A stretch of DNA of 64,000 bases, taken from Geosiphon pyriformis uo1 (lineage: Eukaryota; Fungi; Glomeromycota). How positions within the stretch are numbered: position 1 is the stretch's first letter; each line of letters opens with the position of its first letter. A model generated the notes under the pieces. That model was not told where the DNA came from, did no database searches, and was given only the letters and a program-made list of their open reading frames with translations. The stretch is taken from positions 805,574 to 869,573 of the forward strand of contig JAAOMT010000183.1 of NCBI GenBank assembly GCA_016748015.1, given 5' to 3'. Below are positions 1 to 64,000 of the stretch, one piece after another. The position numbers were made by a program, and so were the translations under genes.

Positions 1-861
1 TAAAGATATCAACAAATCTATTTTTATACAAACTATTTGAAATAGATTAGCTTAAAAAAGACTTCATTTATGTATTTCTTGTTTCAAGCCATTAATTTCT
101 AAATCAAATAAAAAAAAATGTTTACAATAGATTTATACTTATAAAAATTGAACAATAGAAGATTTTAATCAAGTTGTTTGGTCAGATAAATTTACATATA
201 CACAATTTAGAAGTACAGAATTTGGACATGTATAGTGTAAACCTTTCTAAGAGTTTTATAAGGATTGTATTACAGCCACAGTTAAAAAAAGCTTTGGTCA
301 TATGTTTTGGAGATGTTTTTTATGAGTTGGTTTGAGTCCTTTAGTTCTTTTGATTGGTCATATTACTTGAGTTATACACTACAAAATCTTGCATAATTAT
401 GCAATTCCTATGGTAAACTTTATGCAAAAAAAACTAAAAAAAAAGTTTTTTTTTTCTAAGAAGACAATGTATCAATTCACACATCAAAAGTTGTGCATTC
501 TTTTTTTATTTCTTCAAATGTTGAATTACTTTTTTGGCCATCACAAAGTCTTAATATTACTCTAATAAAAAATTTTTGGTTATATATTGAAGTTAAAATT
601 CATTAACATAATTCACAACTCTCAAATATTGTACAATTGGAACAGTGGGTTAAGGAAGAATGGAATGTAATATCTGTAAATTATTATCATAATTTGATTA
701 AGTCTAGTTACATCAAGTTTAAGCTATTCTTAAAGCAAATAGAGGTCAAACAAACTACTAACATGTATTTTAATATAATAATAAAAAATTAATGATTCAT
801 AAGTTAGTTCTTTTATATAACATATTATAAAAGTGTTCAATCTTTTTTATATCCTTCTGTA
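1..861 (+). mobile_element. Tc1/mariner DNA transposon remnant (degenerate DDE transposase 3' part plus probable right terminus)
   Basis: Degenerate translation gives WSD(E)-like (179-190), (Q)EDN.PIH-like (~458-480) and WPSQSP(D)..P.(E)N.W-like (~534-580) motifs, ending KAN.GQTNY* near 760. The putative terminus ...ccttctgTA is at 852-861. The left part lies outside the window. Confidence 0.7.
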
Positions 862-899
862 TTTATTTTAACAGTATATTTTGAAATATAATTTTTGTT

Positions 900-1750
900 A
901 TTAGTTTTATTAAATATGTTGTTATTTTTTTTTATTGATAATATTGTTATTTTATTATATACTAGTTTAAATAATATTACTTAAACAGTATTTTGTTTTA
1001 TTGTTTAATAAGCAAATAATATTAATAGTATAAATATGTCTTATTTTTTTGTTTTTTTTAACTAATTTTAGCCAATATTTTACATAATATTTTATTAAAT
1101 TTTTTGATTAAGCTATTTTTTTTTAAATAATATAATAATTTTAATGGTTTTTTAACTTCAAATTTTTGGCTTAATTTTGTTAATATTCTGTTTATAAAAT
1201 GGATTTTTTAATATGATAATAATTTTTTTAAACATCTATATTAACATATTAAGCCTTAATAAATAAATTCAGCTATTAATTTTGTATTAGCTTTTTATAT
1301 GACTTTAGGTTTTGGTCATTTAGTAAGATAGTTTATAACAACAACAATATATTAATTGTTTTTGGTTGTTATTAATAATAGTCTTATTAAGTCAATTTTA
1401 ATTTTATCAAATAGTTATTTAATTTCATTTTTTTTCTTTAATAAACATTATAACTTTATATATATTGTTTTATATTTAGATGTATTATTAATTAATAGTA
1501 CAATTGTTTGGTTTTTTTTAGTATTAATTTTCAATTAAAATGTTTTATTGTTGAATCTAAATATATATTAAACAATATTTTTTTTTGTTTTTTTATTATT
1601 TTTAATAGATTATTAAGATCTTTTAATTTTTTCTGTATAATTTATTTTGGTAATTAATATAATATTTAACTTGTTAATAAATTCTGTTTTGTTTATTTTG
1701 AGATAATTTTTTTTTAAACTATTTAGTAATAATATAGTAATTTAATTATT
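900..1750 (-). pseudogene. Highly degenerate gypsy integrase fragment
   Basis: Minus strand ~1260-1380 reads YIVVVINYLTK*PKPKVI*KANTKLIAEFIY, matching YIAVAVDYLTKWPKARAIQQADAKSVANFIY of element B integrase. Boundaries are approximate. Confidence 0.6.
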
Positions 1751-1849
1751 ATTAATTTTTATAGTTTATTTTGTTATTTTATTGTTGTTTTATTAGAAAT
1801 CTCAACATGAATATTTTAGCCAATTAACAAATTGGTTTTTTTAATTATT

Positions 1850-3113
1850 ATTGCTATATATGATGTCACTAGTACTATTTCTTTGAAAATAACCAAAAAA
1901 GCCAAAGATTCCAAAAAATAAGAGTAATTATTCACTTTTGTTATTGTTATATGAACTTCTTTGTGATTTTAGATAAAATTTTAGATAAAATTTCTATTGT
2001 ATTATCTAGTATATTATTTAAAATAGGCCAAAATCAATCACTAACTATATTATTAAATATGATTTCTTTTGGCAAATTATTACTAGTTTTAGAAACAAAA
2101 TAACAATCTTTTATTGGCTTATTTGTTTTAGAAACTAGACTGATCAAATAGAAACTGATTCATTTTTTCTACTGGTTTTTAATACTGCTATTGGTAATAC
2201 TTAGGAAATCATTTCTAGTTGTCAAAGATTTACTGAACAAGTGGTCTTTACTTTGGTGCTTGATGCTATTTTTAAAATCAAATTGGCTTATATTAAGACT
2301 GTTTTTTAGTTTGTACATGGTTTTTTGGATATTAGACTGATTTAGATACTGCAATAATCAAGATTAATACATTAAAAAAGTATTGTATTTAGTAAAAAAC
2401 TTCTAATTGTTGACATTGTTTTAAGTGTTAAGAGATAAGCTATTTAATTGTAAACTATAAAGTGTTTTTATTTCTTCTTTTTAAAAATTCCAAAATTTTC
2501 AAGATGTTTGTATTATGTTTTGTGAATGCTAAATTTTAGGTCAAAGCTTTTGCTTTTTTGAGCTTTCCTAAATTTTTACTTTTGATGACTTTTGTTTCTC
2601 TTTTATAGTTGTTGGTAGTTTTTTGGTATCTTCTTATTTAACTTTTTTGGAATCTGATTTGGCCAAACTTTTTGTATTAGTTAAATTAATTGTTAAATTT
2701 GTTAACTTTCTAATTGTTGTATTTAAACAATTCATTAAGAGTAATTTGATTTTAAACAGTGTTCTTAGTCTTAAAATTAATAACTTATAATTTATTTGGG
2801 CTTTTTTAGCAGAGCTGTTAATAAGTTGGAAAAAGAAATGGTTTTATTAAAAAAAAAATATATAAATAATATTAACATGTCTGATAATTCAAATTTTTTA
2901 GTTGGTAATAATAATAATATATTTTTTAACTTAATGTTTTTTTGGATATATAAATCTAATAATATTAAAACTAATATCTTAAAAACAGTCAAATGGCTAA
3001 TTGGATTGATTTTTTATAGTATTAAATTATTTAATGTAGTTTAAAAAATGTTGGTTTTGGATAAGTTTTTTTCTGTTGTATTAATATAGCATAGTCTGAA
3101 CTGGCTTAAATAG
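1850..3113 (+). mobile_element. Degenerate LINE ORF1-like remnant
   Basis: Decayed CxxC/zinc-knuckle-like segment at ~2410-2460 and composition similar to LINE ORF1 at 59.3-60.7 kb. Boundaries are approximate. Confidence 0.35.
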
Positions 3114-3117
3114 CTGA

Positions 3118-4035
3118 TATTATAGATAATTATTTAGAATATTAAAACAAATAACAAATCTGTAATTTGGTGCTTAATAATTAAAAATGTTAGTAATTCT
3201 AAAGATTTTAATGTCTAAAGGTTTTGGTTAAGTTCTTTGTATAAAGAACAGAAATTTAATTAATGATTGCTTTTGTGAATTTTTTTTTTTAGTGTAATGG
3301 CCAATTTATTTTGGCAGTTATGCTCTTCTGGTAAATTATTTTTAAATTTTTATCTTTATTCTTGGATTTTTATCAAATTATCTTTAATATCAACTATTTA
3401 GTACTTAATCTCTTTAATTAATTAGCAAATAACAATAAATAAAATAAAAAAATAAAATAAAATAAAATAAAAAATAAAAAATTAGTATTCTGTTAATAAG
3501 CATAATCAAAAACTATTGGTTTAATGTAATTAAGTATTAAATTCTATCAACATAAAGTGTTAATAGTGAATAAGTAATTAATATTCTTAATTAAGTAACA
3601 ATAACATAAATTAAATAACAATTAGATATTTTTATTAATATAAATATGTTTTTGCTTTAAATTATAGAAAACTATCTTTTGAAAAAAGAGTATTGGAATT
3701 TTAAACTCTATTAAATTCTGAATCAATTCTGTTTTTTTTGTTTTTAATACTCTTAATATATATATATAATTCTTGTTATATAAAATCTCATATTTTTTTG
3801 AATAATATGTACTATTTTTTTTGATAATGTGCTTATTGCTAAACAATATGCCATGATTTCTAACAATGTGCTTATTGCTAAGCAATATGCCATAATTTAC
3901 TGACAATATGCTTATTGCTAAACAATATATTATAATTTTCTAACATTGTGCTTACTTGCTAAGTTTTATTCTTCAATTGGTCTATTTTTTTATCTGTTTT
4001 TTTTACTTTTTTTTTGTACTTTTTTATAAATAACA
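3118..4035 (-). repeat. 3' LTR of element A, with ~39-bp tandem repeats at ~3820-3960
   Basis: Colinear with the three pieces of the 5' LTR; ends ...taaca followed by the PPT complement ttattttctccttc. Confidence 0.9.
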
Positions 4036-7000
4036 TTATTTTCTCCTTCAATATTGAGCTTTATTGAAATCTTTATTTTGAATTAAGTCTATTATTTTTT
4101 TTTTAATACTATTTGTTTAATTTTGTTTCTTATTTTTTTACATTGAGAGTTGTTTACTTTTTTCTACTGGTTAATAGTTTTTATTTTTATTTTTTAGTAT
4201 AGTAGTATTTTTAGATAATTTTAAAATATGGTATGTAGTTAGTAAATTGTTTTAATATATAGTATAAAATTTGTCTTCTTTCTAATAAAATTTTCAATTT
4301 GTTGTACTATTTTTTGATTGAATATTTTTTTAAATTTATCAATATATAATTCTTAGATATTTAGCTTTTGTTCTAATTAATAATAACAGTATAATATTAG
4401 AAGTTGTTTTATTTATAGCTTCCAGTTTTTTTTAATTGGCTCTTTTATTGAGATTATTATTAGTATTTTCTCAAAAGTATTCTTTACTTTTTCTATAACT
4501 TTATCTGATAAGTACTTTGTTTAGTTTTGTAGAATAATTTTTGCTTTTTTTTTTTGGTGTTTCAATAACAAATTGTTTGGTAATTAATGATAATTTCATG
4601 TCTAATTGTTGTTAATTTATGGTCTGAAATAATTGTTAAGCCATCATGTAAATGTGGTCTAGAATTTCTATCTTTTTATTATTGCTTTTATTATGTAAAC
4701 TGTGTCTTTATATACTATTTTTGTAAATCAATTTGATGTGTTTGTGTTAATAATTATAATTGGTTTTAGATCTTATGGAATTTTATCTGGTTGAACTAGT
4801 ATTTATTGTATTCCTAGTTGTAGAATATTACTGGTAGATGATAATACTATATTATAATATGGTTTTAGTCAATTCTTATATGCTGCTTTAGCTAAGATAT
4901 TATTGTTCTATCTTAATTTATAAGTTTTATTTCCTAGAATTTTTTCAATATAAAATGGTTTATTCTATTTGGAATCAAATTTTCCACTCCATACAAGAGT
5001 ATTTTGTCTTTAATTTTAAATTCAACTGGTTTATTTGGTAATTGATTATTATGTCATTTTTTTTGTTTTGCTTGTGATTTTTATATATTATTAGCTGCTA
5101 TTTATCTTTTGTTTTCTAATATTTTTATTAAATTATATGTTTTTTTTAGCAATATTTTTTGAAAGTTGGCTTTTGTTATTGGTTCTATTGGATATGTATT
5201 GATATCTATCTTAGCTGATAATATTGCTATTTTATTATATACAAGTTCAAATAGTATTACTTATGTAGTATTTTGCTTTATTGTTTGATAAACAAATAAT
5301 ACTGATAGTATAAATAAATCCTATTTGTCCTGATTTTTTTGGCTAATTTTGGCTATTGCTTTACACTGTTACAGATAAACTTAGTAAAGTAAGAAAATAG
5401 TAATGTTTAATGCTTTCAATTATCAATAATGTATACATTTGCTTTTTAAATTGCTTTTGTTTTTGGCCATTTTGTAAAATAGTCTATGGCTACTGCTATA
5501 TATCAATTGTTTTTGCTGATTATTGTTAGTAGTCTTACTAAGTTAATTTCAATTTAATTAAATAATTATTCTACTTTGATTGGTCTTAGTGGTTCACTGG
5601 ATTTTGTTCCTCTTTTTCTTTAATAAGCATCACAATTTTGAACATATTAGATAATATTTAAATATATAAATGACCAATAGTATTATTTTTTGGTTCTTTC
5701 TATGGTTGCTTTTTTATAAAAATGTTCTGCTATTAGATCTGAATACATATTAAACAATATTGTTTTTTTTTCTGGTTTTGTAATTACTCTAATTGGCTAA
5801 TCTGGATCTTTTTTGTTTTTCTAATATAGTATATTTTGATAAATAATAAAGTATTTTAATTGTTGTTTTATGTTGTTTTATTTTTTTTAATTTTTTTTTA
5901 AATTATTAAGTATTGATATAATATTAAAGTTGTTAATATTTTTGTGCATTTATTTTTTGTTATATTTTTGGGTTGAAATGTTTTTAAATTTGTTTTATTC
6001 ACAATAAACTATTGGTATTTTTGTTTTTTTTTCCCTTTTTATAATGTACTATATAATTAAATAATGATAATTCTATTTTTTATCTTATATAGTGATCATT
6101 TTCAAATTCCTGCTTTTGAATTGATGTTAATTTTTTGTGATTAGTATACAAATCAAACTTTTAACTAAAGTATTTTTTCCATTTGATGACAACTCAATAA
6201 ATAGTTAAGTGTTTTAATACTAGAGTTCTATAGTTTTTCTTGGCTGGACTTAAACTTTGGTTGACATATGCTATTGGATGTTCTTATTTATCTGTTTTTT
6301 TTGTAACAATACAGCTTCCAATGCTTGACTAAATGCATTAGTGGTAATGATAAATGACTTGTTATAATCTAAATAGATTATTATTAAAGCTTAAATAAGC
6401 TTTCTTCTTAAAATATTAAAAGCTTTTTGTTGAGTTTCAGTCCATTTATATTTAATATTTTTTGTTTATAGCTGGTAGAATAGTTAAGTCAGTTTGGAAA
6501 AGTTTTGGATAAAGTGGCAATAATATTTAGCAAATTCCAAAAATGCTCTTAATTCTATTAAGTTTGTTAATATTAGAAAGTTTTTAACTATTTTAATTTT
6601 GTCTGGATCTGTTTTAATACTGTTTTTGCTTATAACATGTTTTAAAAACTTTAATTTTGTTTTGTTAAAGAAGCATTTGATTGCATTCAACTTTAATTTG
6701 ACTCTTTTTAATTTTTTAAACATTTGTTAGAAATAATAGAAATGGTCATTGAATGTTTTAGAAAACACATTGGTATTGTTTAAGTAGACTATTACTGATT
6801 TTTATAGTAATTTAGTATATACAATTTCTATAAGCCATTGAAAGATAACTGAAGCATTAGTTATAAAAAACATAATATTAAATTTGAAATTCTCTTCTCT
6901 GATTGTAAATACTATCTTTTTTTTGTTAGCTGAATTCATAACTACTTGTCAATAACTACTATCTAAGTCTAATGTTAAGAATCATTTCTTTTTTCTAAAA

Positions 7001-10000
7001 ATATTATATAACTCCTGAATTTATGGAGTTAGATAGCTGTTTTCATAAATAATACTATTAAATTTTCTATAATCTACACAAAAGTGGATTTTTTTATTCT
7101 TCTTATGAACAAATATCATTGGTAATAACCATAGACTTATTGATAATTAAATTAATTTGTTGTTTAATATTTTGTTGATTTCTTGTTAAATAATCTTATG
7201 GCTTGCTAATGGTATTTTGTATGCTTGTTGTTTTATTGGCATTATATCTCTAGTCTTAATTTGGTGTTGAATAATGTCAGTTTTGCCAAATTTATTTTCA
7301 TTTACAAAGATGTTAGTGAAGTTGTTAAGTAATATTTTGAGTTGTATATGTTATAGTAAGTCAAAGTTTTCCAAGTTTATTTTTTTCAATTGTTTTGGTT
7401 AAAACAAATAACATTTTTTTCATCTGTATATTGTTTGTAATATAATATCTATATATCTATACAGTTGTGAAAAATTTGGAATTGTGTTTGGTGGTTGGTT
7501 TTCAACTTCAGTAATTAAATATTTAATAGTAATTCTATTTGGTATTTTGATGGTGTTTTCAGTTGTGTTGTAAATGAAAATTTTAATGTGTTTATAGTTT
7601 TTGGCTAATATGTAGAGATTGGTAATTTTAATTTTTTTTAATTTACAAATAGTTGGTTCTGCTTCAAATATTTGAAGCTAATCTTTCACTTTTTTTTCTA
7701 TTACTAACATATATTGATTATATGGTGAAATAAAAACTAATTAATTGGTAGAAATAATTTTTCTCTTATTAATAATTTTCTCTTTTGTCATATTAACTGG
7801 TATGTTTATTTTATCCATTAATCTAAATTTATTTTTTCTTCTAATTGTAATTCCTAATTTTTTTTTGTTTCTATTGATACTAATTGAACTATTTTTACCA
7901 AAGATAGAAATATTGCCTGTGCTATTTTTTTATTTGATTCAATGGTATATTTTTTTTTGAGTCATTTTGTAGCATTGCAATAATATTTCTTATATATCCT
8001 GTATTAATTATTCTTCTTTTGATATTAATTTCTTTTTTCACTAAACTAAATTTAGATGCTAATTAAACTATTATTGTTGTTGAAATTTCCAGTACTATTT
8101 TTAGATTTATACTGGTATGTAAATAGGGTTCTAATCTGATGACAGTTTTTTCTGGATATCTGAAATCAAATCTTGTATTAGTATTATGTGTGCATTTTGG
8201 CATAATATTTTTATCATTATTGCTGAATCATTTAAGTTCCTATTCTATTAAAAAATCTGCAAGCATAATATATTGTTTAGAGTTGTAATTAAAGTTTGAA
8301 TTATTATTATTATTATTGCTATTGTAAACAAAATTGAAACCATTGTTGTTGTTATTATTAGAATTTAAATTATGTTTGAATTTTGATTCCAATTCTGATG
8401 TGCACTTATTAATTGATTTTTCTTTCTTGGAGATCAAATAGATCATGTGTGATAATAAATTGTAGATAAGATTACAATTGTCACAATATTTGAAGTCATT
8501 TGGAATTAAACAATATTTACAAAGTTTAGTATTTAATTTTTTTAAACACTGCTTTTGTTCTTTTTTAGTGAGTATTAACTTTTAGTAGTGTTCATAGAAT
8601 TGTTTTGGATTGCTTAGGATATTAACAAATATATTTGGATTGGGAATAGGAATGGTTTTGACAGGTTTTGGTGAGTTATTTTTAATTACTAATATTTTAC
8701 TAGGTAAAACATCTTTGATTTTGGTACTTGCCATTTGCCAGATTTTGTTTTCATTATTTGAATAATTATTCAAGTATAAAAGTGCTCAATTTCATGTAGT
8801 ATTAAAATAGGTTCTTTGACTTATTCAGTCATTTATGAAAATTATGTATTAACATAATATGTTACATGTTTCTTCTCAATCAAGAATGTTATTCCATATT
8901 TCTTTGTCAAGTAGCATTTTTTCATAAGCAAAACATAGTTTATTGTCCCACTTTCCTTGTTATTTAGAATAACTAAAACATTTTTAGTAGCAGGATTTGT
9001 AATAGTAGTGGATGCATGTTCAATAGTCTTTTTTAGACAAAATCCAAGCTTTCATAAATGAAAGCTTTTTATTGCAATTAATATATTTAAGTAGAATGTA
9101 TGGCAGTTTTTTCTTTGTGTTCATGAAATAGGATCAATTTTATCTACTAGTTATTTCTTCAGTGGCTGTAATGACTTCTGTTTTATCTTCTTTCTTTATT
9201 ATTCCAAAAGAGTATTAGCAATAATTTATTGTGTTTGTTTTTAGCTCATAAGACTTGATAGACTTCTTAAGTAGATTTTTTTTTCTCTTTCTCCAACTTA
9301 ATTAATAGTTGTTTTCTTGAAAAAGCTTTAAAGTATTTATAAATAACTGGTATTCAAGTTTGTTAACCATCTTAACTAAGCTGTAGCTCTTGTGTAGTTC
9401 AGTCAAATATGATATTAGTTTTTAATAACCAGTCATAATTAACAAGAACTTGATACTGTGTGGCTTCTATTATAAGAACTTTGATAAGTGTCATAATGCC
9501 ATTAACTTTGAACAAGAAGTTATTAATTTTATTGATAAAAATCTTGGTGGCTTTATTATTAGTAATAATTCTGGTATTGACAGTATAATTAACTTAGTAA
9601 CCTAATTGATCCATAAGTTATCATGTAATAATACTGCTTGTAAAACTACTATTAAGAATTAATTTAATAAATTGGCCATCAACTTTGGCATCAGTATACA
9701 TGACAGTAATTGGTTTAGTATTAAAAGCAGCTTTACTGAATAGAAATGGCTTGTTAATTTTTCTATTTTGAAAGGAAATATGGCTGCAAGTAATTTGTCT
9801 TTAATAATAGTTGCTAATAAAATATTGTTGGTAAGTAGTGTTTTTGGGCTTTTTAAGTTATTAAATAAGTTGGTTTTTAGAATAACTAAAAAATTTAAAT
9901 AGTTCTGAAAATTTGGGTTTTGGGTGTACTCATTTCTTAAACTTCACTAACATGATTCTAATAATTAATTTGATAAATTGAAAATTAATTAGTATATTAT

Positions 10001-12944
10001 TATTGCTGATCTCCAATTCTGTTGCATATAAGTAATTCTTGGCTTTTGGTTGCTAGTTAACATTTGAACTAAGTTTTGGAACAGTATTTAAATTAGTTGT
10101 AATTGATAGATAATTTATGGCTGTAGTTAATAAATAACTAATACTAGAGTTTAATATATTGGAGGTAAGTATATGAGTTGTTACATTATTGAAATGTAAT
10201 AAGATTGATATTGTTCCTGATTTTGGGTTTGATTTGGAGTTTAAAACTGGTGATTGGAGTTTTAATATTGATTTTTTGATCATTGATTATTTAATTTTAA
10301 ATGACAATTGAATTTTAAGTGTCTTTGTTTATTACAATAGTGGCAGATACACATTTTTTACTATTATGATTGATTGGTTAATAAAAATAATAGGTGTAAT
10401 TGATTTTGAAAATGATTGGAGTTTTTTTAATTGTTATAATATTGTGGAAATTAATAGATTGTTTAATTGTTAATTAAATATCTCTAATTTTTTGATTAAT
10501 GGCTTTGCCAAATTGTTTTAATTTGGTATCCAATTTAAATAATTTGTTTATTAATAAGTTTACAGCTTAGGTGTAATTGGCTTTAAGTTCAGCTAATTTA
10601 AAATCTTGAATATGTGTAACTGTGTTTTGAAAAGTATTTGGGTATATTAGACATACTCATTGTAACAAACTACTGTATAATCCATAAATAAATTGGTTTA
10701 AAATCTGTGCTGCTGTAAAGTAGTTAGCTTAAATTGTCTAAATTTGGCATAGATTTCTATAAAAATGTTCTAAGTAAATAGTAACTGTTTTAGTATTAAC
10801 TTGTTTAATTGTGATAAAACTAGTTAACAATTGATTGATACTGTTGTAATTATTAAAATATTGTAAAAACATGGTTTTAAATGTGTTAAAAGTTTGTGGC
10901 TTGTTAATGAAATTTTAATACCACAAGTTGGTAGTATTCTATAAAAAATAAGAAATGGCTTGAAAAGCTTTGGCATTGTCTCAATTATTGGCTATAATTG
11001 TCTTAACTATGTCATTCAATTATGTTTAGGCATTGTTTTTTTTACTGGTAAATTTTTCAAGTTTGACAATAAGTGTATATGCTATTGGTGCTAGTTGTTG
11101 TTGTTGCAATTGTTGTTAAGATTGTTGTTGAAGCTGTTGTTATAATAAAGCAATTAGTACAATTGGTGAATTAATCATAATTACTAGAGATAAATTTTGC
11201 TAAATAATAGAAATGGAATTTAAATTGTTCTGATTTTGTAAAGTTTGAACAATCAGAGTTTGTATTTCTGGATTATTTGAAATTGGATTTTAATTATTAT
11301 TTCTCTGATTGCTGTTGTCTTTTTTTTCTAATTCAGTATCTTTTTAATAACTAGTAGATTTAAAATTTGGTTGAAGTAACAGTTATCAAAGTTTAATGAC
11401 ATTGTTGGTCGCAATTTAAATTCTTTAAAGTAATTGTCATATGTTCCTAATAGTTTGGTTTTCTCTTAATAATTTTGGAATAGTACTCTAAGTAATGATG
11501 TTTTTGCAATTGATAGTAATATGAATCTGAATAGTATATATATAGTACTTTCTGGTATATGATGGTATGATAAGTAAATAGATAAAATAATTTTAGATTT
11601 CTTCCAATTAGGTAGTTGTATTTTTCTTGATGTTTTTGCTGGAGTTTGTAATTATTTTTTGTCTGTAAAGATAATAGAAAATTTTTATTAAATGTAATTT
11701 TCAATTTTTTTGTTTATTTTTATAATTAATAGTATAAACAAATAGTTTGGTAAAAGTATAGTGCTTTGAAATAATTTACTATAAAAATTGTTGAAAGTGG
11801 TTTTTGAATCTTTTTGGTCTTTCAAATAGGATTTAATTTTTTTTTAACATAGTAATTGAAAGCTAATTTTGCTGGTTAATGATTATTTATCAGTCCAAAA
11901 TAGATTTGATAATATTGAAATAAATATTTCACAAATTCTAAATAATTTTCTCTTATGATTTCTTGTTTTGTCACTTTTCTGAATAGTTGATATTGGTGCT
12001 GGTTCTCTGTTGGATTATATCTCACAAGGAGCACCAAATATTACAGGTAATTATTTAGGATGTTAGAACAAATAACAAATCTGTAACTTGGTGCTCAATA
12101 GTTGAAAATATTGGTAATTTTGAAGGTTTTGGAGTTTGAAGGTTTTGGTTAAGTTTTTTGTATAATAGACAAAGATTTAATTAATGGTTGCTTCCATGAA
12201 TTTTTTTTTTCAATGTAATAGCCAGTTTATTTTAGCAATTGTGCCTTTCTGATAAGTTATCCTTAAATTTTTACTCTTATTTTCAGGTTTTTTATCAGAC
12301 TATTTTTGATGTTAACTATTTAATACTTAATTCTTTTAATCAATTAGCAAATAACAAAGAATGAAACAAAAAAAAAAAAATAAAATAAAAAATAAAATAA
12401 GAAATTAATATTCTGTTAATAGTTATAATCAAGAGTTATTGGTTCAGTATAATTAATTATTGAATTCTATTAATATGGAGTGTTGATAGTAGGTAAGTGA
12501 TTAATATTCTTAATCAAGTAATAATAATATGAATTAGATAATAATTGAATATTTTTATTAATATAAATGTTGTTACCGGAGGTTTTTGATCTCTTTTCTT
12601 GAATGTTGTTGATGTCTGTTTGCTGTGAATTCACGTTTTCTGGATGTAGTTGAACCTCCAGTAACTGAATTTATCTTCAAATTATCTCCTATAATTTGAA
12701 CTGCTGGGCTTATAAGTGGAATGGCCAATTCCTTACCAGTTACTTTATGTAGTTATGTTGTAGTAAACGTCAACTCTTTTCCAGGAATTGCTCGTCTAGA
12801 AGCTCACTAAAATGTATAGTTACTTTGCTGTGAAAGTCAACTCTTCTACAGGAATCTCGTCTGTAGGCTACCTTAATGATTGTAATAAGAAAAGAAAAGG
12901 AAAATAAAAGAAATGTAAAAGAAATAGAATTTTTGTCAAGAGAA

Positions 12945-12964
12945 NNNNNNNNNNNNNNNNNNNN
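12945..12964. other. Assembly gap inside the B 3' LTR
   Basis: 20 N. Comparison with the 5' LTR (21426-21842) implies roughly 417 bp are missing. Confidence 0.95.
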
Positions 12965-13121
12965 CATGATTAATTATCACAATTAGGTTACATTTGTGTT
13001 GTGTACAATTTGGGTTATTAATTAAATGATAATTTCGAACATTCTTTGCTAATGTAATAAGTGATAATTTGAAATGATAATATATGCTAATTAATGATAG
13101 GAATTATGAGATAGTTTCATG

Positions 13122-13841
13122 CTAAATGATATCTCTAATTTTGTCTGGTAACATAACCTCTTCCTCAAGACTGAGCTCCATCGAAGTCCAAGTACTGTCT
13201 GTTATTTCCAAATAATAATCCAAAATTATTGAAGAAATTTGGTCTGAAAATTGTTGAAATTTCAGTTCTGTGAGCTTTCCAATGTATTGAATCTTCAAAG
13301 GTTGAAAAATTGGGTTTTGTAGTACATTTTCACAGGTGTAGAATAGGTCATAAAGTCTAAGAGCAGCTCTAAGCCTATAGCGACTGTTTGTTGATCCAGC
13401 TGTTGTCTTGAATTTGTTGTGGGGTTGTTTCTGAATAGCTTCTTTTGTGAGATTTGCTGTTGTAAGTTCCAGTTTCCGTTCATAGAGTGTTTTTCCAATG
13501 TGAAAATATCTATAGATTGGAGAATATTTAGTGTTTTCCTCATTAAGACACAGTTGAAGTTTTTGTTGACTTGTAGCATTTGGTGGGATACTAATCAGAG
13601 TGAGCATTAGGTTTTCTCTTAAAGCAAGCTTTAAAAGTTCTGGCAGGTGAATTTCAGTATAACTTCTTGTGTTCTTTTTATACAGATGATATTTTCGTGA
13701 ATTTGGAGCTAAATTTGTAACTACTTCTGTTTGGGTATAATTTATGTGGTTTCCAGTAATAGTAATGGATAATTTGGGTATTGTTTTTAAAGCTAACATT
13801 AGTTTTTGGGATAATTGTTGAATGTTTTGAGGAATAGTCAT
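13122..13841 (-). CDS. Element B ORF3, unknown function (~239 aa), runs through the PPT into the 3' LTR
   Basis: Uninterrupted ORF from ATG 13841 (MTIPQNIQQLSQ...). Homologous decayed ORFs occupy the same position in A, C and D. Confidence 0.85.
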   Translation of the reverse strand: MTIPQNIQQLSQKLMLALKTIPKLSITITGNHINYTQTEVVTNLAPNSRKYHLYKKNTRSYTEIHLPELLKLALRENLMLTLISIPPNATSQQKLQLCLNEENTKYSPIYRYFHIGKTLYERKLELTTANLTKEAIQKQPHNKFKTTAGSTNSRYRLRAALRLYDLFYTCENVLQNPIFQPLKIQYIGKLTELKFQQFSDQISSIILDYYLEITDSTWTSMELSLEEEVMLPDKIRDII

Positions 13842-13956
13842 TATAAGCACTTGAAAAAAATAAAAATTTATTTTTGGTTTATGGGTTTTTATGTTATTTT
13901 TGTTTTGTTTTTGTGAGATTGTTCTAAATTATAAGAGAATAACTAGTAAAATTAAA

Positions 13957-15342
13957 TTAAGTGTTCAGGTTGGAAGGTTGTTTAATGACAACTATTGGTT
14001 CTAAGTTTCGGGGAATATCTTTGGGACTGATTAAAGGGGAATGTGTACCAATTTGTGGAATTAATGGTTCAGGATTGTTTCTGGAATAATAGTGTTTCAA
14101 ACGATCTCCATGTGCAACTTTTGCTAGGATTTTGTTATCAAGTCTTAGCTTGTATGATCCATTGCTTAGAACTTCATGAATAAAAAATGGTCCATCCCAT
14201 TTATTTTCAAATTTTCCACTCCATTGTTTTTCAGCTTTAGTTCTGTGTAAGAAAACTTTGTTTCCAATTTTGAATTTATTGGTGACTGAAGGCAATTTGT
14301 CATCATGCCGTTCTTTTTGTTGAGCTTGGGAGTGTTCAATATGGGTGGCTGCTATTTGTCGTTTTCTTTCCAATGTGCTAAGCAGAGTATAGGCTCTTTG
14401 CTGAAGCGTTTCTTGGAAATTGTTTTCATCAATCGGTTGTGTTGGGTATGTTTCCACTGTGAAACTAATTGGTAATGTTGCCGTCCTTCCATAAGTTAAA
14501 TCAAATGGTGTGTGTTTTGTGGTATCTTGTTTTAATGTCCTATATGCTAGTAACACTGATGGAATAAAGAGATCCCATTCTTGCCCAAAATCGGTTAAGA
14601 CTTTGGCTAATGACTCACATAATATTCTGTTAAAACGTTCCACAAGTTTGTTTGTTTGTGGATGGTAGGGCAAAGACAGAGGTTTTTTGACACTGAATCG
14701 TTCACAAATTTTTTGTATCAGGTTGTTCACAAAGTGTGTTCCCTGATCAAATAAAAGTTTAATTGGACATCCATGTCTACAAATGATGTTTTCGTAGATG
14801 AAATTTGCTACTGATTTTGCATCTGCTTGTTGAATGGCTCTGGCTTTAGGCCATTTAGTAAGATAGTCTACAGCTACTGCAATATAATGGTTTCCTTGAG
14901 TGGTAATAGATAGTGGTCTGACTAAATTGATACCAACTCTGTCAAAAGGCTGTCCAACTTTGATTGGGTTTAAAGGTTTTGTAGGGCGAGTTCCTCCTCT
15001 TCTTTGACAACTATCACAAGATTTGACATATTCGTGAATGTCTTTTCTCATTCGAGGCCAAAAGTAGTATTCTAGTGTTCTTTGGGTGGTGCTATCTTTT
15101 CCGAAGTGTGCTGATGAAGGATTAGAGTGCATATTGTATAAAATGGTTTCTTTTTCCTGTTTTTGTATTAATCTGAATGGTTTGGTTGGGTTTTTGAAAT
15201 TTTGATGATAGATAATGTTGTTGTGTAGAAAATATTGTTTGGCTTGTTGTTGTAACCGATGTTTTTTGTCTGGGGACCAATCTGTTGAGATTGTTAATGT
15301 CTCCAAATATTGTTTGAGATTGTTGTAGTTTTTGGGGTTCAT
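13957..15342 (-). CDS. Element B integrase (stand-alone ORF, 461 aa)
   Basis: HHCC zinc domain (MHSNPSSAHFG...CDSC), core (VGINLV [D>N], DQGTHF, VERFNR) and GPY/F module (WDGPF). No chromodomain seen. Has its own ATG. Confidence 0.95.
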   Translation of the reverse strand: MNPKNYNNLKQYLETLTISTDWSPDKKHRLQQQAKQYFLHNNIIYHQNFKNPTKPFRLIQKQEKETILYNMHSNPSSAHFGKDSTTQRTLEYYFWPRMRKDIHEYVKSCDSCQRRGGTRPTKPLNPIKVGQPFDRVGINLVRPLSITTQGNHYIAVAVDYLTKWPKARAIQQADAKSVANFIYENIICRHGCPIKLLFDQGTHFVNNLIQKICERFSVKKPLSLPYHPQTNKLVERFNRILCESLAKVLTDFGQEWDLFIPSVLLAYRTLKQDTTKHTPFDLTYGRTATLPISFTVETYPTQPIDENNFQETLQQRAYTLLSTLERKRQIAATHIEHSQAQQKERHDDKLPSVTNKFKIGNKVFLHRTKAEKQWSGKFENKWDGPFFIHEVLSNGSYKLRLDNKILAKVAHGDRLKHYYSRNNPEPLIPQIGTHSPLISPKDIPRNLEPIVVIKQPSNLNT

Positions 15343-15391
15343 TGTTTGTTGTTTTGATGCTGTTAATTCAAATGGGTGTTGGTTTTGTTTT

Positions 15392-18300
15392 CTAATCTTG
15401 CCTCATCCTTGAGAGACAATCAACGTTGGTGTGGAGTTTTCCTAGTTTGTGGTGTACGATGTATTGGTAATTAGCTAAAAATCCTGTCCATTGGGTTTGT
15501 TTTGCGTTCAGCTGGGTGTTTTTGTTTTGAAGCCATTTAAGTTCAATATTATCAGTGATAATATCGAATTTTTTGGGTCTGAGGTAAAGGTTGAAGTGAT
15601 GTAGGGCCCAGATTACTGCTGCAGTTTCTAATTCTGTTGTGGGGTAGTTCTTTTTGGCTGGCTTTAATGTTCTACTAGCATAAGCAATTACTCACTCATT
15701 TCCATTGTCATCTAACTGTGATAGGATGGCACCAAAGGCAGTATAAGAGGCGTCAATTGCTAACTGGAATTGGTTGCTGAAATCTGGGTAGGTGAGGATT
15801 GGAGCTGTTGTGAGTTTTTCCTTAAGTATCTCGAAGACATTTTGGTGTTCTTCTGTCTATTTGTATTCAACATTTTTAGTAGTGAGCTGGTTGAGAGGTT
15901 TTGCAATTTCTGAGAATCCTTTGATGAATTTTTGGTAATAAAATACTAATCCAATAAATCCTCTTAATTCTGTGGTATTTTGTGGAGTCTTGAAGTTCTT
16001 GACAGTACTGATTTTTTCGGGGTCTGGTTTAATTTTATCTTTGCTAACAATGTGACCAAGAAAAGCTAAACTTGTTTTTCCAAAGTAGCATTTTTTAATG
16101 TTCAGTTTCAATCCTGCTTTCCATAATCGTTGAAAAACTTCTCACAGGTGGATTAAATGTAGCTTGAAAGATGGTGAATAAACATCAGTGTCATCGAGAT
16201 AAACTACTACTGATTTCCAAAGGAGGCCTTTATAAACAACATCCATGAGTCTTTGGAATGTTGCTGGTGCATTGCATAATCCAAAAGGCATTATATTGAA
16301 CTCGTAATTTCCTCCTTGAGTGGTGAATGCTGTTTTGGGGCAGTCTTTGGGATCCATAGCAACTTGCCAGTATTCACTCTCTAAATCTAATGTTGAAAAG
16401 TATTTGGACTTTCCAAGGACATCCAACATTTCATCAATTTGGAGAAAAGAGTAGGCATCCCCAATGGTGACACTGTTGAGTTGTCGGTAATCAACACAAA
16501 ATCATATCTTTCCATTTTTTTTTTTAACTAGGACCACAGGTGAGGCCCATAGGTTCATTGATGGTTGAATAAGCCTATTGTTAAGCATTCATTGTACTTC
16601 TTCTCGGATAAATTGGTGACTTTCTGGGGCAACTCGGTAGGCTTGTTGTCGCCTTGGTTTGGCATCTCCTGTATAGATTTGGTGTTGAACCAAATCAGTT
16701 CTTCCTAAGTCATTGTTGTTTTCGGCAAAGATGTCAGCAAATTCTGCAATTAGCTCTTTGAGCTGGGTCTGTTGTTGTGGTTCAAGTTGTCCCATGTTGA
16801 TTCAAGATAGTTTTTCCATGACAACATAGTAGTTTTTGGAGCTGGGGTTTGAGTTGGTTTTTGGTATTGAATGTCCAATAATTTCAGTGAAATCGGGAAC
16901 TATTTGGGGTAATTCTTGTTGAAATATATTACTGTGAATAACTCCAATTTCTAAATTATTTAATAAAATTATAAGGTAATTATTGGGGTTGTAAAAAGTA
17001 ACTCAGACTTTCTTTGTTCCTTCTGAAATATAAATGTTTGGGATCAAAATATTATGTTCCAAGCAGACTTGTTCATTGGACTCAAAAATTTGTTGTGTGG
17101 TTGTTGACTTTGGGCAGGTGTAGATTTCCGGATGTTCTTCAAAGGGTGAGATAGTAATTGGTTGTGAAAGTTTGAGAATCTGATGGGATTTGTTCTGTAT
17201 GTTAAGAGCTATATTAACTGGAACTATGAATTGTCCAGTTGAACCAAAACCTTGGGTTTTTTTATCACTTTTTCCTAATTGTTTTCTTTGATTGACTAGT
17301 TGCAAACCCGAAATGTTGATTAAGAGTAGGTAAATAGCTTGGGCAATTTTTTCAGCATGTTTGATCTTGAATGGTTTGTCAGTTTCATTTTGAAGCATCA
17401 CTGTTATGTCTCCAGTATATCCAGCATCGATTATTCCTCCTCTGACATTGATTTTTTTGCTTGCCAGAGAGGACTGGGAGGCGATTTGAACCATTGCTCC
17501 TGGCGAGATTTCGAGTACAATTTTGAAGTTGATTTTTGTGAGAGATTTGGGTTTGAGAACAAGAGTATCCTTGCCTGGATATCTTAGGTCATATCCAGCA
17601 TCAATTTCGTGTGCTTTTTCAGGTTTTATTCCTTGTCCGTTGTTGTTGAAGTATTTAAGTTGTAAGGCAGGCTGATTTTTGATAAGGTAGATGGGTGTTG
17701 TTTCAATTTCTTCTGTTTCTTCAGGTTCTCCGAATTCAATTTCATTCTCATCATTTTCGCTGGGCAAGGGGATACTAAAAGCATAGCATTCAAAACACCA
17801 TTGTTCATCACAAGGCATAATGCATTCTTTACATAGCCTAATGTTCATTTGCTCTAATCGTTGAATTTGAGCTTCTTGGGTCGAGTAGGTGTAACTTGCA
17901 ATTTGGTAGTAGACTTTTATTTCATCTTCGTAATTGAATTCAGCTAATTCCATAGTGTATTCAATGTATTCTGCTTCCTTTATTTGATGAACATCTCCTT
18001 TGGTAGCTCCATTAATTAATGCCATTGCTAAGTCAAAAATCATCTCGGCATCATGAGAGTAGTGATAAAGTTTGTTAAAAGCACTATTGTATGCTGCATT
18101 AAAGGGTGTTCCTTTTTTTACTTTTTCTGAAATTAATAAAGCATATTGGCAGGTCTGATTGCAGACACCTCCTCTCATTGCTATATTAATCCAATTGCAT
18201 TTTTCTGGTAGCATCTCTCCATAAGTCAAACAAGGGGTGTTGTCCCATTTTCCACTTCTTTTTATTAGATGGCCTCATCGCTCTCTGGCAAGCCTTGCAG

Positions 18301-21005
18301 TAATAACAAGTATGATTCTCATATTCTTCTTCAGGCAAAATGCAGGCTCCCATTGATGATAGTTTTTTGTAACAGTCCTTACATTTAAGGGGGATATAGG
18401 GGCGTTGTTTCCTTGGTTCGGGTTTTGAGTAAAGTATATTCCATCTAGAGGTTTCGGGTTTAGTGTGTGGGGTGAAATGTTCTTGTTCTGTTTTATCAGC
18501 CCAGTTGGACGTTGATCCAAGAGCTATGAATGTTTCAATTATTGGTTTTTCTTCTTCCGGTTCAAATTCAAAAGCTGGGGCTTTTTCAGAGTGTTTGTTG
18601 AATGTACCACAAATGGCAGATACTTGGGTGTGTTGTTCTTGGTAGGAGATTGTTAACTCTTGTGTTTCCCAATTCAGATTAGCATTGGCTTCTTGAAGCC
18701 AATCATTTCTGACGAGAGCTTGATACTGGGGTGCATCCATTACAAGAACTTTAACTGGAATGGTGATTCCATTAAGAGTGAATGGAAAATTGTCAATTTT
18801 TCTTACTGGGGTCTTTTTCATGTCATCGGCAGTGACGATTACTGTTTAAGCTGGTCAGTTGACATTTCTTTTCAACTGTTGCATTAACTGGTAAGTAATA
18901 ATGCTTCCAGTGGATCCACTGTCTAGGATCAAGTGAATTGGCTTTCCTTTTACTTCAGCTTCTGTGTACATTACAGTGATGGCTTTTTGCTCATTAGCCG
19001 CTGCATTGCTAAGCAAAAATGGTGATTCATTTGCTTCAAATTCAAAAGGAAAAATATCAGAGAGATTGGCGTTTTCAGCAATTTGGACTGGTAGAATAGT
19101 GGTGTGGTTATGAGAAGGGTTTTGTTGTTGTTGTGCTGCAGCTCTACCTTCTGAGAGTGTAGTATGGTGAAAATCCTGTTCTTCCACCATTGTTAAATAA
19201 CTGGGTTGAGTGTGGTAATGGTTGGGTCTTGTTTGAGTGGTATTTTGGGAAACTAATTGGTTGTTCGAACTGATTCTACTGTTGTTTACTTGGTATTGGT
19301 TTTGTGGTATAAATTGATTTTGTGTAATCAGTCTTTGAGCAGGTACTTGATAATGTTGGGTGGGTGGTTATTGGTATTGCTGTTGGATTGGTTGTGGGGC
19401 AGGCTGATAATAGTTATTTTGGTATTGGGGTCTTGGTAGATAGTAAGCTGGTGGTGATGGTTGATAATAAGATTGCTGTAGTGGAGAGTAATGTTGATTA
19501 TCCCTATTTTGTTGGTCTCGTTGCAGCTTTCTGCAATCTCTTTTTCAGTGGCCAGAGATTCCACAGTAATGGCAATTCTGAGGCTGGTTGTTGGAAAGTG
19601 GTGCAAAGTTATTTTGATTTCGTCTTTGGGGTGGTTGATATCTTTGGGATTGTTGTTGTTGTTGGTTGGTAAAATAGTTTTCGACCTTCTTTGTGAGTTG
19701 GTCAATTTTTTCCTCAGCTGCTGAGCTGGTTTCTCCAATTGCCAAATTTACAAGTTTTGTACGATTGGCTTCTTCCATGGCCATTTCGTATCTTTTCGCA
19801 TGCTGTATGACAGAGTTTAAATCTTCTGGTGTGTGTGGGCGAATCTTTTTAATTAGTTTATTTTTTAGACCAACGATAAATTGATCCAAGATTTGAGCAT
19901 CAGAATAATAATTGTTTGTCTCAAGTTGGCAAATCCGTTTGAAAAGTTTGTTGAATTTTCCAATATAAGTCATAACGGATTCGGAGGGTTCTTGTTTGAT
20001 ATTTCGAAAATGATTGCGAAGAGTGATAGAGGTATTATTGTTGGTGAACTGTTCAAGGAAGGCTGCTTTGAAAGCATTCCAATCATTGAATGGGGCGGCA
20101 AGGTTTTCAAACCATTCTCCTGCTGTTCCTTTGAGAAAGTAGGGAATTGTTCTTAACATTCTGGCAGCGTTCCATCCATTTGCATCTCCAGCTTTAGTAA
20201 CTTGATCAAGTTATTCTTGGGGACTGGTCTCAATATCTTCTTCATTGAATTCAGGGATTTTTGTGATGTATGTTGTCATTTCATTTTCTTCGTTTTTACT
20301 GTCTATTGATTCTTCTTCGGTTATTTCAGAGTTGTTTTCTTCATTTGCTGCTGTCTCAGAGTGTTCACTTTGATTTTCAGCTAGAAAATCAAGGAGATTG
20401 AAACTAGTTTGAAGGGGTTCTTGTTGTTTGGTGGAACTTCTAAGTGATGTAAAATCTTCTGGTCTTGCAAATCGATTCAAGAATGAATTAGGTGTTTGTG
20501 CTTATGCAAGCGAAGCTGGAAAAAGTGTGATAGTAAGTGGAAGTTTTGAACTGGTTCTTTGTTCAGGTGTTTGTAAATGTCTGGCAGTTGTTTTCGGTAG
20601 TGTTGGAGTATTTGGGGTGGTTTTTGAATATTGCTTTAATTTGTTTTTGTTGTTTGTTTCTGTTTCCGATTCAAAATCAATAGTGTATTGAGACTGCACT
20701 GGATATGTTTCTTTACAGTATTTGATAATGTTAAAATTAAGTTTGTGAAAGTAAGTGGCAAGTGTTTCACTATTAAGGTCTTCAGTTCCCAACTGTGAAT
20801 AGTGTACTAAATTATTGTAAAGATTGCTTCTAACTTCTGAAATATTGTAATTTCCAAAAAGATAATTGTTGATGCGGTTTTCAATGTATTGGTATACTGA
20901 TTTCTTGACAATTTCAATTCCGTCTGGAATGTTGAATCTTTGCTTGCAGTGGGTGTAAATTGATTGGTAATACTCTAGAGTTGTTGCGTCTGGTGTGGTC
21001 ACCAC
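15392..21005 (-). pseudogene. Element B Gag-PR-Cys-rich-dUTPase-RT-RNaseH polyprotein (nonsense-disrupted)
   Basis: Capsid (19545-20159), CHYCGISGH knuckle, LILDSGS protease, dUTPase motifs, RT YLDD (16142-16429), RNase H ending NVDCLSRMRQD* at 15392-15394. Same frame from 21005 to ~18230, then one frameshift. Confidence 0.95.
17230..17640 (-). CDS. dUTPase domain within element B pol
   Basis: All five dUTPase motifs: AGYDL, (R)SSLA, GIIDAGYTG, EKIAQ, GFGSTG. Confidence 0.95.
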
Positions 21006-22259
21006 TTTGAATTTGTTTTTGCTATGTTATTTCCATGGGAGAGCACCAAATGTTACCGGAGGTTTTTGGTCTCTTTTCTGTAATGTTGTTGATACTTATT
21101 TGCTGTGAATTTACGTTTTCCGGATGTGGTTGAACCTCCAGTAACTGAATTTATTTTCAAATTATCTCCTATAATTTGAACTTGCTGGACTTATGAGTGG
21201 AATGGCCAATTCCATGCCAGTTACTTTATGTAGTTATATTGTAGTAAACGTCAACTCTTTCCCAGGAATTGCTTGTCTGGAAGCTTACTAAAATATATAG
21301 TTACTTTGCTGTGAAAGTCAACTCTTCTACAGGAATCTCGTCTGTAGGCTACCTTAATGATTGTAATAAGAAAAGAAAAGGAAAATAAAAGAAATGTAAA
21401 AGAAATAGAATTTTTGTCAAGAGAAACATTTTCTATCCAGGCCTGGAGTTACTAACAGTTTACTGAAATTGGTAGCTAATCAATTTCAAAACGTTAGTTG
21501 GGTTTTGGGAATTTTCCAAGTGCAATAATTAAAGAATTTGGTTTTTCAAATTATTTGATATTTATTTTTTTTTGTGTGTATAGGAATGGTTCTAAGTGAT
21601 AAATCTAAAGTAAGATACATTTTCTCGAAGAGAGAAGCTCTTCTTTTATACAACTTGTCGTAACACTATTCTATGAACTTGAACTTTGCTATTTTCTACA
21701 ATTTCGCTGAACTAAAGATACATTTCGGCAAACTACAAGTTATTTCTGCAAACTATTAGATATTTTGGTGAACTATCAATTATTTCAGCGAATTTCTATA
21801 AATTTTGGCGAACTTTTGAATGTTATATAGTTCGGGATATTGCATGATTAATCATCGCAATTAGGTTACATTTGTGTTGTGTACAATTTGGGTTATTAAT
21901 TAAATGATAATTTCAGACATTCTTTGCTAATGTAATAAGTGATAATTTGAAATGATAATATATGCTAATTAATGATAGGAATTATGAGATAGTTTTATGC
22001 TAAATGATATCTCTAATTTCGTCTGGTAACAATGTGTTTCCACTTTAAGTTATAGAAAACTATCTTTTAAAAGGAGAGTATTGGGGTTCTGAACTCTATT
22101 AAATTCTAAATCAATTCTGTCTTTTTTGTTTCTAATACTTTCACTATATATACATAATTCTTGTTATACAAGATCTTGTATTTTCTTGAGCAATATGTCT
22201 TATTTTTTCTGATAATGTGCTTATTACTAAGCAATATGCTATAATTTTTGACAATATGC

Positions 22260-25200
22260 TGTTACAAATGATTATTTGGAGTCTCAAATCAAATAACAAA
22301 CTTGTAATTTGGTGCTCAATAGCGATATTAATGGTGGTGGTAATCTGAAAGTTTTGGTTGAGTTTTTTGTATAAGAAACAAAGATTCAATAATTGTTTTC
22401 AGTAGTCTCTTGGAATCGCAATTCTATCAATTTTTTTCTCGGCTTGGTGGCCAGCAATCCTCTAATAAGTAATTCATAATTCTTTATGTGTTTTACTTAC
22501 TCACAGAGATCTTTTACCAGGCAATCCTTAACATCAATAATTCAGTGCTTAATCTTTAATTAAGTTAGTAACAACAAAAGAAATAACAAAATAGAAAATA
22601 AAAGAAACAAAAAAAATAAAGAATAAGCCAAGACAATTTTTCTTACAAGTTAGTATTCCATCAATAGCTGTGATCAAGAGCTATTGTTTTAGTGTGGTTA
22701 AGTATGAATTACTATCAACATGAAGTGTTGATAGTGGAAAATGAATCAAGATAGTGAATAATTATTTATTGATATTTGTAATATAGAAGATTGCTTAGAT
22801 TAAATCTAAACTGAGAGGTCTGTTTTTTCTATTTCTAACACTACCACTATATATACATAATTGAAATTCCTCAATTCCTCAATTTTTCACACCAGGAATC
22901 CTGGAATTTCTGGAATCCTGCAATTTCTTTTGAGAAGAATTCTGTGATTCCTTGTATGAGAATCCTGAAATTCTTAGAATTCTGCAATTCCTCTTGAAAG
23001 AAATCTGGAATTCCATATTTATTATGGCTACTTCTGATTGGCTAATTATATATGCTAATATATTTCCTATATTTTATGAGTAATATTATTCTTTCTTTTT
23101 TTAATATTGAGCTCTATCGAGATCTCCCAAATCTCCTAACTCTAATTCTCCATCCTTGAGTATTTCTTGAACTTTTTTTTCAAGAATTACTTGAGTTATC
23201 TTGTTTTGTAACTCTTTAAATTGGGTGTTAGTTATTTTTTCCATTTGGTTAACTGTAATAGAGTTTATTTCTGAATTAAGTAAGATTTCTGGTCTGTCTT
23301 GAAATTCAGTATATAGCTAATAGATGGCTCTTGCTTGTGTAGTTAAATTGTTCTTTTCCACAAATTGTTCCAGTTGTTGTAGTATTGTTGTGTCAAATAA
23401 TCATTTTTTTTTATCTGTGTATAAGTTTTGAATGTTCAAGTGTCATCCCAAGTGAAAATAACAAAAGTTCTTTGAAAATTTGTGTATTCACTATTTCCAA
23501 GTTTTTTTGGTCAACTCTTAATATGTGCTGATATTTGTTGGTTTTTCCATTGCTAATTTTATTTTCAGAACCATTTTGTCAATAGTGTTTTCTGTTTTTT
23601 TTTGACTTTTGTATTTGGGTATTTTTCTGGTATTTCAGTATCAAATGGTTTGTTGATTGATAGTAATTTCTATATTCTGTTGTTGAATTAGTTGAAAGAA
23701 TTGTTGTGTTAGTGAGTGGATATTGTCAGTAATTTCCATTTTTCTAAAGTCTTTTGTCACATCTATTATGTTTTTGTATACATTTTTTATTGTTCAACTT
23801 TATGTATTTGGTCCAATGATTATAATTGGTTCCAGATCTCGTAGAATCTCATCTGGTTGGACTAGTATTCTCTGTACTCTTAATTGTGGAATATTACTGG
23901 TAGATGGTGACACTATATGATGATATGGTTTTAGTCGATTACTATGTGCTGCTTTGGCTAAGCTTTTATTGTTCCATCTTAATTTATAAGCTCTATTTCC
24001 AAGAATTTCTTCTATGTGAAATGGTTTGTCTTATTTGAAGTCAAATTTTTTATTTCATTGTTTTTTTGCTTTGGTACAATATAAAAGTACTTTGTCTTCA
24101 ATCCTGAATTCAACTGGTTTATCTAATAGTTGGTTATCATGTCTTTTTTTTTGTTTTTTTTGTAACTTTTGGATGTTATCAGCTGCTCTTTGCCATTTGT
24201 TTTCTAGTGTCTTCATTAAGTTATACGTTTTTTTCAACAATGTCTTTTGAAAATTCTCTTTGGTTATTGGTTCAGTTGGATATGTCTTGACTTCTATTTC
24301 AACTGGTAATGTTACTGTTCTACTATATACTAATTCAAATGGTGTTGCTTGTATAGTGTCTTGTTTCATTGTCTGATAAGCAAATAATACTGATGGTATG
24401 AACAAATCTCATTCATCCTGGTTTTTTTGGCTAATCTTAGCTATTGTTTCACACAGTGTTTTATTGAACCTTTCAACTAACTTATTGGTTTGTAAATGAT
24501 ATGGTGATGATAATGGTCTTTTAATTCCAAATCTTTGGCTTAATTCTGCTAATGTTCTATTTACAAAGTAAGTTCCTTGATCTAATAGTAGTTCTTTTGG
24601 ATATTCATGTTGACATATTAAATCTTAATGAACAAATTTGGCAACAGATTCTGCATCTGCTTTTTAAATGGCTTTTCCTTCTGGCCATTTAGTAAGATAG
24701 TTCATGGCTACTGCAATATATCTGTTGTCTCTACTGGTAATTGTTAATGGTCTGACTAGATCAATTCCAATTTGATCAAATAGTTGTCCCACTTTGATTG
24801 GTCTTAATGGTTTATTTGATTTTGCTCCTTCTCTTCTCTGACAAGCATTACAATTTTGAATATATTGAATAATGTCTGGATACATTGATGGCCAATAATA
24901 TCTTTTTCTGGTTCTTTCTATGGTTGTTTTTTTGTGAAAATGTTCTGCTGTTGGATCTAAATGCATGTTGAATAGTATTGTCTCTTTTTCTGGTTCTGTG
25001 ATTACTCTTGTTGGCTGGTCTGGATTTCTTCTGTTTTTTTGGTACAGTATATTTTGATGATTAATAAAATATTTTGATTGCTGTTTTATGTTGTTTTGTT
25101 TTTTTCAAGATAATTTCTTCTTGAACAATTGAGTATTTATATAATGTTAGAGTTGTTGGTATTTTTGGATATTTATTTTTTGTTATATTTTTGAGTTGAA

Positions 25201-28200
25201 ATGTTTTTAGATTTGTCTCATTTGTGACAACCTGTCAGCATTTCTGTTTTTTTTTCTCTTTTTATAATGTACTGTATATTTGTATAGTGCAAGTTTTATT
25301 TTCCATTGAGCATGATAATCATCTCCAAATTTCTGCTTCTGGATTGAAGTTAATCTTTTATGGTCTGTGTAAATGTCAAATTTCTGGCTCAAGTATTCTT
25401 TCCATTTTATTACTGCCCAGTAAATAGCTAAGTGTTCTAGTGCTGGTGTTCTATAGTTCTTTTCCACTGGGCTCAAACTTTGGCTAATGTATGCTACTGA
25501 ATGTTTTCTTTCATCTGGTCCCCTCTGTAATAGTACTGCTCCTAATGCTTGACCTGATGCATTAGTTGTAATTATAAATGGCTTGCTATGGTCTGGATAG
25601 ATTAGTACTGGAACTTGGATGAGCTTTCTTCTTAATGTATTAAAAGCTTCTTGCTGAGTTTTTGTCCATTCATATTTGGTGTTCTTTGTTTAAAGCTGGT
25701 GCAGTAGTTGAGCTATTTTGGAAAAGTCTTTGATAAAGTGGCAGTAGTATTTGGCAAATCTCAAAAATGCTCTTAGTTTAGTTAAGTTGTTTAGTACTGG
25801 AAAGTTTTTGACTACTTTAATCTTGTCTGGGTCCGTTTTGATACCATCTTTGCTCACAACATGTCCTAAAAACTTGAGTTCCATTTTTCCAAGGAAACAT
25901 TTAGTTGCATTTAGTTTTAATCCAGCTCTTTTTAGTCTTTTAAACACTTGTTGAAGATGATACAGATGATCATTGAATGTTTTTGAAAACACATTGGTAT
26001 TGTCCAAGTATATGACTATTGACTTCCACAATAGTCTGGTGTAAACAATTTCTATTAGCCATTGGAATGTGGCTGGTGTATTCATTAATTCAAATAGCAT
26101 GACTTCAAACTTAAAGTTTTCTTCTCTTGTGGTAAATGCTGTTTTTTCTTTGTTGGCTGGATCCATGGCTACTTGCCAGTAACCATTATCTAGATCCAGT
26201 GTTGAGAACTATTTATTTCCACCGAAAGCATCAAATAATTTCTGGATCTGTGAAATTGGATAACTGTCTCCACAAGTAATACCATTGAGTTTTTTATAAT
26301 CCACACAAAAGCGGATCTTCCCATTTTTCTTCCAGACTAGTACCACTGGTGATGACCATGGACTCATTGATAGTTGAATTAACCCATTGTTAAGCATTTG
26401 GTTGATTTTTTGACAAATGATCTCATGGCTGGCAGATGGTACTCTGTATGCTCTTTGTTTGATTGGTATTGCATTTCCAGTTTTGATCTGATGCTGGATT
26501 ATGTTGGTGCAGCCAAATTTATTTTCATTAGCAAAGATGTCATTGAAATTCCTGAGTAACATTTTTAATTGCATCTGTTGAAGTGGGTCTAGATTCCTCA
26601 TATTCATCTGTTTTAATTGTTCCAGTTGGAGTAGATAATATTTATTTTGTCTGTAAATGATTTGTGATGTGATGTCTACATATCCACAAAGCTGTGGAAA
26701 ATTTGGAATGTAGTTTGGTGGTTGATCCTCAACTTCAGTGGTTAAATATCCAATGATAGTTCCTTTTGGTATCTTGATGACACTTCCAATTGTGTTGTAG
26801 ATGAGAATTTTGATGTTTTTAAGGCTTTTGGCTGGTATGTAAAAATTAGTGAGTTCAAGTTCTCCTGATTCACAAATGATGGCTTCTGCTTTGAACAACT
26901 GAGCTTGATCTTTTACTTTCTTTTTTATAGCTAATATATACTGGTCATATGGTGGAATGGAAATTGATTGATAGATTGAGATAATTTTTCCTTTGTCAAT
27001 AATTTTTTCCTCTGTCATATTAATTGGTACATCTATTCTACCCATTGAACTAAATCTCTGTATCCTTCTAGCTGTAATCCCTAATTCTTTTTTGTTTCCT
27101 ACTAACACTAGCTGAGCTATTTTAACCAAAGGCAGAAATATTGTCTGTGCTATTTTTTTATTTGGCTCTATTGTATAGGCTTTTTCTGAATCATTTTGTA
27201 ACATTTTAATAATATTTCCTATGTATTCTGTGTTAATTATTTCTCTTCTGATATTTATTCTTCTTTTTGCTAGGCTATTCTTAGATGTTAGTTGAACCAT
27301 GGTGGTTGCTGAAATTTCCAGTGCTATTTTAAGATCAATGTATGTGCATAAATATGATTCCAATTTTATGACTTCTTTTTCTGGATATCTTAAATCAAAC
27401 CCTGCATTAGTATTATGCACGCATTCTGGCATAATACCTTTATCATTATTGCTAAACCATCTTAGTTCTTGCTCTTTGTTGAGGTCAAGGAGTGCAATAT
27501 ATTGTTCAAAGTTTGAATCTGAGTTTGAATCTGAGTTGAAACCATTGTTGTTGTGGTCATATTAGACTGAGCTGAAACTGTTGTTTTCATCATTGTCATT
27601 GTCAGAGTTTGAATTGGAATTGAAAGTTGATTCCAATTTTAATGCACAGTAGCTGATTGGTTTTTCTTCTTCTAGAATTGTATATATCATACATGGTGGC
27701 AGATTGTAAATAAGATCACACTTATTACAATATTGAAAGTTACATGGAATTAGACAGTGTTGACACAGTCAGGTGTTTAACTGCTTTAAGCATTGCTCTT
27801 GTTTTTCTCTTGTGGGTGCTAATTCTTGGTAGTGTTCATAAAATTGCTCTGGATTTAGGAGATTTATGACTGGTTCTGGGTCCTAGTCAAGTTCTATAGG
27901 TTCTGATAGGTTATTTTTGATTTTTCTAATTTCTTCAGGTAACACTTCTTCTATTTTGGCTATTGTCATTCTTCATATCTCATCATTGTCATATAGACAA
28001 CTGTCCAATTGCTGAATGGTTCTTCTTCAAGTGACTTCTATTGGTGTTCCTTTCCTAATCCAGTCATTGATAAAAATTATATACTGGCATGAAATGTCAC
28101 ACATTCCTTCTTAACTAGGGATGTTATTCCATATTTCTTTGCCAAGTAATGTTTCTTTACAAGCTAGGCAAGATTTGTTGTCCCATTTTTTTTGCCATTT

Positions 28201-31200
28201 TGGTCATCTAAAGCATTCTATGATGCATATACAACAGTAGAATTTGGTTACTATTGAGTATTCCTCATTATTACCACAACATGCATCCATTGATGACAAT
28301 TTTTTGTTACAATTAACACATTTTAGCTTTAGTTGATGATAGTAGAACTGTGGTGGTATGGTATAGGTGTATGGTCTATTAGTGATATTGATTGAGACTG
28401 TTTCTTCTTCTTTTGTCTTTTCTTTTTTTTTGTTATTCTCTTTCTATTCTCAAGTTTGTGGTAACTTTTGGTAGTCATTGTTAGCCCATGAGATTTAGTC
28501 AGTACTCTAGATAAGTTCTTTCTTTTGTTTTTCTTTCCCATTATCATCCAATAATAGTATCAGTGACAGCTTTTTGTGGTTTTCCTTAGCTTACAAAACT
28601 TGATATGTTTCTCAAGTTGGTTTTGGCTTTTTTTTCTTAACATTAATTAAAGATGCTGGTATGACATTGCTGAGTTTGAAGTGACTACAGATTGCTGGTA
28701 CTTATGTGTATTGGCCATTCTAATTTATTTGCAACTCTTGGGTGGTTCAGTCAAGTGTCACATTGGTTTTAAATAGCCAATCATTACCAACTAGAGCTTG
28801 GTATTGAGTGGCTTTTATTACCAGAACTTTAATTGGTATTATAATGGTGTTGATTTCTATAAAAAGGTTATCTATTTTACTAATTGGAGTTTTGGTGGCT
28901 TTATCAGCTGTAATTATCTTTGCACTGGCAGCTCAGTCAACTTGGTAACTTAATTGGTCTATAAGCTGTCTTGTAATAATGCTGCTAACTGATCCACTGT
29001 CTAAGATCAGTTTGATAAAATGGCCATCAATTTTAGCATTAGTATACATGGCAGTAATTGGTTTTTTTTCAAGTGCGGCTCCATTGAACAATGGTGTAGA
29101 TAACAGTTCTTCAAATTTGAATGGAAAGATAGCTGCAAGTAATTCATTATTGGTGATGATGGCTGGTGAGATATTGCTGGTAAGAGATTTCTGGTTTGTT
29201 TTTAAGTTGTTAGATAAGGCATCTTCTGAGATAACTAGGAGACTTAAATAGTTCTGGGAACTCAGATTTTGGTTATACCCAGTTCCTGAACTTTGCTGAC
29301 ATGATTCCAAAGATTGGTTGGATAAACTGAGGATCAGTTGGTAAACTACTATTGCTGATCTCCAGCTTTGTTGTGTTATTCTTGGCCTGTGGGTTCCATT
29401 TTGAAGTAAGTTTTGAGGCAGTGTTTAAATTTGTTAGGATTGATAGATTACTGATGGCTGTGATTGATATATTACTTGTGGCTGCAGCTAATAAATTGAA
29501 GCTTGATATACTGGTGGTTGATAGATTGGCTGCTGTGTCATTGGCAGGTAAGTGGATTGATATTGATTTTGATTTGGGTGATGGTTCAAAGTCTGAAATC
29601 TGCGATTAGAATTTCTGTATTGATTTTCCAATTGTGAGTTGCTATAAGAATGGCAGTTGACTTGGATATAGTCTTGTTTACCACAGTTGTGGCAGACATA
29701 TGTCTTAGGCTGTCACAGCTAATTTGATAATAATAGTGGTCACAACTAATTTTGGAAACGAGTTGTATTTCCTAAATTATTGCATCATTGTGATGGCTAA
29801 TAAATTGCACGATTGTTAGCTAAGTATCTTTCTAATTTCTGATTGATTGAATCACTGAATTGTTTCAATTTGGAATCCAATTCAGATAATCTATTCATTA
29901 CTAGATTAATGGCTTGGGCATAGTTAGCTTCAAGTTTAGCAGCTTCAAAGTCTCTGGCATTGTTGACTGTAGCTTAAAAGTCTACTGAATATAATGGATG
30001 TATGTGTTGAAGGATGCTATTGTGCAATCCTCTAATAAATTGATTCAAAATTTGTGATGCTATAAAATAATCAGCTTGAATTGTTTGAATTTGGCACAGG
30101 TTTCTGTACAAGCATCTTAGGTATGTAATAATGGCTTCAGCTTTTCCTTGTTTGATAGTGATAAAGGTATTGGCTAATTAGTTGATGCTATTGTTGTTGC
30201 TAAAGTATCTTAAAAACTCTGTTTTGAACACATTAAAGATAACAGGCTTGTTGATCAAGCTTTGATACCATGAGTCAGTAGTATCTTGGAGAAAGTATGA
30301 GATGGCTTGTATGGCTCTGTCATTATTTCATCCATTGGCTGCAATGGCTTTTTCCACATTGTTTAGCCACACTTGGGTGTCATTTTTTTCGCCAGTAAAT
30401 TTTTCAAGTTTTGCAATTGGTGTATATGCCATTAGATCTAAGTTGGGTTGTTGTGGTGCTTGAAGTGGCTGTTATAACAATTGCTGCAGTGGTATTTGTT
30501 GCTGTTGAATTGGTTCAACTGGTGGCTAATTAATGACAATTACTGGAGATAAGTTTTGCTGATTAATTAACTCAGGGTTTGGATTGTCTTGATTTGGCAG
30601 TGCTTGGATATTCGGAGTTCTGATTCTGGATTTTTCAAGTTTAGATTTTGCTGAGTTTGAAGGTTTGGGGTTTCAACTTCCAGGTTTTTGGGGATCAGGT
30701 TCTGGTAAGTAAATTCTTGATTTTTAGATTCTTCCTCCTCTTCTTTCTGTTCTCTTTCTGATTTTGTTATTTCCTAAGAACTCACAGTTCCAAAATCTGG
30801 TTGGAATAGTGAAGATTGAAATCTTAATGGCATTGGCAATTGTGACTTAAATTTTTCAAAATACATGCTGTATGGTTCTAGAAGATCTTTTTTCCTTTGT
30901 TTACTTTGAAATAGAAATCATCCAAATGTTGATGTTGTGGTTAATGTAGATGCATTTGTTGATGTGATGTTGATGGCACTTTCTAATGTATAGTGATATA
31001 ATGGATTTGTTGGTAATTCTATTCTTGTTTTCTTTCAAGTTGGTAATTGTATTCCTTTAAGTATTACTGCTGGTGTTTGTAACCTTTCTTTGTTTTTGTC
31101 TGTAGAGGTAATAGAAAATTGTTGTTGAGTGTATCTTTCAATAGTTTAGTTGATTTTCTTGATGATTGGTGCAAAGCTATGATTTCTTGATAAGCTGGTG

Positions 31201-32306
31201 TGTTGAAATAATTCTGTATAAAAGTTTTCTCTTACTGATTTGATGTTAACTGTTCTTCTTAAGCATTTTGTGGTTTTATTGTTGACATAAAAGTTGAAGA
31301 CTGATTTTATTGGGAAATGGTTATTGTTTAATTCTAATTGTTGACTGTACTGTTGAAACAAAAATTTGGCAAATCCTAAATGGTTTGCTTCTATGTTTTC
31401 TGGTTCTGCCACTTTTGGATAATTGCTGTTGGTACTAATTTTTTATAAGATTATATCTTACAGGGAGCACTAAATGTTACAAGTGATTATTTGGAGTCTT
31501 AAATCAAATAACAAATTCATAACTTGGTACTTAATAGCAATATTGATGGTGGTGGTAATCTGAAGGTTTTGGTTAAGTTTTTTGTATAAGGGACAGAGAT
31601 TCAATAGCTGTTTTTAGTAGCCTCTCGGAATCACAATTTCATCAATTCTTTTCTCAGCTTGGTGGCTGGCAATCCTCTGGTAAGTAATCTATAATTCTTT
31701 ACATGTTCTACCCACTGGCAGGGGTTTTTTACCAGGCAATTCTTGATGTCAATAATTCAGTACTTAATCTTTAATTAAGTTAGTAACAACAAAAGAAATA
31801 ACAAAATAGAAAATAAAAGAAACAAAGAAAATAAAGAATAAGTTAAGACAATTTTTTTTGCAAGTTAGTATCCCATCAATAGTCATAATCAAAAGCTATT
31901 GTTTCAGTGTGGTTAAGTATGAATTACTATCAACATAAAGTATTGATAGTGGAAATAGTGAATAATTATTTATTGATATTTGTAATATAGAAGATTGCTT
32001 AGATCAAATCTAAACTAAGAGGTCTGTTTTTTCTACTTCTAATACTATCACTATATATATATAATTGAAATTTCTCAATTCTTTGATTTTTTATACCAGG
32101 AATCCTGGAATTCTTAGAATCCTGCAATTTTTTTTGAGAAGAATTCTAGAATTCTAGAATTCTGCAATTCTTTGTATGAAAATCCTGAAATTTTTGTAAT
32201 TCTGCAATTTCTCTTGAAAAAAATCCTGAAATTCCACATTTACTACAGCTACTTCTGATTGGCTAATTATATATGCTAATATACTTTCTATATTTTATGA
32301 GTAACA
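22260..32306 (-). mobile_element. Ty3/gypsy LTR retrotransposon C
   Basis: LTRs 22260-23085 and 31475-32306. TSD ATGC at 22256-22259 and 32307-32310. PBS 31455-31472. Gag from 31412, PR (LILDSGS, ORF 28933-29310), dUTPase-RT (26209-27432), RT/RH to 25207, IN ~23787-25176, ORF3 from 23739. Confidence 0.96.
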
Positions 32307-32970
32307 ATGCTCATTGTTAAGTAATATGCCATAATTCATTGACAATATGTCTATTGTTAAGCAATATGTTATAATTTTCTAATATTGTGCTTACTTGCTA
32401 AGTCTTATTTTCTTATTGGTCTATTTTTTAATCTGTTTATCTTACTTTTTTTTTGTATTTTTTTATAAGTAACACTAATTATATGTAAAAAATATGTGAA
32501 CCATATTTAACTTTAGAGTTCTTAATTTGTTCCTAATTTCTAGATAGTGGTTAGATCATGTTTATTAAATCTTAATAAAAAAATATATTTTATATTATTA
32601 TATTTAAGTTTTAAATATTTTAATATAATACAGATTTATTAAATATTTAATTATATATTAAAAATATATAATTTATGTTTATTTTAAATATTTATTATAA
32701 AAAATAATAATAAAACTACATTTATTTAAAAACAAATAATATGTTATATAATAATTAAACAATAAATTCTAAAAATTTTGTTAATTTTTATTTACTTAAT
32801 TAATTCAAAGATATTTTTTGTAAATATGTAAATTCAGTTTTTGGATGTATAAGCTTCATTTTGGATGACAAAAATAAATAAATAAATACTGACATGTTTA
32901 GGTTGATCGTGAGAATATAATACAATTAAAAACAGTAAGATCCTTGAAGATCTCTAAAACTCTCTTTTCC

Positions 32971-34831
32971 ATGGAACAAACAACTGTAGGCGTATGGCTC
33001 CGAGAAAGCCTTGCAACTGCCAAGGTACTCTATTCGTGGGTGGCGGATTCTTTCTTTAGCAGACTTTGGTTTTCCGGCAATGAATTTCACATAATTTTTT
33101 CAGTATAAGCACTTGGAACGTGTCTATCGGGACGTTGAGTCCACGCTCTTGCTTTACAAGACTCTTGTTCCAAAGTTTGAAGCATATAGTAAGCTTTCTT
33201 TTGTGACATCAATTTTATATCTTAATTCATTCGTCTAATTCTTTTAATTACAATACTTTTGTCTGCCTTTCCGATCTTTAAATTTCACTGTTTTTAGCTT
33301 ATGATACAGGTCAATGCCAACTCCTCGTATGTTTGCACGGTACCATCCCAATCACTTATCGATCAAACCCATACTACATCCCGGTTGCCTTTTGGATTCC
33401 AACAGACTATCCTCATGTTGCCCCAATTGCTTTCGTTGTTCCCACGTCAGAAATGTTAGTAAGACCAGGACAACATGTCGATACCTCTGGCAAATGTTAT
33501 CATCCATGTTTACATCTTTGGAATCCCCGAAATGAGGTGAACAAATTTAAAAGCTCTTGTTTTGCAACGTATGGTGAAATATAAAAGATTTTATTAAAAG
33601 GTTCTAAGTAACTTCTCAATATAGGAATCCAATATTCTTCGACTTTGCACAATTCTTCAGAAAATATTTAGTCAAAACCCACCCGTATATACGAAGCCTA
33701 ATCCCCCTCAAAATCCCAATCCACCTCCACCACCTCCTCCGGAGAGACCTATTCCTTTAAATCAAAACCCAGTTTTATCACCCGCTATTAATACGTTTCC
33801 ACCCCGATCTCCAACTCCTCCTCCTTTGCCTCCTCCACCGCCATATCAACCTTCTATTAATCAAAATGTGGATGTGAATCGAGCGAGAAACTATGGTGGA
33901 ACAGCGACGACTGCTCTAACACCTAATCAACGTTATTCTGGGCCGGTAATATAATAAAAGAATTTCACTTTTCAGATTTCTCTTACTGAAATTTCGCTTT
34001 AATATGAATAATTTTGAAGACACTGCCTATTCAATTATCATCGCCTCCAACATCAGTTTCGACAAATACCTCATCCTCTCCACCGTCTAATCAATTGACA
34101 AGCATACTAGATGCGCCTTCCCCACCGATTGATCTCGCTTCTACGCATTTAGTTCAAAATCGAGATCCAGAGATAGTAAAGCTGCAGATTGAGGTTTATG
34201 AAAAGATAGAACGCCATTGGAGTGATTTTCATGGAAAGGCGCTACAAGAAATCAATAAAATGATGACTCTGTCTGAACAGCTTAATAATAGTGAAACTCA
34301 AGTCGAGGAGGAAAAGCGACAATTAGTTGAATTACAGAAAAGGTTAAAAGAAAAGACTGATTTTTTAAAATCAAAAAGTGGGGAAGTTGATCGTTTAGTG
34401 GAACAAGCGACAAATATGCCTGAAGTATCCGTGGATGATATATTTTGTGGAACTACTATAGTCTATAATCAGTAAGTTTGTAATTGAATTTTTTTCTTTA
34501 ACAGACTCTTAATATCATGAATTTATTTTTCTAGATTATTTGAATTGGTGGCCGAAGATAATGCAATAGAGGACACTATATATTATTTGGGGAAAGCACT
34601 AAACAATGAAAGAATAGATTTACAGACTTTTATGAAGGTAATAAGAAAATGCTAATAACCTAATCACTCTCGGCGAATACTTCTAGCATTTTCATAGTAT
34701 TTTGCACTTACCCATACATTTTTGTTTTTATTATCTCCATTCTTAAGAGCATCCGTACTCTTGCTCGTGAACAGTTCATGCGTCGTGCCCTAATCGACAA
34801 AATTCGTCGACAAGCAGGGTTAGTCCATTGA
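32971..34831 (+). CDS. VPS23: ESCRT-I subunit Vps23/Stp22 (TSG101 homolog), about 7 exons
   Basis: UEV domain (LHGTIPITYRSNPYYIPVAFWIPTDYPHVAPIAFVVPT...GKCYHP), Pro-rich linker, coiled coil and steadiness box (VYNQLFELVAEDNAIEDTIYYLGKAL...RTLAREQFMRRAL). GT-AG introns. Confidence 0.93.
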
Positions 34832-35164
34832 TCTGCGTTGCAAGTTGTATAATTCCTCCCAACATCAATTACCCTTTGAGCTTGAAGCATTGGTCAACTT
34901 TAGAGTAAAAAGTTTTGTTAATTGATAATGGTTCGTTTTCTGTATTTTTAGTCAATTTTGTAATTATTAATAATAATTATTAAAACTTCTGCTTTTGGAA
35001 CTTTTAACGGAGGTGATTTTGAACGTTAACAATGAAAACTAAAGACGTTTATTCAAACCCTAGCTTGAAAACTCCTGATTTCATTACATCAAAAATGGCT
35101 ATTTTCAAGTGTATTGGCACTAATAAAATTATTTCCATCTTATTGAAATTTTCCAGCCAAGATT

Positions 35165-36130
35165 TTATTGATCCTCATCCTCATCCTCATTCTCCTCTTT
35201 ATCTTGATCTTCACTCATGATTGGTAATGGAGGCTGTCCTGGCAACCTTTTAAACGCATATTTAATCACTGAAAAACCGCTCATGCCAATATCTTCCCAC
35301 CATCTTACCACTTGATAAAGACCATCGTATCGATATCCTGATCTAGGCGCATAGTCTGAATGTACCTGATATCCTCTCACAACCCTTATTGGTCTACCTG
35401 TATCGCAAGAGACTTTTAATCCCAGATTTAATCCAGTCAAAGTTTGATTTTTACTCTGTGGTGCAGTGCGTAGATTTTTTGGTTTTGTCTTTGTCCCTTT
35501 TAAATCGCGACCACCACAACCAGTGTAGGTAAAAGCCTCTCCCCAATCGATGTCGTCTTCATAACCTCCAGAAAGGGCAATACTCCAAGCCCCTTCTTTT
35601 TCGTTTCCGCTGATACCGGCAACAGTTGGGGCATGAATACCATCACGGCTGCAATCGATTCTCATCATCCATGTAGTTCCAATTTCTATCCCCGGTATGT
35701 GTCCAAATACCTTCGGATTTCTTTTGCCAATTCTAGTACTTTTGTAAGCCGGTTGGTGATATTCATCATCTGAAATCACATCTTTAATTGTCTTTGGAGG
35801 CTATCAAATCAAATTCATGTTGTATAATAAGTATTATTTATTCATTAAAAAGCAACAAATACTATAATTTGGTTATATACTTGCCTTTTTGGCTAGTCTA
35901 TTTGATCTTCTGTTTGCGCCTGCTTGGGCGGCTTCGGCGGATTGCTTTTGGGCTTTCCTAGATGTTGATTGGGAAATTTTAAGATATCTTTTTTTGATTG
36001 GCTGCTTCTTAGCTTGACGTTCTGGGACGGATGACTGATATGGTGCTTCTAGGCCCAGTTTCTTTAGAATTTGTTGATTAGCTTCAATATTGAGCAACCG
36101 TTGCTTCTCGTAAGCACTCAGTGATGCCAT
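35165..36130 (-). CDS. Stand-alone SRA/YDG (5-methylcytosine-binding) domain protein, 2 exons
   Basis: FGHIPGIEIG, GIHAPTVAGISG, SIALSGGYEDDID, YTGCGGRDL and YRYDGLY are UHRF1-type SRA motifs. N-terminal LSAYEKQRLLNIEAN motif. Intron 35801-35884. Confidence 0.93.
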
Positions 36131-36360
36131 GAAATTAAATATTTTTCGGTGAATTGGAAAGGTTTAGACGCGTCGAAAAATATAAGCGCGTGTTTTCATA
36201 GTTTTGTTACAAAACAAAGCCAATGGGAGACAATGAGTTCAGATCTCACGTGATATTTGCGTCACAATGCTTTGCGTGAAATAGGTTTACAATGACTCAT
36301 ACAAAGGAGAATCAGCGTTAAACAGATAATATAAAACTCCGTGCTTTTTTGACTACACAC
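36131..36360. promoter_or_regulatory. Compact divergent promoter with MCB-like and E-box motifs
   Basis: 230 bp between head-to-head ATGs. ACGCGT at 36168-36173, GCGCGT at ~36186, CACGTG at 36247-36252. Confidence 0.5.
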
Positions 36361-37177
36361 ATGGAAGTAGAAGGCCTAAAGCGTAGACAAAATACCAGTA
36401 CATATATTTTAGGAACCGAAGAGCCTGTCTTGATTCTTGACGAACAAGGTTTTTGGTTTAACTTTTTTACTTATTGACTTTCTGAAATAAACGCTTCAAG
36501 CCTTTAAATCAACAGAACAAGAACAAGTATTAGAAACGCTTCGCGCAGAAAATGAGCGAGCGAATACTTTCTTCAAGGTACTTAACCGCCTTTTATTGGG
36601 GGTTTTTCCTTTGCTTATAAATATTTGAATTGATTGTTTAGTTGGCTTTAATCAATATTATTTATGCTATTAAACTGCGCTTTAAAATTTATAGCATATA
36701 TTAGCATTTTTTTCAGGGATGTGTTCGGTCCTGTGAGTTCTTGTCTCCATTTTTCTTCAATTTTGAATCGGTGTTGATTGAACTCTTTATAAAATTTTCA
36801 CATCCAGGTATTTTGTATTCCTTTACGAACTCACAAGTTCCGGGCGCTTTTCTTTAATACCTTTCCCCACATCACTGCCACATTATTCTGCTACACCCTT
36901 TCCCATATTGTCAACATTATTGTGCATTTTCGCATTGCTGTACTCGATCTGGATTCTACAATCCCAGCAAACTACACGCTTTCAGGTGGGTTTTGGAATA
37001 GCAATCGCTGTTTTACCTTTTTTGTTGGCTATTAATGTCGACCCATTGGAAAAGTTATGGTGGGCAATACCTATGTGTATTCTTGTTGTCGAATCCGTAG
37101 CATTGTATTGGATTAGGAATTTCGAAGAGGTCTTTGTAAGTTTAGAAAACCTCAAATATAAGTTAAAGGGGGCTTGA
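36361..37177 (+). CDS. Small multi-pass membrane protein of unknown function, about 4 exons
   Basis: MEVEGLKRR...LDEQ|EQEQVLETLRAENER...|...| hydrophobic helices ...LENLKYKLKGA*. Canonical introns. Confidence 0.75.
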
Positions 37178-37425
37178 TCAGATTCATGAAAAGTCCGGGA
37201 AATATCTGGTTTGGTTTTGAATAGATGAAACCTGATTTTTCTTATTTGCTATTAATTCTTTCAAGAATATTTAAATTGTAGATTATCTATTGTACATAAA
37301 ATCGAAAGGCTTACTCAACGTTTACCAGTCATTGCATGATTTTCTTTCGTGAGAATATAGAGAAGGACCCTTGAATACATGAAATCTATCCATTTAAATT
37401 TTCGAGTTTCTGATTACAAACCATT

Positions 37426-38717
37426 CTATATTGTGGCTTTGTCTTTAGTCCCCCAATAATCAGGTCCGTAATTCACGAAAATTTGTTCGTGAGCCTTGAA
37501 TTTTAATCAGCGGAAAATATTATTATTTTAAAATTCACAAATAAATAAGAAAAATCTGCATAACGTCCTATACTCTCACCTTAATGTTATCCCGGGCGAT
37601 GTAAATAATTAACCAGCGATTGTTGTAGATTATATAAATACTTTCACCGTTGTGATTGTCTGAGATTCGAGAAATAGAAAGAAAATAATGAGCAAACAAA
37701 ATGCGAAATCCAACTTTTCAACTTTCAAAGTTACCATCACGATGGTTGGCAAATCGCAAATAATTCCCTTTGTGCTTCCCATCGATAGTAACTCGAGTAA
37801 CTTCCCCATCTGTGTTTGTGACATTAACAAGATAATTGTATTCCCAGGCTAAAAACGCAGTGGAAAATGATTTTTATAAATGTGAATTAGACCTTTGCTA
37901 AAAAAAACTGTGTCCTTAAATACCAACCATAATCTAGGTCAACCCGTACCAGGGAATACACTCCTATTTAATAAACGTGTGAAAATGGCATGTGTTCAAA
38001 TAATAATTCAAATATTTTTATATATTATTGATCAAATACCGCAGTATATACCGAGGAGCTCTCCTTCCTTTATATCGCGGCTGGCAAACATTCCATAACG
38101 CACTACATCATTTACCCAACGAGCGTATACGCGCTCATCATCCACGTATGTTCCATTCTTTATTTCCTCTTCTATTTTCGAAATCTGAGGTTTATATTTC
38201 TCTGTGTCTTTGTATATACCATACAGAACATTTTGATCGATTTTGGTGCCTTCGTTATGAAGCAGTGTTTCCAGGTCGTGATTTTCGAGTAATTTTTCCA
38301 CCTCTGGGACAACTTCCTGATAAAAGGATTGAAAAAATTGTATCAGGATCATCCCACGATTGCGATCGAATAAAATGATCAGCGTACCGGAAAATGTATT
38401 GGATCAACATTAAATTCTTTCTTGAAATCCTTCATGAAAATATGTTTTAGCACGAATGCTCCATTGTCGAGATACGTTAATGAGTGATTTGATTTATCGA
38501 CTAATTCAATCCATTGGATCCCATTAATATCATAGTCTCCTTGAACGATGCTGCATAATTTTTCTCTGCTATAATTTTCCCAAGCAAATAAACCCGAGAC
38601 AAAGAGGACGAAAAGTGAGAGAATAGTAATAGGTTGGAATGTCAACGTAATTGTATAATTTTGAAATATGCAATTTTGGATATATGAACCCTCGGGTATA
38701 TATTTTTTTTTGGACAT
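37426..38717 (-). CDS. SET-domain protein (putative lysine methyltransferase) with N-terminal hydrophobic segment, multi-exon
   Basis: YGMFASRDIKEGELLGIYCG, GNYLRFANH and EQIFVNYGPDYW are SET motifs. An intron at ~38318-38387 reconciles the two ORF frames. The start codon is uncertain. Confidence 0.85.
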
Positions 38718-38754
38718 TTTGACAACTTAGTAGGCATTTTTCATGCCAATGTGA

Positions 38755-38918
38755 CTAAATACTGTCCGATCCTCAATAGCCTTAGCTACACGCACTGAAT
38801 TGTTGCCAATTAAAAAAGACCACTTAGAAGCCACCACAGCCTTCTGCCACAGCCCAATTAATTGCAATCGGATCGACACCACTTTGCCAAACTCAGATAA
38901 GGCTGAGACGATTATCAT
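38755..38918 (-). mobile_element. Short, unmutated LINE ORF1 fragment
   Basis: IIVSALSEFGKVVSIRLQLIGLWQKAVV-ASKWSFLIGNNSVRVAK resembles the decayed ORF1 segment at ~59.8-60.0 kb, with an internal deletion. Confidence 0.55.
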
Positions 38919-39250
38919 CTAAATTTCAAAAAAATAAAACATAAAAGTAAAAGAGATATTTCTTTATTATTAAGAAACGACAGGGTGAAATCTGAGATAA
39001 CAAATAGTAAAACCTGCGATGATCAGCCATCTAATGTAAAACCTGCGATAGATTGGTAAAACCTGCGATAGATCAGTAAAACCTGCGATAGATTAGGTAG
39101 CTTGGGTAAAACCTGCGATAGATTGGGTAAAACCTTCAATAGGGTAAAAAACTGTAAACCCCGTGATCGTATCAAGTGAGAAAATGAAATATATAAAATG
39201 TGTAAAGAAGGTAAAGGTACATTATCTTTACTACCATAACATTATCACTA

Positions 39251-40118
39251 ATGGGCGATTATGCTTTGTCTACTAGCTCTATTGAAACAAAAAAGGCCAT
39301 TTGGCGCCCATTATTGTCAACTATTCGATGCATACAAGTGCCACTTATAGAAGTACCCTCAGTGTTAGACTTATATATGTTTGATACGGTATCCCTAGGA
39401 GGTGGTAGTCTTTGTAACGGCTATAAAATTCTAGATCATGACTGTATACATAAGAAGCGGGTAAGAGATTGTTATTTATATGAATTATACTTCTGTATAT
39501 ATAATATTATTTTATTGAATATTAAGGTACGTGAAGGAGATGTAAAAGCCATTACACTTGTAAATGAAGATGCAAACAAAAATTCAAATTCAAAGTTGGC
39601 ATACGTAGAATATCTTGGATGTTCCAATAGGGTATAAAATAAAGAATAATTTCTAATCAAAATTAAAAAGTATTAACTTTATCTTTATTTATAGAATGGG
39701 TGATACCGTATCAAAAAGACAAATCGACCAGCGACTGCCTCTGATCCTTGTCATCAATGTTACGGGAATTAGCACCATTAATGAAAAGACATCTCTTCAG
39801 AACAAAGATTTACCAGAAGAAATCAATTTTCCTAAAGGAAATCAAATTACAAAACAAAGGTAAATTTGAATTAAGTTTATCACTTACTGTATTTATTTAT
39901 TAATTTTTTAATATAGATATCGCCTGATGGGAGTTTCTTTTTGTAACGACATCCATCATATTGCCGATGTTCGTTTCGAAAATGTTAAAAATTCTGGCTG
40001 GTATCAATACGATGGGTTGCAAAAAACTTACAAAGTAAGGGCGATGGCAATTGGAAGTTCGCGTCCTCCTCCCAAAAGTGGTTATACAATGGATTTTGTC
40101 ATCTATGGAAAGATTTAA
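39251..40118 (+). pseudogene. Intron-containing USP/peptidase C19-like C-terminal fragment inside the TIR element
   Basis: PLILVINV...LPEEINFP...YRLMGVSFCNDIHHIADV...GWYQYDG...FVIY resembles the USP His-box region. No Cys-box seen. Confidence 0.5.
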
Positions 40119-40146
40119 GTTTTTTGCAATAAAAACTGATCGTTAT

Positions 40147-40475
40147 ATGTAATAAAGAAGGATCTCTATTTTAAAGCTTACCTGTTTCAATAATAACAGT
40201 ATTACTTGTTTGAATTTTCCATTCAAAGTTGTGTCACTTAGTTTGGTCAACTTTACAGTACTTTCAATTGGGTCTGCTCTCAAAAGGTGCCGTTGTTCTT
40301 AAAAACTGGTTGCTACATGTAATAAAGAAGGACCTCTATTTTTAAGCTTACCTGTCTCAGTAATAAAAGTATTACTCGTTTGAACTTTCCATTCAAAGTT
40401 GTGCCACTTAGTTTGGTCGACTTTACAGTACCTTCAATTGGATCTGCCCTCAAAAGGGGCCGTTGCTCTTAAAAA
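40147..40475. repeat. 170-bp tandem duplication inside the TIR element
   Basis: atgtaataaagaagga... starts at both 40147 and 40317; the copies differ mostly by transitions. Confidence 0.9.
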
Positions 40476-40619
40476 ATGTCTATTTATCGCAGGTTTTACC
40501 CAATCTACCTAATCTATCGCAGGTTTTACATTAGATGGCTGATCATCTCAGATTTCACCCTGTCGTATTAAGATTATAATTTTATTTTTTCTGTTAACTT
40601 TAAAATTAATATTTACTGC

Positions 40620-41484
40620 TGTTACAGGGGATTATTTCTGCTGTTGAAGTAAATAACAACCCGTAACTTGGTGCTCAAAAGCTACTTCCGTTGATGATGT
40701 TCTGAAGGTGTTGTATCTGAAGGTTTTGATGGAGTCCTTTGTATAATGGACAAAGATTCAATAGTGGTGGTGTTCGCATGTGTAGTTGTTTCCCAATTTC
40801 TTTTTCAGCTTGGTGGCCGAATTTATTCTGGCAGTCGTGCTCTTCTGATAAGCTAACCGATAATATATATAACTCTACCCTTATTTCTGGGTCTTTTACC
40901 AGGCTATCTGTGACGTCAATAACTCAGCGCTTTTAATTTTCAATTAATTAGTATGCACAATAATCAAATCAAAATAAAATAAAGAAAAGAAATAACAGAA
41001 AAATAAAGAAAGAAAAGAAATAAGCCCAGGCAGTTTGGCAGATTAGTATTCCGTCAATAGCCGTGATCAAGAGCTATTGTTCCAGTGTGGTTAAGTATCA
41101 ATTACTATCAACATGAAGTGTTGATAGTGGAGAGTGGATTGAGATATGGAATAATTATTTATTTGATGATTTTGTTTCTTGGCTAAAAATTCTGTGGTAT
41201 CGATTCTGTCTTTTCTGTTTCTAACACTACCACTATATATACATAATTGGGGTTCCTCAATTCCTCGATTCTTCACGACAGGAATCCTGGAATTCCTGGA
41301 ATCCTGCGATTCCTTTGAAAGGAATCCTGGAATTCTGGAATCTTGCAATTCCTCATCAGGAAATTCTGAAATTCCTGGAATCTTGCAATTCCTAAAAGGA
41401 ATCCTGGAATTCCACATTTACTACACTTACTTCTGATTGGCTAATAATTATGCTAATATATTTCCTATATTTCTATGAGTAACA
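40620..41484 (-). repeat. Solo LTR E (element C family, least mutated copy)
   Basis: TGTTAC...GTAACA ends, TSD CTGC at 40616-40619 and 41485-41488, colinear with the C LTRs. Confidence 0.95.
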
Positions 41485-43250
41485 CTGCTATAAGCTTTTT
41501 AGATTCATATTTTATATTGGTTTTTATGTTAAAAAATGCTAATTTACCAAGAAAAAAGTCTGTTTTATTATCAAAACTCTATATTTTTTCTTTTATTTTT
41601 TTTAGTTTTTGTGTAAAATTATTATTAATAGAACCAAAAACAGTCTTTTTGGTTACTCTTTTTTTATTATAATTATTTTTTTTATTAGCAATTTAATAAG
41701 TGAAGCCCAACCACTATCTAATACATAAAACCAGATTAAGTGGCTTAAACTAAATGCAATTCACACTCTTACTATATGTAATTAACTATTTAGGCCAAAC
41801 AAAACAACACTATACATCTATGTTAATACACACATCACTACTTAAGCCAGAAAAAAAAGACATAATTTATGTCTATTAAAAATAACTGCAAAAGACCCAA
41901 TAATGCCAAGCAACCAAATCACTTCATTAAAAAGCATAGACACTACACTACAAAACAATCCTAATATTAAACCACTATTTACAACCAATTCAGTCTTCTT
42001 TATATCCATTCTATAACTAAATCTTATTAGCCACTCCTTAGTTTAATACAATTTTACCAAATGTTTCATATACTCAATAACAATAAAAAAAAGCTTCTTT
42101 TTTTCTATCAAAAATCTTAACAGCCTCTAAATACCAATTTTTTAACACAAATTCTTTATAAATTATTGTGTATAAACTTATATTAGAAAAACATTTAGAA
42201 AATGTTCACAAAATAGTAGAAAAAAACAAATCATAAACACCTGCCAAAGCAATCTATTGTGCAGAAGTCTTAACCAAAATTTTATTCTAAATACCAATAT
42301 TTTAAACACAGGTAAACACATAGTCAAACAACTTTACCTTATTATACAGCAAATACAGTATACCAAAATATTTTTTATTATATAATCTCTTCCTAATTAT
42401 TACCAGCAACTATTTATGTACAGTTTTTATTAAGTATGTGTATAGATTTGCAAACTTTTTATTAGTAAACCCAAAAAGCATATATGAATCAAAATGCTAA
42501 ACTTTTGCAATAGTTATCCAATCTATTTTTTTAATCAGTATACTTAAAATTACATCATGACCAAAACCAGCTTCTTAATAAATATAACAAATGAAATTAT
42601 ACAAATCTTAAACAAAATAATAGATATTATTAAACACAAATGTGCTTTCAGCTATTAAAAAACATTCTTGCATTCTTAATGGCAAAAAAAAAGAATAAGC
42701 AACTTTATCAGTTATTATATTAGCTTCAATATTACCACAAATCCTTGAATAACTTTTAACTTTCACCTAATTTATAGTAAGATTTTTATCTCTAATCAGA
42801 TTAACAATATGTTTTTTTTCTATTTAGCATGGATTATAAAAGTTAAGTACAGTAAACATTAATTTAGAAACACATATATTAATAACAGCCAAGCTGTTAA
42901 AATACAAAATAACTGTACAAAAAGACAAAACACACTCTAAAGACAAAGCAACAGTCTGTAACTTAGCCATAGTAAAAGACAAAAGCCTATGTACACTGAT
43001 ATCAATACCCATATTTACAGCTGGAAAATACACAACTGTCTTACTAACAATATTAATAAAACTAGTGTTTTTTAAAGAACCATCTGTAAAAACATCAATT
43101 AAATCAAACCAAATTTTATGCAAACTACACCATATATTAAACAACTTTTTAAATACTAAAATGTTTAAGTCTAATAACTGGTTAGCTTTGGTAATATTAA
43201 GCAACAAGAAACTCTTATTGTGCAAAAATTTTAACACAAGCTTAAACTAG

Positions 43251-44654
43251 TATTACTGAAAGATTTTTACACTTTTTAATGCAAAAATTACAACACATAC
43301 AATAGAAATTAACATCAAAATCATGTGAAAAAAGCCTATATTATTGCACTTAATTAAAAAAATCAGCCAGCAATCTGAAAATAAATGATCAATAATCAGT
43401 TCAATTACAACAAAAAAATATGGCACAATCCAACAGTTTAACTAAGTTGGATACAAAGAAATTTTGGCAAACTAAGAAACACCAATAGAAATAAATGATT
43501 AATGTATGTAATCTGATAACAACAGATTTTGTTATGTTCCAAGATTCTTATATGCTTTTATTAAAACAATCTAATATTCCAGATTTGTGATCAATAATTA
43601 AAAGTAATTACCAAAAAATGTAATTAATTGATCTACTTCTGATTATGTTGATCATAATTACAATTGGTATTATTGATTTACAATTAATGTTTTAAATTCG
43701 GTTATTTAAATTTGATCATCTAAATTATTAGCTTTTAGACAAATAACAGACTGAATAAGCTCATCATAAATTAATTAATTTAATGTATATAAATAATTGA
43801 TGTATTTAAATAGTTCTAATATAGTATGTAGATCTGATGTAATTTAGCTATATATACAGTTTCTTTGTTAGTTTAGGAAAGTATTAGTTAAATACTGAGC
43901 CAACTTTTTGCTATAGTTTTATAGTGAGCAGTTAGTTCTTTTTTCTATTTCTTACTTTTTTTTCCCCTTTTTCTATGCTTTAAATACTTGTTATTACAAT
44001 TTCAAGTATGTCTTCTTATATTTTTTATCACTATTTGGAATTATGTTATTCATAATCTTTTACCTACTTGTTATTATTATTTCAAGTTGTTCTATTACTC
44101 TGATTTTTCAAAATCTAGTGTTATCATCATTTTACATTAAGTTTTATTTCACTAAACAAGTTGCTAAATATAAAACTAAGTAATAAAATATTATGTATTA
44201 GAGAGTGGTCTCAACAATAAAAAGTTTAATCAAAATTTATTTCAGTTATGTTTTACTTTTACAATTTCTTTATAATTCTTATAACTTTATTTTCAAAGCA
44301 AACATTTGAACACCACACTTTTTCAATGATTAATTGAAAAAATTCTGGTTATGTATTTATTAAAGTAGTTGGTTTTACTTCTGTTATTAGTTGTACTTTT
44401 AATACATATAAAAAGATGTGACTTTTTTTTCCTCTTTAAAATACCTAAGACTGGTTTTTGCCCAAAAACAAATAATAATGACAATATTTTCTTTCATTTT
44501 TAATGACTTTATCATGTACTTTTTTTGCTCTCCCACTTGCTAAAATAGTCTATACACTCATAATATGCTATAGTCAATAGTATAATTATGGTAATGTGTA
44601 TTACCAGTTGAGTTAAGAAATGTTTTCAAATATTAATAAAAATTACTAGTAATA
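43251..44654 (+). repeat. Solo LTR G (different subfamily, 1404 bp)
   Basis: tattac...gtaata ends, TSD ctag at 43247-43250 and 44655-44658. The LINE reading frame rejoins across it. A U5 inverted repeat at the right end and a T-rich tract indicate + orientation. Confidence 0.75.
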
Positions 44655-45143
44655 CTAGTAAAAAACAGAATCCTTAGAATTTAATCTTTTTTAACAACAA
44701 AAGTCTTCTAGTCCATTACAGCACTTTTTTTATTAATAAGCCTATTATCAAAAGCAATCTTAAACTGTTTCAAAAAATAAACAAAACCAAAATACAAAGA
44801 TTTTTCCAAAATTATTAATATTAGAAACTTACCAGAACTATAAAATACATTGAACAGATTGTTTATTAAAAACAACTTATTGTCCAAGAAAATTTTCATC
44901 ATCTCAGCCAAAAAATTATTTACTAAACTAATACATAACTTGATAGAAAACTGTAAAGAATTCAAAAAAGCCCAATCCAAAACCAGTAAATTTTAAAATT
45001 TGTGATTAAATAAATGGCCAAGAATACTTAAAGCATTAGAAAAAATAACCAAAGCAGCCAATTTTTCTTCAAACTGCACTTGTTTAAACAACTTCAAACT
45101 ATATAAAGAAGAATAATATAAAGCCTTATTAGAAAAGTCATGT

Positions 45144-46050
45144 TATTATAGATGATTATTTAGGGTGTTAATACAAATAACAAACCTGTAACTTGGTACT
45201 TAATAAAAAATATGGTTGTTAATATCAAAAGGTTTTTATGATCTGAAAATTTTGGTTGAGTTCTTTGTATAATAAACAGAGATTCAATAGTTGTTTTATC
45301 TGTAGCTTTCCAAAATTGCAATTTCATCAAATTTTTTTCTCAGCATAATGGTTGGTAATTTTTCTGATAAACTATCCTCAATTTTTGAATGTTCTACTCT
45401 TATTCTTGGATCTTTTACCAGTTACTTTGATGTCAATAACTCAATGCTTAATCTTTTTAATCAATTTAGTAAACAACAAAAAAAAATAAAAAAAAATAAA
45501 AAAATAAAATAATAAATAAGAAATAAGTATCCTGTCAATAGCCATGATTAAGAGCTATTATGCCAGCAGGTTAAATAATAAATAATAACATGGGTTTGAA
45601 GAATTAAAGAAATATTTTATTAATATAATTCCATTTTGGTTGATAACAACTATTTTTAAAAGGAGAAGTATTTAATAATTATAATCTGTGAGTCTAATTA
45701 ACTCTAAAAGTCCAATTGACTCTGGAAGTTTAATTGATTCTAGGAGTCTAAGAATCTAATTGACTAATTTTCTAGCTTTTGATACTACTGCTATATATAT
45801 ATAAATTTTATTGTATAAGATTTTTTGAATTTTTCAATTTTTTAGCCAGAAATCCTGAAATTTCTGGAATTCTGTAATTCTTTGAGAGAAATTCTGTAAT
45901 TCTAGAATCCTGCAATTCTTTACACAAGAATTCTGTAATTCTGGAATCCTGCAATTTTTTTAAAAAGAATTCTGGAATTCCATTTTTACTATGTTTTATT
46001 TTGATTGGCTATTCTTCTAATTATAATGCTCTTAATTTCTATAAATAACA
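45144..46050 (-). repeat. Solo LTR F (A/C-related)
   Basis: TSD ATGT at 45140-45143 and 46051-46054. Shares U5 motifs and GGAATTC-type U3 repeats with C and E. Confidence 0.9.
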
Positions 46051-49000
46051 ATGTAGTAAACCAGCTTTAGACTTAAGTTCTTTTTTAATCATAACATTCT
46101 ATTTGCAGTATACACTTAACAAAATAAAACTGAACTGAATTCTATAACTAATTATTAACTGTAAAACAACTGACACCAAATAAAAAAACTATTTATTTAT
46201 AATAGCCTTTCTAAATACTACATTAATAAAAAAACAAATGTTTGAATAAGTCTTGACTACATTTGGCTTGAACAGCCCATCTATTAACAAAAAAATTTCC
46301 AAATACTTGTACACTTCACTCTTTTTGGCAATCAAAATTGGCAGACCACTAATCTTTAAAAAAGCAATCTTAATATCTTAATTGATAGAAATAACCACTG
46401 TTTTCTTATTATTGATCATAAAAAATTTGCTGACAATGTTCAAAATATACTGTGTAGAAGTCTGACTATTCCTAATCCAAATTGTGTTATTAACAAATAC
46501 ACCAGCTAAAAAAAAAGATGACATTTTATTATTATTCTCAATTCTGCCAGTTTTTATCACGAAATTAGAATTAATTTAGTATTTACACAAATGTTTATGC
46601 TATTTAACTTCATACAAAAGTGAATCATAAAAAATATTCCAAAAAAAAGGTAAAAAGACTTCATTCTGATTCAATCTATCATGCACCCTATAGTTACTTA
46701 AAAGACCAAAATCTGTTATTGCTTTATTAACTTTATTCTTGTGTATGCTACCAAAAAATTTGATGAATCTATCACACATTTTGATCCACTACAAGCTAGC
46801 TTACAAATGATGCCAACAACTGAGTTATATGCTTTGTATATATTTTGTAGAACCAACCAAAGCTCTCTATTTTTTTTTAAAGTATTTTTAATTACTAATC
46901 CAATAACAAACACAAAGAACAAAATAGATGTACTCTTTAAAACCAAAAAATTATTACTTCAGAAAACATCAAACTTGTTGTATACAAATAAAAATCCAAT
47001 CAAATAGAACTTTAAAAAAAAAATTTTCCCAATTTTAATTAAAGCAATAGATTAAGTATTTATTAAAACTCTATTTTAATTATAAGATTTAGAAATTATT
47101 AAAACTCATGCTTTTCTTTACAAAACAGAAACACTACCAAGAAACAAATATGTATTCAATAATTTTAAAAGACATTCTATTATCTTATTACCACTATGCT
47201 TTTAAAGTTTATTAGAAATACCAGAAAAATTAGCAGCTTTGTTATTAGACAAACTGTTAATTATCAAAAGCAATTCTTCCATACTGATTTTTTTTATCAC
47301 ATTAGCAAAAGCATCATTATTTATGTAATTCAACAATACATATTGGCAAGTTTAAAAGTTAGGCATTATCAGAAGTATAATTTATTTCCTTGTTTAATCT
47401 TCTATAATTTTATTAATATTAAGCTTTACTTATTTTGTTTTAAGAACCAACTTACCATCTATTATCAAATAATTCAGCACTACTTTGTGAAACAACTAAT
47501 CTAAAATACATCTAATTATATCTTTTTTATTAGACTAAAACTTTCCATGCATTTTTTAACAGTCTTTTTAATAGATGTTTTCTTAGCCAATTTGGATTCA
47601 TACATTTTGAACTTTCTGTAACTCTTTCAAATTGATAACAAATATTTAATAATATTAGGCAATTTCATATTATTTCGAACCATATTTACTAACTTAAGAG
47701 TTTTATTACCATCTAAAGTTAACTATTTCTTAATAAGACAATTAAATTCAAGTATATTTTCTGAGCTCAACCTCTTAACAATCTTAGCAATAAGCAATTC
47801 TAATTCATAAAACTTAAAAAACAGTCTGTTTTTTGAATACTAATACTTACTAAACCAATGTCTGAAAAATATTGTATTAACTAACTTTACTATTACTTTC
47901 TTCAGTAATTTCCACATAGTATTCAAATTATTACTAACTTTAATATCTAAAAACTCATCCTCTACTGCCAAAAGTTTGGTAGTAAAACATTTTTAAAATA
48001 TATCTATTTAGCACCATTTGCATTCTTGATTTTAAACTTTCAACAATCTTTGTTAGCTTACTTGTATATGTTATTTAAACAAACATCCAAAAGACTACCT
48101 AGACCAATTAACACCAGAACAGCTTTGTAATCAGTATTAAAGAATATAAACACAGAGTTAACACCATAATCAACAACTATAGATAACAAGCTTTTACTTA
48201 CAAAAATGTAATTTATAACTTTTTTAACATCTCTTAAGTTGTTCTAAGTTAATGTCTTGATTAAAAAATGTCTACCAAATAAGTTGACCAAACCCAAATC
48301 CAAACAGAATTTATAATTTGCACTTTTTTTAGATTTATTTTTGTTAAAATTCTTACCCAAGACCACAAAAGTGCTGAAGTTGATGGCATTACCAATAAAA
48401 AAATTAATCTCTGAAGTCTGACCAAATCTAGTCTCAATAGAAGCACCAGTATATAAACCTAAAACTATAATTGAAAGCTTGTTCTTAAAAAAAAGCTGCA
48501 CTAAAACAATACAACTAAGAATTTTTTTTACCTTTAAAACATGTTGAGTTAAGAAATTGTTTATAACAATAGTCACACCAGCACCAAAAAAACTTTTTTC
48601 TAAACCAAACATAAAAACTCATACTCTATCAAACCTATTTGCAATCCACAGCTTGATACTAAACCTTAGCTTCATTTTCATTACAAAAAAAACCATATTC
48701 TCTGATTTCATATGTCAACAAACAATATTTTTTTGTTTGGCAAGGACATTGATATTTTAAACATTACACATGGCAAATTTCCAGACCAAATCACTTATTA
48801 AAAAGAAAAAAACACCAAAAAATCTAAGCTAGTATACAATTGATTCAACTTTGTCAAGACTATATCAATAGAAACTTCAAGAGCCATTATTTTAGATTCC
48901 AATTCATTTATCTTGATAATTAGAATCTTAGATCTATTTACACCTAAATCTAAAACTGTATTATTTGCAGCTAAAGAAAAAAAAACAGATAACATAAGTA

Positions 49001-50202
49001 AAATATCTAAAACTATATTCAAATCCAAATTTAACTTTAAAAAAACAGACACAGTAAAAAGAAAGAGTTAAAAAACAGTGTTACCTGAGTAGAAAAACCA
49101 ATCCAAAGTTATGAAGAAACGTGACATAACACAGAATAGTGCAATAATGTTGGATAATATATTATAATATAGAATAATGTGTTATAATGCAGGATAATAC
49201 AGAATAGTGCACAATAACGTAGGATAATGTGTTATAATGCAGAATAACACAAAATAACATGTAATAATGTCAGATAATGTGTTATAATATAGGATAACTA
49301 GCAATAATGTAGAAAAACAAAGCAATAACAGAAATAACAAAGCAATAGCTAGTGATAGCGAGACAATTAAAAGCAATCCTGTAAAACCAAAAAAATGTAT
49401 AAAAGCAAGTAGTTGTAGAAGTTAGAAAAGGCAAACAGACAGATAGATATGAACCTCTAAACAAGAATCAAATATCCATACCCCTTTATCATTTATTATC
49501 TTCCTTATTTCATTTTCTGAAATAAACCAATTATTAAAGAACTCAGAGTCACAAATTCATGTTCCTGAACTTCATAGAATTTATGTGAATTAACTTTTGT
49601 CTCATACCTTCGTTTTAGGACAGATGCTCTTAGCATAACCACCTTAAATAATCAACAATTTGGACCAATCGCTCTTGATCATGGCAATTGACGATACTAA
49701 TTTATCTTTTTTTTCTTTTTTTTTCTTTTTTTTTCTTTTTTTTTCTTATTTTTTTTGTGGAGTGGCAACATAGTAAAATTAACTGTCTGGGAATAGACTT
49801 CGTAATAGCCTGGTAAAAGAGGGAAGCTCCTCTTAAGTTTTGGATATTAACTTTATCTTGTTAGCTTACCAAAAAAGCGAAAAAACAACACCAAACCCTA
49901 ATGACTGCACTTGTTAGCTTGGAAAAGAAAGCTTACATTTACAGAAAACGTTGTAATCAATGAAAGACAAACTCTGTGCCTTATAACAAAAGAACTCAAT
50001 GGGTAAATTCACATCCAGAAATAGATCTTCAGAGACTGATAATCAAGATTAAGCCAACAGAATTACATAGAAGACACATCATCAATAATTGAAAGCACCA
50101 AACATTACTATTTCCCATACCCACCAAGTTTACTCATAACATTTGGTGCTCCCTGTGAGGTTATAAATCCACAGAGACAGAGCACCTCAGAGATACACAA
50201 AA

Positions 50203-53200
50203 GTGGCAACTATTGGAACAATAGGAAAGGACCACTCCTCATATAAAAGAGCATTATTTCAATACTTTTGAAAAGTTCTAGAAATACCAACAGAAACCAC
50301 CATTGTAGAAAGTGATTTTTGCAACTATATCAATGCAAAAATCAACTGTTTGTTAGGCCGCACAACTGATACAAGAAGACTTGAAAAACAAATCTATTAA
50401 AGCTTACTAAGGTACTCAACAACTACTACTACTCGAGTGATTGCTGAAACCCTACACATAGTCGATATAGATATTAAACACTATGTAACAAAATGATTCC
50501 CTTAAGTACAACAACCAGTAAAATCCAATTTGGAGAAATATGAGTATGGATCTAATAATCTTACAACTGTCCAAGACAAATCCACAGTCAACAAGAAACC
50601 AAGGATCCTCTTCCCAACAACTCCATCATACTATCAGACATCCCAAAGTAAAATTGTATTCAACTCACCCCCGGAAATCCAGTTGGAAACATCACAAACT
50701 CCTGTAAACTCATACTCTTGAAATCAACAAAGTTGGAACAAATTACTGGGAAAATACAGATTGCTGTTTAGAAATCTTACTCCAGCAGCCGGTCAACTAG
50801 AAGAAAACACGTCAACTTGGGAACAGCCACTAGCACAAAACCCAACAAAATCAGCATCTCTCCTTACGGAAGGAACAGCTATCCTACAACCTATTGGTTT
50901 AAGTGACAAAGGGAAACAACCAGCATTAGCACCCAGAAAACACTCGAATACATAGACACCAATCTTTTTAAACATAACCAGTAACATCCCACCCATTAAT
51001 TAGATCATGGCTTACTGGAATATTGCTAAATTGGAAAAATTCTCTGGTGAAGAAGATAACGCATATTCTTGAATTGCAGATGCCAAAAAAGCAATTACCA
51101 TTAATGGTTAGAATAACAACCACACAATTCAGGGACTGCTGTTCTTTTTGACTGGAACCGCCAATTCGTAGTACCAGAGTCTTGCAGAGAAGCCTACCTC
51201 TTTTACAGAGTTTAAACTCACATTTCTGCAATACTTTTGTGACCCTAATACACTTATCCAATTGCAAAATCAATTCAGTATAATAAAACAAAACAACCAT
51301 AAAGCAGTAATTACTTATCTTGGAAGATTCAATTAGGTCCTTTGACAAATCCTAGCCATCAATCAGAATTATTATACCACCATGCAAGTCCTCAATCAAT
51401 TTGTCAAAAGACTAAAAAACAGCCTCCTAAGATCCATACAACCTCACCATCTGGCAAATCTACAAGAAGCAGTTATTCTCACTCGTGATTTTGAGTTGGT
51501 TGAACAAGAAGTAAACCATATTCAAGCCATTAATTTAGCCATCAATAGAACCTCTGACATTAATGCAAAGATAACCCAATTAAGTGAGAAATTAACTCAA
51601 AAAATTGAGCCACCACAACAGAGAGAAAATAATAACAACAGCAAATACTCACAGCAACAGAACTATTAGCAACAGCAACAACCTTAAAGATCCAATTTCC
51701 ACAACTGTTACTACTGCCAAAAACCTAGACACATTGCCCGTGACTGCAGAAAGAAGATAATAGACCAAAATCAGAGGAACCAATACCAGTGACCCAGATA
51801 TTAGCAAAGTATGGTACCCCAATATTCCATACCTCAGAATCAACTGCCTCAATATACATAACAAGTTCTGTACACTCAACCACTGTCCCAGAATTATTAT
51901 CAACTACCACCAATGATACAAGCAATTCCTCACTATTAAACTTCCTCTTACAGCCCATCCAGACCTCGAGCCATAGACTATAATCAGGGATAGAGGAATT
52001 CCAACAACAATCAGGTGCAAACCAACAGTAGACTGTCTCAACCAATCTCTCATGGTCCTGCCCAATCTTGACCAACACCAACTGGATACCCAAATCAAGC
52101 TTCCTATCTCGGTCTTATGGAAGACCAGAGTTTTAACAAATCTACACCTGTGGAAGGGGAGAATGTAGAACAAATCTCTCAACCTTCTAAGCAAACAAAA
52201 AGCAATATTTTACCAGCCACTATTACCAAAGACACCACCCTAGTCATGATATTTCTTTTTAACATTGATAATTTGAACACCCATAGCCTTTTTAGTGGAG
52301 CAGCCATCAATCAGAATAAACTAATAACGGCCCTATACACCAATGCCAGAGTTGAAGGAATAGACATTAAATTAATCCTGAATAATGGATCAGCTGGTAA
52401 CATAATTACGAAGCAGCTTATGGACTAACTAGGTCGCCAAATAGACCATGCTGCTACTGTCTGGATCATCACAGTGAATGGAAACACAAAAACCCTGATA
52501 AGAAAAATTGACAACTTTTCTTTTGAGATTAATGGAATTTAGATCCCTACCAAAGTACTCGTTATGGAAGCTACTCAATATCAAGCTCTAATAGGAAATG
52601 ATTGGTTGTCAAAAGCCAATACTACTCTTGACTGGAACACTCAAGAACTTCAACTTATGTTCAATGAACAGTATGCCCGAGTCCCAGCTATGTGCGGATA
52701 TTTTAAAACCCAACATACCAAGGAACCCCTTATTGAATTCGAAGACACACCACTGCCACCAACCATTGAGACCTATCAGGTTTCATGAGTGGATGATTAT
52801 CAAATTAAACTACCCCCACCACCAACCTGGGAAGAAAAAGAAAAAGGCAGAGCTGAAGAAAAGCCCCAATTGTCATTAATAGGATACATAACTTTGGACC
52901 AAAGAAATCTATTTTACCAATCTCCAAAACTAATATGTGTTAATTGTGGAAAGAAGCTATCCACTATGGGCACATGTATCAGAAACAACAAAAAATGGCT
53001 TACTGTCATCAAACACTACTGCAGACCTTGTTTACTGGAAAGATTTAGACGACCAAAATGACAAGGCAAGTAAAACAACATGCCATGTCTCACATGTGGC
53101 GAGATCCTGCCCAATGAAGAACTTTGGAATGATGTGCCTGGTAGAAGAGAAACATGTGACAAGGCTTGTCAATACACCATATTAATCAATGATTAGATAT

Positions 53201-55962
53201 GAAAGGGAACCTCTATTGAGGATGCTTGGAAACGAGCATTCAACAGATTGGATGATTATCCACACAATGACCATGAAATCTGGAGAATGGCAAGCACCAA
53301 AACCAAAGGTGCCATGCCTGAAGAGATACGAGAAATCAAAAATAACCCCTGAATGCCTGAATATAATGGACTTAACTACTCTGCAGACAATTTCTTCATG
53401 GATGACTCAGATGCATTTCAGAACTAATATCAGGAATTGGCCCCAACTCGAAAAGAATAAGAGCAAAGATTAGCCAATTTGAATACCAAACTGTGCAATC
53501 ACTGTTTGATCCTCTGTCACTTCCAGTACTGTGACAAATGTGATCTCATGTTCAATCTGCCTCCAAAAATAGTGTTTCTAATCACCAAACTACTTGAGCC
53601 TGAAGAAGAAGAGGTATTGATCACCAAGGACATGTTGTTTCAAGAGCCAACAGAGGATACTGAAACAGAACAGTATCTCACATATCCCAATCTATCCAAA
53701 AAATTAAAGCTAAAATGGTACAGTGACAATGAGAAAGGAATCTGCCCCAAAAAAGCACATAATACCAATGCCAGTTTCGACTTATAATATCCTGAACAAT
53801 CACCCATTATTATAGCCCCATATTTTCTTGTAAAAATAGATCTTAAAATAGTGTTAGAAATTCCTGTTAGTACAATGATACAAGTTGTCTTTCAATCTAG
53901 TCTAGCCAAAAAAGAAATTGATGTAAAAGAAGGAATTATCGATGCTGGTTACACGGGAAACATTATTGTAATGCTACAGAACAATTCGGACAGACCCTAC
54001 AAAATAGAATTACAAGAAAAAATTGTCCAAGCTATTGTCCTACTCTTAGTTAAAATACCCCAATTAACCCCAGTAACAACCCGAGAAGAATTAGCCCTCA
54101 CTGCCCAAGGAATCAATGGGTTTGGATCAAGTGGAAGAGGAAACATACTAGTTAATTTCATGAAAGAAGACAGTAACTAGGTAGAATTTATCTACACTAA
54201 CATTATCATCTCCATTCTCCCATACTGACAATACATTCTCAAAATGAATCAAAAGATCCAAGATCAAGTCCTGTTATTCAAAGCCAGTTTTGAAATCTGT
54301 TCCCTAGCTGATGTTGCTAATCTATACTTACTGGCCAAAGTCCATAAACACTTCAAAATCCCCATCCACAATCCAACAGAAGATGTCATTGAAATCCCCA
54401 AAGAGATTCTCATCGGTTTTATATCTGCAGATATTCAGAATCCTGAAAAACCCCAGTTCATTCCAGACTTCGCACAATTATTTTTATTCTGTGACATTAT
54501 CTCACAAGTATGGAATTTGCCAAAAGAAAGTTACTTGTTCACACCAGAAGAAATTAATAAATTGAATTTAGGAAACTTAAGTACCTTGCAACAAATACAA
54601 CTCAAAGTCCTTCTGAATCAGCATGCTGATGTCTTTGCCAGTGAAAATAAATTTGGACGCACTGACATTGTAAAGCATCAGATTAATACAGAAGACACTC
54701 AACCAATTAAACAACAAACTTACTGCGTACTCCTATCTGGTAATAATCTAATTAAGCAAGAAGTGCAATGAATGCTTAATAATGGCCTAATCAAAAAATT
54801 GTTAAGCCCTTGGTCTTTTCCAGTAGTCCTGGTCACCAAGAAAAATAGTAAGGTATGATTCTGCATGGATTACTGAAAATTAAATAGTATCATGCAAAAA
54901 GATAGTTATCACACTCCTCTCATTCAAGAAATTCTGGACAATCTAAGAAAAAAGAAATGGTTCTCGTTATTAGATCTAGCAAGTGGTTATTGGCAAGTTG
55001 AAATGGACTCCAAAGACAAAAGAAAAACAGTGTTTACCACTCGAGACAGAAACTTTGAGTTTAACGTAATGCCTTTTGGACTTTGTAATGCTCCTGCCAT
55101 GTTTTAACTCCTGATGGATGTAGTATACAAAGAAATCCTTTGGAAATCAGTAGTAGTCTACCTAAACGACACAAACGTGTTCTCCAAAACATTCAATGAC
55201 CATTTGCTCCACCTGCAACAAGTCTTCGAATGCCTTTATAGTGCTGAATTGAAACTCAATCCTGAGAAGTGCTTCTTTGGAAAAACCGAGTTAAAGTTCT
55301 TAGGACATGTAATCAGCAAGAATAGAGTTAAACCTAATCCAAATAAAGTACAAAAAGTCAAGGATTTTCTAGTCCCAATCAACCTCAGAGAATTACGAGG
55401 ATTTTTAAAATTGGCAGGATATTATCGCCAATTTGTCAAAGATTTCTCGAACATTGCAAAACCACTCCATCAATTGTTGTCCAAATACATATCATACTTG
55501 TGGAAAAAAGATCAACAGAAAGCATTTGACTATCTCAAGCAGCAATTGATCACATCCTCCATTCTGATCTACTCAGATTTTACTAAATGGTTTATTGTCA
55601 CTACAGATGCCTCAAAAAATGCTCTAGAAACAGTATTATCTCAAATAGGACTGGACAATAGAGAACATTCAGTTGCTTACACCAGTCACAGCACAAGCCC
55701 AGCAGAAAAGAATTACAGCACAACAGATCTGAAATGTCTCACCATTTATTGGGCTGTACAGACTTGGAAACATTACTTCAGTCAACTATTTGACCTATAT
55801 ACCAATCACAAAAGACTTATTTGGTTACTTAATAATCCACAATTAGAAAAAAAATATGTGAGATGGAGTACTTATCTGCAACAATTCTCACTCAAAGTTC
55901 ATTACAAGGAAGAATTCAAGAACACCAATGCTGACAGTTTGTTGAGGATGCCACAAACCTAA
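50203..55962 (+). pseudogene. Element D Gag-PR-Cys-rich-dUTPase-RT-RNaseH ORF (one frame, ~1920 codons, point stops)
   Basis: The domain-bearing track ORFs at 50530, 51382, 52117, 52564, 52789, 53479, 53851, 54244, 54892 and 55114 share the frame of the GTG at 50203. Ends NADSLLRMPQT*. Confidence 0.93.
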
Positions 55963-55972
55963 TTCCAGACTC

Positions 55973-57340
55973 ATAGACACATTCATTTATCAATGACTAC
56001 ATCAGTACCTATCTATACTACATTTCAAGAAGATATTATCTCAACAGGAACAAAGTACCATAAAAAAACAAGCCCAAAATTATTTTATTCAAGACAACCA
56101 ACTATATCAATGAGAATGTTAAAACCACTCCACCCCATAATGATTAATCAAGGACAATGAAAGAAAAACTATACTATATAGTATGCACTCAGATTCGACA
56201 TCAGGACACTTTAACAAAGATGCTATCCTCAAAAGAACACTAAATTTATACTATTGGCCAACAATGTACAAAGACATTTTCGAATACATGCTCAATTGTG
56301 ATGCATGCCAGTGAAGAGGAGAAACAAGATCAACAGAACCACTTTGACCCATTCCAGTTGAAAATCCATTTGATAGAATTGGGATCAATTTGGTTGGTCC
56401 TCTCTTAATTACATCCAAAGGAAATCAGTATATTACTGTAGCCATTGATTATCTTATAAAATGGCCAGAAGCCAGAGCAATTCAAGTGGCTGATGCTAAA
56501 ACAGTAGCTAAATTCATACATCAAGACTTAATTTGCTGACATGGATGTCTGAAAGAATTGTTATCCAATCAAGGAACGCATTTTGTCAATAATATGTTAA
56601 CAGAATTAAGCCAATGGTTTGGTATAAAACATTCTTTATTGTCATCATACCACCCACAAACTAATGGACTGGTAGAATGATTTAACTGAACACTGTGTGA
56701 AGTACTAGCAAAAATAAGTCAAGAAAATGAACAAGAATAAGACCTATTTATATCTTCAGTACTCTTTGCATACTGAACACTAAAGCAAAATATGACACAC
56801 TTCACACCATTTAAACTAGTCTATGGAAGGAAAGCTATGTTACCTATTGAATGAGAAATATTGTCCTACCCAACAGAAACAATTACCAAAGAGAATTTTA
56901 AACCTACTTTGTACCACAGAACATACCAGCTAATGGAAACATTAGAAAACAATCAAAGAACAGCAGCTAATAACATTAGTAATGCTTAAAAATGACAAAA
57001 AAAAAGACATGACAATCACCTATCTGAACAACCAATGGAATTCAAGATTGAAAACCAGATACTAGTACATCATACAAAAGCTAAGAAATAGTGGAGTAGA
57101 AAGTTTGACCCAAAGTGGGACAGTCCATTCCACATACACAAAACTTTAAAAAATGGAGCTTACAAACTACAATTGGAAGACAGGATTTTAAAAAAAATAG
57201 CACATGGAAATCAGTTAAAATTTTATCATGCAAAACAAAAATTATTGTCATCAGTATCTCAATTAGGAACACAAATTTTATTAATCAAACCAGAAGATAT
57301 ACCATGAGATCTGGAACCAATCATCATTATTAAAACATAA
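55973..57340 (+). pseudogene. Element D integrase ORF (decayed), +1 frame relative to pol
   Basis: MHSDSTSGHF...CDAC, IDYLIKWPEA, QGTHF and WDSPF; ends DLEPIIIIKT*. Confidence 0.9.
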
Positions 57341-57420
57341 ACAATGTGCAGCAAATTAAATTGAGAAATTCAAATATATATAGTATCTAAAAAGCAACAA
57401 GAAACAATAGAAATTTCAAC

Positions 57421-58155
57421 ATAGACCTTTCAGATCAAATTTTAAAATTATCTAAACAATTATTTGAAACAATTCAAAAATTGACATCTCAAATAAAAAT
57501 AACAATTGATAAAAAAGAAATATGATACAAAGATAAGAGCAGGAGAGAGGAGGACAAAAGTTCAATTAGAACTAAATATTCCCTTCTCTACTCACCATCT
57601 AAAAGACAATGTTAGAAAAAAAATTGCTTTTGGGCAGAAGGTAAAGAAGAAAGAAACAAAAAACAAGAAAAAAATTACAAAAAAAGATATTTGGTCCCCA
57701 AGTTCGAAGAAATAAAAGAAGCTTTAGCTTGTGGGACCAAACTCCTCGAAACAGGGGAGTAGACACCTGACAATGCCCAAAAATAGAAAGAAAGACTTCC
57801 TCCAGCTTATTGGTTCTACAAAATTGGAGAACAGCTTAACTTAAAGACACTATACAAAGACCTTAGCCAGAAAACGTTCAACAAAGAAACAATACAACAA
57901 GTAGAAAAATTCATAGGGAAAAACAATCTGACCCTACATTACAAAGCAGCATACTGACTATATGTTGCCTTCCAACATTGTTCAAATGTACTACTGAACA
58001 GATCTATGAAAACCATAACAATTAACAACATAGGACGAATAACCAATCAACAGTTTAAAGACCTACAAAAAGCAATATTTGAGACAACAATCGAACATTA
58101 CACAAATGAAGCCACAATAACAGATACATATGGTTTTGCAGGAGTTCAATTTTAA
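57421..58155 (+). pseudogene. Element D ORF3 (decayed)
   Basis: (M)DLSDQILKLSKQLFETI...WFYKIGEQL...KAAY*LYVAF...IGRITNQQFKDL aligns with B ORF3. Confidence 0.8.
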
Positions 58156-61100
58156 AAAGAGAGGGATTATGTTACCCAAGTAAAAAAACTGATCCAAAGT
58201 TATGAAAAAACATAACATAATATAGAATAGTGCAATAACATTGGATAATATGTTATAATGTAGGATAATGTGTTATAATGCAGGATAACACAAAATAGCA
58301 TGCAATAACGTAGAATAATGTGTTATAATGCAGAATAACACAGAATAACATGTAATAACATCAGATAACGTGTTATAACATAGGATAACTAGCAATAACA
58401 TAGAAAAACAAAGCAATAACAGAAATAACAAAGCAATAGCTAGCGATAGTGAAACAATTGAAAGCAATCCTATAAAACCAAAAGAATGTATAAAAGCAAA
58501 TAGTTATAGAAGTTAGAAAAGGCAGACAGACAGATAGATACAAACTTCTAGACAAGAATCAAATATCTATACCCCTTCATCATTTATTATCCTCCCTATT
58601 TCATTTTCTGAAATAAACCAATTATTAAAGAAATCAGAGTCACAAATTCATGTTCCCAAACTTTGTGGAATTTACATGAATTAACTCTTGTCTCGTATCT
58701 TCATTCTAGAACAGATGCTTTTAGCATAACTGCTTCGAACAATCAACGATTTGGACCAATTGCTTTTGATTATGGCAATTGACAATACTAATCTATCTTT
58801 TCTTTTTTTTCTTTTTTTTTTCTTTTCCTTTTTTTTTCTTTTTCTTTCTTATTTTTTTTGTGGAGCAGCAACATAGTAAAATCGACTGTCTGGGAATAGA
58901 CTTCATGATAGTCTGGTAAAAGAGGGAAGCTTCTTCTAAGTTTTGGATATTAATGTTATCTTGTTAGCTTACTAGAAGGACGAAAAGACAATGCCAGATC
59001 CTAATGACTGCACTTGTTAGCTCAGAGAAAAAAGCTCACATTTATGGAAAATATTGCAATTGATGAAAAACAAACTCTGTGCCTTATAACAAAAGAACTC
59101 AATGGATAAATCCACATCCAGGAATAGATCTTCAGAGACTGATAATCAAGACTAAGCCAACAAAATTATGCGAAAGACACATTATCAATAATTAAGAACA
59201 CTAAATGTTACTATTTTCCATATCCACTAAGTTTACTTGTAACAACAGGCACTAAAGACACTAAATTTATACTGTTTAATTTATGCACAATGTTAGATAC
59301 TTGATTAGCCAACAGCTTTAAGAAATATTTCAAGGAGGCCAAACAAACATTAAAAGATAAACTATTCTGAACAACAGACAAACTTTTTAAACTGTATAAT
59401 ATACCAAAAAAAAAAAACCAAGACCAAAGTGAGTATTTTTAGAAAATACAGTAAATAAAACCACTTGGGCCCAAAATTTGCCACCAAAAGCAGTAAATGT
59501 ATCTGTTATATTGCACTCCAAAACAGAATGCTTAAATTTCTTATACTTTTTACACCAAATCAAATTCAACTTAATCCATAAGAGTTTTATACTACCAAAA
59601 ATAAATTTTATGTGAAAGACAAACTCCAGATTTTTATTTAATTTAAAACCAATCACAGTACAGCAAACCCAGTTGTTAGTTTTAAGTAAATAATTAATAA
59701 TACAGGTTTTTTTACCAGTCCTTTCCAATAGATTACTCAGATTATGCACCATTGTTTTCATAGATAAAATAAATAAAAGTGCTTTAAACCAATCTCTAAA
59801 TATCCAAATTTCATGATTTTTTACAGTTTTAATTATATATACTAAATTTTTTTTAATTAGAAATAATTATTTTGAGACTAACTAATTTGTCTGGCTTGAT
59901 TCAACAAACTTTACTACAGTTTTTTATTATATTCCAATAAATTGCAATTTAATTAACACAATTTAACCATACTTAACAACTATGACAATAATTATTTCTT
60001 TTGGTATGTTCATAAGAATTTTTTTAATCACTACAGTCTAGTCTAATCTAATCTGATTTCTTGTTTTTTAAAATTACTGTTTATTACAATACTTTTTTTC
60101 TTGGCCAATAATGTAACTTTTTCTATGTTTTTTTCTGATGTAAACATAGATTTGATAATTTTTTCAAATTTTGAAAAAATAGTGGCCTCCCAAAACCATT
60201 AATTATTAAGAATAATTTCTAAATTATTTAAGTCTTTACCATAACTGATTTTTTTTTTACCATAGAAAAATTAACAGATATTTTAATTTGAGTTTTGATA
60301 ATCTTAGAATCAATCCATTTTTTGTTAAGAAAAATGTTAAGAAGAAGGAGAAAAAATTCTTTATCTTTATCTATATCAAAGTTAATTATATTAATAGGAA
60401 AGCTATTATTTAAACACATATTAATTTTCTTAACTTTAAGGGTTATTACAGCTAAACCAAAAAAAAAACTATTATCTAAACTTATAGTAACAGCACCAAT
60501 CTTATTGTTACTAAACTTACTATTTATATTTGAATATATACTATTATTAATATTAGATTTAACCAAAAAAATTTGTTTTTTATTTTCAGAATATTTAATA
60601 TTACCAACAGAGATTCTCTTTCTTTGAGAGAAAGTATTACTAACAAAACCATAAAAAGCATTCTTGAAAGTCTTTTTCTTTGACATATTACTATTTGTAG
60701 TAGTCTTTAGGTTTATTATAAAAGAATTATTAGCTTGAAAAATATTAAAAGTAATATAAGTAAAAAAATAAAAACAAAAACTTTTTTTTTTGAAAAAATT
60801 GCTCTTTAGAGAATTTGGACATAGGAGAGAAAAAAGTTTTTTATACTCATTAAATTAATAAAAAAAATAAAAAAAAGTTGTCTTAATATAAAATTAATAC
60901 TTTTTTAAATTAACAAAAAACTTATATATTATATTAAAATTATTTAAATATATTAATTATTTATATATTAAATTTATTAATTAAATTATAAACTTATTTA
61001 GTATATTATTTTTTTAAAAATTATTAATTTAAATAATTAAATTTAAAATTTGGTTATATATTAATAAGAATATATAAAATTTTTAAAATATAATAAAGTT

Positions 61101-62668
61101 TATTATTATTAGATTACATATATTAATTTTTAATTTCTATTAATATTTTTTAATTGTTAGATTTTTTATATTCAATTTAGTTAAATAGATTATATTATAA
61201 TTAAGTTAATTATCAATCCTTTATTTTTTATTTGTCAACTAATTTTATTGATTAAATATGGTAATATAAATTTTTTATATGATTTTAATAATAATTTTTA
61301 TAATATATATTGTAATTTTTGCATTAAAAAGTATGAAAATCTATTAATAATCACACAAAAAAATTAAATATTAAATATTAAAAATTATTATAATATTGAA
61401 TTTTTGTTTTTTATATAAAAAATTCCAATTTAAAAATCTTGAAATTAAGAAATTTTTTAAAATAATTATTATATAACAATATCAAATTATAAAAATTTAT
61501 TTATAATAATAATTATAAATTAAAATCAAAGTTATTAAAACCAAAAAACAACAGTAAAAACTATAATAACAAAATTGTAAACATAAACTTTAATATTAAT
61601 AATATAACAATATTTGAATAAATTAAAATAATTTTAATTTAGCAAATATATTATTATTGTTATTGTTTAAAACAAAAAAAAATTAATATTATAATTAATA
61701 AAAACATTAAAAAAAGCATTAATTTTCAAAAAAGACAAGTTTTTTAAAATTATATAAAATAATATATTTTAAAAGAATTTACAATAATAGTAACAATATA
61801 TTAAAATTAATTTTAATATTGTTTTCAAAAAATTTAACCAACAAACAAAAATAATAATTAAAATAATTAAAAACTGCTTTGTTTTTTAAATATTTAAGAA
61901 AAATATTTTTATAATATTCATTTAACGAGTGAGGTCCAAACACCACTTAGAACTATACATCAAGGAAATGATCTAAACTAAGCGTGAATCATGCATTTTC
62001 TACACGTGACCATTTATAATATTTTGTTTATTCGTTTTTATAACTGAAAAAATATTTAAAGTTGTAATATTTTTAACTTATATTTTGGTTTATTTAATTT
62101 ATATTTTGGTTTATTTAATTAATAAAAATAAAAATTTATTTATTTATTTACTGTTTATTTGTCAATGTTTTATTTAAGTTATTTTTTATTGTTTTGTTAA
62201 TATTGTTACAAACCAAAATTTTCAAATTTCAAATAATACAACTTAAAAATATATATGTTTATTTATTTTTATTTATTATTTATTATTTATTATTTTAAAT
62301 ATTATTTATAAGATTGTTATTTTTGATTATAAAAAACAATTTGATTTTAATAACAAAATTTAAAAAGCTATTTTATTTTGTTAAAAAAACTTATATTGTA
62401 ATAAACAGACTTAAAAAATAAAATAAAATTTTACTGTATAATAACATAAAATTATTGATTATTAATATAAATAAATTATGTATTTGAATACATGAATACA
62501 TTTTATTTTACTTAAAAATGTTTTTTAAAAGTATACATTTTGTTATATTTAAAAAAAAGCTCATTACATCGCTTTTTGTCTTCCAACCAATTACTTATGT
62601 TTTGGTTGATTGGTCAAGAAATTTATTGAATGTCACTTTGACTTCGGTTGCGAGTAACTCATATAAAA

Positions 62669-63195
62669 ATGGCAAAGTGGATTGCTGTGGCAACTGGTTT
62701 TATCACTTCTTCAGCTTTATTATATAATTTCCAACATGACATTGACAGTAATACTGGAGAAATACGTAAGAGACTTCGCAAGTCACAGGTTCGTTTAGAG
62801 ACCGCTTTACCTGGTTCATGGAGAAATATTCCTGGGGAAAAGGTAATTTGATACTAGAATAAACCAAGTGGCTAAAAATAGTTCAAGGCACTAAATAATT
62901 AGTCTTTTATTTAAATTTTATTTTTCTCTTAAAAAACCCGTCTTGAATTCTTGGTAAATAGTTGTTCACTTACAAGTTAACTTCCTCGAGACGCAAAACG
63001 CCAAATGAGCGTCCCAAAATACCGTTTCCCACCTTATCCCAGACACGAAATCACATAAATCAACGTTTTATACCCACTTTTAAATCAACATGGAATGAAC
63101 ACATTGCTAGCCTTGCTAATCGATTGAATAATTTGGAGATAAAGGAGTTGGGAAAATTTGCAAGAGATTTCACTCTAGATCAATGGCAGAAATGA
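62669..63195 (+). CDS. Small mitochondrial membrane protein, MICOS Mic12/Aim5-like, 2 exons
   Basis: N-terminal TM (WIAVATGFITSSALLY) and C-terminal K.TWNE.I motif. Intron ~62843-62976. Confidence 0.55.
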
Positions 63196-63369
63196 AATTC
63201 TTAATCTACAAGCTATTATTTTAATATTCTGTGAGTCACTAAAAAATAGTTTGCTAAAATACATTATAATTCAGAATTTTGATTGTTGAATCAGCTAACG
63301 ATTTTTAACGCGACCTGTAAAATCCTATATAAGTGAGAATTGTGCATTGCAGAAAAACCTCGAATTACC

Positions 63370-64000
63370 ATGCTTGTTTTAACGCGTTCCCTGTCGTTAA
63401 CGTCAATAAAACATATATGGCGTCTAAGAAACTTCAGTAACCTTCAGCGAAAAAGTCATTGGAAGAACACTTGCTTCATTGATCCGAGGAATAAGCAATT
63501 GTCAACGAGGACTTCAGAACCGAGTAGGTTTAGTCAGTCTAAGAGATGTCTCGTCTCGATAAAGCGCTGACCAAGTACCCCAACAATCTTATCCAAAATA
63601 CTTTTACTTTTTATCCAACTTCCAGTCCGAGGTTTCAATTAGTGTTAAAAGGCGGGATGATAAAAAGGAGATATACATAGATCATTTCTCTGATACTTTC
63701 CGTTGAAAACTTATCGATAAGGAAATTTTAGGTAAATAAATCTTGGTCAGCGCTTTAAGATAGTGCAAGTTGTCTTAAATTTCTATTTCTAATATTATTG
63801 ATCGGTGACTATTAATTACCTCGCAGGAATTATTAATGAATTTGGTGTAGAAATGCTTCCAAATTGGCTTTACAAACAAATTTTCAAACGTACAGAACGT
63901 CCAAGAATTTCTCGTACTCGTTCTCAAATAGCAAAAAGTCATCTCAAGAAACAGGGACTAGCAAATAAAGTGTCCGAAGAATTCCCACACCTCGATCAAT
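63370..64000 (+). CDS. MIP1: Mitochondrial DNA polymerase gamma, 5' part (runs off the window)
   Basis: Basic presequence-like N-terminus, then exon NEFGVEMLPNWLYKQIF...AKSHLKKQGL, which resembles the fungal Mip1 N-terminal motif. Confidence 0.7.

Follow-up and report, generated by a model that had tools for sequence, protein, structure and literature searches.

In G. pyriformis, LTR elements make up 41.2% of the genome, according to PMC11952901. The 64,000-nt window analyzed here, meaning the whole stretch of DNA, contains four of them, designated A, B, C, and the decayed D, and raises the question of whether their integrase (IN) is encoded outside Pol in a reading frame of its own or appears separate because of decay. 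The initial annotation had described four divergent copies of a tricistronic lineage. Four copies were indeed present; however, B and D share 73% nucleotide identity over 3.6 kb and constitute one family, so the window holds three families, not four. D is collinear with B but frameshifted, and A and B are nested inside the 5′ LTR of D. The term tricistronic applies to three reading frames in DNA, which are known as such and not as an RNA. The layout said to be shared (Gag-PR-Cys-rich-dUTPase-RT-RH-stop, then IN-stop, then ORF3) proved real in A to D. The elements and their landmarks are as follows.

3118-32474, minus strand: element D (B family, heavy decay), target duplication CTGA/CTAA
3118-12570, minus strand: main part of D; the 5′ LTR continues at 22032-22259 and 32307-32474
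11974, 5986, 5953, and 4098-4553, minus strand: GTG, Pol stop, IN start position, and ORF3 remnant of D
12571-22031, minus strand: element A, TG..CA LTRs, 4-bp target duplication ATGT
22260-32306, minus strand: element B, target duplication ATGC, LTR pair 88.6% identical
31412, 30432, 25209, and 25176, minus strand: GTG, capsid ATG, Pol stop, and IN start position of B
23802 and 23739, minus strand: IN stop and ORF3 ATG of B
49079-59244, plus strand: element C, target duplication ACAG, LTR pair 87.7% identical
50203, 51007, 55960, and 55973, plus strand: GTG, capsid ATG, Pol stop, and IN start position of C
57338 and 57421, plus strand: IN stop and ORF3 start position of C

With their LTRs, target duplications, primer-binding site (PBS), polypurine tract (PPT), and PR-RT-RH-IN order, A to D belong to the Ty3/gypsy superfamily (Metaviridae). 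The LTR ends are TG..CA in all four elements, decayed at some, and LTR identity in D is 82 to 86%. Gag to RNase H forms a single frame of 1919 codons in C, and a single frame of 1741 codons runs from the capsid ATG to RNase H in B; ORF1 of A carries one frameshift, near 18295. The parts of element A, listed in the direction of its reading, are given below.

21051-22031, minus strand: 5′ LTR, 981 bp, TG..CA; identity with the 3′ LTR 94.4% over one of its sequenced parts and 96.8% over the other
21031-21048, minus strand: PBS, starting TGG, 2 nt past the LTR
20280-21005, minus strand: GTG start (AAAGTGG) and 242-codon pre-capsid extension, ATG-poor, no Pfam match
19533-20279, minus strand: conserved capsid ATG, capsid domain, and CCHC knuckle (Retrotrans_gag E value, 1.6e−14; Ty3_capsid E value, 4.3e−9)
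18579-18980, minus strand: aspartic protease (DSG), Pfam E value of 1.3e−4 over the first half only, below the curated cutoff
17741-18400, minus strand: Cys-rich domain, with a helical part surrounded by several CxxC pairs
17231-17629, minus strand: dUTPase (PF00692; E value, 1e−19), aligned in A, B, and C
16871-17230, minus strand: conserved beta-type segment, initially annotated as dUTPase-like
15395-16732, minus strand: RT (YLDD) and RNase H (RVT_1 E value, 1.2e−29; RT_RNaseH E value, 3e−32)
15343-15394, minus strand: TAG stop of Pol, then a 49-nt spacer that contains no ATG; IN follows in the +1 frame
13957-15342, minus strand: stand-alone IN ORF, 461 aa, without chromodomain
13122-13841, minus strand: ORF3, 239 aa, helical, crossing the PPT into the 3′ LTR
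13154-13166, minus strand: PPT
12571-13153, minus strand: 3′ LTR, collapsed by a 20-N assembly gap (12945-12964)

The CCHC knuckle of A was identified by reading the sequence, and its protease shares 53 to 55% identity with those of B and C. H2C2, rve, and SH3 tail domains were also found in A using Pfam.

In all four window copies, Pol stops 3 to 4 codons past the RNase H end motif, and the spacer that follows ends at a homologous IN start, where A has ATG and the other three copies have ATA. IN lies in frame with Pol after 30 nt in both B and D, and in the +1 frame after 49 nt in A and 10 nt in C. An ancestor with an ordinary gag-pol and fused IN, in which the stops arose by decay, would be in keeping with the in-frame junctions of B and D, with the 243 transitions against 8 transversions that separate LTR pairs, and with the 31 to 37 decay-type stops in ORF1 of B and C. 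Given such decay and the shared frame, B and D alone can neither prove the split nor exclude a decayed sense codon. In A and C, however, IN is out of frame with Pol and the spacers are not homologous.

IN homologues were searched for among proteins of 253 to 807 aa, a size range in which fused RT-RH-IN relatives could not surface. Of the best 120 of 1098 homologues, 115 start with Met, 96 of the 120 start exactly at the position of the A ATG, and lengths range from 359 to 453 aa, with 118 inside 390 to 460 aa; the named relatives in this set of 120 were five from Rhizophagus irregularis and one chimeric Geosiphon model. An IN alignment was used to fetch 82 loci, which were labeled before tree building and 48 of which had an RT-RH match. 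In ten metagenome loci (L001, L004, L005, L009, L010, L011, L012, L014, L016, and L019), a Pol stop is followed by an IN ATG; all three frames occur, and spacer length runs from −8 to 727 nt. Leaving out L014, in which IN is frameshifted, the other nine carried 2 internal stops in 9,277 codons. Among the remaining fetched loci, IN was fused in eleven distant ones and preceded RT in five, L027 was split, and the others were broken. Viral contigs gave only 2 distant IN matches. The canonical gag-pol organization, with IN within the Pol frame, was encountered in neither A to D nor the ten split loci. Spacers in different frames, a conserved IN Met, and near-intact relatives that are all split thus argue that the split is not decay, and the fused ancestor is already refuted, with next to no probability left. 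The claim that IN lies outside Pol therefore stands with decay discounted, and the search of related DNA for the same layout returned ten metagenome loci of the same RT clade, every one of them split.

Readthrough or frameshifting would also yield an RT-RH-IN fusion. The junctions of B, D, L011, and L012 are in frame and would allow it, but all three frames occur, further stops lie inside spacers, and the conserved IN Met has a strong context (purine at −3 in 13 and G at +4 in 13 of 15 related loci), which makes this reading extremely improbable. Confidence in the three-frame architecture itself is very high.

For RT-RH trees, 14 of 52 RT hits shorter than 230 aa were left out, giving 38 rows for FastTree, and a further 9 near-duplicate or broken distant rows were dropped, giving 29 for IQ-TREE. 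The 14 split rows (A to D and the ten loci) formed one branch with support of 95 in FastTree and 91/96 in IQ-TREE, the latter short of the starred level; these trees hold window copies and fetched loci only and imply no class placement relative to named gypsy clades. L027, with its split IN, fell outside this branch in the RT-RH tree. An IN tree, with D left out, grouped all split rows with support of 84. Compared with PDB, the RT-RH of L004 matched Ty3 RT best (E value, 1e−97; next entry, 9e−57). No chromodomain was found in the IN of A or in the Pfam sets of the best 120 of 1098 IN relatives, and identity with chromoviruses was rejected on this integrase C terminus. These results support the view that the elements form a separate Ty3/gypsy lineage, which encodes IN and ORF3 outside Pol and expresses its genes by a strategy of its own. 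As to its being possibly undescribed, neither a description of this layout nor a published split-IN gypsy clade was found in the open-access literature. The organization is real and apparently an undescribed variant of Ty3/gypsy.

How IN and the third protein could be made was considered from the sequence around the junctions. Having their own frames and starts, both may be reached by ribosomes on the full-length RNA, through internal entry or reinitiation; the chances of this reading are put at about even. IN would then be started de novo at its own AUG, with the ribosome entering ∼60 to 240 nt upstream. Across 15 related loci, the 150 nt before the IN AUG contained 23 ATGs, whereas shuffled sequences had 34 (P = 0.02). 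Within the spacer itself, ATGs occur in three of 11 junctions (7 in L001, 12 in L010, and 1 in L016, the last in strong context 16 nt before the IN start), which speaks against simple stop-then-scan reinitiation. A search for weak folding common to the regions that precede the IN start gave a negative result.

Subgenomic RNAs serve retroviral env and foamy-virus pol, and translation of IN and ORF3 from capped subgenomic RNAs, arising by splicing or internal promoters, is a serious candidate here, if a clearly less probable one. It would leave spacer length and frame unconstrained, as observed, and would suit the scarcity of ATGs near the IN start, which holds even for the two long spacers (82 and 110 nt to the closest upstream ATG), the T-rich or TATA-like runs of several spacers, and the invariant CAG that ends the RNA motif described below in all seven training loci. 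Against it, no common splice acceptor precedes IN (the last YAG is 5 to 110 nt from the ATG, and L012 has none within 150 nt), the L002 motif variant has no AG, and the 8-nt overlap of IN start and Pol stop in L014 resembles translational coupling. That same overlap, together with spacers of ≤30 nt in 5 of 14 junctions, would fit tightly coupled stop-restart of the TURBS or victorivirus type, as would the RNA structure that SART1 requires downstream of its stop (in the accessible text of PMC10275272). However, TURBS-type reinitiation is described there for stops and starts within roughly 30 nt, a limit exceeded by 9 of 14 spacers, two of them longer than 360 nt with many ATGs; for the whole clade, stop-restart is quite improbable.

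Full-length-RNA translation would have an aid in one subclade. A 45-nt RNA motif predicted to fold as a three-way junction lies 3 to 18 nt before the IN ATG in seven loci. Its 14 pairs are formed in 96.9% of alignment cells and 6 show two-sided changes (0 of 500 shuffles), and in slid controls pairing drops to 21 to 44%. The motif model found the held-out L022 directly before its IN ATG (51.6 bits) and L002 weakly, and the nine carriers formed one IN subclade with support of 93. The motif was found neither in A to D nor elsewhere in the window, and it is lacking in 9 of 18 loci with a visible IN start region; viral contigs gave no match, and in 16 loci no Rfam 15 covariance model matched at an E value of 1. 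The one match in prokaryote genomes (L083; 16.8 bits; E value, 0.19) was rejected as likely chance. The covarying pre-IN structure is new and limited to one subclade, and its tie to the AUG favors a role in initiation or IN binding.

At the other end of the transcript, AAAGTG follows the PBS in all four window copies, and an ATG stands at the capsid start in A, B, and C. The pre-capsid leaders of these three hold 2, 6, and 5 ATGs, respectively, compared with 8.2, 10.7, and 10.4 expected from dinucleotide shuffles (P = 0.002, 0.039, and 0.027); one later window in C is equally ATG-poor (5, with 13.2 expected). In L004, L005, and L010, which have an LTR and PBS upstream (L010 being a complete element with both LTRs), the first Gag start codon is ATG, and its −3 position is occupied by a pyrimidine. 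The 498 to 1074 nt past this ATG contain no ATG in any frame, with 5.7, 8.1, and 8.4 expected (0 of 1000 shuffles each). The weak first start and ATG-free leader of these relatives lend support to the GTG Gag start initially annotated and to two Gag forms, and the arrangement fits leaky scanning. Weak initiation by scanning ribosomes at GTG, for which relatives have an ATG in weak context, would give a Gag-PR-RT-RH polyprotein with an extended N terminus, and other ribosomes would leak past the leader to the capsid ATG. Murine leukemia virus (MLV) glyco-Gag is comparable, in that an upstream near-cognate CUG yields an N-terminally extended Gag and the main start is reached by leaky scanning; it differs in using CUG, with GTG or a weak ATG here, and the extension here is unrelated.

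The third frame, ORF3, has a homologue 3′ of IN in A to D, as detected with a profile built partly from the same families. The C ORF3 start position corresponds to a Met in another copy of its family (P0271). The profile matched 9 of 83 loci, with ORF3 after IN, four of them outside the training set (L003, L006, L007, and L008), and the A-family profile matched the distant set (E value, 4.7e−5) over a common core of Y-x-x-G and R-x-Y-x-x-F. The best 120 of 203 homologues were all G. pyriformis hypothetical proteins, at most 92% identical, which makes this member of the Glomeromycotina, or a close relative of it, the likely host. A library-wide profile search gave 35 matches, the named distant ones again from Geosiphon. 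ORF3 lengths range from 119 to 239 aa. ORF3 has no Pfam family, and its model (pLDDT 70; helical core at 62-221) had no Foldseek match at an E value of 0.001 in viral and PDB libraries; VIA-align gave a best Z of 5.4, among common helical bundles. No membrane segment was found across six ORF3s (top 19-residue hydropathy, 0.34 to 1.05). An env role was therefore rejected, with ORF3 soluble by hydropathy and no env or viral fold matched, and for the same reasons the label virus-like was not borne out. A closterovirus coat protein headed the atlas results (0.94; 150 shared features), but this weak lead gained no support from the fold searches. ORF3 is likely a soluble accessory protein of the element cycle.

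A, B, and C have a conserved Cys-rich domain and dUTPase, both of which also occur in D, and the initial annotation took the full domain combination as the mark of the lineage. Neither domain had a match in any of the 82 related loci, so the combination does not serve as such a mark; with PR-RT linkers of just 81 to 165 aa in four clade members, this points to a local gain, a later insert probably confined to the branch of this host. The Cys-rich domain had no Pfam or atlas match, and a model of Cys-rich plus dUTPase built from 3 rows reached a pLDDT of 31. The second, dUTPase-like domain was unconfirmed: the conserved segment after dUTPase had no Pfam match, and its profile match to dUTPase had a probability of 0.2 with 3-row alignments. 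The established role of retroviral dUTPase is limiting uracil in cDNA, and by analogy the enzyme would do so in these elements. The notion that dUTPase is mostly retroviral does not hold: PMC2864245 and PMC6431247 report fungal gypsy elements (PosPlaTy3-5, Tmt1, and Phanerochaete elements) and planarian Burro in which dUTPase is located between PR and RT. This position is the same in A to D, which differ from the fungal elements, as those sources describe them, in a Cys-rich domain before dUTPase, the lack of a chromodomain, and a separate IN.

Packaging of integrase within Gag-Pol is a near-rule for LTR retroelements, and a successful clade that breaks it must set enzyme amounts and load integrase in another way. 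Since IN cannot enter the particle here within Gag-Pol, it probably gets there by binding RNA or Gag, and both synthesis and packaging of the enzymes likely follow an unusual path in these elements. A fuller scheme would have a widespread undescribed fungal Metaviridae clade use a single genomic RNA to express extended Gag, a Gag-Pol that lacks IN, IN itself, and ORF3. The compact three-way junction would be a new class of initiation element, and ORF3 would serve the clade as a factor for reinitiation or for integrase packaging; this scheme is unlikely as a whole. The variable junctions, the new structured RNA by the IN start, the ATG-free Gag leader, and the orphan accessory protein are natural testable parts. 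At least 120 annotated G. pyriformis hypothetical proteins are ORF3, so the layout matters for counting genes and classifying transposons in mycorrhizal fungi.

Among known systems, Ty3/gypsy elements such as yeast Ty3 share the LTRs, PBS, PPT, and PR-RT-RH-IN order; in contrast to the canonical form, IN is here a separate ORF, ORF3 is conserved, and Gag has two likely starts. In the accessible text of fungal gypsy surveys (PMC2864245 and PMC3248453), the elements have either a single fused ORF or two ORFs, and IN belongs to Pol; IN is likewise within Pol in that of PMC4139406. Errantiviruses, the env-bearing gypsy elements, also have a third ORF between IN and the 3′ LTR, unlike the short, soluble ORF3 without env match seen here. 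CaMV (TAV), SART1, HvV190S, and CHV1 resemble the present elements in that a long ORF is followed by another that has an AUG of its own and in structured RNA near the junction (accessible text of PMC10275272), but here the spacers span −8 to 727 nt, ORF3 has no TAV-like match, and the motif has no Rfam family. Ginger/GIN DNA transposons have a stand-alone rve integrase ORF, and rve is used as a Ginger marker (in the accessible text of PMC5751038); IN here lies inside LTR elements, downstream of RT-RH, and Ginger/GIN identity was rejected on the upstream RT-RH and LTRs of A to D and L010. Stand-alone IN ORFs of these LTR elements could nevertheless be miscounted as Ginger. Besides the separate integrase, the analysis of this window brings out an ORF3 that occurs across the clade, a Gag with two likely starts, and the RNA motif.

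A covarying 45-nt three-way-junction RNA was identified directly upstream of the AUG of the separate integrase (IN) frame in loci from other sequence collections, at the following positions:
L003:582-626, RNA motif
L004:4460-4504, RNA motif
L022:16-60, RNA motif
L002:21-63, RNA motif
The motif is also carried by L006, L007, L013, L015, and L021. It was restricted to a single IN subclade (support of 93 in the IN tree), and it matched no family in Rfam. We consider this RNA to be new.

Within the main clade, the RT-RH branch that holds window elements A to D and ten split-IN loci, an in-frame stop lay between protease and RT in three members (L001:872, L010:3360, and L014:1587), which could reflect either decay or an additional recoding site. 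RNase H was followed by long acidic extensions bearing Cys/His (L004:3497-4441 and L010:4945-6705), also common to L003, L006, and L021; extensions of the L004 and L010 type matched no family in Pfam. The 727-nt Pol-IN spacer of L010 (6706-7432) carried recurrent small hairpins and fragments resembling the RNA motif.

The 5′ LTR of D, the decayed relative of B, was the insertion site of both A and B, with ∼230 bp between the insertions, and targeting of insertion to LTRs is possible. Remnants and host genes were located in the window as follows:
12038-12570, 22032-22259, and 32307-32474, pieces of the D 5′ LTR around A and B
∼40620-41489 and ∼45140-46053, related solo LTRs
844-1784, IN fragment
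33282-38403, host gene island, including a Vps23/TSG101 gene (UEV and Vps23 core domains)
35165-35800, SRA-domain gene (E value, 9e−50)
38032-38403, SET-like exon (weak match)

Comparison of the LTR pairs of A, B, and C revealed 243 transitions versus 8 transversions, with changes at C in all dinucleotide contexts (CpA, 119; CpT, 65; CpC, 32; CpG, 27). CpG was almost lost from B and D (observed/expected ratios of 0.07 and 0.01, respectively), unlike the gene island, where the ratio was normal (0.94). Such sequence patterns suggest that repeats in this Glomeromycotina-type genome have undergone RIP-like or methylation-driven hypermutation.

ORF3, the third protein, encoded after IN, and other element pieces were labeled in numbers as host "hypothetical proteins" (P0001-P0120 and P0241-P0272), frequently as chimeric gene models.

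Outside the main RT clade, L027 also had IN apart from RT-RH, with a spacer (1077-1185) containing a short duplication. In the distant gypsy-type elements L056, L057, L078, L079, and L080, likewise outside the clade, IN was located 5′ of RT, a Gmr1-like order.

Follow-up and report, generated by a model that had tools for sequence, protein, structure and literature searches.

In the 64,000-nucleotide stretch of Geosiphon pyriformis DNA analysed here (the window), a Ty3/gypsy element carries a third open reading frame (ORF3) in the env position, and the first-pass annotation had described its product as conserved, unlike Env, and presumably a selected accessory factor. This raises the question of whether ORF3 is a genuine gene of the element, what kind of protein it encodes, and what such a protein could do. 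The reading of ORF3 as a selected accessory factor other than Env is supported by the results presented below, and, as judged from sequence, ORF3 represents a genuine family of accessory proteins under selection, apparently one that has not been described before although its kind is known.

The carrier element and its genomic setting

The window consists of AT-rich DNA that is dense in Ty3/gypsy elements surrounding a host-gene island at ~33-40 kb; LTR sequence is given as 41.2% of the genome of G. pyriformis, an early-branching glomeromycotan fungus, in an excerpt of the source (PMC11952901). Four full elements, A to D, were delineated (Table 1), of which A is older and holds both B (12571-22031) and C (22260-32304) in its 5′ LTR, the nested region covering 3117-32480. 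The CpG observed/expected ratio is 0.01-0.36 across the four elements versus 0.93 in the host-gene region, and because of this depletion the elements are probably methylation targets. Both TE methylation and small-RNA silencing exist in AM fungi, the methylation being described from Rhizophagus in the excerpted report (10.1101/2021.03.30.436303).

Several further features were observed in the window. Two solo LTRs (40620-41489 and 45141-46053) are both of the C type, each with a 39-40-bp U3 array, and outside the recognised LTRs there are tandem repeats at 39006-39142 and 40130-40475 (periods 20/70 and 170) and an inverted pair (39007-39073 / 40482-40558). A host gene at 35165-36163 on the minus strand, located in the CpG-normal island between the TE clusters, encodes a SAD/SRA domain (E 2.4e-42) and is a possible methyl-DNA reader, and host gene pieces at 33282-34475 (plus strand) are putatively Vps23/TSG101-like (UEV, proline-rich, coiled coil).

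ORF3 is carried by a dUTPase-bearing Ty3/gypsy LTR retrotransposon. The Ty3/gypsy domain order gag-PR-RT-RH-IN is present, as are paired TG..CA LTRs, a PBS, a PPT and a target-site duplication (TSD), which is 4 bp long in B, C and D. Elements A, B and D share the PBS core TGGTGCTC, from which C departs by one change. Pfam searching of the B integrase gave no chromodomain match. The dUTPase is flanked by Cys-rich segments between protease and RT (17003-18821 in B, with equivalents in C and D), and in both C and D a weak Pfam match to Spuma_A9PTase (E 0.0013 and 0.02) was seen ahead of RT. Element B is dead, with 13 stops in ~2360 gag-pol codons, and a 20-N assembly gap (12945-12964) in its 3′ LTR replaces ~0.4 kb relative to the 5′ LTR, the U3 array included.

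Table 1 Coordinates of ORF3, its carrier element and the U3 arrays in the window.
Feature	Position	Strand	Remarks
ORF3 of B	13122..13841	-	ATG start, 239 aa; between integrase and 3′ LTR
Decayed ORF3 of C	23104..23739	-	8 in-frame stops
Decayed ORF3 of D	57421..58152	+	5 stops; no start codon at aligned position
ORF3 remnant of A, heavily decayed	4041..4553	-	profile match
5′ LTR of B	21051..22031	-	981 bp, TG..CA; 94-97% identity with 3′ LTR
PBS of B	21037..21048	-	TGGTGCTCTCCC
Reading frame of gag (capsid, zinc knuckle) with protease	18186..21036	-	interrupted by 6 in-frame stops over 946 codons
dUTPase - RT - RNase H region	15398..18214	-	7 in-frame stops in 953 codons
Integrase, open frame	13957..15342	-	H2C2, rve, weak SH3-like C-terminus
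Spacer, integrase stop to ORF3 ATG	13842..13956	-	115 nt, AT-rich
PPT GAGGAAGAGG, within ORF3 coding frame	13157..13166	-	
3′ LTR of B	12571..13153	-	flanking 4-bp TSD ACAT
U3 array of B	21722..21814	-	period 20/40 bp; TATA box at 21650; candidate ORF3 target
U3 array of A	3826..3962	-	period 40, 3.4 copies; subunit ~19-20 bp
U3 array of C	32101..32234	-	period 41, 3.3 copies
U3 array of D	49126..49298	+	10-bp unit; periods 40 and 50
Element D	49079..59244		orientation opposite to A, B and C

ORF3 in the four elements

ORF3 of B is not a chance frame, since none of 2000 base shuffles kept at least 200 codons open. It starts 115 nt past the integrase stop (13957), and the frame continues across the PPT to extend 32 nt into U3. 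The annotation had called ORF3 intact in B, and the frame is indeed open, but this is weak evidence when taken alone: at the stop rate of the B gag-pol region, 239 codons stay open by chance with P ~0.27, and an open frame shows little because the element that bears it is dead. The reported overlap with PPT and U3 was confirmed in B, where the PPT is in frame, the 3′ LTR begins at 13153 and the last ten codons lie in U3. This overlap is lineage-specific: in C and D the stop codon comes immediately ahead of the PPT, and the nucleotide motif shared with B is read in a different frame. The C-terminus ELSLEEE(I/V)MLP is conserved in the B lineage because the PPT and the LTR end encode the peptide.

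As proposed, decayed homologues were found after the integrase in each of A, C and D, so that ORF3 follows the integrase in four out of four full window elements, as it also does in a metagenome contig (L001). A profile built from B-type and metagenome proteins alone detected the copies of D (57790-58110, iE 6.8e-18) and C (23739-23170, iE 7.6e-15) and missed that of A, which was found at 4553-4041 (iE 2.7e-24) by a profile including C- and D-type rows. The four motifs said to be shared by the copies are visible in the alignments, the second reading YKIG in D; a degenerate motif pattern search of the window returned no matches. Protein-level homology between lineages spans ~210 residues even where their LTRs and spacers have diverged beyond alignment.

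Homologues outside the window

Among 204 database matches to ORF3 of B, the 120 listed were all G. pyriformis ‘hypothetical proteins’, the best of them 92% identical, and the exact protein was absent from the collection searched. Searching representatives clustered at 50% gave 31 matches, including, outside Geosiphon, two full-length metagenome proteins (P0145 and P0148; 31-32% identity), and two further searches gave 315 and 114 matches. Classified by nearest type, the 279 collected proteins comprise 103 of type B (B1), 58 of a sister subfamily (B2), 102 C, 13 D and 3 from metagenomes. The ~270 retrieved G. pyriformis ‘hypothetical proteins’ are whole, truncated or chimeric gene models that include ORF3, a TE gene, rather than host orphan genes. 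In many annotated models, a fragment of ORF3 is fused to gag, to pol or to unrelated TE sequence; in P0279, for example, a 35-aa piece 97% identical to ORF3 of C is joined to a B-type gag.

A metagenome scan yielded three loci from 415 pattern matches: L001 with the layout RT-RH-IN-ORF3-PPT-LTR, L002 with the end of an integrase followed by an additional ORF and ORF3, and L003 with the end of ORF3 and a whole LTR. The extra ORF of L002 (398-811; 137 aa stop to stop), located between the integrase tail and ORF3, matched neither the ORF3 profile nor the window; its single weak similarity is to a segment of P0045 (36% over 55 aa). No relative was identified in viral contigs with the ORF3 alignment or with two integrase queries. 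In the ESM Atlas nothing usable was obtained for ORF3 of B; with P0148 as the query, the first match was a Mucoromycota cluster (0.94, 176/256 features) for which recognition fell short of the threshold and which may itself represent the ORF3 family.

Purifying selection and co-inheritance of ORF3

The ratio of non-synonymous to synonymous substitutions was determined for a single pair, B and a B2-type contig from sequencing run X2, over codons 153-217. The contig is assigned to B2 because 60 of its 65 residues match four B2 proteins, the corresponding figure being 49-51 for the lowest three B1 rows. No RNA data set was listed among the sequencing runs with ORF3 sequence, and the X2 contig served for the codon comparison alone. 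The 65 codons contain 22.5 synonymous and 12.5 non-synonymous differences, corresponding to a dN of 0.086, a dS of 1.02 and a dN/dS of 0.084, as computed from 35 listed differences of the 38 counted for X2. Third codon positions account for 23 of the 35 differences, and none of 5000 random placements was as synonymous as the observed set. Masking the sole CpG-type codon changed the ratio to 0.092, treating the three unlisted differences as non-synonymous raised it to 0.105-0.116, and the uncorrected pN/pS has a 95% interval of 0.07-0.29. The ratio, for which the annotation had named a value near 1 as the outcome that would speak against selection, is therefore 0.08-0.12 over 65 codons with CpG masking included, and ORF3 is conserved across copies and families by purifying selection.

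Between lineages dS is saturated (pS 0.62-0.74), and for this reason the corresponding ratios are unusable as estimates. ORF3 identity is 22-37% between lineages, against 48-58% for the integrase, so that ORF3 diverges about twice as fast (dN 0.63-0.93 versus 0.30-0.44). The closest among six pairs are B-L001 and C-D for ORF3 and integrase alike, which fits the prediction of co-inheritance. In blastn comparisons of B with L001 and L003, the LTRs and spacers were unaligned except for the PPT junction.

Composition and predicted structure of the ORF3 protein

Eleven ORF3 proteins of 200-244 aa, with 1-3 cysteines each, were examined for features of an envelope protein. In agreement with the annotation, neither a signal-like stretch nor a transmembrane segment was evident by hydropathy: the highest 19-residue Kyte-Doolittle mean is 1.01 in B and 0.27-1.29 in all 11 proteins, hydropathy revealed no hydrophobic N-terminal stretch in any of the 11, and the furin site R-x-[KR]-R is likewise missing from all 11. 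The description of the protein as basic applies to the B copy (pI 9.2) but not to the family, which ranges from pI 5.4 to 9.9 (7.0-8.9 in five other B-type, 5.4-5.9 in two metagenome and 9.3-9.9 in three C/D-type proteins).

That the protein is helical agrees with the AlphaFold model, which predicts an all-helical core. Prediction improved from a pLDDT of 61 on 9 alignment rows to 72.7 (pTM 0.63) on 67 rows, with a confident helical core at residues 63-210 and a pLDDT of 81-94 over residues 71-210. An N-terminal helix and β-hairpin (residues 5-37), modelled as part of the longer chain, are of low confidence; residues 38-62 form a variable linker that is predicted to be disordered, and the acidic tail encoded by PPT/U3 is weakly modelled. 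Identity between B1 and B2 is highest in the core (0.85 over residues 153-217), against 0.73 over residues 1-37 and 0.32 for the linker. Residues G116, G149, N152, A159, R162, Y/H164, F167, L174 and G188-K189-x-T191 recur across lineages, and of these N152, R162, Y/H164 and G188-K189-x-T191 are polar or basic positions kept between lineages. The variants of R162, namely K, Q, W and stop, are the products expected of CpG decay.

No match to a known Env or an ordinary TE domain, the other outcome that could have overturned the annotation, was found. Pfam contained no family for ORF3 of B, and no DNA-binding motif was recognised; across 67 members no Pfam match was consistent, the best shared ones being Herpes_BLRF2 (8/67, E 0.13) and RGS (6/67, E 0.007). 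There was no consistent match to PHROGs among 18 proteins, the best E-values of sequence-profile searches against the PDB were 1 and 0.086, and Foldseek returned no match at E ≤0.001 in the PDB (both models) or the viral BFVD (better model). In a wide structural comparison the best Z-scores were 5.2 and 5.1, with none of at least 8. The top rows included the Orc6 C-terminus (Z 5.1, rmsd 5.7, 83 aligned), the CHD1 C-terminal domain (Z 5.0, rmsd 4.2, 81 aligned) and a sigma-F fragment (Z 4.5, rmsd 2.5, 56 of 57 aligned), all of which are nucleic-acid-binding helical domains; Z-scores of 4.5-5.1 fall under the noise level that the tool states for helical proteins. For a three-helix helix-turn-helix fold, the relevant rows were the sigma-F fragment and Spo0J (Z 3.7, rmsd 5.4, 95 aligned). 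Folds of the Env-fusion type gave single-helix overlaps only (residues 191-239, Z 4.0).

A candidate relationship to DUF1016_N (YhcG) was rejected, as hhalign gave a probability of 0.3% and E 0.21-0.22 when the family was set against an alignment of 21 rows taken from 50 loci, with the alignment register as expected and both profiles shallow (Neff ~3). ORF3 may also resemble a common helical orphan family of Glomeromycota.

U3 arrays and the region upstream of ORF3

A tandem array lies upstream of the U3 TATA box in the LTRs of A, B, C and D (Table 1) and in the two solo LTRs, where the periods are 40 and 39. Self-similarity of U3 was above 300 of 300 shuffles, which preserve base composition only, in all five LTRs tested, L003 included; four coding controls gave 43-44 matches per 100 in this test, and sequence of low complexity on the downstream side of the TATA box scored 54-60 in A, C and D. 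The array units are family-specific: the best 10-mer of D is present in 7 copies versus 0-2 elsewhere, that of A in 6 versus 0-3, and that of B in 5 versus 0-2. The B count, attained in 23 of 60 dinucleotide shuffles, does not exceed this background. Repeats are frequent in the U3 regions of LTRs and may bind host factors, and the common period of the arrays can also be accounted for by a shared ancestral array bound by such factors.

Upstream of ORF3, no promoter or splice acceptor common to the copies was found. The motif TATAWAWR occurs within 350 nt upstream in three out of six copies, B not among them, with a chance expectation of 0.15-0.65 each and with approximate starts for A and L002. 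The spacer of B contains no TATAWAWR and no strong splice acceptor.

Possible functions of ORF3

The function that we favour, tentatively and with somewhat less than even confidence, is that of a soluble nuclear regulator which binds the LTR of its own element, probably at the U3 array, and activates or maintains transcription against host methylation. The protein would be produced from a separate message and enter the nucleus, where its helical core would bind the family-specific U3 repeats of its own LTR, and this binding would activate the LTR or shield it from host methylation. The U3 arrays, together with a few conserved polar or basic residues, provide circumstantial evidence in favour of a nucleic-acid-binding transactivator or anti-silencing protein, as the annotation had suggested. 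We consider this reading to be weakened by the loss of the argument from a basic protein and by the lack of a significant fold match, and the fact that net charge is not conserved, two metagenome proteins being acidic, speaks against it.

Alternatively, ORF3 might act on the RNA or the particle of the element, in gRNA export of the Rev/CERV type, gag/pol frameshifting, packaging, or as a chaperone of reverse transcription or integration. A precedent within Ty3/gypsy is CERV of Cer1, which according to the excerpted report is required for gRNA export (PMC10309623); RNA binding would be just as compatible with the soluble helical core and its linker, which is variable and frequently basic, and ORF3 is co-inherited with pol. 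Nevertheless, neither an Arg-rich motif nor a splice signal is common to the copies and the U3 arrays are left unaccounted for, so that we rate such a role as rather unlikely, if worth keeping in mind. Somewhat less probable still is that ORF3 counters host defence through a host protein (RNAi, a methylation reader or a degradation adaptor) in the manner of Vif, Vpr or Nef and without binding nucleic acid. The twofold faster divergence relative to the integrase, the unconserved charge and the presence of TE methylation and small-RNA silencing in AM fungi (10.1101/2021.03.30.436303, in part) would all agree with an antagonist of this kind, but the core, at a ratio of ~0.1, bears no sign of positive selection, and its Asn, Arg, Lys and Thr positions are conserved.

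An integration tether, acting in place of a chromodomain to steer insertions to LTRs or heterochromatin, could explain why the integrase has no chromodomain match and why B and C both landed in the 5′ LTR of A. Such nesting, however, is expected anyway in a genome with the LTR content cited above (PMC11952901, in part), and ORF3 is a separate frame that is not fused to the integrase, which makes a tether very unlikely. The env position and sense orientation might equally be those of a degenerate Env or of a protein for movement between nuclei or hyphae, and small ORF3s of rotifers have been proposed as env remnants in the excerpted account (PMC5408684); since 11 out of 11 proteins (200-244 aa, 1-3 cysteines) are devoid of a transmembrane segment, a signal-like stretch and a furin site, we give this possibility scarcely any credence. 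Finally, the frame might be a by-product of chance or of overlapping cis signals, and the peptide ELSLEEE(I/V)MLP can in fact be explained by the PPT and the LTR end, bases that are read in a different frame in C and D. A by-product would have to account for a dN/dS of ~0.1 in codons upstream of the PPT and for homology over ~210 residues in the face of LTRs and spacers that cannot be aligned; it is the least credible of these explanations, and the codon comparison already refutes it, provided that the pair compared is not an atypical one.

Returning to ORF3 as a regulator of its own LTR, a wider version would hold that this fungal LTR clade has independently become similar to a ‘complex retrovirus’, with its own sequence-specific DNA-binding protein, of an undescribed helical fold, that recognises a phased 20/40-bp U3 array; protein and array would co-diverge by family, and the LTR would be activated or stay free of CpG methylation. 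We regard this version as unlikely on balance, though not far-fetched.

Comparison with known accessory proteins

Small regulatory genes at the 3′ end that adjoin or overlap U3 are known from foamy viruses (Tas/Bet), HTLV (Tax) and lentiviruses (Nef); Tax acts via U3 repeats and Tas binds its LTR. These genes differ from ORF3 in lying downstream of env, and no homology to ORF3 was detected. Within Ty3/gypsy, ORF3 resembles the aORF-3S (additional sense frames lying between pol and the 3′ LTR) of elements such as Athila and Bagy2 in position, sense orientation and presence in multiple families; as described in the excerpted source (PMC7264820), the plant frames are often env-like with transmembrane domains, whereas the fungal ORF3 has none and extends past the PPT into U3 in the B lineage. 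LTR elements of bdelloid rotifers likewise combine a dUTPase between protease and RT with a family-level ORF3, but, in the sections of PMC5408684 consulted, these ORF3s include GDSL and DEDDy enzymes and transmembrane or coiled-coil proteins, while the Geosiphon ORF3 matches no Pfam family or solved fold. Of the fungal Gypsy elements with a dUTPase, Tmt1 and PosPlaTy3 have it within pol, where one family places it between protease and RT (PMC2864245, in part); a figure legend in the same excerpt lists an ‘add. ORF’ of unknown function. Those elements were described from basidiomycetes and an ascomycete.

Two accessory proteins bear on function. VANC of the VANDAL DNA transposons is, like ORF3, a TE protein encoded beside family-specific non-coding tandem repeats in a methylated element; relative to the excerpted description of VANC (PMC5735166), ORF3 has no sequence match, belongs to a class I element, and has arrays that are confined to U3 and are candidate targets. 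CERV of the C. elegans element Cer1 is likewise a non-Env accessory protein of an LTR retrotransposon, but it is made from a spliced mRNA and exports gRNA (PMC10309623, in part), and for ORF3 neither a splice signal nor homology to CERV was detected. Accessory ORF3s after pol are thus a known kind in plants and rotifers, and this fungal family is apparently new: no description of it was found in the literature searched, although the G. pyriformis genome paper may mention it.

If ORF3 is a sequence-specific activator or anti-silencer, self-regulation of the VANC or Tax type would extend to fungal retrotransposons, and a new fold would be added. An old, selected accessory gene is also a candidate cause of the LTR burst in the G. 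pyriformis lineage, one that is directly testable by swaps because the diverged families each supply their own protein and U3 array.

Follow-up and report, generated by a model that had tools for sequence, protein, structure and literature searches.

A conserved GTG codon opens the Gag region of Ty3/Gypsy retrotransposons in Geosiphon pyriformis and is a putative non-AUG start upstream of a capsid-edge AUG

The 64-kb window, by which we mean the whole stretch of DNA that was analyzed, contains four decayed Ty3/Gypsy elements (A, B, C, and D) together with solo LTRs. B and C sit inside the 5′ LTR of A, while D lies on the opposite strand. LTR pairs were found for B, C, and D, each of which is flanked by 4-bp target duplications. 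The 5′ LTR of B (21051–22031, minus strand) has TG…CA ends and shares its 4-bp target duplication with a 3′ LTR ending at 12571. The 5′ LTRs of C (31475–32304, minus strand) and D (49079–50141, plus strand) are partnered by 3′ LTRs at 22260–23083 and 58170–59244, respectively. As for classification, the elements show the hallmarks of Ty3/Gypsy (Metaviridae): LTRs with TG…CA ends, a target duplication, a primer-binding site (TGGTGCTC) after the 5′ LTR, a Gag with a Ty3-type capsid and a CCHC knuckle (Retrotrans_gag, E 1.6e-14; Ty3_capsid, E 4.3e-9), and a Pol in the order protease, RT, RNase H, and integrase. Pfam searches in the window detect all of these Pol domains, the capsid, and a dUTPase, which lies between protease and RT. 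In B, the capsid region matching Retrotrans_gag and Ty3_capsid spans 19545–20210 (minus strand); the CCHC knuckle is readable in the B translation and is matched by zf-CCHC in gene model P0313.

The LTR pairs of B, C, and D diverge almost solely through transitions (128 transitions vs. 3 transversions for the D pair, 90 vs. 2 for the C pair), with decay running in the C>T/G>A direction. The CpG loss seen in these elements fits the CG methylation that transposable elements are reported to carry in a related fungus (10.1101/2021.03.30.436303). In G. pyriformis, 41.2% of the genome is reported to be covered by LTR sequences (PMC11952901), and the B-type family is abundant, with hundreds of dispersed copies. 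Every named homologue listed for the N-terminal region is a G. pyriformis gene model, at most 92% identical to B. The counts given below are based on the best 120 of 356 homologues for B, all 31 for D, and all 96 for C; after alignment at the start, 118, 20, and 76 models, respectively, were kept, the remainder having no start region. Scans with the capsid alignment returned no relatives among 326 pattern matches in metagenomes and none among 7 matches in viral contigs. A search of representative sequences with a long profile of 646 positions was largely taken up by this family, with at least 150 matches. A search with the primer-site pattern gave 72 loci, none of which has the N-terminal domain described below. 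Three of them (L019, L035, and L072) show a weak capsid-profile match and correspond to two distinct distant elements, L035 and L072 being identical over the compared bases; both elements have an in-frame ATG start 18–22 nt past the LTR.

Shortly after the 5′ LTR, each of the four copies carries the motif AAA-GTG-R, as the first-pass annotation had reported. The G of the GTG is at 11974 (minus strand) in A, 21005 (minus strand) in B, 31412 (minus strand) in C, and 50203 (plus strand) in D, which is 64, 45, 62, and 61 nt from the LTR end, respectively. The motif reads AAA-GTG-A in A (11972–11977), a heavily decayed copy of a C-like family, and AAA-GTG-G in both C (31410–31415) and D (50200–50205), while in B (21003–21008) it would be the non-AUG start of an extended Gag. 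As also reported, no in-frame ATG lies between the LTR end and the GTG in any of the four copies, the B leader having a single out-of-frame ATG at −31, and B then runs without Met for some 240 codons, its first in-frame Met being codon 243. That the GTG is in the Gag frame was found to hold for B and D, in which the frame is open into the capsid domain; in A and C, it is interrupted by decay indels.

These counts come from automated gene models of decayed copies from this one species, and the predictors favor starts at Met and add artificial introns. Val occupies position 1 in 181 of the 214 kept models; the others have Met (19), Ile (1), or Leu/Glu (6), or lack the position because they begin at codon 2 (7). 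Val prevails in every subfamily (99/118 models for B, 63/76 for C, and 19/20 for D), and most copies thus have no ATG at this site. An ancestral ATG that decayed to GTG would account for the 19 Met, which are frequent in one C-family clade (3 of its 6 rows). However, C>T/G>A decay converts GTG to ATG and not the reverse, which, with the prevalence of Val in every subfamily, leaves this explanation largely refuted and its probability close to nil. Since 0–30% of the rows are changed to Ile/Met in the remaining Val columns, the 9% of Met at position 1 is ordinary G>A decay, and the fact that the replacement is Met, not Ile, identifies the position-1 codon as GTG. Among C-like rows, Met is found at position 1 in 3/8 after Asn vs. 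1/75 after Lys, an excess that is expected because AAC-GTG creates a CpG; ten further C-like models begin at the position-1 Met and therefore have no −1 residue. The clade with Met in 3/6 rows makes an ATG sub-lineage within the C family possible. The GTG position is absent among the listed 40 of 183 differences in a comparison with sequencing run X1. On the basis of these alignments, we conclude that GTG is ancestral in this Ty3/Gypsy family, in which it opens a conserved coding region, and is not a decay product, as had been argued from the local G>A bias.

The sequence around the codon resembles a start site. The preceding codon encodes Lys, Asn, or Thr, all of which are A-initial, so that A at −3 is constant while −2 and −1 vary, and a fourth subfamily (P0316 and P0357) also opens with Lys|Val. 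The Val-Ala pair is conserved, and so are the A at −3 and the G at +4. A−3 and G+4 are reported to be the key start-context positions in filamentous fungi (PMC5487733), a rule that may differ in the Geosiphon lineage. The GTG, placed where the coding region begins, has the favorable fungal context proposed earlier. No conserved stable hairpin was found 3′ of the GTG when 80–100 nt around it were folded (z −0.2 to −1.8). Between the LTR and the GTG of B is a putative noncoding leader with the primer-binding site (21006–21050, minus strand). The phase of the leader relative to the GTG takes all three frames, each in several copies: 69, 8, and 4 of 101 rows for C-like elements (13 being too short and 7 unclassed), and 33, 10, and 7 of 126 rows for B-like elements (the other 76 being predictor-spliced or other). 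Since the leader occurs in all three frames, coding constraint appears to stop at the GTG. On a domain tree from which 25/100 rows with broken domains were excluded, the leader-frame label is clustered, yet it changes about six times. Single-base slips in dead copies could contribute to leader frame variation.

These leaders also bear on whether splicing supplies the start, either by creating an AUG from an upstream exon ending in A and an intron whose acceptor is the AG of AAAG|TG, or by joining an AUG exon in the LTR to a leader CAG. Each leader has YAG sites 4–57 nt 5′ of the GTG, gene predictors frequently place a splice there, a long pyrimidine tract and U5 ATGs are present in the LTRs, and Thr|Val rows could supply CAG|TG. 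Against this, the codon is preceded by Asn in eight C-like rows, which leaves no AG at the junction, the phase from the leader CAG to the GTG takes all three values, the predicted introns vary between models, and AAG is a rare splice acceptor. We therefore consider a spliced start unlikely. As for the ATGs in the R-U5 portion of the LTRs, there are 2–13 per copy. Their sites in the C family are mostly ACG/ACA in other copies, one being ATG in 4/6, while in D five sites have ATG in each of the two LTRs, and an ATG in U5, 165 nt before the LTR end, is the start of 26 B models. Some of the R-U5 ATGs may be genuine.

Downstream of the GTG codon, B, C, and D are collinear over ~105 residues with 15–23% identity. 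The majority residue is common to the three in just 9/101 columns, Val1 and Ala2 being among them. In B, this N-terminal domain of ~105 residues (20691–21005, minus strand) is followed in the Gag frame by a Met-free linker rich in Ser/Thr/Gln/Glu (20280–20690, minus strand), which has one decay stop at codon 168. AlphaFold2 run on a mixed cross-family alignment predicts four helices (pLDDT 75.9), with residues 1–3, including the conserved Val1-Ala2, predicted to be disordered (pLDDT <50). The domain matches no family in Pfam and has no usable match in the ESM Atlas. A Foldseek search gave no match at E<=0.001, which for such a small helical bundle is not proof of a new fold. In a structural comparison that bears on the retroviral matrix (MA) fold, the best Z score, 6.5, was obtained among unrelated helical proteins. 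Myristoylated retroviral MA has Gly at residue 2, and the residue at this position is Ala here. No signal anchor or transmembrane segment was found in the extensions, the top 19-residue hydropathy being 0.41–0.86 in all six of those inspected.

It might be argued that the GTG simply encodes Val or contributes to a nucleic-acid signal (for packaging or primer handling), that the domain is read from another upstream near-cognate codon or is a remnant, and that only the capsid AUG is used. AAAGTGR is indeed not rare by itself, since it arises 2–3 times per 8-kb element by chance, and many B models are open for some codons upstream of the GTG. However, the leader frame is variable, A−3, GTG, and G+4 are constant while −2 and −1 change, and the B extension contains 1 stop when read in the GTG frame, against 8 and 25 for its two alternative frames. 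The domain also shows a collinear helical pattern that is predicted to fold from the cross-family alignment. We find this explanation quite improbable. What is beyond chance, as judged from the alignments, is the fixed place of the GTG at residue 1 of a domain common to three subfamilies that are ~20% identical, in addition to GTG usage: only 17/123 downstream Val codons are GTG, although decay may have reduced this proportion a little. Together, these comparisons make it probable, in our estimation, that GUG acts as a translation start.

A second conserved codon, an AUG, is found 240–330 codons downstream of the GTG and immediately 5′ of the capsid domain. It is part of a Met-Ala-Tyr motif in C and D and of Met-Ala/Thr-Thr-Tyr in B. 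The families are 30–35% identical around the capsid edge, and the Met is retained in 51/57 B-type and 46/51 C/D-type motif matches. The B codon (Met243; 20277–20279, minus strand) is the putative main start of Gag/Gag-Pol. Its counterparts are Met269 in D (51007–51009, plus strand), an AUG in C with C at −3 (30430–30432, minus strand), for which a decay indel breaks the frame to the GTG, and a codon in A that is here ATA (11083–11085, minus strand). The Met-Ala-Tyr AUG had been missed in the first-pass annotation.

The stretch between the LTR end and the capsid Met is poor in ATG. B, C, and D together have 14 ATGs there vs. 52.6 expected from the downstream density (3.7-fold depleted, P 3e-10), which makes ATG the most significantly depleted of the 64 triplets, while the antisense CAT is not depleted. 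Only 2 of 790 codons are in-frame Met vs. 12 expected (P 5e-4). Out-of-frame ATGs number 11 vs. 18.1 under codon-order shuffles (P 0.024), and the control ORFs have 126 vs. 103. When elements are taken one by one, this shuffle is significant only for B (P 0.03 for B, 0.39 for C, and 0.25 for D). Synonymous-codon shuffles revealed no extra ATG depletion in B (2 vs. 2.9), C (4 vs. 3.1), or D (5 vs. 4.0), which means that the scarcity of ATG comes from missing Met and from residue pairs. Some equal-length windows downstream are equally ATG-poor, the minimum being 2 for B and 4 for D. CpG decay blurs the remaining signal. The three ATGs before the capsid in B are ACG in 57%, 59%, and 81% of the summed contig depth in run X1, in which depth (45–64 contigs at each site) is not a copy count. 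In the extensions, Met falls at Thr, Val, or Ala columns, bar one poorly aligned C column. The checkable ATGs before the capsid thus look like CpG decay.

We then considered how Gag-Pol is encoded. Capsid to RNase H is a single frame in C and D, the frame shifts of B being private to that copy. In the decayed Gag-Pol of D (50203–57335, plus strand), a single frame starts at the GTG and takes in capsid, protease, dUTPase, RT, and RNase H, with the integrase of this copy in the next frame. The capsid, nucleocapsid, and Pol thus share a frame downstream of the capsid AUG, and Gag-Pol would not depend on GUG. This makes it improbable that GUG throttles the Gag-Pol fusion, as had been put forward. 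The accompanying suggestion, that ribosomes might reach downstream starts, seems to be the stronger part of that proposal, as there is a conserved AUG before the capsid behind an AUG-poor stretch.

The same observations help weigh whether GUG could be the sole start, in which case all Gag and Gag-Pol would come from inefficient initiation there, and the Met at the capsid edge would be a residue like any other, a site of processing, or the point where an internal transcript begins. The continuity of the D frame from the GTG to RNase H, the synonymous shuffles without extra ATG depletion, and the C at −3 of the C-family capsid AUG all agree with a single start. However, it leaves unexplained why Met is retained at the capsid edge of families only 30–35% identical there, and why Met and out-of-frame ATG, both common downstream, are scarce upstream. 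Moreover, the capsid protein is required in many copies, which is poorly compatible with a weak start. We give this possibility little weight.

We therefore favor, with moderate confidence, a Gag with two starts, in which a weak GUG would yield a minor long Gag, and the capsid AUG would yield the main Gag and Gag-Pol. As a weak start, GUG would produce a rare long Gag composed of the helical domain, linker, capsid, and nucleocapsid. Most scanning ribosomes would bypass GUG, cross the AUG-poor 0.7–1 kb, and reach the capsid AUG, where the main short Gag and Gag-Pol would be initiated. The long Gag might be a minor particle component or a regulator, which is a guess. The use of GUG for initiation, the leaky scanning past it, the proportion of long to short form, and the role of the long form are all features that we infer.

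A broader version of this model is that a two-start Gag resembling the glyco-Gag of retroviruses evolved independently in fungal Ty3/Gypsy elements, with an undescribed four-helix accessory domain, a GUG form held at a few percent by leaky scanning through as much as 1 kb of AUG-purged coding sequence, and a ratio that would change with the start-codon stringency of the host. We put this forward tentatively, as a conjecture that falls somewhat short of probable. If true, host start-codon stringency would tie particle make-up or copy-number control to the state of the cell, and the logic of an extended Gag would have re-arisen in retrotransposons, within an abundant LTR family of an early-diverging fungus of the mycorrhizal lineage whose subfamilies are ~20% identical. 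The analysis also highlights a candidate accessory domain for studies of structure and function. As for annotation, a search restricted to ATG misreads these elements, since 181/214 models reach the N-terminal domain only via invented upstream exons or read-through.

How does this arrangement compare with known systems? A literature search, which covered few subscription papers, turned up nothing among the entries listed on non-AUG initiation of Gag in mobile LTR retrotransposons and, within the same coverage, nothing on glyco-gag with leaky scanning. Logic with two starts is already known from gammaretroviruses and PEG10, and the case for it in fungal Ty3/Gypsy elements comes from comparison of decayed copies from one species.

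The closest parallel in sequence arrangement is the gPr80 glyco-Gag of MLV, in which an in-frame non-AUG codon 5′ of the Gag AUG is reported to give a minor, N-terminally extended form, with 6.7% ribosome density in the extension (PMC5778647). Some strains are reported to use GUG, and the glyco-Gag extension is described as generally without AUG (PMC5778647; PMC3042739). The elements described here likewise carry a non-AUG codon ahead of the Gag AUG, in the same frame, and an AUG-poor extension, a likeness that concerns sequence arrangement alone. However, they are fungal Ty3/Gypsy elements rather than retroviruses, and their extension is 240–330 residues long vs. 88 in glyco-Gag, has no hydrophobic signal anchor, and directly precedes the capsid domain. 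Identity as a glyco-Gag was rejected because 6/6 extensions have no signal anchor.

PEG10 is another parallel: translation of its Gag-like ORF is reported to begin at a CUG as well as at an AUG further downstream in the same frame (PMC2800197). In contrast to the elements studied here, PEG10 is a single-copy mammalian host gene, domesticated from a retrotransposon, in which the extension has 34 residues and a −1 frameshift is used. The Geosiphon elements are formerly mobile, with a GUG as putative start, an extension that has its own predicted folded domain, and Gag-Pol in one frame. Identity as a PEG10-type gene was rejected because of the absence of a −1 frameshift, capsid to RNase H being one frame in C and D, and because there are hundreds of copies.

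Two further systems share part of the logic. In rice tungro bacilliform virus, a weak non-AUG first start followed by a long AUG-free coding stretch is reported to let ribosomes reach the start of the polyprotein (PMC5902531), which is reminiscent of the AUG-poor scanning lane behind a weak non-AUG codon proposed here. However, the upstream ORFs of the virus encode separate proteins and come after a ribosome shunt, whereas the upstream region of the Geosiphon elements is joined in frame to what follows. In cpc-1 of filamentous fungi, conserved near-cognate starts in an A−3/G+4 context are reported to extend the reading frame (PMC5487733). The GTG described here is similarly a near-cognate codon that would extend a frame from an A−3/G+4 context, but cpc-1 encodes a host transcription factor under uORF control and has several near-cognate codons, while the Geosiphon elements have a single GUG in a transposon.

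The window contains nested insertions (positions 12038-32480). Elements B and C, two decayed Ty3/Gypsy LTR retrotransposons, are inserted in a third, A, with the 5' LTR of A being the host site for both insertions, which lie ~230 bp apart. The 3' LTR of B contains an assembly gap of 20 N (12945-12964). Two solo LTRs of the C-like family are found at 40620-41489 and 45140-46053, the primer site being absent downstream of both; the LTR at 40620 shows the least decay and has retained CpG sites. An exon encoding a host-type SAD/SRA (methyl-DNA binding) domain (35165-35800, minus strand; Pfam, E 9e-50) sits in an island flanked by repeats.

A long U-rich tract is present in each of the three LTR families, 300-430 nt upstream of the LTR end (for example at 21330-21420 and 49720-49770), and a short motif ahead of this tract is common to the LTRs of C and of D, the fourth element. 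The tract may act as a 3'-end signal or belong to a leader intron. In B, an ATG in U5 opens an upstream ORF of ~55 codons (21051-21215, minus strand), which in sister copies apparently stops at the LTR end, 45 nt upstream of the GTG proposed as the non-AUG start of Gag. This U5 ATG is the predicted start in 26 automated gene models, and the corresponding site in B's own 3' LTR reads AAG. Ten other LTR-like junctions have the same primer-site start as the window elements (L002, L004, L008, L019, L021, L026, L035, L039, L069, and L072), all with an ATG ~20-70 nt downstream. The capsid profile was matched weakly by three of them: L019, L035, and L072, the last two being identical over the bases shown.

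Within Pol, Pfam identified a dUTPase in the regions 17003-18274 and 26209-27561 (both minus strand), the order being protease, Cys-rich stretch, and then dUTPase. In element C, a second, aspartic-protease-like match lies 3' of the dUTPase (Spuma_A9PTase, E 0.0012), which is weak and below the cut-off. Between integrase and the 3' LTR, B has an extra ORF of 268 codons from stop to stop (13122-13928, minus strand), for which a Pfam search returned no match; a run of pyrimidines followed by AG lies upstream of it. At the equivalent position, D has a broken ORF (about 57400-58170, plus strand) that resembles the one in B when compared by eye; a tblastn search with it gave no hit. These ORFs could represent a subgenomic accessory gene.
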